Assembly: GCA_040954595.2 (NCBI GenBank)
Contig: JBECUI020000041.1
Span: 41,106-105,105, forward strand
Source of the DNA: Balanoglossus misakiensis
Taxonomy: Eukaryota; Animalia; Hemichordata
DNA length: 64,000 bases
Direction of reading: 5' to 3'
Positions 1 through 64,000 of this stretch are shown piece after piece. Made by a program: the position numbers and the translations under genes. The notes under the pieces are model-generated. The model had not been told where the DNA came from. It was given only the letters and a program-made list of their open reading frames with translations, and did no database searches. Position 1 is the first letter of the stretch, and every line of letters begins with the position of its first letter.

Positions 1-193
1 TCGAAGCATCGTCGTCACCCGAAGCGCCCCCTTGGCGCACCCACTCGTCCACCTCGGAGAGCTTGAATTTCCAGAGGCGGCCGACCTTGTGGGCAGGTAG
101 ACCCTTGTGTTCGATCCAGCGGTAGACGGAGTCCTTCGCGACACTGAGGTGTTTCGCGACGTCTTCGACAGAAACCCAGGGTTCGGTGGACAT
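1..193 (-). CDS. Excisionase-like helix-turn-helix DNA-binding protein (runs off window edge)
   Basis: Manual translation from ATG at 193: MSTEPWVSVEDVAKHLSVAKDSVYRWIEHKGLPAHKVGRLWKFKLSEVDEWVRQGG..., a typical HTH_17 pattern. GAGAGGA RBS upstream. Absent from the ORF track because there is no stop in the window. Confidence 0.85.
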   Translation of the reverse strand, partial: MSTEPWVSVEDVAKHLSVAKDSVYRWIEHKGLPAHKVGRLWKFKLSEVDEWVRQGGASGDDDAS

Positions 194-398
194 CATTCCT
201 CTCGGCGCTTGCTACGGATACGCCGGGAGGGAGCCGGTCCCCCAACATCCAGCGAAACCATAGGTTGCTACAGTTGGCGGGATGGTATCACTGCAGAACT
301 CAACGCACAATAGCGTAGTTATGCTATCTTATGCAGACCAAAGTCGGTCAAAGCTGTCTTGAGCGGGACGTAATCACTCTAACATATTGATATTACAG

Positions 399-1721
399 GG
401 TAGTGTCAAGAATTTGCGCACTTTCAAATCTCCAATGTTGAAAGAGCCTAACGTACATCTTGCCTTATCGCTTCAAGTAAGTCCATATTCAAATACTTTT
501 CTGTACTCCATTTTGTTCCCATGATGTACCTGAGCCTGGCAGCTGATAGCATAAGGGCTGAATCCCCATCGGGGAAATGTTCTGCTAGTATGGTTCTGCG
601 AACCAGGGTTCTGCGAACCAGGGTTCTGCGTTTGATTTCTTTCATGATTCTTTCAAGAGGATTAGTCCTGATCCGAATCCAATGTTCCTGAGGGAAATAC
701 CTATGCTCAAAAGTTTCGTGGATATAGTTTCTCAGCACGTCAGCAGCCTTGGGAAGTTTCATATTGCGAAGTTTCGCTTCAATCAGTTGAGCCTTCTCAA
801 GAGCAGCATCACGATCTTCTTGCGCATGAATTGTCAGGCATTGCTGCAACTTCACGGACCTTCGCACGGGGAACCACCTGGAATACATTCCGGTAATCGT
901 GAACAACGCATCGTTGCCATCGTGCTTTGGGGAAAAACTCTTCGATGGATTCAGGCCAACCCGATGCATTTGTCGCTTATGAAAAGCTTTAGTATCCTTA
1001 AGCCCTTGGGTTGTTACGTGTGCAAGAAAGTTGCTCCATCCAGCTTTATCTTCCTTTTCACCTTCAAGAAGGCCTAAAACACTACGATATCCGCTTTCTG
1101 AGACGCCTATCGCTACCAGAATGCTCACATTTCTCAACTTTTCCAGCCCATGAGCGCTTATTGATTCTCTACTAAGAGATCCTGGTTCAAATTGCTCATT
1201 GTCCCAGGGCTTTACCTTGCTTCCCCAAAGGGCGCCTCGGTAATATCTTTAACTCGGTGCACTGAAACACCGGCTAGGTAGATTTCAACTAAGGCTTCTT
1301 CAACGGATGTTTCCCGGCGTTTATAACGCTCAATAATTGCTGTTTCGAATGGAAGCCGAAGTAGGGACAGGTCGCGACCTGTCCCTACTCTTGAAAGCAG
1401 TGATATCCAACTTCCTGGTGTAATGTCCAGCACGAGTATCTTTTCGTGCATCCGTAGGTTCGTATTTTTCAGCCTGAAGTAAAAAATCTACCTCTGCATT
1501 GAGCATGGCATTCAAGGTTCCCTCTACGGTTGTTTTAACCATTTGGCTTAACTTGCTCTGTACAAGACCTTCATCGATCTGTATGATCTTTCCCGTGGGG
1601 TCTTTTTCTGACCTCATTTTGTCCTCCGTGTGAATGGTTTTACATTCGATTCCATGTCAACATTGGAGGACATTTTTTTTCAATGCCTTTTTAGAATGTG
1701 CGCAATTTTTTAAACACTACC
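399..1721 (-). mobile_element. IS256-family element, full length but with frameshifted transposase
   Basis: Imperfect terminal IRs GGTAGTGTCAAGAATTTGCGCAC (399) and the reverse complement of GGTAGTGTTTAAAAAATTGCGCAC (ending 1721). Transposase motifs are spread over 3 ORFs (GHYTRKL, FETAIIERYKRRETSVEEALVEIYLAGVS, HWIRIRTNPLERIMKEIKRRT). No target-site duplication. Confidence 0.9.
1360..1387. repeat. Perfect 28-bp GTAG palindrome (REP-like) inside the IS256 transposase
   Basis: GTAGGGACAGGTCGCGACCTGTCCCTAC is its own reverse complement. Confidence 0.85.
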
Positions 1722-1989
1722 TTTTTTGGGGGTAGCGTTCGCGGGGGGGGAATGCTACCCTCGGCGTACGGGGGCATCGCCTTGCTGGCTTTCGGAGCTC
1801 AGGAGATCACACCCAGGCCGTCTTGGCCGCCAAAAAACAGCCGACCTTGCTCTCAGAAGCCGACTTCGGGGGGAGATCACCATGCCTTGCTTAACTCAAC
1901 CTGCGAGACGATCGCGTTGCTTTACAGCCGTGGTTCGTACCGATGGCTCAGCATGCTTCCATCGAACCGCAACTGGGAGCTACGACCCG

Positions 1990-2290
1990 ATGAAGAAGCC
2001 ACCGAAACCAGAGAACGAAGCTGAGTGCCTCGCGAGTCTCAAGGAACTCGCCATCCTCGACACTCTGGCCGAGGAACACTACCGATCGCATCACTCGGTT
2101 GGTGAAAAAGTCTCTAAACACCAAGATCTCGGTCATCTCCCTGGTCGACAGCGAACGGCCATGGTTCAAATCGGTCCCGCGGGCTCTCAGCCTCAGAGAC
2201 CCCGCGGGACATCTCGTTTTGCGGTCAGGCCATTCTGGATGAAGAGGCCTTCGTCATTCCCGATGCCACAAAGAATGAGCACTTCGCCCA
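1990..2290 (+). pseudogene. N-terminal GAF-domain fragment of a sensor protein
   Basis: MKKPPKPENEAECLASLKELAILDTLAEEH, then in another frame ITRLVKKSLNTKISVISLVDSERPWFKS and later FVIPDATKNE. Frameshifted. Confidence 0.7.
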
Positions 2291-2493
2291 GATCGGCGTT
2301 GGCTGGGTGCTACGAGAGCTGTCCATCGCAGACCGGGAGGTTCGCAGAAGAGCACGCAGCGCCTCTGTTTCGCGAGGGGAGGAAGTACATCGTCGAGAAG
2401 ATGCCCGCGAGCAATAAAAGGTGCATGCTGGTGCTCCACAAGCGGGCCACTGCGGGTCGCCCCACTGCTTCCAAGCGAGGTTCGAGCCGATGA
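2277..2493 (+). pseudogene. 3' fragment of an AlkD-like DNA alkylation repair gene
   Basis: EHFAQIGVGWVLRELSIADRE / FAEEHAAPLFREGRKYIVEKMPASNKR aligns with the C-terminus of 53801..54616. Its stop overlaps the GNAT ATG (ATGA). Confidence 0.8.
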
Positions 2494-3011
2494 CCCCGGC
2501 CAGCAAAGGTCTCACGCTCCGCAAGGCGGTCCCTGCCGATCTCACCTTACTCCAGCACTGGGACGAGCAACCGCATGTCATCGAGTCGGATCCCAACGAC
2601 GACTGGAACTGGGAAGTTGAGCTCGCACGCGACCCAAGCTGGCGGGAACAGCTCATTGCCGAGGTCGATGCTGTGCCGATTGGCTGCATACAGATCATCG
2701 ACCCGGCACGGGAGGACAGCCACTACTGGGGTGAATGTCCGAACGGCCTGCGCGCCATCGACATTTGGATCGGCGAGAGAGCTTACCTGGGCCACGGCTT
2801 CGGCACGCAGATGATGAGGCTGGCCATCGAGCGGTGCTTCGCAGACCCATCGGTCCACGCCATTTTGATCGACCCACTCACCACCAATGTCCGTGCCCGT
2901 CGCTTCTACGAGCACCTTGGTTTTCGCTTCGTCGAAGACCGTCTATTCGGGGACGAAGACTGTGCGGTGTACCAACTTGACCGCCTTTCCTGGGCTGCGC
3001 GCCGTGATTAG
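2490..3011 (+). CDS. GNAT N-acetyltransferase (AAC(6')-like subgroup)
   Basis: IDIWIGERAYLGHGFGTQMM acetyl-CoA motif and ILIDPLTTNVRARRFYEHLGF. Confidence 0.85.
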   Translation: MTPASKGLTLRKAVPADLTLLQHWDEQPHVIESDPNDDWNWEVELARDPSWREQLIAEVDAVPIGCIQIIDPAREDSHYWGECPNGLRAIDIWIGERAYLGHGFGTQMMRLAIERCFADPSVHAILIDPLTTNVRARRFYEHLGFRFVEDRLFGDEDCAVYQLDRLSWAARRD

Positions 3012-3075
3012 CGACGGGCCTGAGATGCTGCTCGGCGTGTCCAACCGCTCCGATGCGATGGGCGTCCTCACCAAT

Positions 3076-3694
3076 GTAGTATCAAAAATCTTACGCACTT
3101 TCAAATCTCCAATGTTGAAAGAGCCTAACGTAGATCTTGCCCATCGCTTTAAGTAAGTCCATTCATGATTCTTTCAAGAGGATTAGTCCTGATCCGAATC
3201 CAATGTTCCTGAGGGAAATACCTATGCTCAAAAGTTTCGTGGATATAGTTTCTCAGCATGTCAGCAGCCTTGGGAAGTTTCATATTGCGGAGTTTCGCTT
3301 CAATCAGTTGAGCCTTCTCAAGAGCAGCATCACGATCTTCTTGCGCATGAATTGTCAGGCATTGCTGCAACTTCACGGACCTTCGCACGGGGAACTACCT
3401 GGAATACATTCCGGTAATAGTGAACAACGCATCGTTGCCATCGTGCTTTGGGGAAAAACTCTTCGATGGATTCAGGCCAACCCGATGCATTTGTCGCTTA
3501 TGAAGAGCTTTAGTATCCTTAAGCCCTTGGGTTGTTACGTGTGCAAGAAAGTTGCTCCATCCAGCTTTATCTTCCTTTTCACCTTCAAGAAGGCCTAAAA
3601 CACTACGATATCCGCTTTCTGAGACGCCTATCGCTACCAGAAGGCTCACATTTCTCAACTTCTCCAGCCCATGAGCGCTTGAGGATTGTCCCAT
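3076..3694 (-). mobile_element. Partial IS256 copy (one IR end, internal deletion)
   Basis: Near-identical to 400-1157 but lacking roughly 487-640. Degenerate IR GTAGTATCAAAAATCTTACGCAC. Confidence 0.88.
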
Positions 3695-3752
3695 CCAGAT
3701 TCGCTAAGGATAATGTGGCGTTTTTGTTGTGCTCGCTGTAGAAGTATAATTC

Positions 3753-4112
3753 CTATACTTCTACCTCTCTAATCATTATCAGCAACATCTTGAATCGTTT
3801 AAGAGCATTGACCGCATGAGGAATATCGGCTGGCATCAGAACTGTTTGGCCTGATTGCGCGATCACTTTTTCTCCACCGATGACTAGCTCGGCCTGGCCT
3901 TCAAGAATCTGGACAATAGCGTCAAACGGAGCGCTGTGCTCCGACAAGGACTGACCAGCATCGAAGGCAAACAGGGTCAAAGTGCCTCCGTTTCTTTGCG
4001 CGAGTGTTCGGCTTACAACCGATCCTTCTTGATAGTCAGCCAATCTGGACAACTCAACGGGTTTCGCCGAAGGCATCCCGCTGGATTTTTCATTCTTTGA
4101 TTTTTCGTTCAT
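3753..4112 (-). CDS. Cupin domain protein
   Basis: TLFAFDAGQSLSEHSAPFDA...MPADIPHAV cupin motifs. GGAGG RBS before ATG at 4112. Confidence 0.88.
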   Translation of the reverse strand: MNEKSKNEKSSGMPSAKPVELSRLADYQEGSVVSRTLAQRNGGTLTLFAFDAGQSLSEHSAPFDAIVQILEGQAELVIGGEKVIAQSGQTVLMPADIPHAVNALKRFKMLLIMIREVEV

Positions 4113-4129
4113 CGGACAAAACCTCCTTA

Positions 4130-4740
4130 CTAATTCTTTTTGCTGGTTACGGCAGGGTAAAGCATCTTTTGAATCGCTTGCCACACCTCTTGCGATGGGT
4201 TTTGGACAGCACGTTTGGAAGTCATGCGTGTGCTGGAATGACCAATCGAAAGAATCGATCTCAGGATAATTATCGCTATCACCTCCGGGCTGATTTCATC
4301 TGGGATCAATTTCTGTTTCACGCATTCTTGCAGACATTGCTTCACCAATACCTGTGATCTTTTTGTCAACCCTTTGATACGGGCAGGAATTTTTCGCCGC
4401 CACGATGGGATAGATGATCAGATAGCAGTATCTGCGACATCGCTGTGTTACTGGCTGCAACCTGAATTCTTTTGTGGAAGAATTGTTCGAGCTGTTCAAA
4501 TGGCGTATAGCCCCAGGGAGAGAAATCCTCAAATAGGATCCCTTCCTATCGATAACGGCGTCTACGATTTCATCCATGCTCGCAAAGTGACGGAAGATGG
4601 CCCCGCTGTCACACCATTTTGTCAGCGATAAGCCGGGCCGTGAATTTTTTTGCGCCCTTGCGAGCGATCATGGTCATCGCAGCATCGACAATTTCCGCTT
4701 TTCGAGTCTCAGAGGGCTTTGACTTCATCAATTTTTCCAT
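4130..4740 (-). pseudogene. TetR-family regulator, frameshifted with internal stop
   Basis: MKSKPSETRKAEIVDAAMTMIARKGAKKFTARLIADKMV* then AIFRHFASMDEIVDAV, the TetR HTH split over frames. Confidence 0.75.
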
Positions 4741-5148
4741 CCCGATTCGGGCCGCTTGACATACTATATATAAAAAAGTACTTACTTACAATAATAATGG
4801 ATAAGTACTTAGAATAAAAATCGTGCTATGCTCTCAAAATAAAGACCTTACTTAAGGAACACATTTACATTGTGTTTGGCGGCCAAATTGGAGGCAGCCA
4901 TGAGATATAAAGACTAAGCATGAACGGTTCAACGAAGAACTCAGGCAGACTCACTCGGTTGAAGCGCCCAGGGCAACCCATGCCGGGGTTTGTTTCCGAG
5001 GTGCTGCAAGCATCGGGATTGATTGAAGCCCATACACAGCCTCTCCCCCTAGCATCAGATGCTCGACTGGCTCGGGGGCCAGATTGCTAGAGGGGCATGG
5101 ATCAACGGGGACCCTCCACTCAAGCCGGGAAGCGGTAAGGAGAAAGAG

Positions 5149-5562
5149 ATGATAATAAGAGGAATCACACCCTACCTGCAGGTTAGCAAGACCGGTGATG
5201 GAATTTCTTGGTACGAGCAGGTCTTGGGGGCTAAGGAAGTCCGGGAGCGTTTGGTGGTGCCAGAGGGCACAGGCATGAATGCGGAGATCGAGAGGGAAGG
5301 CACCCGCATCATCTTGGCCGACGAGATGCCCAAGTTTGGTTCCAGAAGACCTGCTACGCTCAAGGATAGGTCCGTCGTTCTCGACCTGCATGCCGCCGAC
5401 TCGGAGGCGACGTTTCAGCGAGCGATTGAAGCCGGTGCCGAGGAAATCCATCCCCTTGCAGACCAGTTCTACGGAGTTCGGGCTGGGCCTGTAGGAGACC
5501 CATTTGGCCGCCTCTGGATCATCGCCACTCAAATCCGCAACGTGCCGGAGGCAGAATGCTAG
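5149..5562 (+). CDS. VOC/glyoxalase (PhnB-like) protein
   Basis: ITPYLQV...WYEQVLGA...ADQFYGVRAGPVGDPFGRLW. AAGGAG RBS. Confidence 0.85.
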   Translation: MIIRGITPYLQVSKTGDGISWYEQVLGAKEVRERLVVPEGTGMNAEIEREGTRIILADEMPKFGSRRPATLKDRSVVLDLHAADSEATFQRAIEAGAEEIHPLADQFYGVRAGPVGDPFGRLWIIATQIRNVPEAEC

Positions 5563-5930
5563 ACAAACCCAAGACCATAGACGACTACCTGGCGACCGTC
5601 GATGGGGCCAAGCGGGACGCGCTTTGGGTGCTGAGAGAGCAAATTCTCAAGGCGGCGCCAGATGCCGAGGCATGCATTAGCTACGGACAGCCCGCGTTTA
5701 GTAAGGGGCGCGTGATCTGCGGCTTGGGTGCCACGAAGAAACACTGCGCGTTCTACATGTTCAGCGGAAGCTCACTGTATCCCTTCGCCAAGGAGCTGAA
5801 GGACTACGACATCAGCAAGGGCAGCAGTCACTTCCAGCCCGACCATCCGCTGCCGCCCTCACTTGTCCGAAAACTGCTGGAAGCCCGCCTTGCTGAAAAC
5901 AATGCGGCGAACAAGAAGAAGCACGAGTGA
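5556..5930 (+). CDS. DUF1801/YdhG-like protein
   Basis: TIDDYLA...APDAEACISYGQPAF...ATKKHCAFY...PLPPSLVRKLLEARLAEN. Confidence 0.85.
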   Translation: MLDKPKTIDDYLATVDGAKRDALWVLREQILKAAPDAEACISYGQPAFSKGRVICGLGATKKHCAFYMFSGSSLYPFAKELKDYDISKGSSHFQPDHPLPPSLVRKLLEARLAENNAANKKKHE

Positions 5931-5941
5931 TAAGCTGCCGC

Positions 5942-6400
5942 CTACGGAATCAGCTCAAAGAAGTCAAAGCTGAGCGTCTCAGACTCAAAGACCTTCTCGT
6001 CGGACTCCTTGTCCCAGTCGCCGGCGCCGAACTTCAGGGGCCAGACGCCAGAGAGGGACCAGCGGCGCAGGGTGCTGCCCTTGCGGTCCTGCTGCACGAT
6101 GTCGATGTTGCGCTTGTCCTTGACGTCGGTGAGGCCGAGGCCGCTCAAGGTGAGCGCCAGGTCCTGGAACCAGTCGAAGAGGTCCCGGTCCTAGGTGGCG
6201 AATCTTTTGAGGTTCACCTCTGCAAGCGCCAGCCGGCCAGGACTCTTGTTGGTAAGGAACCAACCGCCATCGAAGTACTGGACCTCCGCCACCTCCACCG
6301 AGAGCTCGCTGCACTTCTGAAAGCCAGCATGACCGATGTCGTCGATCTCGGCGATGCACGTGAACTTCTGGTGGAAGCTCCTGGGATTCCCGACGACCGC
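5942..6400 (-). pseudogene. T4 gp19-like contractile tail tube protein (phage/eCIS), start lost, one in-frame stop
   Basis: One frame reads AVVGNPRSFHQKFTCIAEIDDIGHAGFQKCSELSVEVAEVQYFDGG...[28 protein letters not shown]...[29 protein letters not shown]...[15 protein letters not shown] at 6191-6193. Confidence 0.85.
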
Positions 6401-6577
6401 CGGGGCAAGTGCCTGCTGTTGACCGATGCCGGGCAGCAGGGGCGAAAGGGATACTGCTGCCTCGCCACTGAAGTACTTCTCGATGCCAGAGAGGAGGACT
6501 ACGACGCCTTCAGTCCTTCCTTCGGCACAGCATCGACACCTCGGAGACAGGCTATGGTTGAGGAGGGGACCCCATGA
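6389..6577 (+). pseudogene. C-terminal fragment of a MarR-family regulator
   Basis: PDDRRGKCLLLTDAG matches the MarR wing motif DxR....LTxxG. Directly precedes the oxidoreductase-MATE pair. Confidence 0.55.
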
Positions 6578-7086
6578 GACTGCTAATCTTGAGAGCCAAG
6601 GGTCCTGTCGGAAAACTGCTCACAGGGCAAGCTCTCTCAGAGGGACAGGAGGTCAGCGCCCTCAGCCAGTACCCGGAGCTGTTCCACATTGAGCACGACC
6701 GCCTGGCCGTGTTGTCCGGCGACATCTTCAACTCTGCCGATCTGTCGTGGGTTGTCAAAGGCCACGAGGCAATGGGTGAGCTCGGGCTGCGCCGCCTGGT
6801 CTGCGGCACTTCGGGTGGAAGCAAGCCACGTTTCCACCCCGCCGAGGGCATCGTCTTGGGGCTTGTCCTCAAGCAACTCATAGGCCGCACTCTGTACGCA
6901 GACATGAATCGAATGGCACAGATCGTGGATGCGCCGGCGGTCAGCGCCTATCGCCTGGCCGAGAAGTACATGGTCCCCGGCATGACCAAGACGGCCCGGA
7001 TCGGTCTCGCAGATTTCATGCCCAAGGAAGCGGTGAACCCGAGCCATCTCCGCAAAGGCTTGGCCATTGTGACTCCCGGAACATGA
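6574..7086 (+). CDS. NAD(P)-binding oxidoreductase (Rossmann fold), degenerate and probably internally deleted
   Basis: MRLLILRAKGPVGKLL (eroded GATGxxG), LAVLSGDIFN, LYADMNRM, IGLADFM. Confidence 0.65.
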   Translation: MRLLILRAKGPVGKLLTGQALSEGQEVSALSQYPELFHIEHDRLAVLSGDIFNSADLSWVVKGHEAMGELGLRRLVCGTSGGSKPRFHPAEGIVLGLVLKQLIGRTLYADMNRMAQIVDAPAVSAYRLAEKYMVPGMTKTARIGLADFMPKEAVNPSHLRKGLAIVTPGT

Positions 7087-8447
7087 CCTCGCATCCGAAA
7101 CTCACCACAGGCCCCGTCGCTGCATCCCTGCTTCGCATCACCGGGCCGATGCTGGTGGCGATGATGGGGATGGTCGGCTTCAACATCGTCGACACATTCT
7201 TTGTCGGTAAGCTCGGGACCGATCAACTGGCCGCCATGTCCTTCACCTTCCCGGTGGTCTTCGTGATCGGCAGCCTCGCAATGGGGGTGAGCGTCGGTGC
7301 GGGTGCGCTCATATCCCGGACCATAGGCCTGAATGAACAGAAGAACGTCCGGCGCTACACCACGGACGCCCTGGTGCTGAGCCTCAGCATCGTATCGGTG
7401 ATGGTCGTGGTGGGGATGCTGACTATCGACCCCCTGTTCACGGCACTCGGTGCAAAGCCGCATCTGCTCCCTTTAATCAAAGAGTACATGCGCATTTGGT
7501 ACCTGGGTGTGCCCTTCATCGTCATCCCCATGGTGGGCAACGGCGCCATTCGTGCCACTGGCGACACGCGCACTCCAGCTGCGATCATGCTGGTTGCCGC
7601 CAGCGTGAATGTCGCACTCGATCCGCTGCTCATCTTCGGCGCCGGCCCCATTCCCGCCCTCGGTCTTCGGGGGGCCGCTCTGGCTACCGTGGGCGCCCGC
7701 GCCATGGCCTTGCTGGCAGCTCTGTACGTCCTGGGAATTCGCGAGCGGATGCTGACCTTCGCCCGCCCCACGCTGGCTGAGTTGCTGACCTCCTGGCGTG
7801 CGATTCTCTACATCGGTATGCCGGCCGCGCTGACGAACCTCATCGTCCCGGCCTCGATGGCGATGGTGACACGCCTGGTGGCCTCCTTCGGCGTCGCGGC
7901 CGTGGCTGGCTTTGGCGTTGCCACTCGTCTGGAGTTGATTCCGATCATGTTCATCAACGCCCTGGCCAGCGTGCTGGTACCCTTTGTTGGCCAGAACTGG
8001 GGAGCCGGTCGACTGGACCGTGCCAAGGCGGCGGTGCTGTTCAGCCATAGCTTTGCCATCATCGTCGGCGCCGTCGGCCTGTTGATAATGTTCATCGCGG
8101 GGGCTCCCATCGCCCGACTCTTCAACGACAACCCAGAGGTGATCAAAACGGTGCTGCTCTACGGACGAGTGGCGGGAATCGGCTGGGGGCTGCAAGGGGT
8201 GGTCGCGGTGTCGACCTCTGCCTTCAACGCGTTGAACAGGCCGCTCCCGTCCATAACGATTGCCCTGCTCCGCATGGCGGTTATCTACGTGCCCCTGGCC
8301 TGGGCCTTGTCGCAGTGGCTGGGCCTGCTGGGTGTCTTTGTCGCAGCGGCTGCGGCCAGCGTTATCGCAGGGGGGGCTGCCATCATCTGGGTGCGAGCGG
8401 TGATCGGCGGTCTCCCGAAAGAGGCGGTCACTCGAGCAGAGAGCTGA
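7083..8447 (+). CDS. MATE family efflux transporter
   Basis: 454 aa, about 12 hydrophobic segments, NIVDTFFVGKLG, RATGDTRTP, NVALDPLLIFG, GAALAT. Confidence 0.93.
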   Translation: MTSHPKLTTGPVAASLLRITGPMLVAMMGMVGFNIVDTFFVGKLGTDQLAAMSFTFPVVFVIGSLAMGVSVGAGALISRTIGLNEQKNVRRYTTDALVLSLSIVSVMVVVGMLTIDPLFTALGAKPHLLPLIKEYMRIWYLGVPFIVIPMVGNGAIRATGDTRTPAAIMLVAASVNVALDPLLIFGAGPIPALGLRGAALATVGARAMALLAALYVLGIRERMLTFARPTLAELLTSWRAILYIGMPAALTNLIVPASMAMVTRLVASFGVAAVAGFGVATRLELIPIMFINALASVLVPFVGQNWGAGRLDRAKAAVLFSHSFAIIVGAVGLLIMFIAGAPIARLFNDNPEVIKTVLLYGRVAGIGWGLQGVVAVSTSAFNALNRPLPSITIALLRMAVIYVPLAWALSQWLGLLGVFVAAAAASVIAGGAAIIWVRAVIGGLPKEAVTRAES

Positions 8448-8633
8448 AGCAGATCTGGACATCGATTCCTCAGGCGACGTCCTCGCTGGCGCCGCGAAGG
8501 TCCTCCTCCTGCCAGGGGCGAATCGGGAGCTTATTGAACGCAGGAATGCTATGCTGGGACTGTCTTTGGAAGATTTGCTCAAGGAGAAGCTGAGGGCTAT
8601 GCAGTCTTCTGCCGCAGAGACCTTGGAGTGGGC

Positions 8634-9539
8634 TTAAGACGAAGGGGGGATTTTTGTCTTTTTTTTAATGAGACTGAAGTTGCTTTCCGAGAGAATAACG
8701 GACCCGATGATGATGATTCCTCCGATGATTAAGTTGACGCTTAAGAGTTCAAATCCCAATATAATGGAGAAAAAACTGCCCCACAGCCCTTCGGTGGATA
8801 AGATGATGGCTGTTTTGGCGGCGGTGGTTTTTTTTTGGGCACGGGTTTGAAAAAGAAAACAGAGGCAGGTACTGAAGAGGGCCAAATAGATGATGGGGAA
8901 AATCCCTGCAGAAAAATCTGCGGCGGAAAAAGAGCCTCTGTCTCCAAGGAAGAGTACCAGCAGAGACAGGATGGCGGCCATGGCCATTTGAAGAAACGTA
9001 AGGATGCGGTAATCCATTACTTTTGCGGTGATGTCCAGGTAGGAGAGGTGCACAGCAAATAAAAAGGCACACAGTAAGGTCAGGGAGTCTCCTAAAGAGA
9101 AACGAAAGCCTGATTGCCGGGAATAGGTAAGAAGGGCTATGCCGAACATACAGCTTGCCGCCAAAAAGAAAACTTTAAGGGGGGGGCGTTTCCTTAAAAA
9201 GACCCAGGTAATAAAGGGTACCATGATAACGTTTGTGGCGGTTATAAAAGCGTTGTTAGACGGGGTTGTATAAAGAAGTCCTTGTGTTTGGGAAAAAAAG
9301 GCGAGGAATAAAAGCGTGCCTGCGCCGCCGCCTTGTATAAGATCCTTGCGGGTTATTTTTTTTAGCTGTTTAAAAAATACAAGTCCCAAAATTACTGTGG
9401 CGAGGGAAAACCGCATAGCCATAATCAGACTGGTGCTCATATTACTGTCTATGGCGTACTGTGTGGCGATAAAACCGGAGCCCCAAATCATGGCCACAAG
9501 TAAGAGAGATATGTCAGCTTTTAAGGTTGTCTTTTTCAT
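8634..9539 (-). CDS. DMT/EamA family transporter
   Basis: LLVAMIWGSGF, AMRFSLA, GDSLTLLCAFLFA. Two EamA repeats. Confidence 0.92.
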   Translation of the reverse strand: MKKTTLKADISLLLVAMIWGSGFIATQYAIDSNMSTSLIMAMRFSLATVILGLVFFKQLKKITRKDLIQGGGAGTLLFLAFFSQTQGLLYTTPSNNAFITATNVIMVPFITWVFLRKRPPLKVFFLAASCMFGIALLTYSRQSGFRFSLGDSLTLLCAFLFAVHLSYLDITAKVMDYRILTFLQMAMAAILSLLVLFLGDRGSFSAADFSAGIFPIIYLALFSTCLCFLFQTRAQKKTTAAKTAIILSTEGLWGSFFSIILGFELLSVNLIIGGIIIIGSVILSESNFSLIKKKTKIPPSS

Positions 9540-9940
9540 AGGGCTTTTCTTGTTAATGGTTATTTTCCGGGTTAATGCAGCAGGATTAGCCGGATGTTTT
9601 TTATGCCTCTTTTCCCTGAGTGTTTATGGCTCTCAACAGTGGGGTGATCATAGTGTTATTGGACTCTTGTGTCAAACTTTTCCGTCCTTATTTTTCCAGC
9701 ACTTTTTTTGGGGGGGCTAGCAAGTAAAAGCAACCTGTTCTTCGGCGAGCAGAGGTTGTTGCTCAGAAAATCCGGGCGAGCTTAGCCCTGGGGCTTTTGT
9801 TTGGCCAGGAATCGCAGCCTTTTGCGAGCACCGCCTCAAGTGAGCAGGGCCCCTTGGTTTACACAGCTCAGGCTGGCGATGATCTTCTTGACAGCGCATT
9901 TCAACTCCTGATAATCTTTTTAAGGAGGAAACGGGTTTGA

Positions 9941-10571
9941 ATGGCGGCTCTTTCGGTCGAGAAACTCTACGAGAAGCACTACGCAGGCGACAAGGCGCGG
10001 CGCAGCTTCTTCGATGTCATCGCCGCTTGGCGCCAACCGAAGAGAGTCCTCTACCCCGGCAGCTTCATCCACGTGACCTCCTCCCTCGTGTTTCCCTCGG
10101 TCGTATACGTGGACAACGACCGCAACGCCAAACGCTTCTTCTCCGAGATGGACGATGTCCTTTCCTTTGTGCTCCGCCACAAGGTCTACAGCGAGACACC
10201 GGAGGTGGTGTTTCATGGTTCGAGCTATGAGGCCAACATCCCCGAGCCGGAGGGCTCCTTCGATCTGCTCATCTCCCTTTACGCCGGCTTCATCTCGAAG
10301 CCCTGCAAGCTCTACCTGAAGTGCGGCGGCATCCTCCGAGGTAAACAACAGCCACGGTGATGCAGGACTCGCCTCCATCGATCCCGACTACATGTTCATC
10401 GGGGTGCTTCAAGGACACGGTGATCGGCTTCGCGTGGTAGAGGAGAACCTCCATGCCTACTTCAAGCCAAAAAAGGAAACGAAGGTGACCGAAGAGCTGC
10501 TGCGCAAGCTGAACCGGGGCATTGGCTACACCCAGACGGCGCCCGGCTACTTGTTCAAGAGGGTGCTCTAG
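9941..10571 (+). pseudogene. SAM-methyltransferase-like protein, frameshift near 10340
   Basis: VLYPGSFIH...FDLLISLYAGFIS...YLKCGGIL continues in another frame as VNNSHGDAGLASID...YLFKRVL* (TAG 10569-10571). Confidence 0.7.
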
Positions 10572-10695
10572 GCATTGGCCCGGCAGCCTCAACGAGCTAG
10601 CAGCGCTTCGGTCGCTGCCCACAGCTTTTTGGCAAGCTTCTCCTATTGAACTCGGCAGTGGAGCTGGGCTAGAATTGCCTTGCTGGGAGGCTTCG

Positions 10696-11046
10696 ATGGC
10701 ACAGCACAAGATATTTGCGATGACTTTTGCCAAGGTCTATCCCCTCTACGTTCAAAAGGCTGAACGCAAGGGCCGCACGAAGGAAGAGGTTGACCGGATC
10801 ATCTGTTGGCTAACGGGGTATGAGCAATCTGGGCTGCAGAAGCACATTGAGCAGGAAAACGACTTCAAAACCTTCTTTACCCAAGCGCCGAGGATTCACC
10901 CCAAAGCCTCGCTCATCAAAGGCAGCGTCTGTGGTGTGCGCGTGGAAGACATTGAGGACCCGCTGATGCAGAAGATACGCTACCTGGATAAGCTCATCGA
11001 CGAACTTGCCAAGGGCAAGGCTATCGAGAAGATCTTGCGGCAATAG
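10696..11046 (+). CDS. DUF2200 family protein
   Basis: [23 protein letters not shown]...ICWLTGY...[39 protein letters not shown]. Confidence 0.92.
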
Positions 11047-11610
11047 CCCCCACCTGAAGCTCCGTTTCAAACGGTCACGCCGCCATCTTCATCCCCAACA
11101 TGACTTTGAATCCTCATATTCTAAAAGCTAGGGGGCGTGGAGTTTTGCATTCGCTCGCTCGGACAAGGGCGGGGCTTAGCTCATTTTTGGCTCAGACCGA
11201 ATCCTAACAGGAAATCCAGGCCGCTCGACGAACTGCCCTCATCGCAGGTTAGGGCCTCATTGATGGACGAGGTGGATGTCAACGCTACAATAAGAGAGAT
11301 GGAGGTCAGTCTATGGGAATAAAATTTAATCTGATCGGGCTGTTCATCGGGACCTCACACGAATGTGAATGGCCAAACAATTTGACCACCAACCAAGTGC
11401 AGCCCCTCGCTCTGGGTATGCTGCGGTGATCAGCACTCTAAAAGGGGGTGCTGCGTCAGCTTCTTTGAAGACATGGGCCTTCACGTGGCCTAGCTTTACG
11501 CCCATAATCTGCAACAGACCATCGGGATTGTCGAGGTCGACCTTTACACAACGTGACAGCGTGGAGATTGGCTTTAGACAAACTCTGGGATCTGTGATCG
11601 GATTAGAGAT

Positions 11611-12291
11611 GTGAAAAAAATAATAAACAATGGTGAAATGATGACAGGAGTGAAAAAAGACGAGCAGAAGATCAGCACCGCTGACACCGCCAGTAGAGCC
11701 CTATGGGACAAAAAGTTTTCCACCAGCGAATACGCCTACGGCCAGGCCCCTAACGACTTTCTCGCCAGCCGCTACACCGCCATTAACAAGGGGAGAGTGC
11801 TGTGCTTGGCCGAAGGCGAAGGCCGAAACGCAGTCTTCCTAGCCCAGCAAGGCTACGAGGTAACAGCTGTTGACATCTCTCCGGTTGGTATCCAGAAGGC
11901 CCGGAAGCTCGCTAAAGAGCGCAGCGTCGAGGTTGAATTCATCTGTGCAGACCTCGCTGTCTACAACTTAGGTGAGTCAAGCTGGGACGGGATTGTCTCC
12001 ATCTTCTGTCACCTGCCGCCGCTGATCCGCAAGGATCTTCATCGACGCGTCATGCAGGCCCTCGCAGCGGATGCTGTCTTCTTGCTCGAGGCCTATAGAC
12101 CCGAGCAGCTGACATTCGGGACTGGCGGCCCACCGACGGCAGAGCTGATGATGACGATGGAATCCATAGTTCGAGAACTCCCCAATCTGCACTTCGAGCA
12201 TCTTGTTCAGCTCGAGCGAGAAATCATTGAGGGCCGCCACCACTCGGGCTTGTCTTCGGTCATTCAGGTGATTGCACGGCGCTGGAGATAA
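11611..12291 (+). CDS. Class I SAM-dependent methyltransferase (TehB-like)
   Basis: VLCLAEGEGRNAVFLA, AVDIS, IVSIFCHLP, TGGPP. True start uncertain. Confidence 0.9.
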   Translation: MKKIINNGEMMTGVKKDEQKISTADTASRALWDKKFSTSEYAYGQAPNDFLASRYTAINKGRVLCLAEGEGRNAVFLAQQGYEVTAVDISPVGIQKARKLAKERSVEVEFICADLAVYNLGESSWDGIVSIFCHLPPLIRKDLHRRVMQALAADAVFLLEAYRPEQLTFGTGGPPTAELMMTMESIVRELPNLHFEHLVQLEREIIEGRHHSGLSSVIQVIARRWR

Positions 12292-12317
12292 GCAAAATCC
12301 AAGTCTACTCTAACCGT

Positions 12318-13389
12318 TTGAAAGCAGGGATATCCAACTTCTTCAACGGATCTTTCCCGGTGTTTATAACGCTCAATAATTGCTGTTGCAGATGGAAGAC
12401 GAAGTAGGGACAGGTCGCGACCTGTCCCTACTTTCAATTTAACTCTTGAAAGCAGGGATATCCAACTTCTTCAACGGATCTTTCCCGGTGTTTATAACGC
12501 TCAATAATTGCTGTTGCAGATGGAAGACGAAGTAGGGACAGGTCGCTGCCGAAGTAAGGACAGGTCGCGACCTGTCCCTACTTTCAATTTGACTCTTGAA
12601 AGCAGGGATATCCAACTTCTTCAACGGATCTTTCCCGGTGTTTATAACGCTCAATAATTGCTGTTGCAAATGGAAGACGAAGTAGGGACAGGTCGCTGCC
12701 GAAGTAGGGACAGGTCGCGACCTGTCCCTACTCTCAATTTAACTCTTGAAAGCAGGGATATCCAACTTCTTCAACGGATCTTTCCCGGTGTTTATAACGC
12801 TCAATAATTGCTGTTGCAAATGGAAGACGAAGTAGGGACAGGTCGCTGCCGAAGTAGGGACATGTCGCGACCTGTCCCTACTTTCAATTTAACTCTTGAA
12901 AGTAGGGATATCCAACTTCTTCAACGGATCTTTCCCGGCGTTTATTACGCTCAATAATTGCTGTTGCAAATGGAAGACGAAGTAGGGACAGGTCGCTGCC
13001 GAAGTAAGGACAGGTCGCGACCTGTCCCTACTTTCAATTTGACTCTTGAAAGCAGGGATATCCAACTTCTTCAACGGATCTTTCCTGGTGTTTATAACGC
13101 TCAATAATTGCTGTTGCAAATGGAAGACGAAGTAGGGACAGGTCGCGACCTGTCCTTACTTTCAATTTGACTCTTGAAAGCAGGGATATCCAACTTCTTC
13201 AACGGATCTTTCCCGGTGTTTATAACGCTCAATAATTGCTGTTGCAAATGGAAGACGAAGTAGGGACAGGTCGCGACCTGTCCCTACTTTCAATTTGACT
13301 CTTGAAAGCAGGGATATCCAACTTCTTCAACGGATCTTTCCCGGCGTTTATTACGCTCAATAATTGCTGTTGCAAATGGAAGACGAAGT
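12318..13389. repeat. Tandem array of 7 full and 1 partial units (128 or 150 bp) derived from an IS256 segment plus REP-like palindrome
   Basis: Unit starts (TTGAAAG) at 12318, 12446, 12596, 12746, 12896, 13046, 13174 and 13302. The 150-bp units carry an extra 22-nt half-palindrome. Sequence matches about 1295-1414. Confidence 0.95.
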
Positions 13390-13433
13390 TTGACGGCACC
13401 GTGAAGCCTCATCCTTTCCACAGCACCACCATG

Positions 13434-13466
13434 AAGCAGGCTCATCCAGGAGGGATGAGCCTGCTT
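13434..13466. repeat. 14-bp inverted repeat hairpin
   Basis: AAGCAGGCTCATCC-AGGAG-GGATGAGCCTGCTT. Confidence 0.6.
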
Positions 13467-13678
13467 TGTGCTCAATTTCTACAAGCAAGCATGCCCCCCT
13501 TTGAGACTCTCGAAAAGGTCGGCCATCTCGAGATGCACTGAGAGAGCTTGTGAGGGAACCGTCATGGCTATATACTTCACCACAAGAACAGAATCTATTC
13601 CATTGGAATGAAAACGATAAAGTTCTGTGCGTATTGCTGGATGAATTGCAGAATCACAACGAAAGGGAGGAGACCTTA

Positions 13679-14944
13679 ATGTTCAAATTCATTCATGCCG
13701 CCGATATTCACTTGGACAGTCCCTTACGCGGATTGTCCAGGTACGAATCGGCTCCCGCCGAATCCATTCGCAACGCCTGTCGACGGGCATTGGAAAATCT
13801 TGTGGACCTCGCAATAGAGGAAGAAGTGGCCTTTATCCTCTTGGCCGGTGATCTGTATGACGGCGACTGGAAAGACTACAGCACAGGCATATTTCTGAGC
13901 AAACAGATAGGGCGCTTGGGGCAGCACAATATCCAAGTATTCTCAGTATACGGAAACCACGATGCGGAAAATCGAATGACAAAATCCCTGAATAGCCCCT
14001 CAAACATGAAAATATTCTCTTCAAAGAAGGTTGAAACGGTCAAATTACATGACCTCGGCGTGGCGATTCATGGGCGCAGCTTTCCAAACCAACATGTGGA
14101 TGAAAACTTGACTACGGAATTCTGCACTGCCGAAAAGGGACTTTTCAATATTGGGCTATTGCACACAAGCCTCGACGGTCGCCAAGGCCATGCCAATTAT
14201 GCACCGTGCTCATTGGATGACCTTCGTTCCAAGGGATACCAATACTGGGCCTTGGGGCACATACACAAACAGGAAATTGTTGAAGAAGAGCCTCACGTGA
14301 TCTTCCCCGGTTGCATCCAAGGCCGCCATATTCGCGAAGCAGGTGCCAAGGGCTGTGTCCTTGTCTCTGTTGATGACGGTGCTGTTTCCGAATTCAAAAG
14401 AATATCCCTGGATGTCTTGCGATGGTCCCTCTGCAATATCGACATAACCGACGTCGATGAAATGCGCGAGGTTTTAGAACGAGTCAGGAAAGGCATTGTT
14501 CAAGAAAGAGCGTCGGCTGAAGATAGACCTCTTGCTATGCGGATACGCTTGCAGGGCGCTACCAAGATAGCGGATGAACTCGCTGCCTACCCTGAAAAGC
14601 TTGAACAGCAAATCAAGGCTCTTGGTGCCGAAACCGCCGGAGAGGATCTGTGGATTGAGCGAATAGAGAATTCAACTACCGGCAAACTTGATTTGGAAAC
14701 CACATTGGCTGACGACAATGTCATGGGGGCATTGCTCAAAGAGATTCTCAATATCAGCAAGGGCACTGACGATGTTGACGGACTGAAAGACAAAATTGCG
14801 GAACTCAGACAAAAAGCTCCATCCGAAGCCTTGGGCAGCAACTCCATTGTAAACCTGGATGACGAGCAAACCCTCCATCGAATTGTTGAAGAAGCAAAGC
14901 ACATGTTAATCGGTAGGTTACTGACGGTTGGAGGTGCACAATGA
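13679..14944 (+). CDS. YhaO/SbcD-like metallophosphoesterase DNA exonuclease
   Basis: ADIHLD, AGDLYD, GNHD, LLHT, WALGHIH, PGCIQGRH motifs. GGAGG RBS before MFKFIH. Confidence 0.93.
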   Translation: MFKFIHAADIHLDSPLRGLSRYESAPAESIRNACRRALENLVDLAIEEEVAFILLAGDLYDGDWKDYSTGIFLSKQIGRLGQHNIQVFSVYGNHDAENRMTKSLNSPSNMKIFSSKKVETVKLHDLGVAIHGRSFPNQHVDENLTTEFCTAEKGLFNIGLLHTSLDGRQGHANYAPCSLDDLRSKGYQYWALGHIHKQEIVEEEPHVIFPGCIQGRHIREAGAKGCVLVSVDDGAVSEFKRISLDVLRWSLCNIDITDVDEMREVLERVRKGIVQERASAEDRPLAMRIRLQGATKIADELAAYPEKLEQQIKALGAETAGEDLWIERIENSTTGKLDLETTLADDNVMGALLKEILNISKGTDDVDGLKDKIAELRQKAPSEALGSNSIVNLDDEQTLHRIVEEAKHMLIGRLLTVGGAQ

Positions 14945-15079
14945 GAATAAACCAGTCTTGACCTGCTTGCTTATAATCCATTCACAAAGCAATCCTTAGA
15001 CCTTGCTGATAGCGGCTCTGGATTACATCTCCTATACGGTAACAACGAAGCCGGTAAAAGCACTTCGCTTCGAGCCCTT
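14941..15079 (+). pseudogene. 5' stub of YhaN-like ATPase
   Basis: Frameshifted MRI..LDLLAY.PFTKQSL...YGNNEAGKSTSLRAL. Homologous to 46901-47038. Confidence 0.85.
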
Positions 15080-15185
15080 CATCTATAGATAAGGATCATG
15101 ATGACTCGGGTATTTTCTTAGGTACAGGCCCAGGGGGGGCTTCTGATGATCGTATAATGCACACAATAAGGTTTAAAAGTGCCCC
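15080..15185 (+). pseudogene. Isolated variable-region fragment of the ~320-aa lipoprotein family
   Basis: SIDKDHDDSGIFLGTGPGGASDDRIMHTIRFKSAP resembles GTDRDGDDSGYFLDIRGGSPFDKIMYKIRFESAS in 19177..19718. Confidence 0.65.
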
Positions 15186-15311
15186 ACGGCCAGCACTGCA
15201 GAAAGAAACCCCAAGGCGAAGAAGCTGAAGTCCCCTCCCCGTCAGCAAGAGAAATCTCCTCCTTAGCCTTGTTTTTTTCTGTAATCTATGATATATTATG
15301 CTCATATTGCT
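15184..15311 (+). repeat. ~130-bp upstream module repeated at about 19044-19177
   Basis: CCACGGCCAGCACTGCAGAAA..AACCCCAAGGCGAAGAAGCTGAAG...GCCTTGTTTTTT..CTG is shared. Precedes surface-protein genes. Confidence 0.7.
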
Positions 15312-15360
15312 AGTGTAGTATATTGGTAATGATAAAGCAGACTTTCAAGGGAGGTCACGC

Positions 15361-18300
15361 ATGTATTATTTCAATCGATTTCTTGCCAGAAAACAACAGT
15401 GGGTAATTCTTTTAATGGCCCTAGCCGGCATAGGACTCATAGGGTGCCCTCAGCCAGGGGCTGTCACTCCCGTAGACAATAATTTCACAGAAGGGAATCT
15501 TCTCTATACGGCCCTGGATCAAAACAGTGCAAAAGTTCTCGGATTTTCAAGTGATTTTAACCGGGAACAAACAGGCGGTGCTTTGGAGCTTGTTATCCCC
15601 GAAACCGTTTCTTCTGGCACCTACCAGGTCGTTGAAATAGCCCCGTCAGCCTTTGCCGATCCTACCCCCCAGGATGGAGCCGCAGACGCCCAAGATGACA
15701 TTACCTCCCTGACATTACCAGAGACGCTCCTAAGCATAGGAGCCAGTGCCTTTGCTGATAATTCCCTCACATCCATTACCATCCCGGCGGCGGTAACCTC
15801 CCTTGGTGAGTATGCGTTTAAGGGCACACTGACAGAAGTAACATGGCCCGACGACAGCAAGCTCCAAACCATAGGGACAGAAGCCTTTGCCACCGATGCC
15901 GCGGCGGGAACATCAACCTTGACAATCCTTATTTTTCCGGACACCTTAACCTCCATCGGCTCAGGAGCCTTCAAAGGTCATGATGCTGTTGAAATCATCC
16001 TGCTGAAATCCGATTCTATTGAAGTGGGCGAAGAGGCATTTGATGGTTTTCAATATATAAATGGCCAGACGGCTTCACAGGGAGCCCATGTTAAAGACGA
16101 AGCGGGCAGCGTCATATGGGAGCGTGACTTTTTATACAAGGAAATAAGTGCTTCTGAAGTTGAAATCATAGCTTATCTGGGAACAGGGAATAATACCATA
16201 GAGATCACCATTCCTTCCTCAACCTCCTATACCGCCTTAAGCATGAGGGATGATGTCACCTTTGAAGATACGGCTATCAGCGCTGTAAAGACCTCAGACA
16301 TATTTACAGTTCCTACGGGATTTACCGACAAGTTTGCCAACACACACTTTGCCGGTATTACATGGGCCGCCGGCGACAGCTATGCCTTTGCAAACGGCAT
16401 CCTCTACAAGTTAACTGAAGGAACACCTCCTGAAGCCAGTGCCGAAGAATACAAAGGAGATACAAACATAACGTCCCTGACCATGGGAGATGTGGCTGTA
16501 GATTGGGGCAGCGACGGAATGGATACGGAATACAAACTGACCCGGATAGCAGGCAACATGATAAGCCACATACCCACCATCGAAGAAATCACCCTGAACA
16601 ACTCCGCCGAGCTCATCCTTGCCGACCAGGCCTTTGCCGACGGCAGCGGCTCCTCCGTTTTAAGGTCAGTAACAATAGGGGCCGGCGGGGCAAAAATAAA
16701 TAATGGAGATAGCCCTTTCCCAGGTTCGCCCTTAGAGGAACATCCCAGTTTAGACGCCAGTTCCGGCGAGAAAAGCTTAACGGAAGGAACCTATCAATTG
16801 AAGGACGAAGAAATTTCTTTGCCCTATACACCGGATACAACCGGAGCTGTGGGAAATGGTTCTGATGGCTTAGGATACACCTACGAACTTAAAGCGCAAG
16901 GGGCCTATGAAAATCCAGACGGAACGGTTGTTAAATATGGCAAGAAAACAGCAACCATTACCCGTGGCGACAGCACCGTAATCAGTAATGCCACCGTACA
17001 AATCCCGACAAAAATAGCATATGATGACAGCAACGACCTTTTAGATGGGGAATACTACATAGCAGCCATAGCCGGCACCGAGAATGCCGGCGGTATCTTC
17101 GGCGATACCCCCAATACGACGATGACAGGGTTAGTATTTACCGCCAATGCACAGGAAGTGGTATCGCTGGGGGATGGGGCGTTTAGAAATGCCTCTTCTC
17201 TTCTCACGCTAAGAGTTCAGTTTGGTTCGGCAGGGATAAAAAAAGCGGCACCAGATGCCCGGCCTTTTCATAATTCCCCCATGGAAAACCACGGGTTTTT
17301 TCTCGAGGTTTTTGCTGATACATTAACTCCCAGTGAAGGAATTGACAGTCTGTTTCAGTATCGTTTAGTTGAAGGCACTTGGACAGCTCAACAGGATAGT
17401 CATATATTCCAAGTTAGTGTGGACGGTTACAGTTATAGACATGGCTTACTTGATGGTAGTAGACATGGTACTAAAAGAACGGCAGTACTTACTGCAACCA
17501 TAGTTACCGGTGGCAGTCTAAGCATACCGAATCGTATAACGCATAATTCCAACTATTACGATGTAATAATGATAAAGGCAGATGTCTTTAAAAGTAAAGG
17601 GCTTACAGAGGTCAACTTAACAGGGGCCAAGAGCCTGGAAACTATCGAATCAGGGGCTTTTGAGGGGAATAGCATTTCTTCACGAGTAGATATACCATCC
17701 TCGGTAACAGGCATAGGGGCCAACGCTTTTAAGGATAATGATATTACAGAAGTTATATTTCCTTCGACAACAACCATGGGAACCGGGGCTTTTGCTGGGA
17801 ATGCTAACTTAAACTTGGTACTTATTAAAAAACTGACATCTTCAGAGACCTTTGCTGTAGATGACAGTACTTTCGATAATTTTGGAACGGCTTTAAATAA
17901 TATCAATCTAGCGGGGGGGGAAGACAGTGGTTATGCGCTCGATGCCGGCGGTAATTTTTTGTATAGGGATCTTGACGGCAGTACAGAACCGAATACAGAT
18001 TATGTAATAGAAGCCTATTATGGCTCTGCAACCGATTTAACGGCACTCAATATGGATGCCCTTCCTGCTGGCGTAAGCGGAAGCATCGTATCAATAGGAG
18101 CGAATGTTTTTCAAAACAAAGGCCTTACCTCGGTAACCATTCCTCCAACGGTAACAACAATCGGTAGTTTCGCCTTTCAGGGGAATCAACTTACAACGGT
18201 AACCATTCCTCCAACGGTAACAACAATCGGTGATTTCGCCTTTCAGGGGAATCAACTTACAACGGTAACCATTCCTCCAACGGTAACAACAATCGGTAAT

Positions 18301-18780
18301 TTCGCCTTTCATGGGAATCAACTTACAACGGTAACCATTCCTCCAACAGTAACAAGCATTGGTTATTCAGCTTTTCAGAGGAATCAACTTACAACGGTAA
18401 CCATTCCTCAAGGACTAACAAGCATATATGATTCAGTATTTCAGGACAATCAGCTTACATCGGTAACCATTCCTAATACAGTAACAGACATTGGGAGTTT
18501 TTCGTTTCAGGACAATCAATTGACATCGGTAATTATTCCCAGTTCGGTAGATAAGATTCATGATAGCGCATTTACGAATGCTTTCACGACTGAGTCTGGT
18601 ACTATCTTAAGCGTGACATTTCAGAGGATAGGTTCCATTGTGAACATGGAATTTAACGCTCCTTTTTATTTCCATCCTTTTCCTGATGGATTTGTTAACG
18701 CTGACGGTACTGAACTGAACTCCCTCCAGACTCCCACCTTTACGGCAAGGAACAATGTCTTTACCAAAACGAATCCGTAA
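15361..18780 (+). CDS. BspA-type leucine-rich-repeat surface lipoprotein (1139 aa)
   Basis: Lipobox-like GLIGC. Many LxxxxIPxxVxxIGxxAF (LRR_5) repeats. Confidence 0.92.
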   Translation: MYYFNRFLARKQQWVILLMALAGIGLIGCPQPGAVTPVDNNFTEGNLLYTALDQNSAKVLGFSSDFNREQTGGALELVIPETVSSGTYQVVEIAPSAFADPTPQDGAADAQDDITSLTLPETLLSIGASAFADNSLTSITIPAAVTSLGEYAFKGTLTEVTWPDDSKLQTIGTEAFATDAAAGTSTLTILIFPDTLTSIGSGAFKGHDAVEIILLKSDSIEVGEEAFDGFQYINGQTASQGAHVKDEAGSVIWERDFLYKEISASEVEIIAYLGTGNNTIEITIPSSTSYTALSMRDDVTFEDTAISAVKTSDIFTVPTGFTDKFANTHFAGITWAAGDSYAFANGILYKLTEGTPPEASAEEYKGDTNITSLTMGDVAVDWGSDGMDTEYKLTRIAGNMISHIPTIEEITLNNSAELILADQAFADGSGSSVLRSVTIGAGGAKINNGDSPFPGSPLEEHPSLDASSGEKSLTEGTYQLKDEEISLPYTPDTTGAVGNGSDGLGYTYELKAQGAYENPDGTVVKYGKKTATITRGDSTVISNATVQIPTKIAYDDSNDLLDGEYYIAAIAGTENAGGIFGDTPNTTMTGLVFTANAQEVVSLGDGAFRNASSLLTLRVQFGSAGIKKAAPDARPFHNSPMENHGFFLEVFADTLTPSEGIDSLFQYRLVEGTWTAQQDSHIFQVSVDGYSYRHGLLDGSRHGTKRTAVLTATIVTGGSLSIPNRITHNSNYYDVIMIKADVFKSKGLTEVNLTGAKSLETIESGAFEGNSISSRVDIPSSVTGIGANAFKDNDITEVIFPSTTTMGTGAFAGNANLNLVLIKKLTSSETFAVDDSTFDNFGTALNNINLAGGEDSGYALDAGGNFLYRDLDGSTEPNTDYVIEAYYGSATDLTALNMDALPAGVSGSIVSIGANVFQNKGLTSVTIPPTVTTIGSFAFQGNQLTTVTIPPTVTTIGDFAFQGNQLTTVTIPPTVTTIGNFAFHGNQLTTVTIPPTVTSIGYSAFQRNQLTTVTIPQGLTSIYDSVFQDNQLTSVTIPNTVTDIGSFSFQDNQLTSVIIPSSVDKIHDSAFTNAFTTESGTILSVTFQRIGSIVNMEFNAPFYFHPFPDGFVNADGTELNSLQTPTFTARNNVFTKTNP
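18124..18560 (+). repeat. 66-bp (22-aa) tandem LRR repeats
   Basis: NQLTTVTIPPTVTTIGxFAFQG repeated about 7 times, the first 3-4 near-identical at DNA level. Confidence 0.9.
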
Positions 18781-18863
18781 CTTGTAGTTTCTTTGTGTCA
18801 GTGGGGCATACCCCCCGGGGGTATTATCCACTGACCGACGAGACAGACTGATTTTAGAATTTG

Positions 18864-18897
18864 AAAAGCATCGGCAAGTATCAGCCGATGCTTTTTT
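18864..18897 (+). terminator. Intrinsic terminator
   Basis: AAAAGCATCGGC-AAGTATCA-GCCGATGC-TTTTTT downstream of the BspA gene. Confidence 0.75.
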
Positions 18898-19176
18898 CGT
18901 TAACGCAGTCCGCCTCTCCTTTGAAGCAAAAAACAGCGAAACCCGGTATCGCCCCCTGGGTGGATAGAGGCTAGGGATGGGAGAATAAGGAAGTGAAAAA
19001 AACCAACACTTTCCGCCATACCCCCCCCTGAACAAACCACCCACCACGGCCAGCACTGCAGAAAAAAACCCCAAGGCGAAGAAGCTGAAGCCCCCCCTCT
19101 CCCCCAGCATTAAAAAAAATCTCCTCCTTGCCTTGTTTTTTCTGCAATTTATGGTATGTTATACGTATATTGCTTA

Positions 19177-19718
19177 TGATTTATTATCATACAAATTACG
19201 CCCCTGGAAAGCAGGGTTTTATCCGCAGTGAACTTGAGAGGGACAAGACAACAGAGGAGAAAATATCCTGGCTTTACACCCTAAGCATCGACGGCAACAA
19301 TGTTCTGAGCAATATCCCCATGAGAAGGTATACACTCCAATATTATCAAAATAAAGATCTTACCTTTCCTGACTGGCTTCCTAGATGGTTTCCTTTAGGT
19401 ACAGATAGGGATGGTGATGATTCGGGGTATTTCCTTGATATACGCGGGGGGAGTCCTTTTGATAAGATAATGTACAAAATAAGGTTTGAAAGTGCCTCTC
19501 GTCACTATAATCCCGCTTTCCTTTTTGTGGACATCACCTTACACAGTTCTTTTTCCGACAAAGTTATTTATAATCTTCACGATACATCTCACGGGGAGAC
19601 CGAGACATTAGAAATTGAAAAACGGGATAATGAGAACCTTCTTTATCGTGATCACCTTCTTTATCGCTGGCTTGACAAAGACGGCGGAGTTATCCGGGAA
19701 GGAATACTCATAAATTAA
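19177..19718 (+). pseudogene. 5'-truncated member of the lipoprotein family
   Basis: Begins mid-protein (YYHTNYAPGKQGFIRSE) with no signal peptide, joined to the upstream module. Contains an 18-bp duplication (NLLYRDHLLYRW). Confidence 0.8.
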
Positions 19719-19778
19719 AACTAGAAATACAATTCCCCGGCAGAAGCTGTTAAAGACTGAAAACTAATGAGGTTAAAG

Positions 19779-20762
19779 ATGAAAAATAAATTCCTTGCAG
19801 CCCTGATTTTTTGTATTGCTGCTGTTGTTTTGTCCTCCTGTGTTGATACTAGTGCCGACAGAATGACTTCTTTTTATGCGTATCTGGGAGGAAGGATTAT
19901 GAATATTCCTGACTGGATGGAAAATGCAGGAGGATACACCATCCCCTCTCTCTCTGAGTGGTTGAACTGGCAGGACTATGACTTGAAAAACTATTGCCCT
20001 CCAGGCTATCAGAGGCGGGATTATCAGGGAAAATTCAGACTGGCGGTTGAATATGTGAACATGGTGCAACTTCAGATAATAACAGTATATTTTGCTGACG
20101 GGGTATACATGGGGATGATACCCCAAAGAGAACTCTTCGAGAAAGTCCAAAGAGGAGAATACACTGTTTTTGCCTCCATGTTTCTTCTCCGGCTGGGTGA
20201 GGGGGACCCCATAACAATAGAATATGATGGTGTATACACCGGTTCTGATACTTTTACAATTTATGGTGATATGACTTATCACCATACAAGATATGCCCCA
20301 GGAAAACCAGGTTTTATCCAGAGTGAACTTGAAAGGGACAAGACAACAGAGGAGAAAACCTCCTGGCTTTACACCTTAAACATTGACGGCAGGGCTGTAA
20401 TGGACAGGATTCCTATGAGTATGTACACCCCCTTGTATTACCAGAATAAAGATCTCACCCCTCCTGACTGGTTTCCCGTTTCTGAAGACTTCGGGCATTC
20501 TCTTACCATAAACAAGGGGAAGGCTTCTGAGATATTTAAAATTAAGTTTAAAGGTGCCTCTATCTACGATGCTGTCGCTTTCCTTTTTGTGGACATCACC
20601 TTACATAGTTCTTTTTCCGACAAAGTTATTTATAATCTTCACGATACACCTCACGGGGAGACCGAGACATTAGAAATTGGGAAACGGGAAAATGATCGCC
20701 TTGGCTATCGCTGGCTTGACAAAGACGGCGGAGTTATCCGGGAAGGAATACTCACAGAATAA
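19779..20762 (+). CDS. Lipoprotein, unrecognised paralogous family (divergent type C)
   Basis: MKNKFLAALIFCIAAVVLSSC lipobox. Family motifs SEWLNWQDY, GVYTGSD.FTIYG, DKVIYNLHDT, YRWL..DGG.IREG. Confidence 0.85.
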   Translation: MKNKFLAALIFCIAAVVLSSCVDTSADRMTSFYAYLGGRIMNIPDWMENAGGYTIPSLSEWLNWQDYDLKNYCPPGYQRRDYQGKFRLAVEYVNMVQLQIITVYFADGVYMGMIPQRELFEKVQRGEYTVFASMFLLRLGEGDPITIEYDGVYTGSDTFTIYGDMTYHHTRYAPGKPGFIQSELERDKTTEEKTSWLYTLNIDGRAVMDRIPMSMYTPLYYQNKDLTPPDWFPVSEDFGHSLTINKGKASEIFKIKFKGASIYDAVAFLFVDITLHSSFSDKVIYNLHDTPHGETETLEIGKRENDRLGYRWLDKDGGVIREGILTE

Positions 20763-20889
20763 AGCTGGAAATACAATTCCCCGGCTGAAGCTATTAAAGA
20801 CTAAGGAAAGTTCATGAGGAACGAAAGAACATTATTGACATGAATAAAATCCCCGGGAAGCAAACTTCAAAGAGCGAATAAGATGCCAT

Positions 20890-21092
20890 GGTATTTTATT
20901 GTCGATATAGCATTCGATACTCTCGAAGAGGACAAAATCAAATAGGCACTGCACGACACAGCTTAGGGCGGGACGGAGTATAGGGAGATTGAGAAAAGAC
21001 CAGAAAATTTGTTCAATTTCTGCCAACTTGACGGAGAAGACCATGTTCTCCGGGAAGGGGTGCTCAGGGATTCACGGCTGCCCAATGGATAA
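20890..21092 (+). pseudogene. Degenerate C-terminal remnant of a distant family paralog (copies at about 25465, 28530, 33722)
   Basis: FIVDIAFDTLEEDKIK*ALHDTA*GGTEYREIEKR...VLREGVL versus FVDITLHSSFSDKVIYNLHDTPHGETETLEIGKR...IREGIL. Confidence 0.7.
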
Positions 21093-21312
21093 AAAGAAGT
21101 CGGCAGACATTTGTGACAGAGGCAGTCTTTGGAGGAATATCGGCGGCTACCTTCCTCCAAACCCATCCTAGACGGACAGCCTTTCGTCATTTTGCATTAC
21201 TCGCAAGAAGTATAAATCGCATCGGTTTCCTGTCTGTAAAATGTCCAGCTTCTCCCCCAAAAACACTTGACAGTTTCTACCAGTAAAAGTTACCCCTTAA
21301 TAAGGTATATAC

Positions 21313-21890
21313 CATAGAAGGTATAGTAGACTGGGAGATTTCCCCTGAGGTAGCCCAGCTGACCCTGGAAGACTTCATAGAAGACGGCGAATATCCGGGA
21401 GACTCCACCCTCTGGGAAATCCCTATTGCCGTATACTCCGATGAGGGGGAGATTCATTATTACGAGTTCCGCGTCCTCGACAATCTGGGTGTCACGATAG
21501 CGGCTATCACCGCCAAGGCCCGTGAAGATAAGGCCCCCCCCCTCGCCTACGCCTTTAAGATGGATGGCTACAGCGATGAACTGGATGAACTTTACGCTCA
21601 GGGGGCTCTGGAGGACGGCGGTCTGCCCAGAATCGTGGACAGGTAGTACCCCGGGTACGCCGTGGCGGAAACCGTGATCAACAGGGATGCTTCCGTCCAG
21701 ATGGAAACCCTGCTGGATCCTGAAGACGGACAGGTCCTGAGCCGGAAGACCTGGGCAAGCTGTACGACTTTTACGAAACGCTGGAGATGTATCCCGACCT
21801 GATAACCGGGGGGAGGACCTGGTCATCGCCCCAAGGTGCTGGAGGATGCAGAAAAGGAACTCAAGCTGATGTGGGACACGCTTAAGGGGA
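21313..21890 (+). pseudogene. Fragment of an unidentified secreted-type protein
   Basis: Startless frame IEGIVDWEISPEVAQ...LWEIPIAVYSDEGEIHYYEFRVLDN...PRIVDR*YPGY. The 5' part recurs at about 25890 and 28955. Confidence 0.5.
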
Positions 21891-21894
21891 ATAA

Positions 21895-22523
21895 ATGCCG
21901 ATAGTCTGGTTGTTTTTCTCCATGGCTACGGAGCCGACGGGCAGGATCTCATCGGACTGGCCGACTTCTTCGCCCCCTCTCTTCCCCGCACCCTATTTCT
22001 TGCCCCCAAAGCCCCGCAGCCCTGCCGCATCAACCCCGCCGGCCGCCAATGGTTTCCCATCCCCTGGCTGGACGGAAGCCTGGAAACCGAAGCCCAGCAG
22101 GGTATGGCTCAAAGCTTTGCCCTTCTGAAAACCTGGTTAAGCACCACCATTCAAAAGGAAAGCATAGCCCCGTCGCGTACCTGTCTTGTCGGTTTTTCTC
22201 AAGGCACCATGATGGCCCTGCACATAGGTCCCCGGCAAAAACAAGCCTTAGCAGGTATTGTCGGATTTTCGGGACGCCTGCTGGCCCCCCCCCCCCCCCC
22301 GCTCTCAAAAAGGAAAAAATAACAACCCCGCCTGTTTTGCTGATTCATGGAGATCAGGACGAGGTTGTTCCCCCCCGCCTCCCTGGCTGAAGCGGCAGAA
22401 GGACTCGCCGCCGCCGGTATAGAGGTACCTACCCACCTGTCCCGGGGCCTGGGCCACGGAATTGCTCCTGAAGGACAGGAACTAGCCCTTGAGTTCATCC
22501 AAACCCAACTAAAAAAAGGATGA
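21895..22523 (+). pseudogene. Phospholipase/carboxylesterase (alpha/beta hydrolase), frameshifted, 5' lost
   Basis: VVFLHGYGADG, RQWFPIPWLDGS, GFSQG, LIHGDQDEVVP, GHGI spread over several frames. C16 tract at 22285-22300. Confidence 0.85.
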
Positions 22524-22656
22524 TCTTTCCCCTACAAGGACAGAAACAAAACCTTCTATTCTCATTCCTGTTTCATTGATTTTTTCCAGGAAGAGCAAAC
22601 AAGTAAGAAGATTCTTCTTAACCATTCGGGGAAAACACAGGTTTTTCCCCTCTTCT

Positions 22657-24063
22657 TTAAGAAGAAGACCGGTACCAGTCCACCTTCCTTGTTAAAACCA
22701 TCACAGCGGCCATCAGGAGGAAGAAACCAACCGATCCCCAAAGCAAAGCGTAATCCTCTGACTGCAGCGTTACCCAAAGCCACATCCAGGAAGTACCCAG
22801 AACCACGGGGATGGCCCACCGCGAACCTCCCTTGCCGAAGAATCTCCACCCATAAAAGGAAATAAGCAAGGTGGTACTGCCGGCAGAAATGATATAGGCA
22901 AAATCAAAGGAAATATGTTCAGAAAGGGAAAGCAGGAGCACATAAAAAATTGCATCCACAACTCCCACCAGAAGGTATTGAATGGGATGAATGCGGCTGT
23001 CTTTTAATGTTTCCAGCAGGAAAAACACAATAAAGGGAATAAGAAGAAAAAGAAGGGCATACTTTACTGACCGCAGGGCCCGGGCGTAGGTGCCTACAGG
23101 CTCCAGGAGCTCCACACCCATAGCCCCCCCCTGTAGAGAAGGTTCGTCCTTTGCCCCCGCCAGCCAAAGCCCCGGCAGAGGACGGCTCACCTCGGGAATC
23201 TTCCACTGGGCCTCAAAACCCTGGTCTGAAACACGGCGTTCATCAGGAAGAATCGCTCCCTGAAAGGAGGGGGAAGACCAATCCCCCGAAAGAACAAACT
23301 CAGCGTTACGGGCCAGGGGAAAGAAATCCAAACGCCGCCCTCCGGTAAGACGCATTTCCCAGGAAAAGGGGATGCTGTCTCCCGCCGTTAAGAGATCTCC
23401 GAGAACAGCCGCACTCCCTCCCCGGTGCTGGGTCAAAGGGGAATAAGAAGGGCTAAAGGGGTCAGGAAAATCTATCTTCTCCTGGAGAGGTTCGGTACTA
23501 TCCGCCATAAAAGACACAACGCCGACAGGAGCAAAATCCACCATTCCCCCCCCAAAGGACAAAGGAGAGAACTCCTTGATACCCCGCATATTGGAAAATC
23601 CGAGAACCAGACGGGCTTCTTGAGTAAGAGGCTGGGCACCCTCGGGGTACGGCAAAACCTCAGGAACCTTAAAATTCCCCCTTATTTGAAACCGGGCATC
23701 AAACACAGGTACGCGGTAAATTCCCCGGCTCCGGTATTCCGCCTTCAAATCCCCTTTGACGCTGAGACTGTCGGAAAGCACATAAACCGCTCCCCGCTTC
23801 CAGATACTGCTGGTTTCTCCGCTGGCCGAAATAATAACCTCCTCATAGCGGTAAGGGAATTCCACCAGAGGACCCACCATCAAAGGCTCCCCCCCCACTC
23901 CTGCCACCACCTCGCTGGAAACCTGCTGGAACATGGCTTTTCTTTCCCAAATAAGTTTCTTTATGGAGGCTAAAGGGATAAGAAAAATTAACAGCATAAC
24001 AATAATCATCCCCACTTTAAGTGAAGTTTGAACCGACCTTCGTTTCCAGAAATTTCCAGACAT
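22657..24063 (-). CDS. creD: Inner membrane protein CreD
   Basis: RGIYRVPVF, WSSPSFQGAILP, RSVKYALLF, IHPIQYLLVG, LLLSLSEHI, EDYALL.GS, TRKVDWY. GGAGG RBS. Confidence 0.93.
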   Translation of the reverse strand: MSGNFWKRRSVQTSLKVGMIIVMLLIFLIPLASIKKLIWERKAMFQQVSSEVVAGVGGEPLMVGPLVEFPYRYEEVIISASGETSSIWKRGAVYVLSDSLSVKGDLKAEYRSRGIYRVPVFDARFQIRGNFKVPEVLPYPEGAQPLTQEARLVLGFSNMRGIKEFSPLSFGGGMVDFAPVGVVSFMADSTEPLQEKIDFPDPFSPSYSPLTQHRGGSAAVLGDLLTAGDSIPFSWEMRLTGGRRLDFFPLARNAEFVLSGDWSSPSFQGAILPDERRVSDQGFEAQWKIPEVSRPLPGLWLAGAKDEPSLQGGAMGVELLEPVGTYARALRSVKYALLFLLIPFIVFFLLETLKDSRIHPIQYLLVGVVDAIFYVLLLSLSEHISFDFAYIISAGSTTLLISFYGWRFFGKGGSRWAIPVVLGTSWMWLWVTLQSEDYALLWGSVGFFLLMAAVMVLTRKVDWYRSSS

Positions 24064-24220
24064 TTTGAGATATCCTCCCCATCTTAAAGACAATAATACA
24101 TAGTATAGTTTAAAATAATCTGCATGAGTACAGGGACAAAACTCCCGGCACAAGGTCCCTGGCCCCCCTTTCCTTCAAAGGGGGTTTTCAAGTCAATACA
24201 CCCATACTAGACTCCCTATT

Positions 24221-24578
24221 ATGATCCCTCATCGGCCCATCAAACTTAGTCCCAGCTGGTTAAAGCACCTGGCCCCTGAATTTGAAAAACCCTATATGAT
24301 TTGAAAAACCCTATAGGCAGGAACTGCGGCGTTTCCTTCTTCAGGAGCGTACACAGGGCAAAACCATCTTTCCGCCAGGACCTCAAATTTTTCATGCTTT
24401 GGATTTAACTCCCTTTGAAGGCGTCACCACGGTTATTCTCGGCCAGGACCCCTATCACGGCCCCGGCCAAGCCCATGGGCTCTCCTTTTCCGTTCTGCCG
24501 GGAACACCCTTCCCCCTTCTCTGAGAAATATCTACAAAGAACTGAAAGAAGATTTAGGCATTTCCCCGGCCAGCCTAG
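24221..24578 (+). pseudogene. ung: Family-1 uracil-DNA glycosylase, 5' half only
   Basis: [53 protein letters not shown]. Disrupted by a 19-bp duplication at about 24281-24315. Fused to lipoprotein DNA at 24576. Confidence 0.9.
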
Positions 24579-25414
24579 GAAATAAATATGACATTCCCTC
24601 TGTATCGGAGTGGCTGAACTGGCAGGACTATGCCCTGAAAGACTATTGTCCTCGGGGCTATAATCGGCAGGATTACCAAGGTAGATTCAGACTAGAGGTA
24701 GAAAATACTGATAATGCGGGACTTCAGAGAATAATAGTACGGTTCGCTGACGGGGTTTACATGGGAGAAGATATAACGAGCGACGACCATCCCTCTAACC
24801 CCTTGTTTCTTCTCCGGCTGGACGGGAGCGACTCCGAGACAAGACTATATGAGGGGGTATACACCGGTTCGGATAGCTTCACCATTTATGGTGATATAGT
24901 CTATGTCCATACAAGCCCCCTTTATGACAACGGGAAACAGGGTTTTATCCGCAGTGAAATTAAAAGAGACACGACAACAGAAGAAAAAATAACTTGGCTT
25001 TACACTCTGAACATCGACGGCAGGGCCGTTTTGGATAGTATCCCTATGAGTCTGTACACACTCCAGTATTATCAGAAAAAAGGTCTCTTCCGTCCTGACT
25101 GGTTTCCTAGAAGACTAGGTCTGGATGAAGAGTGGGGGCATACTCTTGAGTTAGGCGTGACCGGTGTTCCTCAGGTGTGTATGATTAGGTTTGGAAGTGA
25201 GACTTTCACACTCGATAAAACCTCCTTTCTTTTTTTAAACTTCACCTTGAATCGTTCCTTACCCGACAAAGTCATCTATAATCTGCACGATACCCCTCAC
25301 GGAGCTACCGAGACCTTGGAGGTTAAAAACCTGGGAAATGAGAGCATCAGCTATCGCTGGCTTAACACCGACGGCGGTATTATCCGGGAAGGAACTTTCA
25401 GTGCCCCCTATTGA
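24576..25414 (+). pseudogene. 5'-truncated type-B lipoprotein
   Basis: Starts at GNKYDIPSVSEW with no signal peptide. Otherwise nearly identical to 32677..33672, with the 3' end 15 bp shorter. Confidence 0.85.
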
Positions 25415-25889
25415 CCGGAATAAAATCCCCGGGAAGCGAACTTCAAAGAGCGAATAAGATGCCATGGTATTTTATTGTCGATATAGCATTCGATACTCTC
25501 GAAGAGGACAAAATCAAATAGGCGCTGCACGACACAGCTTAGGGCGGGACGGAGTATAGGGAGATTGAGAAAAGACCAGAAAATTTGTTTAATTTCTGCC
25601 AACTTGACGGAGAAGACAATGTTCTCCGGGAAGGGGTGCTCAGGGATTCACGGCTGCCCAATGGATAAAAAGAAGTCGGCAGACATTTGTGACAGAGGCA
25701 GTCTTGGGAGGAATATCGGCGGCTACCTTCCTCCAAACCCATCCTAGGGGACAGCCTTTCGTCATTTTACATTACTCGCAAGAAGTATAAATCGCATCGG
25801 TTTCCTGTCTGTAAAATGTCCAGCTTCTCCCCCCTAAAAAACACTTGACAGTTTCTACCAGTAAAAGTTACCCTTTAATAAGGTATAAC

Positions 25890-26354
25890 CTATAGAAGGT
25901 ATAGTAGACTGGGAGATTTCCCGTGAGGTAGCCCAGCTGGTCCTGGAAGACTTCATAGAAGACGGCGAATATCCGGGAGACTCCACCCTCTGGGAAATCC
26001 CTATTGCCGTATACTCCGGAGAAGGGGAGATTCCTTATTACGAGTTCCGCGTCCTCGACAATCTGGGTGTCACGATAGCGGCTATCACCGCCAACGCCCG
26101 TGAAGATAAGGGTCCTCCCCAATAATATACCCGGTGTCAGTCTCAGGAACATTCACCCTGGTAGACAGGGAGGATTGCATTACAGAGTGATCATCGCCTA
26201 CGGGAGAGGTGGTTTCTTGGGGCTGTGGCCTAAGATCAGGATTTATGATCCCAATGGGATTGATATGAGAGATAATGTTGATATTACTACGAGTGGATGG
26301 GAGTGGTTTAACCCCATCTATAATCTGATGAGTTTCAATGTTATGAAGAAGTAA
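25890..26354 (+). pseudogene. Internally deleted gene remnant, possibly papain/C39-like peptidase (duplicate 28955-29419)
   Basis: 5' part matches the 21313 fragment, then joins VSLR...GLHYRVIIAYG...IYDPNG...WFNP. The HYRVII..Y and DP motifs are reminiscent of C39-like folds. Confidence 0.4.
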
Positions 26355-26437
26355 ATAAGGTAACAAAGTATATTGTCGTTTTTGGGCTGGCAATATACTT
26401 TGTTATCAGACAGAACTATTGCTCTTAAGGTGGTAAG

Positions 26438-27406
26438 ATGAAAAAAAAACTCAGCGCTGTCCTGCTTTTTTTGATTATTGTTATTGGTTTTACATCCTGT
26501 CCTCTGGGTCTGAATCTTGTGGGACCCGGGTTTTATGGAGGAGTGATTGATAATCTTCCTGACTGGTTGACAACAGATTTGGAAGATTTCTTTCTTATTT
26601 CTATATCTGAGTGGATGAACTGGCAGGACTATGCCCTGAAGGACCATTATCCTCCGGGCTACAAGCGGCGGGATTACCAAGGTAAATTCAGACTGAGGGT
26701 TTATACTCATAGGAATGATGTGGTGGGACTTCAGCTTATAAAGATATTGTTCGCTGACGGGGTTTACATGACACCCTATCCATTCCCCTTGATTCTTCTC
26801 CGGCTGGGGGGGAGCAACTCCGAGTCAAGACACTATAATGGGGTATACACCGGTTCGGATATCTTCACCATTTACGGCGATATAACCTATTACCATACAG
26901 GTTATGCCCGCGGGAAACAGAGTTTTATCCGCAGTGAAATCGAAAGAGACAAGACAACAGAAGAAAAAATATCTTGGCTTTACACCCTGAACATCGACGG
27001 CAGGGCCGTTTTGGACAGTATCCCTATGACCAAGTACGCAGTCCGGTATTTTCAAAATAAAGGCATCCTTTATCCTGACTGGATTCCTGCGGGGATATGG
27101 ATTACTGATGACTTGGGGCAGACTCTTGAAATAAACAGTATAGCCCGTACCGGTACTCCTACGGTGGTGTCTTTCATTGCTTTTGATACGAAGTCTTACA
27201 CATACAATACAGCCTACTTTGCTTTTTATAACATCACCTTGAATCGTTCCTTACCCGACAAAGTCATCTATAATCTGCACGATACCCCTCACGGCGGTAC
27301 CGAGACCTTAGAAGTTGAAAACCTGGGAAATGATCGCATCAGATATCGCTGGCTTAACACCGACGGCGGTATTATCCGGGAAGGAACTCACAATTTACAT
27401 GAATAA
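26438..27406 (+). CDS. Lipoprotein family, type A
   Basis: MKKKLSAVLLFLIIVIGFTSC lipobox plus family motifs. Confidence 0.88.
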   Translation: MKKKLSAVLLFLIIVIGFTSCPLGLNLVGPGFYGGVIDNLPDWLTTDLEDFFLISISEWMNWQDYALKDHYPPGYKRRDYQGKFRLRVYTHRNDVVGLQLIKILFADGVYMTPYPFPLILLRLGGSNSESRHYNGVYTGSDIFTIYGDITYYHTGYARGKQSFIRSEIERDKTTEEKISWLYTLNIDGRAVLDSIPMTKYAVRYFQNKGILYPDWIPAGIWITDDLGQTLEINSIARTGTPTVVSFIAFDTKSYTYNTAYFAFYNITLNRSLPDKVIYNLHDTPHGGTETLEVENLGNDRIRYRWLNTDGGIIREGTHNLHE

Positions 27407-27486
27407 AATTCCCGGGAAGCGAACTTCAAAGAGCGAATAAGATGAAAGGGAAATATACTATTCCGTTATTCTATTAAGGTGATAAA

Positions 27487-28479
27487 ATGAAAAAAAAACT
27501 TAGCGCTGTTCTGCTTTTTCTGATTATTGTTATTGGTTTTACTTCCTGCATGGTTTCCTACTGGACGGAACCATATACCTTACCCGAGTATTATGGGGGA
27601 ACGATTATAAATCTTCCTGACTGGATAGGAAATAAATATGACATTCCCTCTGTATCGGAGTGGCTGAACTGGCAGGACTATGCCCTGAAAGACTATTGTC
27701 CTCGGGGCTATAATCGGCAGGATTACCAAGGTAGATTCAGACTGGAGGTAGAAAATACTGATAATGCGGGACTTCAGAGAATAATAGTACGGTTCGCTGA
27801 CGGGCTTTACATGGGAGAAGATATAACGAGCGACGACCATCCCTCTAACCCCTTGTTTCTTCTCCGGCTGGACGGGAGCGACTCCGAGACAAGACTATAT
27901 GAGGGGGTATACACCGGTTCGGATAGCTTCACCATTTATGGTGATATAGTCTATGTCCATACAAGACCCCGTTATGACAACGGGAAACAGGGTTTTATCC
28001 GCAGTGAAATTAAAAGAGACACGACAACAGAAGAAAAAATAACTTGGCTTTACACTCTGAACATCGACGGCAGGGCCGTTTTGGATAGTATCCCTATGAG
28101 TCTGTACACACTCCAGTATTATCAGAAAAAAGGTCTCTTCCGTCCTAACTGGTTTCCTAGAAGACTAGGTCCGGATGAAGAGTGGGGGCATACTCTTGAG
28201 TTAGGCGTGACCGGTGTTCCTCAGGTGTGTATGATTAGGTTTGAAAGTGAGACTTTCATATACGATAAAACCTCCTTTCTTTTTTTAAACTTCACCTTGA
28301 ATCGTTCCTTACCCGACAAAGTCATCTATAATCTGCACGATACCCCTCACGGAGCTACCGAGACCTTGGAGGTTAAAAACCTGGGAAATGAGAGCATCAG
28401 CTATCGCTGGCTTAACACCGACGGCGGTATTATCCGGGAAGGAACTTTCAGTGCCCCCTACCCCCCCATCCCCTATTGA
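27487..28479 (+). CDS. Lipoprotein family, type B
   Basis: Same signal peptide plus family motifs. Confidence 0.88.
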   Translation: MKKKLSAVLLFLIIVIGFTSCMVSYWTEPYTLPEYYGGTIINLPDWIGNKYDIPSVSEWLNWQDYALKDYCPRGYNRQDYQGRFRLEVENTDNAGLQRIIVRFADGLYMGEDITSDDHPSNPLFLLRLDGSDSETRLYEGVYTGSDSFTIYGDIVYVHTRPRYDNGKQGFIRSEIKRDTTTEEKITWLYTLNIDGRAVLDSIPMSLYTLQYYQKKGLFRPNWFPRRLGPDEEWGHTLELGVTGVPQVCMIRFESETFIYDKTSFLFLNFTLNRSLPDKVIYNLHDTPHGATETLEVKNLGNESISYRWLNTDGGIIREGTFSAPYPPIPY

Positions 28480-29502
28480 CATGAATAAAATCCCCGGGAA
28501 GCGAACTTCAAAGAGCGAATAAGATGCCATGGTATTTTATTGTCGATATAGCATTCGATACTCTCGAAGAGGACAAAATCAAATAGGCGCTGCACGACAC
28601 AGCTTAGGGCGGGACGGAGTATAGGGAGATTGAGAAAAGACCAGAAAATTTGTTTAATTTCTGCCAACTTGACGGAGAAGACAATGTTCTCCGGGAAGGG
28701 GTGCTCAGGGATTCACGGCTGCCCAATGGATAAAAAGAAGTCGGCAGACATTTGTGACAGAGGCAGTCTTGGGAGGAATATCGGCGGCTACCTTCCTCCA
28801 AACCCATCCTAGGGGACAGCCTTTCGTCATTTTACATTACTCGCAAGAAGTATAAATCGCATCGGTTTCCTGTCTGTAAAATGTCCAGCTTCTCCCCCCT
28901 AAAAAACACTTGACAGTTTCTACCAGTAAAAGTTACCCTTTAATAAGGTATAACCTATAGAAGGTATAGTAGACTGGGAGATTTCCCGTGAGGTAGCCCA
29001 GCTGGTCCTGGAAGACTTCATAGAAGACGGCGAATATCCGGGAGACTCCACCCTCTGGGAAATCCCTATTGCCGTATACTCCGGAGAAGGGGAGATTCCT
29101 TATTACGAGTTCCGCGTCCTCGACAATCTGGGTGTCACGATAGCGGCTATCACCGCCAACGCCCGTGAAGATAAGGGTCCTCCCCAATAATATACCCGGT
29201 GTCAGTCTCAGGAACATTCACCCTGGTAGACAGGGAGGATTGCATTACAGAGTGATCATCGCCTACGGGAGAGGTGGTTTCTTGGGGCTGTGGCCTAAGA
29301 TCAGGATTTATGATCCCAATGGGATTGATATGAGAGATAATGTTGATATTACTACGAGTGGATGGGAGTGGTTTAACCCCATCTATAATCTGATGAGTTT
29401 CAATGTTATGAAGAAGTAAATAAGGTAACAAAGTATATTGTCGTTTTTGGGCTGGCAATATACTTTGTTATCAGACAGAACTATTGCTCTTAAGGTGGTA
29501 AG

Positions 29503-30471
29503 ATGAAAAAAAAACTCAGCGCTGTCCTGCTTTTTTTGATTATTGTTATTGGTTTTACATCCTGTCCTCTGGGTCTGAATCTTGTGGGACCCGGGTTTTA
29601 TGGAGGAGTGATTGATAATCTTCCTGACTGGTTGACAACAGATTTGGAAGATTTCTTTCTTATTTCTATATCTGAGTGGATGAACTGGCAGGACTATGCC
29701 CTGAAGGACCATTATCCTCCGGGCTACAAGCGGCGGGATTACCAAGGTAAATTCAGACTGAGGGTTTATACTCATAGGAATGATGTGGTGGGACTTCAGC
29801 TTATAAAGATATTGTTCGCTGACGGGGTTTACATGACACCCTATTCATTCCCCTTGATTCTTCTCCGGCTGGGGGGGAGCAACTCCGAGTCAAGACACTA
29901 TAATGGGGTATACACCGGTTCGGACATCTTCACCATTTACGGCGATATAACCTATTACCATACAGGTTATGCCCGCGGGAAACAGAGTTTTATCCGCAGT
30001 GAAATCGAAAGAGACAAGACAACAGAAGAAAAAATATCTTGGCTTTACACCCTGAACATCGACGGCAGGGCCGTTTTGGACAGTATCCCTATGACCAAGT
30101 ACGCAGTCCGGTATTTTCAAAATAAAGGCATCCTTTATCCTGACTGGATTCCTGCGGGGATATGGATTACTGATGACTTGGGGCAGACTCTTGAAATAAA
30201 CAGTATAGCCCGTACCGGTACTCCTACGGTGGTGTCTTTCATTGCTTTTGATACGAAGTCTTACACATACAATACAGCCTACTTTGCTTTTTATAACATC
30301 ACCTTGAATCGTTCCTTACCCGACAAAGTCATCTATAATCTGCACGATACCCCTCACGGCGGTACCGAGACCTTAGAAGTTGAAAACCTGGGAAATGATC
30401 GCATCAGATATCGCTGGCTTAACACCGACGGCGGTATTATCCGGGAAGGAACTCACAATTTACATGAATAA
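29503..30471 (+). CDS. Lipoprotein family, type A duplicate
   Basis: One amino-acid difference (YPF/YSF) from 26438. Confidence 0.88.
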   Translation: MKKKLSAVLLFLIIVIGFTSCPLGLNLVGPGFYGGVIDNLPDWLTTDLEDFFLISISEWMNWQDYALKDHYPPGYKRRDYQGKFRLRVYTHRNDVVGLQLIKILFADGVYMTPYSFPLILLRLGGSNSESRHYNGVYTGSDIFTIYGDITYYHTGYARGKQSFIRSEIERDKTTEEKISWLYTLNIDGRAVLDSIPMTKYAVRYFQNKGILYPDWIPAGIWITDDLGQTLEINSIARTGTPTVVSFIAFDTKSYTYNTAYFAFYNITLNRSLPDKVIYNLHDTPHGGTETLEVENLGNDRIRYRWLNTDGGIIREGTHNLHE

Positions 30472-30551
30472 AATTCCCGGGAAGCGAACTTCAAAGAGCG
30501 AATAAGATGAAAGGGAAATATATTATTCCGTTATTCTATTAAGGTGATAAA

Positions 30552-31544
30552 ATGAAAAAAAAACTCAGCGCTGTTCTGCTTTTTCTGATTATTGTTATTG
30601 GTTTTACTTCCTGCATGGTTTCCTACTGGACGGAACCATATACCTTACCCGAGTATTATGGGGGAACGATTATAAATCTTCCTGACTGGATAGGAAATAA
30701 ATATGACATTCCCTCTGTATCGGAGTGGCTGAACTGGCAGGACTATGCCCTGAAAGACTATTGTCCTCGGGGCTATAATCGGCAGGATTACCAAGGTAGA
30801 TTCAGACTGGAGGTAGAAAATACTGATAATGCGGGACTTCAGAGAATAATAGTACGGTTCGCTGACGGGCTTTACATGGGAGAAGATATAACGAGCGACG
30901 ACCATCCCTCTAACCCCTTGTTTCTTCTCCGGCTGGACGGGAGCGACTCCGAGACAAGACTATATGAGGGGGTATACACCGGTTCGGATAGCTTCACCAT
31001 TTATGGTGATATAGTCTATGTCCATACAAGACCCCGTTATGACAACGGGAAACAGGGTTTTATCCGCAGTGAAATTAAAAGAGACACGACAACAGAAGAA
31101 AAAATAACTTGGCTTTACACTCTGAACATCGACGGCAGGGCCGTTTTGGATAGTATCCCTATGAGTCTGTACACACTCCAGTATTATCAGAAAAAAGGTC
31201 TCTTCCGTCCTAACTGGTTTCCTAGAAGACTAGGTCCGGATGAAGAGTGGGGGCATACTCTTGAGTTAGGCGTGACCGGTGTTCCTCAGGTGTGTATGAT
31301 TAGGTTTGAAAGTGAGACTTTCATATACGATAAAACCTCCTTTCTTTTTTTAAACTTCACCTTGAATCGTTCCTTACCCGACAAAGTCATCTATAATCTG
31401 CACGATACCCCTCACGGAGCTACCGAGACCTTGGAGGTTAAAAACCTGGGAAATGAGAGCATCAGCTATCGCTGGCTTAACACCGACGGCGGTATTATCC
31501 GGGAAGGAACTTTCAGTGCCCCCTACCCCCCCATCCCCTATTGA
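30552..31544 (+). CDS. Lipoprotein family, type B duplicate
   Basis: Protein identical to 27487. Confidence 0.88.
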   Translation: MKKKLSAVLLFLIIVIGFTSCMVSYWTEPYTLPEYYGGTIINLPDWIGNKYDIPSVSEWLNWQDYALKDYCPRGYNRQDYQGRFRLEVENTDNAGLQRIIVRFADGLYMGEDITSDDHPSNPLFLLRLDGSDSETRLYEGVYTGSDSFTIYGDIVYVHTRPRYDNGKQGFIRSEIKRDTTTEEKITWLYTLNIDGRAVLDSIPMSLYTLQYYQKKGLFRPNWFPRRLGPDEEWGHTLELGVTGVPQVCMIRFESETFIYDKTSFLFLNFTLNRSLPDKVIYNLHDTPHGATETLEVKNLGNESISYRWLNTDGGIIREGTFSAPYPPIPY

Positions 31545-31633
31545 CATGAATAAAATCCCCGGGAAGCGAACTTCAAAGAGCGAATAAGATGAAAGGGAAA
31601 TATATTATTCCGTTATTCTCTTAAGGTGGTAAG

Positions 31634-32596
31634 ATGAAAAAGAAACTCAGCACTGTCCTGCTTTTTTTGATTATTGTTATTGGTTTTACATCCTGTCCTC
31701 TGGGTCTGCCTATTCTGGGACCCGCGTATTATGCAGGAAGGATTGAGAATCCTCCTGACTGGCTGAAAGAAAGTTTTGACGATTTCCTTAGTCTTTCTAG
31801 ATCTGAGTGGCTGAACTGGCAGGACTATGCCCTGAAGGACTATTGTCCTCCGGGCTACAAGCGGCGGGATTACCAAGGTAAATTCAGACTGAGGGTTTAT
31901 ACTAATAGGAATAATATGACTGGACTTCAGTATATAAACGTATTGTTCGCTGACGGGGCTTACATGGGCAACTTGATTCTTCTCCAGCTGGGGGGGAACA
32001 ACTCCGAGTCAAGATACTATAATGGGGTATACACCGGTTCGGATATCTTCACCATTTACGGCAATATAAGCTATAGGCATGCAGGTTATGCCCGCGGGAA
32101 ACAGGGTTTTATCCGCAGTGAAATCGAAAGAGACAAGACAACAGAAGAAAAAATATCTTGGCTTTACACCCTGAACATCGAAGGCAGGGCCGTTTTGGAC
32201 AGTATCCCTATGACCAAGTACGCAGTCCGGTATTTTCAAAATAAAGGCATCCTTTATCCTGACTGGATTTCTGCGAGGAGATTGATTACTGATGACTTGG
32301 GGCAGACTCTTAAAATAAACAATATAGCCGGTACCGGTACCGGTACTCCTACGGTGGTGTCTTTCATTGCTTTTGATACGGAGTTTTACACATACAATAC
32401 AGCCTACTTTGCTTTTTATAACATCACCTTGAATCGTTCCTTACCCGACAAAGTCATCTATAATCTGCACGATACCCCTCACGGCGGTACCGAGACCTTG
32501 GAAGTTGAAAACCTGGGAAATGAGAGCATCAGCTATCGCTGGCTTAACACCGACGGCGGTATTATCCGGGAAGGAACTCACAATTTACATGAATAA
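31634..32596 (+). CDS. Lipoprotein family, type A variant
   Basis: Type-A backbone with a divergent N-terminal half and B-type patches. Confidence 0.88.
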   Translation: MKKKLSTVLLFLIIVIGFTSCPLGLPILGPAYYAGRIENPPDWLKESFDDFLSLSRSEWLNWQDYALKDYCPPGYKRRDYQGKFRLRVYTNRNNMTGLQYINVLFADGAYMGNLILLQLGGNNSESRYYNGVYTGSDIFTIYGNISYRHAGYARGKQGFIRSEIERDKTTEEKISWLYTLNIEGRAVLDSIPMTKYAVRYFQNKGILYPDWISARRLITDDLGQTLKINNIAGTGTGTPTVVSFIAFDTEFYTYNTAYFAFYNITLNRSLPDKVIYNLHDTPHGGTETLEVENLGNESISYRWLNTDGGIIREGTHNLHE

Positions 32597-32676
32597 AATT
32601 CCCGGGAAGCGAACTTCAAAGAGCGAATAAGATGAAAGGGAAATATATTATTCCGTTATTCTATTAAGGTGATAAA

Positions 32677-33672
32677 ATGAAAAAAAAACTCAGCGCTGTC
32701 CTGCTTTTTCTGATTATTGTTATTGGTTTTACTTCCTGCGGGTTGGTTGCCTACTGGACGGAACCATATACCTTACCCGAGTATTATGGGGGAACGATTA
32801 TAAATCTTCCTGACTGGATAGGAAATAAATATGACATTCCCTCTGTATCGGAGTGGATGAACTGGCAGGACTATGCCCTGAAAGACTATTGTCCTCGGGG
32901 CTATAATCGGCAGGATTACCAAGGTAGATTCAGACTAGAGGTAGAAAATACTGATAATGCGGGACTTCAGAGAATAATAGTACGGTTCGCTGACGGGGTT
33001 TACATGGGAGAAGATATAACGAGCGACGACCATCCCTCTGACCCCTTGTTTCTTCTCCGGCTGGACGGGAGCGACTCCGAGACAAGACTATATGAGGGGG
33101 TATACACCGGTTCGGATAGCTTCACCATTTATGGTGATATAGTCTATGTCCATACAAGCCCCCTTTATGACAACGGGAAACAGGGTTTTATCCGCAGTGA
33201 AATTAAAAGAGACACGACAACAGAAGAAAAAATAACTTGGCTTTACACTCTGAACATCGACGGCAGGGCCGTTTTGGATAGTATCCCTATGAGTCTGTAC
33301 ACACTCCAGTATTATCAGAAAAAAGGTCTCTTCCGTCCTGACTGGTTTCCTAGAAGACTAGGTCTGGATGAAGAGTGGGGGCATACTCTTGAGTTAGGCG
33401 TGACCGGTGTTCCTCAGGTGTGTATGATTAGGTTTGAAAGTGAGACTTTCACACTCGATAAAACCTCCTTTCTTTTTTTAAACTTCACCTTGAATCGTTC
33501 CTTACCCGACAAAGTCATCTATAATCTGCACGATACCCCTCACGGAGCTACCGAGACCTTGGAGGTTAAAAACCTGGGAAATGAGAGCATCAGCTATCGC
33601 TGGCTTAACACCGACGGCGGTATTATCCGGGAAGGAACTTTCAGTGCCCCCTACCCCCCCATCCCCTATTGA
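32677..33672 (+). CDS. Lipoprotein family, type B variant
   Basis: Type-B backbone with an A-type EWMNW patch. Confidence 0.88.
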   Translation: MKKKLSAVLLFLIIVIGFTSCGLVAYWTEPYTLPEYYGGTIINLPDWIGNKYDIPSVSEWMNWQDYALKDYCPRGYNRQDYQGRFRLEVENTDNAGLQRIIVRFADGVYMGEDITSDDHPSDPLFLLRLDGSDSETRLYEGVYTGSDSFTIYGDIVYVHTSPLYDNGKQGFIRSEIKRDTTTEEKITWLYTLNIDGRAVLDSIPMSLYTLQYYQKKGLFRPDWFPRRLGLDEEWGHTLELGVTGVPQVCMIRFESETFTLDKTSFLFLNFTLNRSLPDKVIYNLHDTPHGATETLEVKNLGNESISYRWLNTDGGIIREGTFSAPYPPIPY

Positions 33673-33777
33673 CATGAATAAAATCCCCGGGAAGCGAACT
33701 TCAAAGAGCGAATAAGATGCCATGGTATTTTATTGTCGATATAGCATTCGATACTCTCGAAGAGGACAAAATCAAAT

Positions 33778-35391
33778 ATGCACTGCACGACACAGCTTAG
33801 GGCGGGACGGAGTATAGGGAGATTGAGAAAAGACCAGAAAATTTGTTCAATTTCTGCCAACTTGACGGAGAAGACCATGTTCTCCGGGAAGGGGTGCTCA
33901 GGGATTCACGGCTGCCCAATGGATAAAAAGAAGTCGGCAGAATGGGTTTACAAAGCGCATGAGTTTTCTGCAATAATTTCATTGCTCCCGGGTATAAAAC
34001 TTCTGGGGTTTTGCGTTTTCTTCGTCGCCTTTCTGTCCGGTTGTTTTGTTAACAGCGACTACCTCATGATTGCAGCATCAGACAATCCTGTGACCTATCA
34101 GGGATCTACGACTGTTACGGCAAAAAGTAATCAGGATATTGTTTCCTTAAAATGGTTTTTAAACGGTGAGGAACATCAGGAGACAGGGCCCCGATTTCTT
34201 CTTACCGACACAGAGTCTCGGGAACAAAGGCATTCTCTTTATGCGGTCATGCAGGCCGGCGAGAAAAACATCGTCAGCAACACCCTTACCATCACGGTAA
34301 CCGCCTCGGCCCCCTTACTCAATGCCACTGAAAACTTTGTTAACAAGTATCAGTTTCGGCCCGCACTTTCGGTAGCGGTATACCGGAAAGGCGCCCTGGA
34401 TTTCTATTACAACGGAGGGTACAGTTCCTTGGAAACGGATACTAAAGTCAACGAAGAGACACTTCACTATTTGTACAGTATTACCAAAACCTTTATTTCT
34501 GCCGAGATCCTGCGTCTGGTACAGGCGGGCAGCCTTTCCCTAACGGCGACTCTTAACAGCCTGCTCCCCGAAGTAAATCATCTTTACATCAATGATGATG
34601 CGACGGTGGAACAGATGCTCAACCATACGTCAGGGATAGGGGCTTACGTTAACAACCCCCAGCTTTTGGCAGAAAATCCTTTTCGGGAGCAGGCATGGGA
34701 TCCGCATTTATTGTTTGATTTTATTCGTGTGCCGCCCCTGGATCTAGGCTTGTTTACTTACTCTTCTATGAATTATATTCTTTTGGGACTCATCATCGAA
34801 AAAATAACCGCAGAAGATCTGAATATTACGTTGAAGAATGCTTACCTGCAGCCCCTGGGACTGAACTCCCTTAAACTGCACCCTCAGGATGAAGTCAATC
34901 TGCAAAATATTTCCCACCCTCACGTTCATCCTTACACAGATCTGAATTTAGTGGGGGACGGGGTAACTCCCATCGATTTTACCACTATAATACCAGACAG
35001 CATAGATCTGATCGGCAAGAGTTCCTGGTCCGCTGGGGGCATGGTGGGACAGGTAAGAGATGTGGCTCTTTGGGGTTACTACCTCTACAGCCGTCAGGAT
35101 GAGGGAATCGCCAAAGAGATAAAAGACGCCCTCTATTCATCGGCAAGCCCTTTTATCAGCTCCGGACAGACCGGTTACGGTTGGGGACTGCGGGTAATTC
35201 CTTACCAAGACACTTATCTTTTGGGATCATACGGCCGCAGCATAGGTTCAGAAAATCTTCTGTATTACAACCCTGATACCGATACTTCCTTTGCCATCCT
35301 AACATCATCCAACGCCAACAGAAAAGGGCTTCCCAATATTGATGAGCTTTTATTCAGCCTGTACGAAGGAGTAAAGAATGAAGGCCCTTAA
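33778..35391 (+). CDS. Serine hydrolase (beta-lactamase/D-peptidase fold) lipoprotein, start uncertain
   Basis: SITK (SxxK), MLNHTSGI, YSSMNYILLGLIIE, WSAGGM, lipobox FLSGC. The first ~55 codons are repeat-derived. Confidence 0.85.
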   Translation: MHCTTQLRAGRSIGRLRKDQKICSISANLTEKTMFSGKGCSGIHGCPMDKKKSAEWVYKAHEFSAIISLLPGIKLLGFCVFFVAFLSGCFVNSDYLMIAASDNPVTYQGSTTVTAKSNQDIVSLKWFLNGEEHQETGPRFLLTDTESREQRHSLYAVMQAGEKNIVSNTLTITVTASAPLLNATENFVNKYQFRPALSVAVYRKGALDFYYNGGYSSLETDTKVNEETLHYLYSITKTFISAEILRLVQAGSLSLTATLNSLLPEVNHLYINDDATVEQMLNHTSGIGAYVNNPQLLAENPFREQAWDPHLLFDFIRVPPLDLGLFTYSSMNYILLGLIIEKITAEDLNITLKNAYLQPLGLNSLKLHPQDEVNLQNISHPHVHPYTDLNLVGDGVTPIDFTTIIPDSIDLIGKSSWSAGGMVGQVRDVALWGYYLYSRQDEGIAKEIKDALYSSASPFISSGQTGYGWGLRVIPYQDTYLLGSYGRSIGSENLLYYNPDTDTSFAILTSSNANRKGLPNIDELLFSLYEGVKNEGP

Positions 35392-36523
35392 TTTTTCCTT
35401 GTACCTTTCTGTTCTCCTTGCTTTTTCCTGTGCTTTACCGACCCCGGAAAAAACGAATCACATTTATGACTGGAACGTATTGGTCTACATGGCAGGAGAT
35501 AACGATCTGGAACGTTTTGCCCTGGAAGATTTTAAGGATATGGAACTGGTGGGGTCAACAAATAACGTCAATGTTCTGGTACTCCTTGACCGTTCCCCCG
35601 GTTACGACAGATCCCTGGGAAACTGGTCGAACACCCGGCTTTACCGGGTATTAAAAAATGATAATCCCCGTTCCATAGAATCGGCATTGCTTAAGGATTA
35701 TACAGATCTGGACATGACGGATCCCCAGGTTTTGCAGGATTTTCTGCTTTTTTCCCATCGTAACTATCCGGCAAAAAAAACAGCCCTGGTTTTGTGGAGC
35801 CACGGCACGGGAGTTTATCCCTCCGCCTCCTGGATAAACCAGGGAAACACAGAGCCTCTCTATGGAATTATTTACGATTATTCCACCGGTTCCGGTGTCT
35901 GGGACACCATGTTTATTGCCGAAGTTGAAAATGTTCTGCAAACGCTTAAAGAAGATACCGGAAAAAATCTTGACATTATCAATTTTGATGCCTGTCTCAT
36001 GCAGATGCTGGAGGTCTCCTGGCAGCTCTCCGATGTCGCTGATTATGTGGTGGGCGCCCAGCCGAACATTCCCGGACCGGGAAGTAATTACAAAACTCTT
36101 CTGGAATTTCTAAGGGATCATCCCTCCGTAAGTCCCCGGGATTTTTCTGTTTATCTTGTGGACGATTTCTATGAAGAGTACAAAGAATCTCTAATAAGCA
36201 TTGCCTATTCGGCTCTGGACACAAAAGAGAATTACGCAGACCTGCAAGCGTCCTTTACCCGCTGGACAGAACAATTAATGCTTCTCAGTGATGAGGAATA
36301 CAGAATTATTTTTGATCTGAGACAAAATTTAGGGGCCTATGAAAAAACCTTTGGAGAATATGTTGATCTGTACAATCTGATTGAATCAATCTTCCAGGAA
36401 GACAATATAAACAGTCCTTCTCTCAAGGCAGCTGGTGAAGAGCTTAAAATACGAATGCAGAACGTCATTCTAATCAGCGTAAAACAGGGACCTACAAATC
36501 CACGGTTAACGGAATGGGAATAA
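35378..36523 (+). CDS. Clostripain-like (C11) cysteine peptidase lipoprotein, 3' end possibly truncated
   Basis: LAFSC lipobox, VYMAGDNDLE, LWSHGTG, FDACLM. Confidence 0.9.
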   Translation: MKALNFSLYLSVLLAFSCALPTPEKTNHIYDWNVLVYMAGDNDLERFALEDFKDMELVGSTNNVNVLVLLDRSPGYDRSLGNWSNTRLYRVLKNDNPRSIESALLKDYTDLDMTDPQVLQDFLLFSHRNYPAKKTALVLWSHGTGVYPSASWINQGNTEPLYGIIYDYSTGSGVWDTMFIAEVENVLQTLKEDTGKNLDIINFDACLMQMLEVSWQLSDVADYVVGAQPNIPGPGSNYKTLLEFLRDHPSVSPRDFSVYLVDDFYEEYKESLISIAYSALDTKENYADLQASFTRWTEQLMLLSDEEYRIIFDLRQNLGAYEKTFGEYVDLYNLIESIFQEDNINSPSLKAAGEELKIRMQNVILISVKQGPTNPRLTEWE

Positions 36524-36931
36524 ACTTTCCCTATACGGCCCTGCAGTGGGAGTATTACCAGGGAAACGGGGCTAATCAGCCAGGCTATGCCGGATTCAGA
36601 CTGACGCAAGAAAGCCGGTGGCTGGATTTCCTAAGAAAAATATTGGCCACCGGGGGGGAAAGGGAAGAAGATCCCTAACCGGAAGGTCTCGCCCCTGCGG
36701 TTTCACCCTAGCGGCCAGAAAAAGTAATGCGGTTTCCCTGGCCCTGTGTTTGGTTTCCCCTGGGGTTTTATTCTGATCATTAAGAAGAATCTTCTTAATG
36801 GCCTTGGGAAGCATGGCCAGTCTACGGGAAACGGAACCTCTTTTGTTCCCCCCCTTGTTTGGCGATTCTGAACCAGGGAACAAAACCCCCGCAGGACGAG
36901 AAACTGTCTCTGCCCTCAGCTGAGGGACAAA

Positions 36932-37301
36932 TTAAACATGTTGATCAAACAAAAGGGGATTCCCATCAGGATCCAAAAGGGTAAAGCTTGCCGGGCCGGT
37001 TGAATTCTCATCGGCTTCCGACTCAAACGCAACCCCCTGTGATTTAAGCTTTTTTTGAAGAGTCCGTATGTCTGTGAAATCTTCAAGGTTCCCGCGTCTT
37101 GATCCCAGCCGGGATTAAAAGTCAATATGTTTTGGGGAAACATCCCCTGGAACAATCCAATAACATGGGTTCCGTTTTTCATAATCAGCCAGTTCTGAGT
37201 CTATCTCCGCCAAAAACCTGGAAACCCAATTTTTCGTAAAAAGACTTTGAAGTCTCAATATTTTTAACATTGAGACTTATTGAAAAAGCTCCTAATTCCA
37301 T
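36932..37301 (-). pseudogene. VOC family protein, frameshifted
   Basis: [27 protein letters not shown] / [30 protein letters not shown] / DPDGNP..DQHV*. Confidence 0.85.
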
Positions 37302-37373
37302 AAATCACACTCCATTTTTGTTTTTTAACAGGGGAGACTTTCTTGTTATCCCCTAATACGGTGATTCGTATCA

Positions 37374-37518
37374 GGTAGTGTCAAGAATTTTGCGCACTTT
37401 CAAATCTCCAATGTTGAAAGAACCTAAGGTACATCTTGCCCCATCGTTTTAAGTACGTCCATATTCAAATACTTTTCTCTACTCCATTTTGTTCCCATGA
37501 TCTGCCTGAGCCTGGCAG
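37374..37518 (-). mobile_element. IS256 end fragment
   Basis: GGTAGTGTCAAGAATTTTGCGCACTTTCAAATC..., matching 399-542. Confidence 0.85.
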
Positions 37519-37718
37519 TACCGCAAAGAACACGGATGTCCCGTTCCTCCCTGTGCTTCAGAAGGGAATTTAACGGTTTCCGGGAGCGGTGGGGGTTGAA
37601 ATACCGTTTCCCCTGGGATTAGCGAAACCGCCAGAGGTGTTGATAGGGAATCCTTTCAGGAAGCCGGTTGTGCTGTTTTGTTCTGAAGGAATTAATCAAT
37701 ATAAAAAAGGAGATCAAA

Positions 37719-39003
37719 ATGGATTATATGAAAAGTAAGGCATTGGCTTATCACGAGCAGGGGGGCCCGGCCGGGAAAAACCGAGATGATTCCCACCAAA
37801 CCCTGTACCACGGCGGAAGAACTTTCCTTAGCCTATTCACCTGGGCTGGCCCACCCTGTGCTGGCCATCGATGAGGAAAAGGAAAAGGCATAGCAGTACA
37901 CAAACAAAGGAAATCTGGTGGCTGTTATTTCTAGCGGTACCGCCATACTGGGACTGGAGACCGGGGTCCCTTAGCTTCTAAGCCTGTTATGGAGGGCAAA
38001 GGAGTGTTGTTTAAGCGTTTTGCCGACATTGATGTTTTTGATATTGAGGTTGATGTTAAAGATACTCAGAAGTTTATTGAAATAGTAAAGGCCCTCTCGC
38101 CCACTTTTGGGGGGGATCAACCTTGAAGATGTAAAGGCTCCTGAATGTTTTGAGCTGGAAAAGACCCTTATTGAGCAGTGCGATATTCCTATTTTTCACG
38201 ATGATCAGCACAGAACGGCTATTATTTGTACTGCCGGGGTTCTTAATGCGGCGGAATTAACCGGCCGTTCTTTAAGCTATATGAAGGTTGTTTTCAAACG
38301 GGGCCGGAGCTGCGGGAATAAGCTGCGGGAAAATGTTTGTTGATGCCGGTATCCCTAAGGAAAACATTCTTATGTGCGGCAGTAAGGGAGTTATTACCAA
38401 AGAGAGAAAGAACTTGGGGCCGGAAAAGGCCTTTTTTGCTACGGAAACCTCTCTTAAAACTCTGGAAGAGGCTATGGCCGGTACCGATGTCTTTGTAGGG
38501 CTGTCTGTGGCCGATGTGCTAAGGCCGGCTATGCTGAAAAGCATGAACGATAATCCCATTGTCTTTGCCATGGCCAATCCCAACCCGGAGATCAGCTACC
38601 CCCTGGCCCGGGAAACCCGTTCTGACGTTATTATGGGAACGGGCCGGAGTGACTATCCCAACCAGGTGAATAATGTGCTTGGTTTTCCCTTTATCTTTAG
38701 AGGGCCTTGGATGTCCGGGCTTCGCGGATTACCGAGGGCATAAAAATGGCTGCTTCCCGTGCCCTTGCCGCTTTGGCCAAGGAGCCTATTCCCCCTGAAG
38801 TGCATAAAGCCTATGGCCGGGATTTTTCCTTTGGCGCCGAGTATGTGCTTCCCAAGCCTTTTGATCCCCGGGTTATTGAATGGGAGGCTTTTGCTCTAGC
38901 CCAGGCGGCCTGTGCAGGAGGAGTCGCCCGGAAGCCCATTACCGACTGGGAGGGATACCGGGAAACTCTGCGGAACCGCATGAAGAAGTACTGGGTTAAA
39001 TGA
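37719..39003 (+). pseudogene. NADP-dependent malic enzyme
   Basis: [66 protein letters not shown]. Several frameshifts and a TAG near 37890. Confidence 0.92.
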
Positions 39004-39139
39004 TTTCCTGCCCCACCGGATTGTTCCTAAGGGGACTCGTCTTCTGCCGTATGCTATTACCGATGAGCGGTTGACAGAAATCCGTGTGGGGAAGTTCGGG
39101 AAAGGTCTGTTTCTATCTACAGGACGGGGAGGAATTCTT

Positions 39140-39563
39140 ATGCTGATTTTATTCTTGGCATCCTGTGCTACGACGGTCCCCGAAGGGGTTGGTTTGACCT
39201 CTTGAAGGGACTATCCCTTAAAGAGGCGGTTTGTCCCCCGTCACCTAACGGTGTCTCTACCAAATCAACAGATAAGGAACATAGCATTGCCGGTTATCCC
39301 CGTAGTGAAACACCCTCAGAGGCCCAAAGTCGTATCAGGCAGATTTTGGAACAGGAGCCCCGGGTAGAGATTCTCAAACGATGTCCTATATTCACGCCGT
39401 GCAGCGGTCAAAAATATTCAAATTCCCCGATGATGTGGAGTTTTGCTTTCCCGCCGATCAGGAAATCATCCATTTCCGTTCGGCGTCCCGTCTTGGTTAC
39501 AGTGATTTAGGCGTTAACAGGAAACGGATGGAGAGAATTCGAAGCAAGTATCTGGACGGTTAG
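39140..39563 (+). pseudogene. DUF1499 family lipoprotein, frameshifted
   Basis: CPPSPNGVST, YIHA..RSKIFKFPDDVEF, IHFRSASRLGYSDLGVNRKR. Confidence 0.85.
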
Positions 39564-39579
39564 CTTTTGGCGGGGGAAG

Positions 39580-41707
39580 GAGGGGAAGCTTCCCGCAGGG
39601 AAAGGGAAATACGCTTCCGCGCCTGGTCTATTTCCAGCACTTTACTTGAACCTGCTGCCGGAGTTTTACAACTTCTCCCGGGTCTTTTACGTAGTGATCC
39701 GCCAAATGGCTGATGTGTACAAGTCCGTCTTGGTGTACCCCCACATCTACAAAAACCCCAAAGGCGGTGATGTTGGTAATTATTCCCGGCAGAATCATAC
39801 CGGGCTTCAGATCTTGTATTTCCTGTACATTCTGATCAAAAGAGAAGGCTTCAAAGAGGGGTCGGGGATCCCGGCTGGGTTTTTCCAGTTCGGCTAAGAT
39901 GTCTTGCAGGGTGGGAAGTCCTACCTTACCCCTGACATAGCGTTCCCAAGGGATGCGCCGGCGTAAGGCGGCATCGGTCATAAGATCTGGGGGCGGCAGT
40001 CCTGGTCCCGGGCTATGGTGTTTATAAGGGGGTAGCGTTCCGTATGGATGGCGCTGGCGTCCAGGGGGTTGGAGCCGTTGCGGATTCTCAGGAAGCCCAC
40101 CGATTGTTCGTAAATTTTCTCTCCCATACGGGGGACTTTTTTAAGAGCTTCCCGATGGGGGAACGGACCGTTTTCCTGGCGATATTTTACAATGTTCTCT
40201 GCCAGTTTCGGCCCTAAACCCGCCACGTAAGTAAGAAGGGAAGTACTGGCTGTGTTCACATCCACACCTACGGCGTTTACTACGCTGCCGACTTCTTCCT
40301 GCAGGCTTTTACCCAGGGCCTTGGGGTCCACATCGTGCTGGTACTGCCCTACGCCCAGGGAGGGGGGATCGATTTTTACCAATTCGGCCAGGGGATCCTG
40401 AAGGCGGCGGGCTATGGACACCGCCCCACGGGACAGTGGGATCTTTACGGGGGAATTCCTGCCGGGCCACATCGCTGGTGGAGTAAACCGAGGCCCCGCT
40501 TTCATCCACCGAAACTACCATCACATCAGGTAGGTTCAGCTTCCGGATGAAATCTTCGGTTTTCCCGTCCGGCTGTCCCGTTTCCCACCGCCACCGCCTG
40601 GATTTTGTTTCTGCGGCACAAATCTTGAAGACAGACGGCCGCCTCTTTTGCCTGTTTCTCACCGTGAGTAGGAAAAATCACCCTTTCTTCCTGAAGCTCA
40701 CCCTGGGCATCCAGGGCCACCACCTTGGCTCCGGTACGGAATCCGGGATCTACCCCCAAGACTCTCTGAGAGCCCAGGGGCGGAGCCATAAGGAGTTCCC
40801 GCAGGTTCCGGGAAAAGACAGCAATGGCCTTTTGTTCCGCTTGTGCCCGGGCTTCTTTTAAGACCTCGTTTTCCAAAGCGGGAGCCAGCAGCCGCTTCCA
40901 GGCTTCCTGTGCGGCGAGCCTTATCTGCCGGGAGGCCTCTCCTTTCCCCTTCACCACCAACCGCTCAAAAGCCTCTATGGCTTGTTGCGGTTCCGGCCGG
41001 GCCTGAACCGTAAGGAAGCCTTCTTTTTTCCCTCGCAGAATCGCCAAAAGACGGTGGGAGGGTATGTGGGCCAGCGGCTCGCTTCTGTCAAAATAATCCT
41101 GAAACTTGGCGGCCTGTTCTGCCTTCTTTTTTATAAGGGTTGATTTTAGAAGACTTTTCTTCCTGAAAAGCTGCCTCTGTTTTTCCCGTATTTCCGGCGT
41201 CTCGCTTATCTGCTCAGCCAGAATATCCCGGGCTCCCTGAAGGACCGTTTCTCTGTCAGGCAAACCCGCCTTTTTATTGATGTAGGCCTGGGGATCAAGG
41301 GGTTTTTCCTTTTGCCGCCAGATTTCCTGAGCCAGGGCTTCCAGGCCCTTTTCCCGGGCCATGTCGCCTCGGGTACGGCGTTGGGGCCGGTAGGGTCGAT
41401 ACAGATCTTCCAGAGAGGCCATAGCCGGAGCCGCTGCTATCTGAGCAGCAAGAGAATCGGTAAGGTGCTTCTGCTCCTTGAGGGATTTTAATATGGCCTT
41501 TTTCCGTTTTTCAAGTCCGCGCAGAGCTTCCAACTGGTCCCTGATATCCCGAAGCGACACCTCGTCCAGAGAGCCTGTGGCTTCTTTGCGGTACCGGGCC
41601 AGGAAAGGGATGGTGGCGCCTTCGTCCAGCAATGCGGCAACAACGGCTACCTGGGAAGGGTTGAGGCCCAGTGTAGCGACGATGGGGGAGATAAGGGATT
41701 CTGTCAT
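39580..41707 (-). pseudogene. tex: Tex transcription accessory protein, multiple frameshifts
   Basis: [63 protein letters not shown] and the S1 domain FGVFVDVGVHQDGLVHIS across 4 ORFs. Confidence 0.93.
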
Positions 41708-42032
41708 GAGGTCCTTGCTACAGTATAAGGGAGAGGGGGGGAGGGAAGGCAAGAGGCAGGTAGGAAAAGCCGTTTCTTAGCCTCCCGAGGGGTTTGAATA
41801 AGTTTACGGTCATTTCAACTCTTTTCTCAGGGAATGTTTGCGGCTTTCCGGTCTCCCCGAACGTCCTGATTCTCCTTTGTCTTAAGATAGTCTGACCGTG
41901 ATTCAAAATTCCCTACTTCCCCAACAAACAGAAAATAATCTTAAAAAAACCTGGCTTTTCCTCTAAAACGTAATAAGCTTTTACACCGTAGTGCCCTTAT
42001 TCAACCAGAAAATCTCAGACCAAAGAAAAAAC

Positions 42033-42061
42033 TTGACAAGAACGAATAACTACGATAGGAT
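42033..42061 (+). promoter_or_regulatory. sigma70-type promoter
   Basis: TTGACA-17 bp-TAGGAT, followed by AAGGAGG RBS and ATG at 42101. Confidence 0.7.
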
Positions 42062-42100
42062 AGAGCGAGCAAAATCAAACTTTTAAGGAGGCCTAAGCAT

Positions 42101-42867
42101 ATGAATTACTCACTCACTCACTCACTCACTCACTCACTCACTCACTCGCGTTAGGACATCATAGAAGAACCCTAGCTAAAACTAAAAAGCTCACCCTTTT
42201 CCCCCTTGCCTTTTACCTTTTGACCTCCTGTAATAACTCCGCCGCTCCTTCCTTTGAAGCGGTCACCTACCGGGACGAAGGCAGGGAAATCAGCATAACT
42301 GGCCTGGCAACACAAGACATCACCATACCCTCAGCCATTCAAAACAAGACCCTTAGCACCATAGCCAAGGCAGCCTTAAAAAACTCCCCCCTCACCAGCC
42401 TAACCATACCAAACACTCTAAGAACCATAGAAGACGAAGCCTTCAACTCAGCTGCTTTCCTGACCGAAGAGCACTTAGGAAACAGCATTACCGGAAGCCT
42501 GGCCTTCGCTGCTACAGCCCTGAACGAGCTGACCATCCTGGCCCCAAGGGCACCCAGCGCCGCAGACAGTCCCGCCGAGGCCTTTGCTTCTTCCCTAACC
42601 GCTATTACCTTAAACTACTCCATCGGCTCCACAGGCTACTCCGAAGCCCCCTGTAGCGGCTTCGGCACACCAAAACTTTTCCTGGACCCCGCTGTCATTG
42701 AAAACCTAGACCCCCAACATCAAAGCATCATCAGCTTCAAAGCCCTACCCGGCGTCACCATCACCATAGAAGCCCGCACCGAAGCCGCCTTTACCGCCGC
42801 CGCTACGGCGGACTCTGCCTCAACGGCAACAGCAACCCAAGACATAACATTGACAGCCCTGACATAG
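42101..42867 (+). CDS. Short BspA-like LRR lipoprotein, out of frame at an (ACTC)10 tract
   Basis: ATG 42101, repeat 42108-42147. Downstream open frame ALGHHRR...LAFYLLTSC then LTSLTIPNTLRTIEDEAF. Truncated paralog of 58993..61259. Confidence 0.8.
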
Positions 42868-43072
42868 GAGCATGAAATTGAAGAAGCTCATTCGCTTAGC
42901 AGAAAAAACTCATTTCCGCCTATGGGCGGGAAACCGCCGAAAAAGCTTCCGGCAGGCATTTCTCTCTCCTCTGGGGGAGAAGTTTCTGCCCCTTCCCCAC
43001 GGTCCCCCGCCGGGAGCCTTTCTCCCCCCTGACCCCCATCAATATTTTTTTATTTAAGTTAAGGAGAATCTT

Positions 43073-44488
43073 ATGTTGAGAATCAGCCCCTTTTTCCGTT
43101 TTCTGTCAATCCTGCCCCTATGGGGCCTCGTCTCGGCGGCCTGCTCTCAGGAAGCTCAGCTAGCCTCCGCAGAAGCCCAGGTACTCGCCATAGAAGCCCA
43201 AGAAGCCCCGGCGGGCATGGTACTTAACATCAACGAAGAAGACAAAGAAATCACCATTCTTCGTACAGACGAAGCGGAAGTGGATACCGTAACCCTTCAA
43301 TTCACCCTTTCCAGCAAAGCCAGCATGACCGTAGACGGCGCCCCCCTAACCGGAAACCAGTACAGCTTTCCCCTGTTGGAGACCCAGCGGACCTACACCG
43401 TGGAAATAACCGCAGAAAACGGCGAGAAAAAAAACTATACAGTCTATCTGGGCTCCCTTAAGGAAGCCTCCCTCCTGCCCCCCGCAGACCTTACAGTCCT
43501 CATGCAGCATCAGTACGGCGTGGAATTACAATGGACCGACGTCAACACAGAAGAAGCACATTACGCCGTCTACCGAAACGACATGCTATTAAAAACCCTG
43601 CCGGCTAATTCCCTCACCTTCCTGGATGAACCGGGAATAGACTATGAAAGCGCCGCCCCCCTTATGGATATGGGAACCGGCAACTACACCTACAAAGTGG
43701 CCGCCGTGGATGCCCAGGGAAATACCGGAACCGCATCGTCGGTGGATTTAACGCTATTAGGAGGAACCAAAGTGTCCTACCGCCAAGCCACCCATTATCC
43801 CGCCGGCGTCTACCCTGAAGTTCTTGTGGACAGAGAAAATAAGGATCTCCGGATCCGGAATTGGCCAGTAGTGAGCAACTTTGAATATACGCTCTATTTA
43901 GGAACTTCAAGTACCGGAACAGCAATAACTTACATGGAACATCCCTTAGCAAGCCCCTTTTTGGAATACCTCTACGCGCATATCTCTCTCTACAACAACT
44001 CCCAGACTTTCCTTGAAAGCAACCAGGGAGAGCATCCCCTGGCTATCTATCCTGAACCCTATCTGGGCGAAACACAGGGTACGGGGGCCGATGAACAATT
44101 TGTGTATTATCCGCATATTAGAGAAGCCCTGTTTCAGCCCAACGAGCAGAAACTGTATACTTTCACCACAACCGGTTTCGCCGTAAATCCCTTTGAAATG
44201 GCGGTTATGCTTACCCACCCCCGGGAGCTGCCGCCTCCCCCTATCAACCTGCAGAAAACGGCCTCAGGAGAATCGCTCACTTGGGAGGCCGCTTCCTCTG
44301 AAAGCAGCAACCCGGTAAACAGCTATCTGGTAGAATACACAAGCAAATTCCAGCCCTGGACACCCTTGTCATTGATCGATTCAACCTCTCTTCCCCTGGA
44401 AGGAGAGCCCAATACAGGAGGGCGGTATCGAATCAGCAGTGTCAACAACGGCGGAATAAGTTCGGGAGTAGAAATCTCCGTAGAATAA
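43073..44488 (+). CDS. Lipoprotein with Ig/cadherin-like and FN3-like beta domains
   Basis: VSAAC lipobox, ITAENGEKKNYTV, VELQWTD..YAVYRN..YTYKVAAVDAQGN. Confidence 0.8.
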   Translation: MLRISPFFRFLSILPLWGLVSAACSQEAQLASAEAQVLAIEAQEAPAGMVLNINEEDKEITILRTDEAEVDTVTLQFTLSSKASMTVDGAPLTGNQYSFPLLETQRTYTVEITAENGEKKNYTVYLGSLKEASLLPPADLTVLMQHQYGVELQWTDVNTEEAHYAVYRNDMLLKTLPANSLTFLDEPGIDYESAAPLMDMGTGNYTYKVAAVDAQGNTGTASSVDLTLLGGTKVSYRQATHYPAGVYPEVLVDRENKDLRIRNWPVVSNFEYTLYLGTSSTGTAITYMEHPLASPFLEYLYAHISLYNNSQTFLESNQGEHPLAIYPEPYLGETQGTGADEQFVYYPHIREALFQPNEQKLYTFTTTGFAVNPFEMAVMLTHPRELPPPPINLQKTASGESLTWEAASSESSNPVNSYLVEYTSKFQPWTPLSLIDSTSLPLEGEPNTGGRYRISSVNNGGISSGVEISVE

Positions 44489-44523
44489 AAAAGCCAACTC
44501 TATACCCCTGCTGATTAAGAACA

Positions 44524-44655
44524 GGGGCGTTTCCCCGCCTCACGGCGGGGCCGGGCTGCTCCGGGCTCCGCTACCGCTCCGGCTCACCCGCCTAAAGGCG
44601 GGTGGATCTGTCCGCCCGGCATCGCCGGCCGGACACCCTCCGCATCCCTAACGCA
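44524..44655. repeat. GC-rich multi-hairpin intergenic element
   Basis: GGGGCGT...CCCCGCC-TCAC-GGCGGGG...ACCCGCC-TAAA-GGCGGGT...CCGGC-ATC-GCCGG...CATCCCTAACGC. Confidence 0.6.
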
Positions 44656-44830
44656 AGCCTCTTCCCCTTAGAAACCCCAGCTATCCCCCAACCCCCTCTC
44701 CTTTCTGTTGTTTTGTTTTTTAAATATGATATAGCATTGTAGAAGAATAATAAATTTTAGCCTTATCACTCATCAGTCAAAAAAACCACATACCCGCCTC
44801 GGTATATATCATCTTAATAAGGAAACCTTT

Positions 44831-45938
44831 ATGTTGGGAATCAGGTTTTTTTAGTTACTTTTTGTTCGCATCGGCGGTATTTACAGCCTCTGTGTTATTT
44901 TTAGTAAGCTGCGGCACCGTCCCCGCCAACCAGGCCCTCATCACCGGTATTTCCGCCCTGAATGCCCCCGCCGGTATTACCGCAGCGTTAAACGAAGAAA
45001 GCAAAACCCTCACGGTTGACTACACATACAGCGTCACCGCCGCCGAACTGGCCCTCTCTTTGGATATTTCTCAAGGTGCCAGTGTCTCGGTAGACGGCCA
45101 CGCCATTGACGGGACAACCATTACGGTTCCCTTGGATTTGAATTACTTCACCTTAGAAAAAACAATCCCTATAGACATAACTTCCCGGGATGCTACCGTC
45201 TCTCATACCTATAATCTCGTCCTGACCTACCATTCTTTATTTCATTTTTCTACAGGAGATACGGAGAATCATACGCAAGCGGGTTCCCATGTATTAGTAG
45301 GCTATGCCGAATTACAGGAAGACCTACAAAATGCCCGCATATACGCCCTTGCCTTACCTGCTGCCAGCGAAGCTCCCCAGGATATGGAAGCATTAAAAAT
45401 GCTAACACCCCCTTTTCAAAAGTATGAACTGGAAAAGGGGAAAGCCCAGTGGCTGCCCATTCTGAGATTGGAACCGGAAACCGATTATCACCTCTACATG
45501 GGAATAGAACATTCCGGGGGGAAATTTTATTCCCCAGTACCGCTGCCCTTAAGAACCGTAGCCCCCCAGCATACCTCGTGGCATACCGTTGCAAGAGATA
45601 TCAAAGCCTACCTGGGGCAAACAATCATTTTACCCATACAAATCATCCCCGGAAAAACATCCCCCCCCTATCCTGAAGTTACACAGCGTACGCCGGAATG
45701 GCGCGTATTCGCTTCTGGCTATCTTGAATATACAGCCTTAGATCCTTCTCTGCAAATGGAAGTGTTAGGAGACGACACCCGTTATTTTCAGCCGGAGAAT
45801 ACACATTTCCATTTCCAAATTTCCCATGTGGGAAGCAGCTTAAAAACCGTAGAAGGGGAATGGGACGTAAGCGTATTCGGTTACACACCCCAGAAACTCA
45901 GCGATGCCAATATCAACATAATTGTAGTGGATGATTAA
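44831..45938 (+). CDS. Lipoprotein of unknown function, ATG out of frame at a T7 tract
   Basis: ATG 44831 stops after T7 (44846-44852). A T6 tract would join it to the frame containing lipobox FLVSC. TTG 44862 is an alternative start. Confidence 0.75.
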
Positions 45939-46020
45939 TATTCGGGAAAACAAACAGCCCCTGCTCAAGGCCCTTAGCGGATCAGTCCCCCTGTCTTTTC
46001 ACGTTCTTTGGCAATAAACA

Positions 46021-46054
46021 GACGGTTAAGCCCCAAACCAGGGGCTTAACCGTC
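46021..46054. repeat. 14-bp inverted repeat
   Basis: GACGGTTAAGCCCC-AAACCA-GGGGCTTAACCGTC. Confidence 0.6.
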
Positions 46055-46534
46055 CCCTACTTTCAAAAACCATGGCCGCGGTAAAGTTCCTTGTGGGTAT
46101 ACGGCGGTTTGGATATAGCAGTGTTCAACCAGGCCATAGAAGAATAGGCAGTCCAAGTTAAGGGGAAAACCGCCTCAAGATATCTGCATATTCCCAACCG
46201 TGTGAGAGAAGCCATTCCCTTAACACCGGAAACCGTTCATTCGGCGCTTCTCGACGCCTTGGAAAAGGATAAGAGAATCAACAAAAACAGACGGGGGACT
46301 AGAGGAAAAAGCTTTGGCGATAACTTTGCCGTAAGGCTCGCCTTTACTGAAGAGGAAAGGCTCAACGTTGTGGTGAACTACTGCGGTCCTGTAGAACAGC
46401 TGGGTGATACCCCCGTCTCCGCAGGCCCCGACAGGAGGGCCTGGCAGCATCCCCCGCCGCTTCCAGCTTCTGCATTAAGAAGAATCTTCTTGTGTAGCAT
46501 TTTCCAGAAAATAGATTATACTCAATGTGAATCA

Positions 46535-46820
46535 GAGAGGCCATGTTTCAGCCCAACCAGCAGAAACGCTATACTCTCAGCACAACGGCTTTCGACGTAA
46601 ATCCTTTTGTTAAAATGGGAATGATTATGCCTACCCAAGCCCGGGACTTAGCGCCTGCCCCCCTCACCCTGAAGAAAACGGCCTCAGGGGAATCGCTACC
46701 CTGCTTAGCTGCTTCCTCTAAAAGCAGCAACCCGCTAAGCAGCCACCTGGTAGAATACACAAGCAAATTCCAGCCCTGGGCACGCTTGTCATTACTCTAC
46801 TCCCCCCCTCTTCCCCTGGA
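46535..46820 (+). pseudogene. Diverged partial copy of the 3' region of 43073..44488
   Basis: FQPNQQKRYTLSTTAFDVNPF...KTASGESL...LVEYTSKFQPW, matching about 44120-44400. Confidence 0.85.
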
Positions 46821-47038
46821 TGACGAGCAAACCGTCCATCGAATTGTTGAAGAAGCAAAGCACAAATTGATCGGTGCTTACTGACTGTGAGAGGTGCACA
46901 ATGAGAATAGATCGTCTTGACCTGCTTGCTTATGGTCCATTCACAAAGCAATCCTTAAACCTTGCTGATGGCAACTCTGGATTACATCTAATCTACGGTG
47001 ACAACGAAGCCGGTAAAAGCACCTCGCTTCGAGCCCTT
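46815..47038 (+). repeat. Diverged direct repeat of 14854-15079 (yhaO end / yhaN start)
   Basis: CCTGGATGACGAGCAAACC...GGTGCACAATGAGAATA...TCGAGCCCTT occurs in both places. Confidence 0.9.
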
Positions 47039-50000
47039 ATTGCATGGCTATTCGGTATCCCAGCCAGGACCAACGACAGCTTTCTGCATTCAAATTCGCA
47101 ACTTCGCATTGGGGGGCGATTGCGGCTTACAGATGGTTCAATTCTCGAATTTATAAGAAAAAAGGGAAACAAAGATACATTGCTTAAGTACGCTACCAAT
47201 GATCCCATGGATGAGAGTTCTCTGCTAGCGTTTATTCCAGCAAGTATTGACGAAAACCTATTCACAAAGCTTTGGGGAATCGATCATGAACGATTGATTG
47301 CGGGAGGCCGTGAATTGCTGGAACAATCTGGCGATCTTGGTCAGGCTCTTTTGAGCGCAGCCGTTGGAACCGCAAATCTACGAGAAGTATGGGCTGCAAT
47401 GCAAAACCGTGCAGACGAGATTTTCAAACCGCGAGGGTCCAAGGCTGTTTTGAACCAGGCAATCACCAACTACAGGGATGCCCAGAAAAGAATAAAAGAA
47501 GCAACCTTGCCCGTATCTGACTGGAAGGAATTGCAAAAAAACCTATCCGATACAATCGCAGCTATTAAGAAAATTGAGAAAGATATTGAAGTAAAGAGCA
47601 AGGTGAAAAGTCGCCTGGAGCGGGTTAACCGTGTAAAGGGAGCTCTGGCTGAGCGTCGGAGTGTTTTGGAAAAAATTGAAGCTTTGGGCCAGGTTGATCT
47701 GCTGCCCGAAGATTTTGATGAAAAGAGAAAAACTGCCAGCAGCAATCTTCAATCTGCCAATGAAACCAAGGAGCGCCTGGAGGCAAAACAGCGCAGCTTA
47801 CAAGAGGAATTGGAATCATTAAAGGTTAGAAACGATCTTTTTGAAAACGAGGAAGTTATCTTAACGCTTCATAAGGAACTTGGAGCCGTTGAAAAAATGC
47901 TCAAGGACCGCCCACAGCAAGATGGCAAAAGGCGTTCGCTGCGCAACGAGGCTAAAACACTGCTCAAAACTGTTCGGCCGGATATTGGTCTGGATCAAGC
48001 TGAAGTTTTGCGAAAACTTCTCAATAAAAAAAAATGGATATCAGGATTGGCCCAAAAGCGCAGCTTGTTGGTCCAAAACAAGGAACAGACCGAAGCATCC
48101 ATTAAAGACATTGAAGACGAACGTCAATCTCTGCAAAGCAAATTGGACAACAATTCAGAATCCGACATTGACTTAAAAGAGCTTAAAGCCGCCATGGCAT
48201 CCGCTCGAAAAGCAGGCAATGTCGAGCAGCGTGCAGCCGAAGCAGAGAAACAGGCTTCTGAGGAAAATGAGGCATGCAAAAACGAACTGATGAGGCTGGG
48301 CAGGTACACTGGCTCACTGGATTCCGTCTTGAAGCTGCCCCTGCCCGTATCTGAAACGTTGGACCAGTTCGAAAAAGACAATGACACATTGCTAGAAGAA
48401 TACAAAAATACGATTCGAAAAAAGAAGGAAGTTGACGATGAGAAGAGGCAGGCAGAACAAGATTTAAAGGCGCTTTTGCTTCAAAGAGATCTGCCGACCC
48501 TTGCCGATTTAGAATCCTCACGGAATCTTAGAAACACTGGGTGGCAGCTGATCAAACGCAAGTATATTGAGAAGAGTGAGCTTCTTGAAAACGAGATTTC
48601 GGAGTACGTCCAAAATGACGATTTGCCATCCACTTACGAAAAAAAGATCGAATCTGCCGACCAGGTATCTGATCGCCTCCGTGAAGAAGCTGACCAGGTT
48701 GTTAGACGGGCAGAGCTGGAATCAAAAATAGGAGCGCTGCAATCGAGAATTGAAGAGCTACGGGGCTCCCTTAACAATATAAAGGAAAGACAGGATGACT
48801 TCCAGGCAAGATGGTCCGCTATTTGGGAACCGTTACAGATAGAGGCTGGAACCCCAAGGGAAATGAAGCAGTGGCTTTTGAGAGTAGAGAATCTTATCGA
48901 AAAGGTCCACAAGGCAAAGCGCTACTCAGCAAATCAAAAAAGTCTTGCCGAAGAGTGCGAGCAACTAAAGCAGACTGTTTCAGGTCAAATTTCAAAATTT
49001 GACCCTTCAGCAGATACACAGGATAAGAGCCTTGAATCCCTAATTTCGTTCTGCGAACAAAGAGCCTTCGTTCTGCGAACAAAGAGCCGCGGAAGAAGAA
49101 GCAATTCGCGAAAGACGTCGCCAGAATGAACATTCATTCAAAGAATCCGAAATTCGTCTAAAGAGAAAACAGGATGAATTAAAGTCAATTGGCTCCGATT
49201 TTTTAAGCTGGAAACAAGAATGGAACGAGGCCATAGAGGGTTTGGGCCTAAAGGAAGATGTTCATCCTGAGCATGCCGCAGAAACCCTTGTTAGCCTGCT
49301 TAACTTCTTTGAAAAGTATGACAAGTCAGAGGAATTGCGCAGACGCATGGATGGGATGGATCGGGTAAAAGCGGAATTCGACAAAAGAGTAATGGAATTT
49401 GCCGACAGCATAGGAGAGCAACCAGAAGGCTCTGAGGCATCGGCGATTGCTGCTAAATTGAATAGCGACCTGAACTCAGCGCGTGAAGCTCGAGCAAGCT
49501 TTAGCAAAATAGAAACCCAAATTAAAGAGATTAAACAGGAAATCGAGAATGCCTATATCACCAGCCGAAATTCCAAGAAACACTTGGCCGCACTGAGGAC
49601 CCAAGCCAAGGTCGAAACCGATGAGGAACTCGTGGCAGCTGGTGAGAAATCAAAAGACAAGCGGGACCTACAAAAGAAATTGGATATGCTCGAACAAGAG
49701 CTCAATAGAAACGGCGATGGCCTGAGCATTGAAGAGCTTGAAAAAGAGACAGAAGCATCGGAAAAGGATGTCATAGAAGGTGAGCTTGAAAAAGTCGCCG
49801 ATGAAATAAAGGAGCTGCATAGCGAACGGGACAGATTAAGAGATCAGCGGCAGACGCTCCAAAATGAAATCAAGGCAAAGGATGGCCGTGCCCTGGCGGC
49901 AAACGCATCGGAAGACGCCGAGGAGCACCTCGCCAGCATTGCTGCAAATGCAGAACAATATCTTCGTTTGCAGACCGCCGCACTCATTCTCGAACAGCAA

Positions 50001-50438
50001 ATCGAAAACTACCGAAAAACAAACCAGGCACCGGTTCTGGCCAGAGCTGGTGAATTGTTTTCAAAACTAACCTTGGGCTCCTACGCAGAACTTCGAGACG
50101 AATTGGACGACAAGGGTAATCCCATCTTGCTGGGAGTACGTCCCAACGACAAAGAGCTTACTGTTGACGCCATGAGCGATGGCTCACGTGACCAGCTTTA
50201 TCTTGCCTTACGCCTGGCCACACTTGAACAGCATCTGAGCAAAGGGGAACCCATGCCCTTTGTCGTAGACGACATTCTCATTGGCTTTGATGACAACCGT
50301 ACGCGCGTCTGCTTGGAGGTCCTTGCTGAATTGGCATTAAGCACCCAAGTGCTCCTTTTTACCCATCACAGGCGCATTGTTGAACTCGCCAGCGAAATAG
50401 ACGCCGATGCCGGTGTTTTCACTCATGAATTGGCTTAG
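46901..50438 (+). pseudogene. YhaN/SbcC-like coiled-coil ATPase, split by a 22-bp tandem duplication
   Basis: Walker A YGDNEAGKST, long coiled coil, MSDGSRDQLYLALRLA, PFVVDDILIGFDD, LFTHH. Duplication 49045-49088. Confidence 0.92.
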
Positions 50439-50943
50439 ACAAAAGACTGGCAACGCAGCCTACGCATGCGCTACATCGAAAATCCAGTTTGAGGCAGGGT
50501 CAAAATTTACTTTCCGAACGGAGAGCCTCCTACGCTACTCTTGTCCTTTACGCTTAACAGACTTGCTGCGAGGTTTGCTGACTCATTGAGTCCTCTGCTT
50601 AGGATATGTCTATATTGTCTTACGCTCCTAGCTTGTCAAACAGGTGAAGCTCGACACCCTCATAACGGAAACTACCCTAGCCCGACCCGTTCAATATGGT
50701 CTTTTACGGAAGGCATGGCTCTAACCTGGTCAAGGGGAATGCTTATGGAACAGGAAGAATACTGAAATTCTTAAAAAACGCTATTAACCCCATGCGCCTG
50801 ACCAGCCTGTTAAGACGCTAATCTACAGAAAAAGTGTTGTCTAATCGATTTTTTAAAAAATATTTAAAAAAAAATTTTGACTGTGACAAGATTTGTCACC
50901 CCCCTTGTTTACACTCACAGCAATTAGCAATGGAGGTCACAAT

Positions 50944-51582
50944 ATGAGTTGCAAAGTTTTAAAGAATTATCCTGCGATGAGTCCGTGGATAGGAAAGCGC
51001 TACAGACGGCAAAGAGAAAAACTCCTTGTTGTAGGGGAAAGTCACTATCTCCCAGAAGACTCCACTATTCATCAAATTCCAAGTCAATGGTATCAGTCAT
51101 CCCAGACAGATCTAACGGCCCAAGAAGTGGAATGGATTACAACATCAGGGATAGTTCAATATGCCATGGACAGTGATTTTGGAGACAAAGCTCATTGGAT
51201 ATATAAGAACATTGCCATGGCAATGAATACAATAAGCAATTTGCCAGTTTACAAAGAAAATCTCAACTGTATAGCTTTTAGCAATTTTTTTAAGAGACCT
51301 GCCTTAACCGGAGACAGTTTAGTTTTTAATCAACAGGATATTGATGTGGCAAGTAATTGTTTTATGGAACTTATCCATGATCTCAAACCAAGCATTACTG
51401 TATTCACATCTGCTTTATCTGGGAAATTTGGTGAGGAAATAGCAAGGCAAAATCAATTGCCCCATTTCACTGTTCCACACCCAACAAGCGCATGGTGGAA
51501 CAGAACTTCAAAGAAATACCATGGAAAATCAGGCAAGGATGTATTTGTAGACTTCCTCAATAAGCGTGGGTGGGGAAAATAA
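50944..51582 (+). CDS. Uracil-DNA-glycosylase-superfamily-like protein, copy 1
   Basis: PWIGKRY..KLLVVGESHY (motif-1-like), IAFSNFF, LKPSITVF, VPHPT (motif-2-like). GGAGG RBS. Confidence 0.65.
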   Translation: MSCKVLKNYPAMSPWIGKRYRRQREKLLVVGESHYLPEDSTIHQIPSQWYQSSQTDLTAQEVEWITTSGIVQYAMDSDFGDKAHWIYKNIAMAMNTISNLPVYKENLNCIAFSNFFKRPALTGDSLVFNQQDIDVASNCFMELIHDLKPSITVFTSALSGKFGEEIARQNQLPHFTVPHPTSAWWNRTSKKYHGKSGKDVFVDFLNKRGWGK

Positions 51583-51593
51583 AGGAGAATTAT

Positions 51594-52421
51594 ATGAAAA
51601 GCAGCGAAAACGAATCGGCAATAGAGCAGTTTAACGATATTTCAGACAAAGTGGATAATCAGGATATCCATAAAGTAGCTAATAAAATTGGAACGATGAA
51701 CAGAGGCGCCTTAGTAAAAGTTTGGGGAAGCATTAAGCAGTTGTGGGCTATGGTTAAAGATCCCCAAGCATCTTGGGGAAGTAAAACTACGGCACTTGCT
51801 GCTCTCGTTTACACGATTTCACCTATTGATGCCATTCCTGATATTATTCCTGTTCTAGGACTCACCGATGATGCTGCTATAATAGCCATTGCCGTAGCAT
51901 CCTTAGGAGCAGCTCTTATGAAATATGCAGAAGAAGATCAGGAATCAGAAGAATTACAACAACTAGAAGTTGATACAGATGATGAAACAAGAGAGTTTCT
52001 TGAAGCCTGCATAACAAACTTTTCATCCTTATTATCGCATGTTGCCCATGCTGATGGCGAACTAAGTGCTGAGGAAGAGAAAAGAATCTCTGAATTAATT
52101 GATTATTTCCTTTTTTCAGAAGAGTTTTTAGGAGAGTCTTTAGAAAAATACGACATAACTGAAACAACTGTGAGAAGGAGAATTCGGAAAATTTTCAAGG
52201 ACCCTCTGCCAATAAAAGATATAGCACAATGGGTACGTGAAGAATTCGAAAGCGAGGAAACATTCTATTTCTTTGCCTATGCTGTCGCAAACGCAGACTC
52301 AGACATAAATGAGGATGAAAGAGAATTCCTTGATTATTTTGCGGACTTATTAGAGTTAGCAAAATATGAGAAAAATAAAATTGAGCGGAATTTTGATCGG
52401 GATTGGTTGCAGTCAAAATAA
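51594..52421 (+). CDS. YkvA/DUF1232 plus TerB-like domain protein
   Basis: ALVYTISPIDAIPDIIPVLGLTDDA (DUF1232), HVAHADGELSAEE and VANADSDINEDEREFL (TerB-like). Confidence 0.85.
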   Translation: MKSSENESAIEQFNDISDKVDNQDIHKVANKIGTMNRGALVKVWGSIKQLWAMVKDPQASWGSKTTALAALVYTISPIDAIPDIIPVLGLTDDAAIIAIAVASLGAALMKYAEEDQESEELQQLEVDTDDETREFLEACITNFSSLLSHVAHADGELSAEEEKRISELIDYFLFSEEFLGESLEKYDITETTVRRRIRKIFKDPLPIKDIAQWVREEFESEETFYFFAYAVANADSDINEDEREFLDYFADLLELAKYEKNKIERNFDRDWLQSK

Positions 52422-52458
52422 AATTTTTATGTACTCTGAAGTTGAAAAATCATACCGA

Positions 52459-52561
52459 TCAGGCCCCAGAGTTCAGGACAGACAGAGTTCTGGGGCAAGC
52501 TGATGGCCTGCCAGGAAGAATAAGGCCTGCCTTGAGCACCTTGTCCAAAGGCTCAAGGCAG
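52459..52561 (+). repeat. Multi-hairpin element (copies at about 53086-53192, 54949-55033, 56493-56576, 58055-58152)
   Basis: GCCCCAGAGTTC-loop-GAG(C/T)TCTGGGGC, GGCCT..AGGCC and CTGCCTTGAGC-loop-GCTCAAGGCAG. Confidence 0.85.
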
Positions 52562-52679
52562 AATAATAAGAAATTTTTGCCCGACTTATGGAGCTGGTTC
52601 TTTCTGGAACATTAAAGACGTCGGCTAAGTTCAGTAATGAAATATACAACCTTGGCAGTACAGTTTTAGGAGGTATAGG

Positions 52680-53042
52680 ATGAAAAAAAAAGCAATAATG
52701 TTGCTTTCGATAGGTTTGGCTTTAGCGGTCTTTATTGTCATGGGTGTTTATATTTTTACACTAAGAAGCATGAGCATCGAAACCCAACTTGACTACGATT
52801 CTGAACTAGCAATACGAGAAAGCGGGGTATCGGCTTTAGAAAGCGAGGTATCGGCTTTAGAAAACGAGGTATCGGCTTTAGAAAACGAGGTGTTGGACTT
52901 TGAGAACGAGGTGTCGACTTTAGAAAACGAGGTGTTGGACTTTGAAACAACGATGCAGAAGTTTTATGAATTATTTGGTCTTAATGAATTAAGCGGCCCT
53001 GAATTAAGCACTCTTGAATTATTGCTTTATGGCCAAGATTGA
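52680..53042 (+). CDS. Small membrane-anchored coiled-coil protein with 21-bp heptad repeats
   Basis: N-terminal hydrophobic segment, six VSALENE/VLDFENE-type heptads, AGGAGG RBS. Confidence 0.8.
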   Translation: MKKKAIMLLSIGLALAVFIVMGVYIFTLRSMSIETQLDYDSELAIRESGVSALESEVSALENEVSALENEVLDFENEVSTLENEVLDFETTMQKFYELFGLNELSGPELSTLELLLYGQD

Positions 53043-53339
53043 AATAAGATTCTTTCTGTAATCTAACCTTGAGAAATCAGGCCGATCAGGCCCCAGAGAT
53101 CAGGACATACACAGAGCTCTGGGGTCAAGCTGGATAGCCTGCGAGAAAGAATATTGCCTGCCTTGAGCACCTTGTCCACAGGCTCAAGGCAGAACGAAAT
53201 TGTTTCCTGGCTGCTCAGGGGCAATGCTTAACGAACAAGCAGAACCATGGAGTTAAAATTCTACCCCAGGCGCCTGTCCAGCCTGCTTAAAACGCTAAGG
53301 CACAGAAACCCTGCTGCCTAAACAAAACAAATTGGCTTG

Positions 53340-53779
53340 GAATGCGCTGGTCGCTGCCCTGCGGCAGGGCTTAGCGATCACTGTGTTGGGAGCCATGAAG
53401 CCCCGACGCAGTGCCTCGAATGCTGGGGCAAGACGACAGGAGAGGCTGCTGTTCAGTCGCTGCGGGGCATGCTGCCAGATAGACAGTATCGCAGCCGATG
53501 CGAGCTTCTGTGGAGAGAGAGAAATCGATGGGTTTGAGCATGGCCGGAGAAGTGGCCCACAAAATACCTGAGTATCAGCACACAGCGTTCGAGACTTCTT
53601 CTGAAGTTCAAGAAACCCAGAACAACCTCAGCCCCCTTGCTGGCCATGAAGAGATCTCTTGGAACATCTCCGTCAAAAAGACAGAAACAAGAAACATCGG
53701 GTTGAGCCTGCTTAAAGCTGCTCTAAGGCAAACGCCAAGCATGGTATTGGCCAGATTTTTTAAATTGATGAGACCCTAA
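53340..53779 (+). pseudogene. Possible heavily eroded ISAs1-type transposase remnant
   Basis: Faint motifs FEHGR, QNNL and RNIGLSLLK only. Confidence 0.25.
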
Positions 53780-53800
53780 CCGCTTCCCTTGGAGGATTCC

Positions 53801-54616
53801 ATGACGGTCACAAGGCCGACACCAGAACAGATACGACGCCTCCAAAAGGCTCTCGATGCAGACTCCACCGAGAAAACCCGAACGTTCTGGTCAAAGTACC
53901 TCAAAGGAACGGCAACCTTCCGTGGTGTGCCCATGGCCGGAGTGCGCAAGATTGTCCACGCCTGGTGGAAGCTCGAGTCCCTTCATGACCTGAAGCCGGC
54001 GGCCCAGACAAGGGCGGCGCTTCGGCTCTTTGAGGAGAAGCCCACCGAGGACAAGCTTGCCGGCGTCCTCGCCCTCTCTGAAATTGTGCTCCCCCATCTC
54101 TCAAAGAAGAATCTCCCCGCCTTCGCAGGCCTGTTTTCCAAAGGATACATCTCCGACTGGAACCTCTGCGACTGGTTTTGCGTGAAGGTTCTCGGAAAGA
54201 TGCTCGCATGCGCCGACAAACCTCTCGACCTAGCCGAGGCTATATCGACCTGGTCTGTCTCAAAACCACTCTGGCAGCGCCGGGCGACCTGTGTCGCATT
54301 CGTCAACCATGCCAAGTACGGCGATCTGCGCATCCCAGGGCTCTCTGAGATCATCTTGCACAACGCCGATGCCTTGGTTCACGATCTGGAGCGATTTGCC
54401 CAAACTGGAGTCGGGTGGGTACTCCGCGAGCTCTCACTTGCCAATCGCAGGGCCGTCGTTGCTTTCGCTGAGAAACATGCCGGACTCCTGTCCCGCGAGG
54501 GAATAAAGTACATTGTCGAAAAAATGCCAGCCAACGAAAAAAAACGCCTGCTCTCTCTTCATACTGAAGCATCTGGGGCGGCCAGAAGACTGGCAGGCCC
54601 TATAATTCTCGCCTGA
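53801..54616 (+). CDS. AlkD-like DNA alkylation repair protein
   Basis: FRGVPMAGVR, ISDWNLCDWFC, LWQRRA, QTGVGWVLRE. GC-rich relative to its neighbours. Confidence 0.88.
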   Translation: MTVTRPTPEQIRRLQKALDADSTEKTRTFWSKYLKGTATFRGVPMAGVRKIVHAWWKLESLHDLKPAAQTRAALRLFEEKPTEDKLAGVLALSEIVLPHLSKKNLPAFAGLFSKGYISDWNLCDWFCVKVLGKMLACADKPLDLAEAISTWSVSKPLWQRRATCVAFVNHAKYGDLRIPGLSEIILHNADALVHDLERFAQTGVGWVLRELSLANRRAVVAFAEKHAGLLSREGIKYIVEKMPANEKKRLLSLHTEASGAARRLAGPIILA

Positions 54617-54807
54617 ACCCCGCTACAGCAGGCAAGGTAGACCACAGCCGCATGGCCATCGAGTCGCCCCCAAGACCACAATAAGAAGCCTTTAGACCAC
54701 TTAGGTCAGCAGATCAAGATTGTGAGTATTAGCGTTTCCCAATCAAATTTTCTCCATCATACATACCGTTTGGTACAATGGCATGGCAGTCTTCCTTTTT
54801 TAAGCAG

Positions 54808-54912
54808 GAAAGAACATTCCTTGATTATTTTGCGGACTTATTAAAGTTAGCAAAATAGGAGAAAAATGAAATTGAGCGTGATTTTGATCAGAATTGGTCG
54901 CCGTCAAAATAA
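54808..54912 (+). pseudogene. 3' remnant of a further TerB-like gene
   Basis: GAAAGAACATTCCTTGATTATTTTGCGGACTTATTAAAG...TCAAAATAA with an internal TAG. Confidence 0.8.
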
Positions 54913-55130
54913 AATTTTTCTGTACTCTGAAATTAAAAAATCATACCGCTCAGCTCCCAGAGTTCAGGACAGACAGAGCTCTGGGGCAAGCTGATGGCCT
55001 GCCAGGAAGAATAAGGCCTGCCTTGAGCACCTTTTGGGGGTATAAGTATTGACAAAAAAAAAATTGACTATGACAAGATTTGTCACCCCCCTTGTTTACA
55101 CTCATAGCAATTAGCAATGGAGGTTATAAT

Positions 55131-55769
55131 ATGAGTTGCAAAGTTTTAAAGAATTATCCTGCGATGAGTCCGTGGATAGGAAAGCGCTACAGACGGCAAA
55201 GAGAAAAACTCCTTGTTGTAGGGGAAAGTCACTATCTCCCAGAAGACTCCACTATTCATCAAACTCCAAGTCAATGGTATCAGTCATCCCAGACAGATCT
55301 AACGGCCCAAGAAGTGGAATGGATTACAACATCAGGGATAGTTCAATATGCCATGGACAGTGATTTTGGAGACAAAGCTCATTGGATATATAAGAACATT
55401 GCCATGGCAATGAATACAATAAGCAATTTGCCAGTTTACAAAGAAAATCTCAACTGTATAGCTTTTAGCAATTTTTTTAAGAGACCTGCCTTAACCGGGG
55501 ACAGTTTAATTTTTAATCAACAGGATATTGATGTGGCAAGTAATTGTTTCCTGGAACTTATCCATGATCTCAAACCAAGCATTACTGTATTCACATCTGC
55601 TTTATCTGGGAAATTTGGTGAAGAAATAGCAAGGCAAAATCAATTGCTTCATTTCACTGTTCCACACCCAACAAGCGCATGGTGGAACAGAACTTCAAAG
55701 AAATACCATGGAAAATCAGGCAAGGATGTATTTGTAGACTTCCTCAATAAGCGTGGGTGGGGAAAATAA
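55131..55769 (+). CDS. UDG-superfamily-like protein, copy 2
   Basis: Four amino-acid differences from copy 1. Confidence 0.65.
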   Translation: MSCKVLKNYPAMSPWIGKRYRRQREKLLVVGESHYLPEDSTIHQTPSQWYQSSQTDLTAQEVEWITTSGIVQYAMDSDFGDKAHWIYKNIAMAMNTISNLPVYKENLNCIAFSNFFKRPALTGDSLIFNQQDIDVASNCFLELIHDLKPSITVFTSALSGKFGEEIARQNQLLHFTVPHPTSAWWNRTSKKYHGKSGKDVFVDFLNKRGWGK

Positions 55770-55780
55770 AGGAGAATTAT

Positions 55781-56455
55781 ATGAAAAGCAGCGAAAACGA
55801 AAAAAAAGGAAAAAAAGATGGGTGGGGAAAGGCAGTAAAAGGCTTAGGAGGAATATTAGGTGAAATATTAGATGATGAGGATGAAAACAAGAAAAGCAGC
55901 AAAAAAAGTTGGGTAGAGAAAGCCGTAGAAGGCTTAGGAGAAGTATTAGGTGAAATATTAGATGATGAGGAGGATGAGGATGATGAGGAGGAGGATGAGG
56001 ATGAAGGTGATGAGGAGTCTCTTGAAGCCTGCATAACAAACTTTTCATCATTAATATCACATGTTGCTCATGCTGATGGAGATGTCAGTGAGGAAGAAGG
56101 TGAAAGAATCTCTGAGTTAACTAATTATTTTATTTTTTCAGAAGATTTTTTAGGAGGGACTTTGGAAGCGTACGACCTAACTGAAAAAACTTTGAGAAAG
56201 AGAATTAAAAAGAAAATTCGGGAATCTTTTAAGAAACCTCTTTCAATAAAAAATGTAGCACGATGGGTACGTGAAGAATTCGAAGGCGAAGAACTATTCT
56301 ATTTTTGTGCCTATGCTGTCGCAAACGCAGACTCAGACATAAATAAGAAGGAAAGAAAATTCCTTGATTATTTTGCGGGCTTATTACAGTTAGCAAAATA
56401 TGAGAAAAATGAAATTGAGCGTGATTTTGATCAGAATTGGTCGAAGTCAAAATAA
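55781..56455 (+). CDS. TerB-like protein with repeated and acidic N-terminus
   Basis: Two KAVxGLGxxLGEILDD repeats, a poly-D/E tract, then a TerB-like domain. Confidence 0.8.
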   Translation: MKSSENEKKGKKDGWGKAVKGLGGILGEILDDEDENKKSSKKSWVEKAVEGLGEVLGEILDDEEDEDDEEEDEDEGDEESLEACITNFSSLISHVAHADGDVSEEEGERISELTNYFIFSEDFLGGTLEAYDLTEKTLRKRIKKKIRESFKKPLSIKNVARWVREEFEGEELFYFCAYAVANADSDINKKERKFLDYFAGLLQLAKYEKNEIERDFDQNWSKSK

Positions 56456-56672
56456 AATTTTTCTGTACTCTGAAGTTAAAAAATTATACCGCTCAGACCC
56501 CAGAGTTCAGGACAGACAGAGCTCTGGGGCAAGCTGATGGCCTGCCAGGAAGAATAAGGCCTGCCTTGAGCACCTTTTGGAGGTATAAGTATTGACAAAA
56601 AAAATTAAGCTGTAATAAAATCTATTGTAGTTATTGTTTACCTTCACATCAATTAGCAATGGAGGTTATAAT

Positions 56673-57317
56673 ATGAGTTGAAAATTTTAAAGAATTATCC
56701 TGCGATGAGTCCGTGGATAGGAAAGCGCTACAGACGGCAAAGAGAAAAACTCCTTGTTGTAGGGGAGAGTCACTATCTCCCAGAAGACTCCACTATTCAT
56801 CAAACTCCAAGTCAATGGTATCAGTCATCCCAGACAGATCTAACGGCCCAAGAAGTGGAATGGATTACAACATCAGGGATAGTTCAATATGCCATGGACA
56901 GTGATTTTGGAGACAAAGCTCATTGGATATATAAGAACATTGCCATGGCAATGAATACAATAAGCAATTTGCCAGTTTACAAAGAAAATCTCAACTATAT
57001 AGCTTTTACCAATTTTTTTTAAGAGATCTGCCTTAACCCGGAACAGTTTAATTTTTAATCAACGGGATATTGATGTGGCAAGTAATTGTTTCATGGAACT
57101 TATCCATGATCTCAAACCAAGCATTACTGTATTCATATTTGATACTTCTAAGTAATTTAAATTTGTTGAAGAGATAGCAAGGCAAAATCAATTGCCCCAT
57201 TTCACTGTTCCACACCCAACAAGCGCATGGTGGAACAGAACTTCAAAGAAATACCATGGGAAATCAGGCAAGGATGTATTTGTAGACTTCCTCAATAAGC
57301 GTGGGTGGGGAAAATAA
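56673..57317 (+). pseudogene. UDG-superfamily-like protein, copy 3 (inactivated)
   Basis: ATG AGT TGA at the start, T8 frameshift near 57013-57020, further stops. Confidence 0.8.
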
Positions 57318-57328
57318 AGGAGAATTAT

Positions 57329-58018
57329 ATGAAAAGCAGCGGAAACGAAAAAAAAAGCAAAAAAAAATGGAAGGGAACAGCAGTAAAAGGCTTAGGAGGA
57401 ATATTAGGTGAAATATTAGATGATGTATTAGATGAGGATGATGAAGGAAACAAGAAAAGCAGCAAAAATAAATGGGTTGGGAAAGCAGTAAAAGGCTTAG
57501 GAGAAGTAATAGGTGAAGTATTAGATGCAGATGATGATGATGAGGAGGATTATGATTATGATTATGATGAGGATGAGGAGTCTCTTGAAGCCTGCATAAC
57601 AAACTTTTCATCGTTAATATCACATGTTGCTCATGCTGATGGAGATGTCAGTGAGGAAGAAGGTGAAAGAATCTCTGAGTTAACTAATTATTTTATTTTT
57701 TCAGAAGATTTTTTAGGAGGGTCTTTGGAAGAGTACGACCTAACTGAAAAAACTTTGAGAAGGAGAATTAAAAAGAAAATTCGGGAATCTTTTAAGAAAC
57801 CTCTGCCAATAAAAAATGTAGCACGATGGGTACGTGAAGAATTCGAAGGCGAAGAACTATTCTATTTTTGTGCCTATGCTGTCGCAAACGCAGACTCAGA
57901 CATAAATAAGAAGGAAAGAAAATTCCTTGATTATTTTGCGGACTTATTAAAGTTAGCAGAATATGAGAAAAATGAAATTGAGCGTGATTTTGATCAGAAT
58001 TGGTCGAAGTCAAAATAA
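57329..58018 (+). CDS. TerB-like protein with acidic N-terminus, variant
   Basis: Paralog of 55781 with a different acidic tract (DADDDDEEDYDYDYDEDEE). Confidence 0.8.
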   Translation: MKSSGNEKKSKKKWKGTAVKGLGGILGEILDDVLDEDDEGNKKSSKNKWVGKAVKGLGEVIGEVLDADDDDEEDYDYDYDEDEESLEACITNFSSLISHVAHADGDVSEEEGERISELTNYFIFSEDFLGGSLEEYDLTEKTLRRRIKKKIRESFKKPLPIKNVARWVREEFEGEELFYFCAYAVANADSDINKKERKFLDYFADLLKLAEYEKNEIERDFDQNWSKSK

Positions 58019-58224
58019 AATTTTCTGTACTCTGAAGTTAAAAAATTATACCGCTCAGGCCCCAGAGTTCAGGACAGACAGAGCTCTGGGGCAAGCTGAT
58101 GGCCTGCCAGGAAGAATAAGGCCTGCCTTGAGCACCTTGTCCAAAGGCTCAAAACAGAAGGAACAAAAGCATTGCTCTGGCTGGTCAGAAGGAAAACTCC
58201 TTGCTGTAGGTCACTTCCTATCCC

Positions 58225-58600
58225 ACTCCTACCTTTGGAAGCGGTCAGCTACCAGGATAAAGGCAGGGCAAGCACCATTACCGGCCTGGCAACACAAGAC
58301 AGCAGTGCCCTTGCCTACTCTCCGTTATTCACAGCAATGCGAGGTGAGGGCCATAACCTTTAGAAACTCCACTCTCAGCAGCCTAAGCATCCCCAACAGC
58401 GTAGGGACGACCATGGGAGACAAAGCCTTTACAATGGCCGCCTCCTTGAGCAAAGTGTTGAGGGGAGAGGGCCTCTTCTGCATCGGCACCCTGGCCTTCC
58501 GCCACGACAAGCCCCAACAAGCTCACCGTCCTAGCTCCAAGGGCCCCCAGCTTTGCAGGCAGCCCCGCCCGAAGTCCTCCCCACAGCCTGGAGTCACCCT
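58225..58600 (+). pseudogene. Eroded copy of the BspA-like LRR lipoprotein N-terminal region
   Basis: EAVSYQDKG..TITGLATQDS, NSTLSSLSIPNSVGTTMGDKAF, IGTLAF across frames. Confidence 0.7.
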
Positions 58601-58926
58601 GCCCCATCAAAACCGCAGACCACCACCACCGAAAGCAACTCCGTAACCCTCCAATAACTAACAACCCAACCTGCTACACCCCCACCGACACTAGCACGCT
58701 AGGCTGGTTTGCCAATACCTTTCCCATCAACGGACGGCCAAAAATACTACTTTCTAGCCTCATCAGTCCCCCATTCCCCCCTGAGGCTCCCAAACTTCCC
58801 CCAAAATCAGAGAATACTTCAACAACTTGTTATTTCTTAGCAAGAGTGATAAACTTATAAAAATAATGTAGCTACGCCGTGGAGTAACTCAAACGCCCTC
58901 AAAAAGCTTTGAGTTACAGAATGGAC

Positions 58927-58955
58927 TTGACAAGAAAGCATCACAGCTCTACTAT
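58927..58955 (+). promoter_or_regulatory. sigma70-type promoter
   Basis: TTGACA-17 bp-TACTAT, followed by AAGGAG RBS and ATG at 58993. Confidence 0.7.
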
Positions 58956-58992
58956 TGTCAATCAAATTTAATCGTATAAGGAGATCAAGCAT

Positions 58993-61259
58993 ATGAATAT
59001 ATCTATAAACTCACTCACTCACTCACTCACTCACTCACTCACTCACTCACTCACTCACTCACTCACTCACTTCCCCGCGTAAGAGATCAAAGAAAAACCT
59101 TAGCTGAGAAAGTCACCCTTTTACCCCTTGCCTTCTACCTGATAACTTCCTGCAGCAACATCACACCCCCCCCTACCTTCGAGGCGCTTACCTACCAGGA
59201 CGAAGGCACAGAAATCACCATTACCGGCCTGGCAAAGCAAGACAGCACCACCCTCATCATCCCCCGTTTCATTTATAACAAGCCCGTTACGACCATTGCC
59301 AAGGCAGCCTTTAAAAACTCTACTTTTACAACCCTAAGCATCCCGGATAGCGTCAAAACCATCGAAGATGAAGCCTTCAATTCAGCCGAATCCCTCGCTG
59401 AGGTGCACATAGGTAAGGGCATAAGCTCCATCGGCAATCTGGCCTTCGCCGGAACAGCCCTCAACAAGCTCAGCATCCTGGCCCCAAGGGCCCCCAGTTT
59501 TGCTGGAAGCCTGGCCGAAGCCTTTCCTCCTTCCCTAACGGGAATCACCCTGAACTACCCCATCGGAGCCGCAGGTTACTCAGAAGAGCCCTGGAGCAAC
59601 TTCGGCAAGCAAATTCAGTTCCTGGAAGCCGATGTCATTGAAAACATAAGCCAGGCTTATCAAAGTCTCATCATTACCCTCAAAGCCCTACCCGGCCTCA
59701 CCCTCACCGTAGAAGCCCACACCGAAGCCGCCTTCTCAGGCGAAGCTGCCGCAAGGGCAAACTCAGACCCAAGGGCAACAACTTCCCAAAACCTAACCTT
59801 AAGCAGCCTCACCAACGGAACCCCCTATTACCTGCGGGCCAGGGCTTACAAGGACAACCCGGAGAATCCAACCGAATGGATAAATATTCCCAGTTCCTAC
59901 TCTCCCCGCGGCATCTTCATTACCGATGCCACCCCCCGTTCTGGAAAAATCACTGCTGAAATTCTCTCCTCTGAAGGGGTGGAAGCAAAACTCCAGGCAT
60001 TCACCGACAAGGACTTTAAGCTTATGGTAAAGGAAACCTCCTTTACCGGAACCCTTGAAGCTCAATCGCTGGAACTATACGGACTCAGCAATGAAACGCC
60101 CTACTACCTGCGTGCCCTTCTCAGCGACGGCAGCGCTGAATACCGCTACTCCACCCCCCTCATTCCCGCCGCCGAGGGCAGGCAGTACATCCACCGCCTG
60201 AGCGAACTGGCCAAAATCGGAGTGGATAGGGAAAACTACCCCGATACCTGGAACTACGAGCTAAGAATGGACCTCAACTTTGCCGACGCCAACAACGACG
60301 GGATTATGGACGACCCCTTCGACAGCGACAACAATGCCGAAAACGGTAACTGGAGGCCCCTTAGCCCTGGAATCTTTAACGGTGGCAACTACCAAAGCGG
60401 CGGATATTCCGGGAGCTTTGACGGTAGGAACCACAGCATTGAGGGAATGAACATCACGACACCTGAAGTCGATCGTGTCGGTTTCTTCAGTGTCACGGCT
60501 TCAGAAGGGAAAATCGAGAATCTGGGACTGCTGGGAAGCTCTGTCACGGGGGGGAGCAATACCGTAGGGGCTTTGGTTGCTTTTAGCCAAGGCAGCATAA
60601 CAGGAAGCTATGCCACAGGAGCTGTCTCGGGGCAGAGCGGTAACGTGGGTGGCTTGGTCGGCCTCAACCAAGGCAGCATAACAAAGAGCTATACCGCCGC
60701 AGAGCTTATGGGGTCCCGTAGCGTGGGTGCTTTGGTTGGAAGGAATCATGGTAGCATAACCAGCAGCTATGCCACCGGAAACGTCTCGGGCGACTCTTAC
60801 CTAGGTGGCTTGGTCGGAAGAGAACAGGGCACCATACAGGGAAGCTATGCCACCGGTGCTGTCTCGGGCAATAATACCCTAGGTGCCTTGGTCGGCAATC
60901 TGAGCAGAGGTAGCATAAGGGATAGCTATGCCACCGGAGACGTCTCAGGCAGCTCCTACCTAGGTGGCCTGGTTGGATTCTCCAGTGGTTCCATAACGAA
61001 CAGCTACCGCTATGAGAACCAGAATATCACTGACGCTAACGGCAATACCCACACCCCCACAAACACCCTAGGCAGCAGTGTAAATCTGGAACAACTCAAA
61101 AACCCAAGCTGGTACACCACAGACAGCCTGGGCTGGTCCACAGAAGTCTGGAGCATCACAAGGGGCCTGGTAGACGGGACAATCCCCGCCCATCCCCACA
61201 TACTCCAAACAGGAACAAACACAGTCATCCCCAACCAGCCCAACTCTCCCATCCCCTAG
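58993..61259 (+). CDS. LRR / FN3-like / GLUG-repeat surface lipoprotein, out of frame at an (ACTC)15 tract
   Basis: Repeat 59009-59068. Open frame from 59070 (LPRVRDQ...LAFYLITSC) continues into ORF 59403-61259 with YSGSFDGRNHSI and repeated VGGLVG..SYATG (GLUG). Confidence 0.85.
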
Positions 61260-61586
61260 CCCTTGGCCCCCCCCAAGCGGGGGGAGCTTTTCTCAACAAG
61301 GCAGGCAGCTTCTCCCCAGGGACTCTCCCTGCCATCTTTGGCCGTCCTGGCGGAGCTCCCCCGGGCTTACCCGCCTTCGGCGCCCCTCCAATCCCTCAAG
61401 CAGGAGCCGCGGCCAAGACACAGAGACAAAAAACCAAACCCTTATCACGAACTTTGTAAAGCTTGCCGTATTGCTGTCCCCATCGGAACCTTGATTCTTG
61501 GGAAGCCGCCTATCCACAGCTGATACGCGGCTCATGCAGAAAAGCATTACCTCTGTCCTCTAAGACACCAAGCCTCTTTTCCCCGC

Positions 61587-62099
61587 TTACTGGGAAGATT
61601 CCTGGCAGGGCTCTATTTGTTCTTTGCCCATAAGGTATTTTACTCTCTCGAGCAACATTGTCGCCTTTTCCTCGTTGGCAGGGTCGTTTTTGTCAGTAGA
61701 TTCCTTTTCATTTTTAAGGTTATTATCAACAAAATCAAACAAAGAAATGTTGTATCTATGCCTTTCCGCAAAATCTCTTATTGCTTTCAAGGTTTCCTTA
61801 TTATCACGAGTGGCCATTACACAAATATAAGGCCAATCATGTTTGCAGAAGAAACTGCAATTTGCCTTGATTTCGTCTTTATTATCGCCTTGACTGCAAA
61901 TTCCTATAAAAACCTCCACACTTTTTCTATTAGAAACCTTCTCCCCAATTTTTTCACACACCCGAATGTCTTTTTGGAGGAGTACATCCTTCTTTACTTC
62001 AAAAGCTAGCTCTTGCCCCAATTTTTTATAGAACTTCTTGATGGAGGTTGTTTTTCCAGTATCCTTAGGCGATGATAAGACTATAATTTCTTTGCCCAT
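61587..62099 (-). CDS. Small AT-rich protein with degenerate P-loop
   Basis: IIVLSSPKDTGKTTSIK, IGICSQGD, CVMATR. Confidence 0.7.
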   Translation of the reverse strand: MGKEIIVLSSPKDTGKTTSIKKFYKKLGQELAFEVKKDVLLQKDIRVCEKIGEKVSNRKSVEVFIGICSQGDNKDEIKANCSFFCKHDWPYICVMATRDNKETLKAIRDFAERHRYNISLFDFVDNNLKNEKESTDKNDPANEEKATMLLERVKYLMGKEQIEPCQESSQ

Positions 62100-62705
62100 A
62101 ATAAATATTTTCACTCCTTGCAAAATTTAAAAATTAATATGTAGAAGTTTATATTACTACTTAAAAAAAATGTACTACTTAAACGAATTTATTTCAAAAA
62201 TTTCCAAGTAATGGGGGATCTCAGAGAGAACCCTCTCCTCCATACGGCAGATTCCTCTCCGGTCGAGTGAAACTCAAGGGGGCATCTGAGGGATGGCAAG
62301 AAGAGGGGGGGGCGGAACGCCGTTGGGAAATTGGAAGTCCTTGTGCTTGTCAACAAGGCTTTCTATGGATCATTTCCCATCCTATGCTCTTCGTTATAGA
62401 AGGAAGCAGGGGGGGGGGGAGGTTTTCAGTATTCTCCTTAGGGGGGGGCTTAATTCCCTTGTTCACGGGACTGCTGGGGCCGCCCTTGAGAGAATCGGAA
62501 AATCAGAAGATGGCTTATTGCTAAGGACTACGTGCTAAGCCCCATAGTCTTAAGGGTTTGGTGTTTCCCCTATTTATTACTCAGGATTTGCACTGGACAG
62601 CCACAGCGCTGGAAGGATACTTCTATTAGCAATATGGCCCCACCAGCCTGCTCTGCTGAGTTTCCCAGGCAAAGACTTCTTTTAACAGCTTTGTGATGGA
62701 CAATT

Positions 62706-63851
62706 TCATACCGCCACCTCTCCGTTCATAAGACGCGGGAGAAGTAAATTGCGGGCCTGGGCCAGACTTTTGTTGTATTGTGTAAGAGCATGCATCTGTG
62801 ATCTTAGAAAGCCAATTTCTTCTTCAAACCTCAATAAAACAAATTTCTCTGGAACTAAAATTCTTCTACTCTGTCCAAAATCGCTGTTAAGCTTTGACAC
62901 CGCAGCTTCAGTATTACGGAATTGTGTTTCCAAAAGAGCATAGTAGAGGTACATTGAACTTCGTTTCGAATCGATGTAATACACTGTATCTATGGGATAA
63001 AGGTCGGATTCGCTCCAAAAGATGCCTCCAACATTTGCTTTTCTTCCGACTATGATGGCAGGGCCTTTTACTAGAGCACTCTCATGACTGCCTATAATGC
63101 CACTTGAACCGTAGATGGGGAATGGCCCTGGTACTCTGTCATACTTTTTTAAGGCTTTTCCCTCCTGGAATGGAGCAAGAGCTTCTATGGGGCTCATTTT
63201 CCATCCCTCCGGGACACCATTCTTAATTTTTGCATGATTATGTCCAGGAAAGCGAAACAAGACGAACCACTCTTTGTAAAGCAAGCGAGCCGCCTGTTCC
63301 AGCAAGTGGATTCGCCGTTTGTTGTTGTTAATGAGATTATCGTAGGAAGAAAGTATGCTAGCAATGCGCCTTTGTTCTTCCACTCTTTTAGGTATGCAAA
63401 CCTTAACCCTATAGATACGTTCCGGTGCTGTGTGACGTACCTTGCTTCCTGATGCGCTTCCGCTAATCTGCTTGCGGACTGAGCTTGTGTTGAACAAATA
63501 ATAGAGAAAGTGCTTGTCCAGTTTTTTGTAGTCCAAGTTATCGATTAAGCCCAATCTCTGATTGTGAAGATACTTGCCATCTTCTGGAATTAGAGCGGGG
63601 CTTCCTAATAATCCAAGTCCTTGCGCGGTCATGACCACAATTAAATCATCCTTGTTCAAGATGAAAACTTCAGGGATATCGGCGGCATAAAAGCGGTCTT
63701 TTCCTGGTCTGGGGCGAAAACCGCCTTCTTCATTAAAATTTCCGGGTGTAAGCACAACATGCGTACCAGTTTGTGTAAAAAACTTGCTTTGGAAAGCAAA
63801 GCCATGTTTTATACGCAAGACATCCCCCAAGGTAATATCGTACCAGCTCAT
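62706..63851 (-). CDS. hsdS: Type I restriction-modification specificity subunit
   Basis: LGDVLRIKHGFAF, EEQRRIASILSSYDNLI...LYKEWFV.FRFPG...VPEGW, LAQARNLLLPRLMNGEV. Confidence 0.95.
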   Translation of the reverse strand: MSWYDITLGDVLRIKHGFAFQSKFFTQTGTHVVLTPGNFNEEGGFRPRPGKDRFYAADIPEVFILNKDDLIVVMTAQGLGLLGSPALIPEDGKYLHNQRLGLIDNLDYKKLDKHFLYYLFNTSSVRKQISGSASGSKVRHTAPERIYRVKVCIPKRVEEQRRIASILSSYDNLINNNKRRIHLLEQAARLLYKEWFVLFRFPGHNHAKIKNGVPEGWKMSPIEALAPFQEGKALKKYDRVPGPFPIYGSSGIIGSHESALVKGPAIIVGRKANVGGIFWSESDLYPIDTVYYIDSKRSSMYLYYALLETQFRNTEAAVSKLNSDFGQSRRILVPEKFVLLRFEEEIGFLRSQMHALTQYNKSLAQARNLLLPRLMNGEVAV

Positions 63852-64000
63852 AATCCCAACACTTCAAGATTCTTCTTGGTCACCGCTGCAAGATTCACCG
63901 CTTCAGCATCGAGGTCTTCGAGTTTAACGTGAATTTCTCGTATGGCTTCTTCAAAGTCGAACTCTTCCTCACCCAGGGCGACGCCTACGTATTGCCCCGG
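63848..64000 (-). CDS. hsdM: 3' end of type I R-M methyltransferase
   Basis: PGQYVGVALGEEEFDFEEAIREIHVKLEDLDAEAVNLA...LGL*, with ATGA overlap onto hsdS. Confidence 0.88.
   Translation of the reverse strand, partial: PGQYVGVALGEEEFDFEEAIREIHVKLEDLDAEAVNLAAVTKKNLEVLGL

What the first reader, a model, noticed from the sequence alone, without database searches (positions are those of the whole stretch)
50944..58215. Amplified two-gene module: UDG-like protein plus TerB-like protein with swapped N-termini (candidate new defence system)
Seen: three tandem copies of the pair, 11 bp apart in each, plus remnants of more (54808, ~58190). The glycosylase-like gene is nearly constant. The partner keeps MKSS.NE and the TerB-like domain but exchanges its N-terminus (DUF1232 versus repeated helices with poly-acidic tracts). 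Known: UDG-superfamily enzymes can be antiviral by excising modified phage bases (Brig1), and TerB-like domains occur in stress and defence loci. Context includes AlkD, yhaN and type I R-M. Inference: a glycosylase effector with a variable sensor or inhibitor partner. I do not recognise this pairing.
Basis: partly seen in the sequence, partly recalled or inferred. Interest (0 to 1): 0.8.

Follow-up and report, generated by a model that had tools for sequence, protein, structure and literature searches.

The report
Amplified defence-type glycosylase with TerB neighbour
A tandemly copied, partly decayed gene pair encodes an uncharacterised enzyme predicted to have the uracil-DNA-glycosylase fold, which likely cuts unusual bases out of invading phage DNA by itself, plus a TerB-type neighbour that sits beside it in only one close relative and is therefore probably a passenger rather than the second half of a new defence system.

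Summary
The tandem pair is real but more decayed than reported: two intact glycosylase genes, one pseudogene, three intact TerB-domain genes and one TerB remnant. The upstream protein is predicted to have the UDG fold (pLDDT 97.7; best matches are UDG-superfamily enzymes, Z about 10.8). It belongs to an unnamed family of 562 clusters with GESHY, invariant Asn114 and HP motifs and no Fe-S cysteines. Elsewhere it occurs without TerB: as a single-gene Vibrio integron cassette, between hsdS and hsdR, beside GmrSD, or behind WYL regulators. Strong defence-HMM hits are enriched around it (23 of 150 ORFs, against 2 of 95 around nth). TerB is adjacent in 0 of 76 genomes and 1 of 101 loci. That one locus is the closest relative, with the genes in reverse order. 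The N-terminal 'swap' is one loss of an ancestral DUF1232 segment followed by duplication, and the shared MKSS.NE marks the edge of a homogenised DNA tract. The best reading is a stand-alone Brig-like anti-phage glycosylase, predicted to act on a uracil- or thymine-type base, co-amplified with a neighbour in a duplication-prone genome. A true two-gene system is not excluded (about 20%). Membership in Brig2 could not be tested. The scan noted other UDG-like defence candidates before, none with this sequence.

The parts
50944..51582 (+). Glycosylase copy 1 (U1), 212 aa, intact; predicted UDG-superfamily fold; motifs G31-E-S-H-Y35, N114-x-F-x-R-P-A, H179-P180
51594..52421 (+). Partner 1 (T1), 275 aa: DUF1232 hydrophobic segment, acidic linker, TerB/DUF533 domain; ancestral type (60% identical over its length to the L081 protein)
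52416..52563 (+). Hairpin-rich ~150-nt downstream element; further copies at 53042-53198, 54907-55033, 56450-56576 and 58013-58163; no Rfam match
52680..53042 (+). 120-aa gene with a hydrophobic N-terminus and a 7-aa-repeat coiled coil, followed by the same downstream element; inserted in the array
53789..54616 (+). AlkD-like DNA alkylation repair gene (PF08713), 57% GC against 35-39% for the array genes
54801..54912 (+). T0: 3' remnant of a type-2/3 TerB gene with an internal stop (54856-54858); 96% like T2/T3 and 92% like T1
55131..55769 (+). Glycosylase copy 2 (U2), intact, 8 nt different from U1
55781..56455 (+). Partner 2 (T2), 224 aa: two ~30-aa helix/acidic repeats with low model confidence, then a TerB domain; no hydrophobic segment
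56673..57317 (+). Glycosylase copy 3 (U3), pseudogene with three separate lesions
57329..58018 (+). Partner 3 (T3), 229 aa, intact; recent duplicate of T2
58180..58217 (+). Short weak match to the glycosylase GESHY region; doubtful remnant

Best explanation
The upstream gene encodes a protein predicted to have the uracil-DNA-glycosylase fold that likely works alone as an anti-phage enzyme, predicted to flip out and excise a uracil- or thymine-type modified base from incoming phage DNA, while the TerB gene is probably a neighbour that was copied along with it by local tandem duplication. Shown: the copy structure and decay, the motif conservation across the family, the family's mobile and defence-rich neighbourhoods, the absence of adjacent TerB in the 76 genomes compared, and the two-type partner history. 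Inferred: enzymatic activity; anti-phage role, by analogy with Brig1-3; and substrate class. The invariant Asn114 sits where repair UDGs have the Asn that reads the uracil edge, whereas the cytosine-targeting Brig1 and Brig3 are reported with acidic pocket residues (E147, D127). Inferred history: an old glycosylase/DUF1232-TerB neighbourhood was duplicated; one lineage lost the DUF1232 segment and gained a doubled acidic helix; that unit was copied again; the glycosylase copies were homogenised; copy 3 and T0 decayed.
For: Fold: AF2 pLDDT 97.7, pTM 0.93. All Foldseek rows shown are UDG-superfamily, with weak E-values (best 7.5e-4). VIA-align ranks 1-7 are UDGs (1L9G Z 10.8, rmsd 3.3 over 150 residues). 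ESM-Atlas neighbours at 0.96 are named UDG-like. Motifs: S33 and N114 136 of 136, E32 135, H179 134, R118 134, W185 135; no conserved Fe-S cysteines. Stand-alone use: in L004 (Vibrio rotiferianus) the gene alone lies between two ~122-nt attC/VCR-like repeats, and near-identical copies occur in two Photobacterium genomes. Neighbours among 131 flanking ORFs from 80 loci: TerB 0, WYL 8, GmrSD 6, hsdS-gene-hsdR 3, dynamin-like 2, FRG 2 (several of these come from one clade each). PADLOC hits at E<=1e-20: 23 of 150 nearest ORFs against 2 of 95 around nth in the same genomes, Fisher p=0.0008; by locus 18 of 70 against 2 of 30, p=0.03. Patchy distribution: 8 of 401 Spirochaetota genomes match, 3 over the full length. 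TerB adjacent in 0 of 76 genomes, although 42 of them have a TerB match somewhere. The window has many unrelated tandem duplications and broken genes (lipoprotein array 24.5-33.9 kb, repeats at 12.3-13.4 kb, split yhaN and tex), so amplification needs no special cause.
Against: No activity has been measured. The closest relative L081 has both genes adjacent with synonymous sites saturated (dS about 2.2 for TerB), so the linkage is old. The 11-nt gap with a Shine-Dalgarno sequence fits one operon. A distant member (L078) has a small DUF1232 gene directly downstream, and L038 has a WYL / TerB-dynamin / dynamin / FRG / glycosylase run. Many family members lie among housekeeping genes. The PADLOC comparison uses single-protein hits, hand-read counts and unequal ORF filters; with the control limited to ORFs of 200 aa or more p=0.017, and at E<=1e-6 it is 34 of 150 against 9 of 95. 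In bioRxiv 10.1101/2025.10.29.685425, 6 of 7 tested integron UDG-like proteins gave no protection. The match of Asn114 to the uracil-reading Asn rests on topology and motif by eye; the profile comparison with family 4 is weak and covers only the C-terminal half (probability 37%).
Confidence: 0.5

Rival explanations
1. A genuine, clade-restricted two-gene system. The DUF1232-TerB protein regulates the glycosylase, either as a membrane-associated sensor or anchor, or, in its derived soluble acidic form, as a DNA-mimic-like inhibitor that protects the host.
For: Both genes are adjacent in the closest relative (57% and 60% identity, saturated dS), and the full-length DUF1232-TerB fusion was found only in the window and L081. 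They are co-amplified with an 11-nt gap. In unit 3 the enzyme is dead while the partner is intact, as expected for an orphaned antitoxin. All partners are strongly acidic (57-59 D+E residues); acidic DNA mimics such as Ugi inhibit UDGs (recalled). Precedents: Brig3 with BapA (PMC13160076, passages); TerB in Dionysus, Bunzi and Shango (10.1101/2025.09.30.679545, passages). DUF1232 gene downstream in L078.
Against: Only 1 of 101 loci has the pair, in reverse order and 334 nt apart. The family works as a one-gene cassette elsewhere. Related TerB proteins occur without the glycosylase in many spirochaete genomes. One intact partner beside one dead enzyme is a single event.
Confidence: 0.2
2. An accessory DNA-repair glycosylase that removes damaged or deaminated bases from the host's own DNA, amplified with stress genes (TerB, AlkD, YhaN/YhaO).
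For: It has the UDG fold with the HP motif and Asn retained. AlkD and YhaN are neighbours. A plasmid homologue sits near TerD, AIM24 and HNH genes. WYL regulators also control DNA-damage genes (search listing).
Against: The family is patchy and mobile and has more defence neighbours than the repair gene nth. AlkD differs in GC (57% against 39%) and interrupts the array. AlkD and YhaN homologues were not found in the 80 genome loci.
Confidence: 0.2
3. The array is a neutral by-product of a duplication-prone, decaying genome, and the extra copies and acidic partners have no selected role.
For: One pseudogene and one remnant among four units; many other duplications and broken genes in the window. 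T2 vs T3 dN is about equal to dS (0.021 vs 0.023; few changes).
Against: T1 vs T2/T3 TerB domains show dN below dS (0.13-0.15 vs 0.25-0.26), and both genes are under purifying selection against L081. This rival speaks to the extra copies, not to the function of the family.
Confidence: 0.1

Closest known systems
Brig2 (integron-encoded UDG-fold defence glycosylase against phages with hypermodified thymidine; bioRxiv 10.1101/2025.10.29.685425)
   Same: UDG-like fold, single-gene Vibrionaceae integron cassette (L004 here), several hundred homologues across phyla, AT-rich mobile or defence contexts
   Different: The Brig2 sequence is in supplements that were closed, so identity could not be tested. 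This family may be Brig2, one of the other ten UDG-like clusters of that paper, or none. No TerB partner is mentioned in its main text.
Brig1 (PMC11078745) and Brig3-BapA (PMC13160076)
   Same: UDG-superfamily enzymes in defence islands that excise modified bases; Brig3 shows that such an enzyme can have an operonic helper
   Different: They target glucosyl-hmC and hmC. Brig3's pocket includes N50-P51-S52, E55 and D127, and Brig1's includes Y121 and E147, against E32-S33-H34-Y35 and invariant N114 here. BapA is a glucosyl hydrolase, not a TerB protein. Brig1 homologues are described as found in Actinobacteria (passage cut at its start).
Family 4 UDG (TIGR00758; Thermotoga 1L9G, UdgX 6AIL)
   Same: Best structural matches (Z 10.6-10.8); GE in motif A, Asn followed by RP, and HP motif B
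   Different: Motif A is GESHY, not GE[AG]PG; none of the Fe-S cysteines is conserved; 10-12% identity; patchy and mobile rather than housekeeping
TerB-containing defence systems Dionysus (DinB), Bunzi (BnzA), Shango (SngA)
   Same: A TerB domain in a candidate defence locus
   Different: Dionysus pairs TerB with a pore-forming and a transmembrane protein; 'glycosylase' does not occur in that paper's main text; the window partners match no PADLOC model

Membership tests
UDG superfamily | Alpha/beta UDG fold with a central parallel sheet | tested here: met
   Predicted model; weak PF03167 hits in 8 of 136 members
UDG superfamily | Motif A after strand 1, Asn at the end of strand 2, HP motif B | tested here: met
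   G31-Y35 follows strand 27-31, N114 ends strand 110-114, H179-P180 follows strand 174-176; the motif layout is recalled and checked against family-4 alignment A8
UDG superfamily | Base-excision activity | not testable with these tools
   needs an assay
Family 4 UDG | GE[AG]PG motif A and 4Fe-4S cysteines | tested here: not met
   GESHY; no cysteine column at family-4 positions; no TIGR00758 hit
Brig1 / Brig3 | Pocket residues as published (Brig3 N50-P51-S52, E55, D127; Brig1 Y121, E147) | tested here: inconclusive
   Residue labels look unlike E32-S33-H34 and N114, but no sequence or structure of Brig1 or Brig3 was available for alignment (none listed)
Brig2 | Sequence homology to Brig2 | not testable with these tools
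   bioRxiv supplements closed; the main text gives no sequence or accession in the parts read
Brig-type defence glycosylases | Mobile, defence-island or integron location | tested here: met
Brig-type defence glycosylases | Protection against modified-base phages | not testable with these tools
   needs plaque assays
TerB / DUF533 domain proteins | PF05099 or PF04391 above the gathering cut-off; TerB fold | tested here: met
   top Foldseek row 2OU3, a tellurite-resistance protein, probability 1.0 but E 0.11
Conserved two-gene defence system | Gene pair kept together across independent lineages | tested here: not met
   Adjacent in 0 of 76 genomes and 1 of 101 loci, that one being the sister sequence; 75 of the 101 loci have more than 1 kb on both sides
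Catalogued PADLOC systems (2023) | HMM match of either gene | tested here: not met

The most novel reading that the evidence does not exclude
A small clade has turned a normally stand-alone, uncharacterised anti-phage glycosylase into a regulated two-gene unit. A membrane-linked DUF1232-TerB protein controls the enzyme, and a duplicated copy has evolved into a soluble, acidic DNA-mimic-like inhibitor. I found no host-encoded TerB regulator of a base-excision defence enzyme in the searches run.
Probability: 0.15. Interest if true: 0.75.

Novelty: new member of a known kind. Interest (0 to 1): 0.42.

Why it matters
The glycosylase family is wide (562 clusters at 50% identity), has no Pfam, NCBIfam or PADLOC model and no solved relative by sequence, and sits in defence slots. 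It is a compact, directly testable candidate for another modified-base-specific antiviral glycosylase, with a concrete substrate prediction. Such enzymes are also useful reagents for mapping base modifications. The TerB pairing matters only if the partner proves to regulate the enzyme; otherwise the array is a local duplication.

Tried and rejected
Co-folding U2 with T2 returned no verdict; it is no evidence either way. No relatives were found in viral contigs or annotated phages, and there was one plasmid hit. No solved relative by sequence or profile. A word-based search with the acidic partner T2 found nothing at E<=0.001. The idea that the downstream repeat is an attC site or a known RNA was dropped: no Rfam match apart from one chance-level hit (E 0.9), no copies outside the array or in other loci, and no attC-like ends by eye. 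Promoter and terminator scans were at chance level (18 vs 14.2 and 9 vs 9.3). The origin of the acidic N-terminus is unresolved. A 45-nt helix unit matches the last DUF1232 helix at DNA level (0 of 2000 shuffles, unit chosen after inspection), but whole-segment tests were not clear (6-255 of 500 shuffles reach the score), and the unrelated short TerB protein P0174 has a similar acidic start (0 of 1000 for T2, 28 of 1000 for T3). Sequencing runs: no RNA holder listed. One DNA run, X1, which may be the source sample, has contigs over units 1 and 2 and T3 but none over U3 or the unique part of T2; missing cover proves nothing, so copy-number variation is unproven. Literature searches found no paper with TerB + uracil DNA glycosylase + operon + defense (0 papers) and none with two of DUF1232/YkvA/TerB/DUF533 (0). 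GESHY returned 52 papers, and the 15 listed were unrelated. PMC13069673 does not mention glycosylase, UDG, TerB or DUF1232 in its main text. The tree is the quick version (no bootstrap). No whole genome is held for the window, so other copies elsewhere in the genome could not be checked.
Full report
Observation. The window is bacterial-type DNA at 48% GC, and the array genes are 35-39% GC. It holds three glycosylase-to-partner units, each with an 11-nt gap. U1 (50944-51582) and U2 (55131-55769) are intact and differ at 8 nt. U3 (56673-57317) has a stop at codon 3, a +1 frameshift and a replaced patch with a further stop. T1 is DUF1232+TerB; T2 and T3 are TerB/DUF533 with a doubled helix-acidic unit and no hydrophobic segment. 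A TerB 3' remnant (T0) precedes U2. A ~150-nt hairpin-rich element follows each partner and a small coiled-coil gene. The 58190 'remnant' is marginal. In DNA run X1, which may be the source sample, one 694-nt contig with U1-type letters lies on U2 at depth 20.9 against 9.5-11.6 for most flanking contigs, which fits two collapsed copies; contig depth is only a hint.

History of the array. U1 vs U2 dS is 0.032, T1 vs T2/T3 TerB dS is 0.25-0.26, and T2 vs T3 dS is 0.023. The near-identical tract of units 1 and 2 ends 33 nt after the glycosylase stop, just past MKSSENE. The glycosylase region was therefore copied or homogenised after the partners diverged (inference), and the shared heptapeptide is the edge of that tract. 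The only full-length relative of T1 found is P0155 from locus L081, 60% identical and also DUF1232-TerB. With it as outgroup, DUF1232 is ancestral and the acidic type arose once (inference). Whether it arose by decay of the DUF1232 helices or by recombination with a P0174-like gene is unresolved. The rest of the window shows many other tandem duplications and broken genes.

The enzyme. It has no Pfam, NCBIfam or PADLOC match of note and no solved relative by sequence. A full-library search finds 562 clusters at E<=0.001. The AF2 model from 136 sequences has pLDDT 97.7. All listed Foldseek rows are UDG-superfamily, with weak E-values, and VIA-align ranks family-4 UDG, UdgX, SMUG1 and MUG first (Z 8.7-10.8). 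Conserved residues are E32 (135 of 136), S33 (136), H34 and Y35 (130 each), N114 (136), R118 (134), D132 (134), H179 (134) and W185 (135), with no Fe-S cysteines. By topology N114 corresponds to the Asn that reads the base edge in repair UDGs (N82 in S. tokodaii, PMC11078745 section 10). Brig1 has E147 at that place according to the same section, and Brig3 has D127 in its pocket (PMC13160076 section 8); both act on cytosine derivatives. I therefore predict a uracil- or thymine-type substrate. This is an inference, and the profile match to family 4 is weak.

Neighbourhoods. I fetched 80 genome loci (best 80 of 89) and 21 metagenome loci. Neighbours vary widely. Among 131 flanking same-strand ORFs from the 80 loci, Pfam finds TerB 0 times, WYL 8, GmrSD 6, hsdS-gene-hsdR 3, dynamin-like 2, FRG 2 and DUF1232 once; several groups are single clades. 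In L004 the gene is a one-gene cassette between attC/VCR-like repeats (the VCR pattern is recalled). PADLOC models hit 23 of the 150 nearest ORFs (of 335 selected) at E<=1e-20, against 2 of 95 ORFs around nth (30 of 50 nth loci); p=0.0008, or 0.017 with matched length filters, and by locus 18 of 70 against 2 of 30. These are single-protein hits counted by hand. The family matches 8 of 401 sampled Spirochaetota genomes.

The pairing. Comparing positions in 76 genomes (80 loci less four from genomes already counted), TerB is adjacent in none, within 5 kb in one (L038: WYL, TerB-dynamin, dynamin, FRG, glycosylase) and at about 20 kb in one; 42 of 76 have TerB somewhere. A profile of the partners' TerB domain hits 1 of 112 loci. 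That locus, L081, holds the sister glycosylase (57%) with the DUF1232-TerB gene 334 nt upstream, and synonymous sites are saturated. The link is therefore old but, as far as seen, confined to two sister sequences. The contexts of the two other clade members are unknown. A small DUF1232 gene directly follows the distant member in L078, a weak hint found after the fact.

Comparison with known systems. It works like Brig1-3: UDG-fold glycosylases in mobile defence loci. Papers seen: PMC11078745 (passages, section 10, supplement list and part 1 of file 2); PMC13160076 (passages, section 8); bioRxiv 10.1101/2025.10.29.685425 (parts 1-4 of 6 and passages; supplements closed). That last paper reports 11 UDG-like integron clusters, 7 tested and 1 active (Brig2, against thymidine-modified phages, more than 500 homologues). 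This family could be Brig2 or one of the others; the closed supplements bear directly on novelty. It is not family 4 UDG. TerB occurs in Dionysus, Bunzi and Shango (10.1101/2025.09.30.679545, passages), with no glycosylase mentioned there. Searches for the pairing found nothing. Earlier scan notes describe other UDG-like defence candidates, including WYL-linked ones, but none with this sequence.

Verdict. The glycosylase is a credible, uncharacterised defence-type enzyme (new member of a known kind). The two-gene, swappable-sensor reading is not supported as a general system. It stays possible as a clade-specific arrangement (about 0.2, and 0.15 for the boldest form). Interest 0.42.

Noticed in passing
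L081:2763-4593: Closest relative: DUF1232-TerB gene then glycosylase, the reverse of the window order; a divergent 733-aa gene upstream has no Pfam match and looks by eye like a type I R-M-related protein.
   Followed up: partly
L057, L074, L080: The glycosylase family occupies the slot between hsdS and hsdR of type I R-M operons in Bacteroidota.
   Followed up: partly
L005, L006, L010, L012, L038, L062: Recurrent combinations of WYL regulator, this glycosylase, LeoA-like dynamin and FRG genes; in L038 the first dynamin has an N-terminal TerB domain. Possibly a separate defence locus type.
   Followed up: partly
L002, L003, L004: Near-identical glycosylase genes in Vibrio rotiferianus (integron cassette) and two Photobacterium species flanked by a different repeat family, suggesting recent transfer.
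   Followed up: partly
window 46874-50438 and 13550-15079: yhaN is split at a 22-nt tandem duplication near 49045 that is absent from a contig of run X1. Its usual partner, a YhaO-like phosphoesterase, lies 33 kb upstream, and the tail of that gene is duplicated at 46815-47038.
   Followed up: partly
window 19128-33941: Tandem array of unnamed ~320-330-aa lipoprotein-like genes in two alternating types, with a 3-kb near-perfect duplication; no Pfam match for the one member scanned.
   Followed up: no
window 12318-13389: Array of ~128-150-nt repeats, with related copies near 1295-1414.
   Followed up: no
window 2277-2451: Frameshifted fragment of a second AlkD-like gene.
   Followed up: no
window 39978-41752, 42108-42867, 58222-58618, 59001-59071: Split tex gene; degenerate copies of a BspA-like leucine-rich-repeat surface gene; an (ACTC)n microsatellite upstream of the GLUG-repeat gene.
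   Followed up: no
whole window: Earlier scan notes describe other pieces of the same assembly as animal DNA, so this window probably comes from an associated bacterium, likely a spirochaete (inferred from lipoprotein and BspA content, not tested).
   Followed up: no
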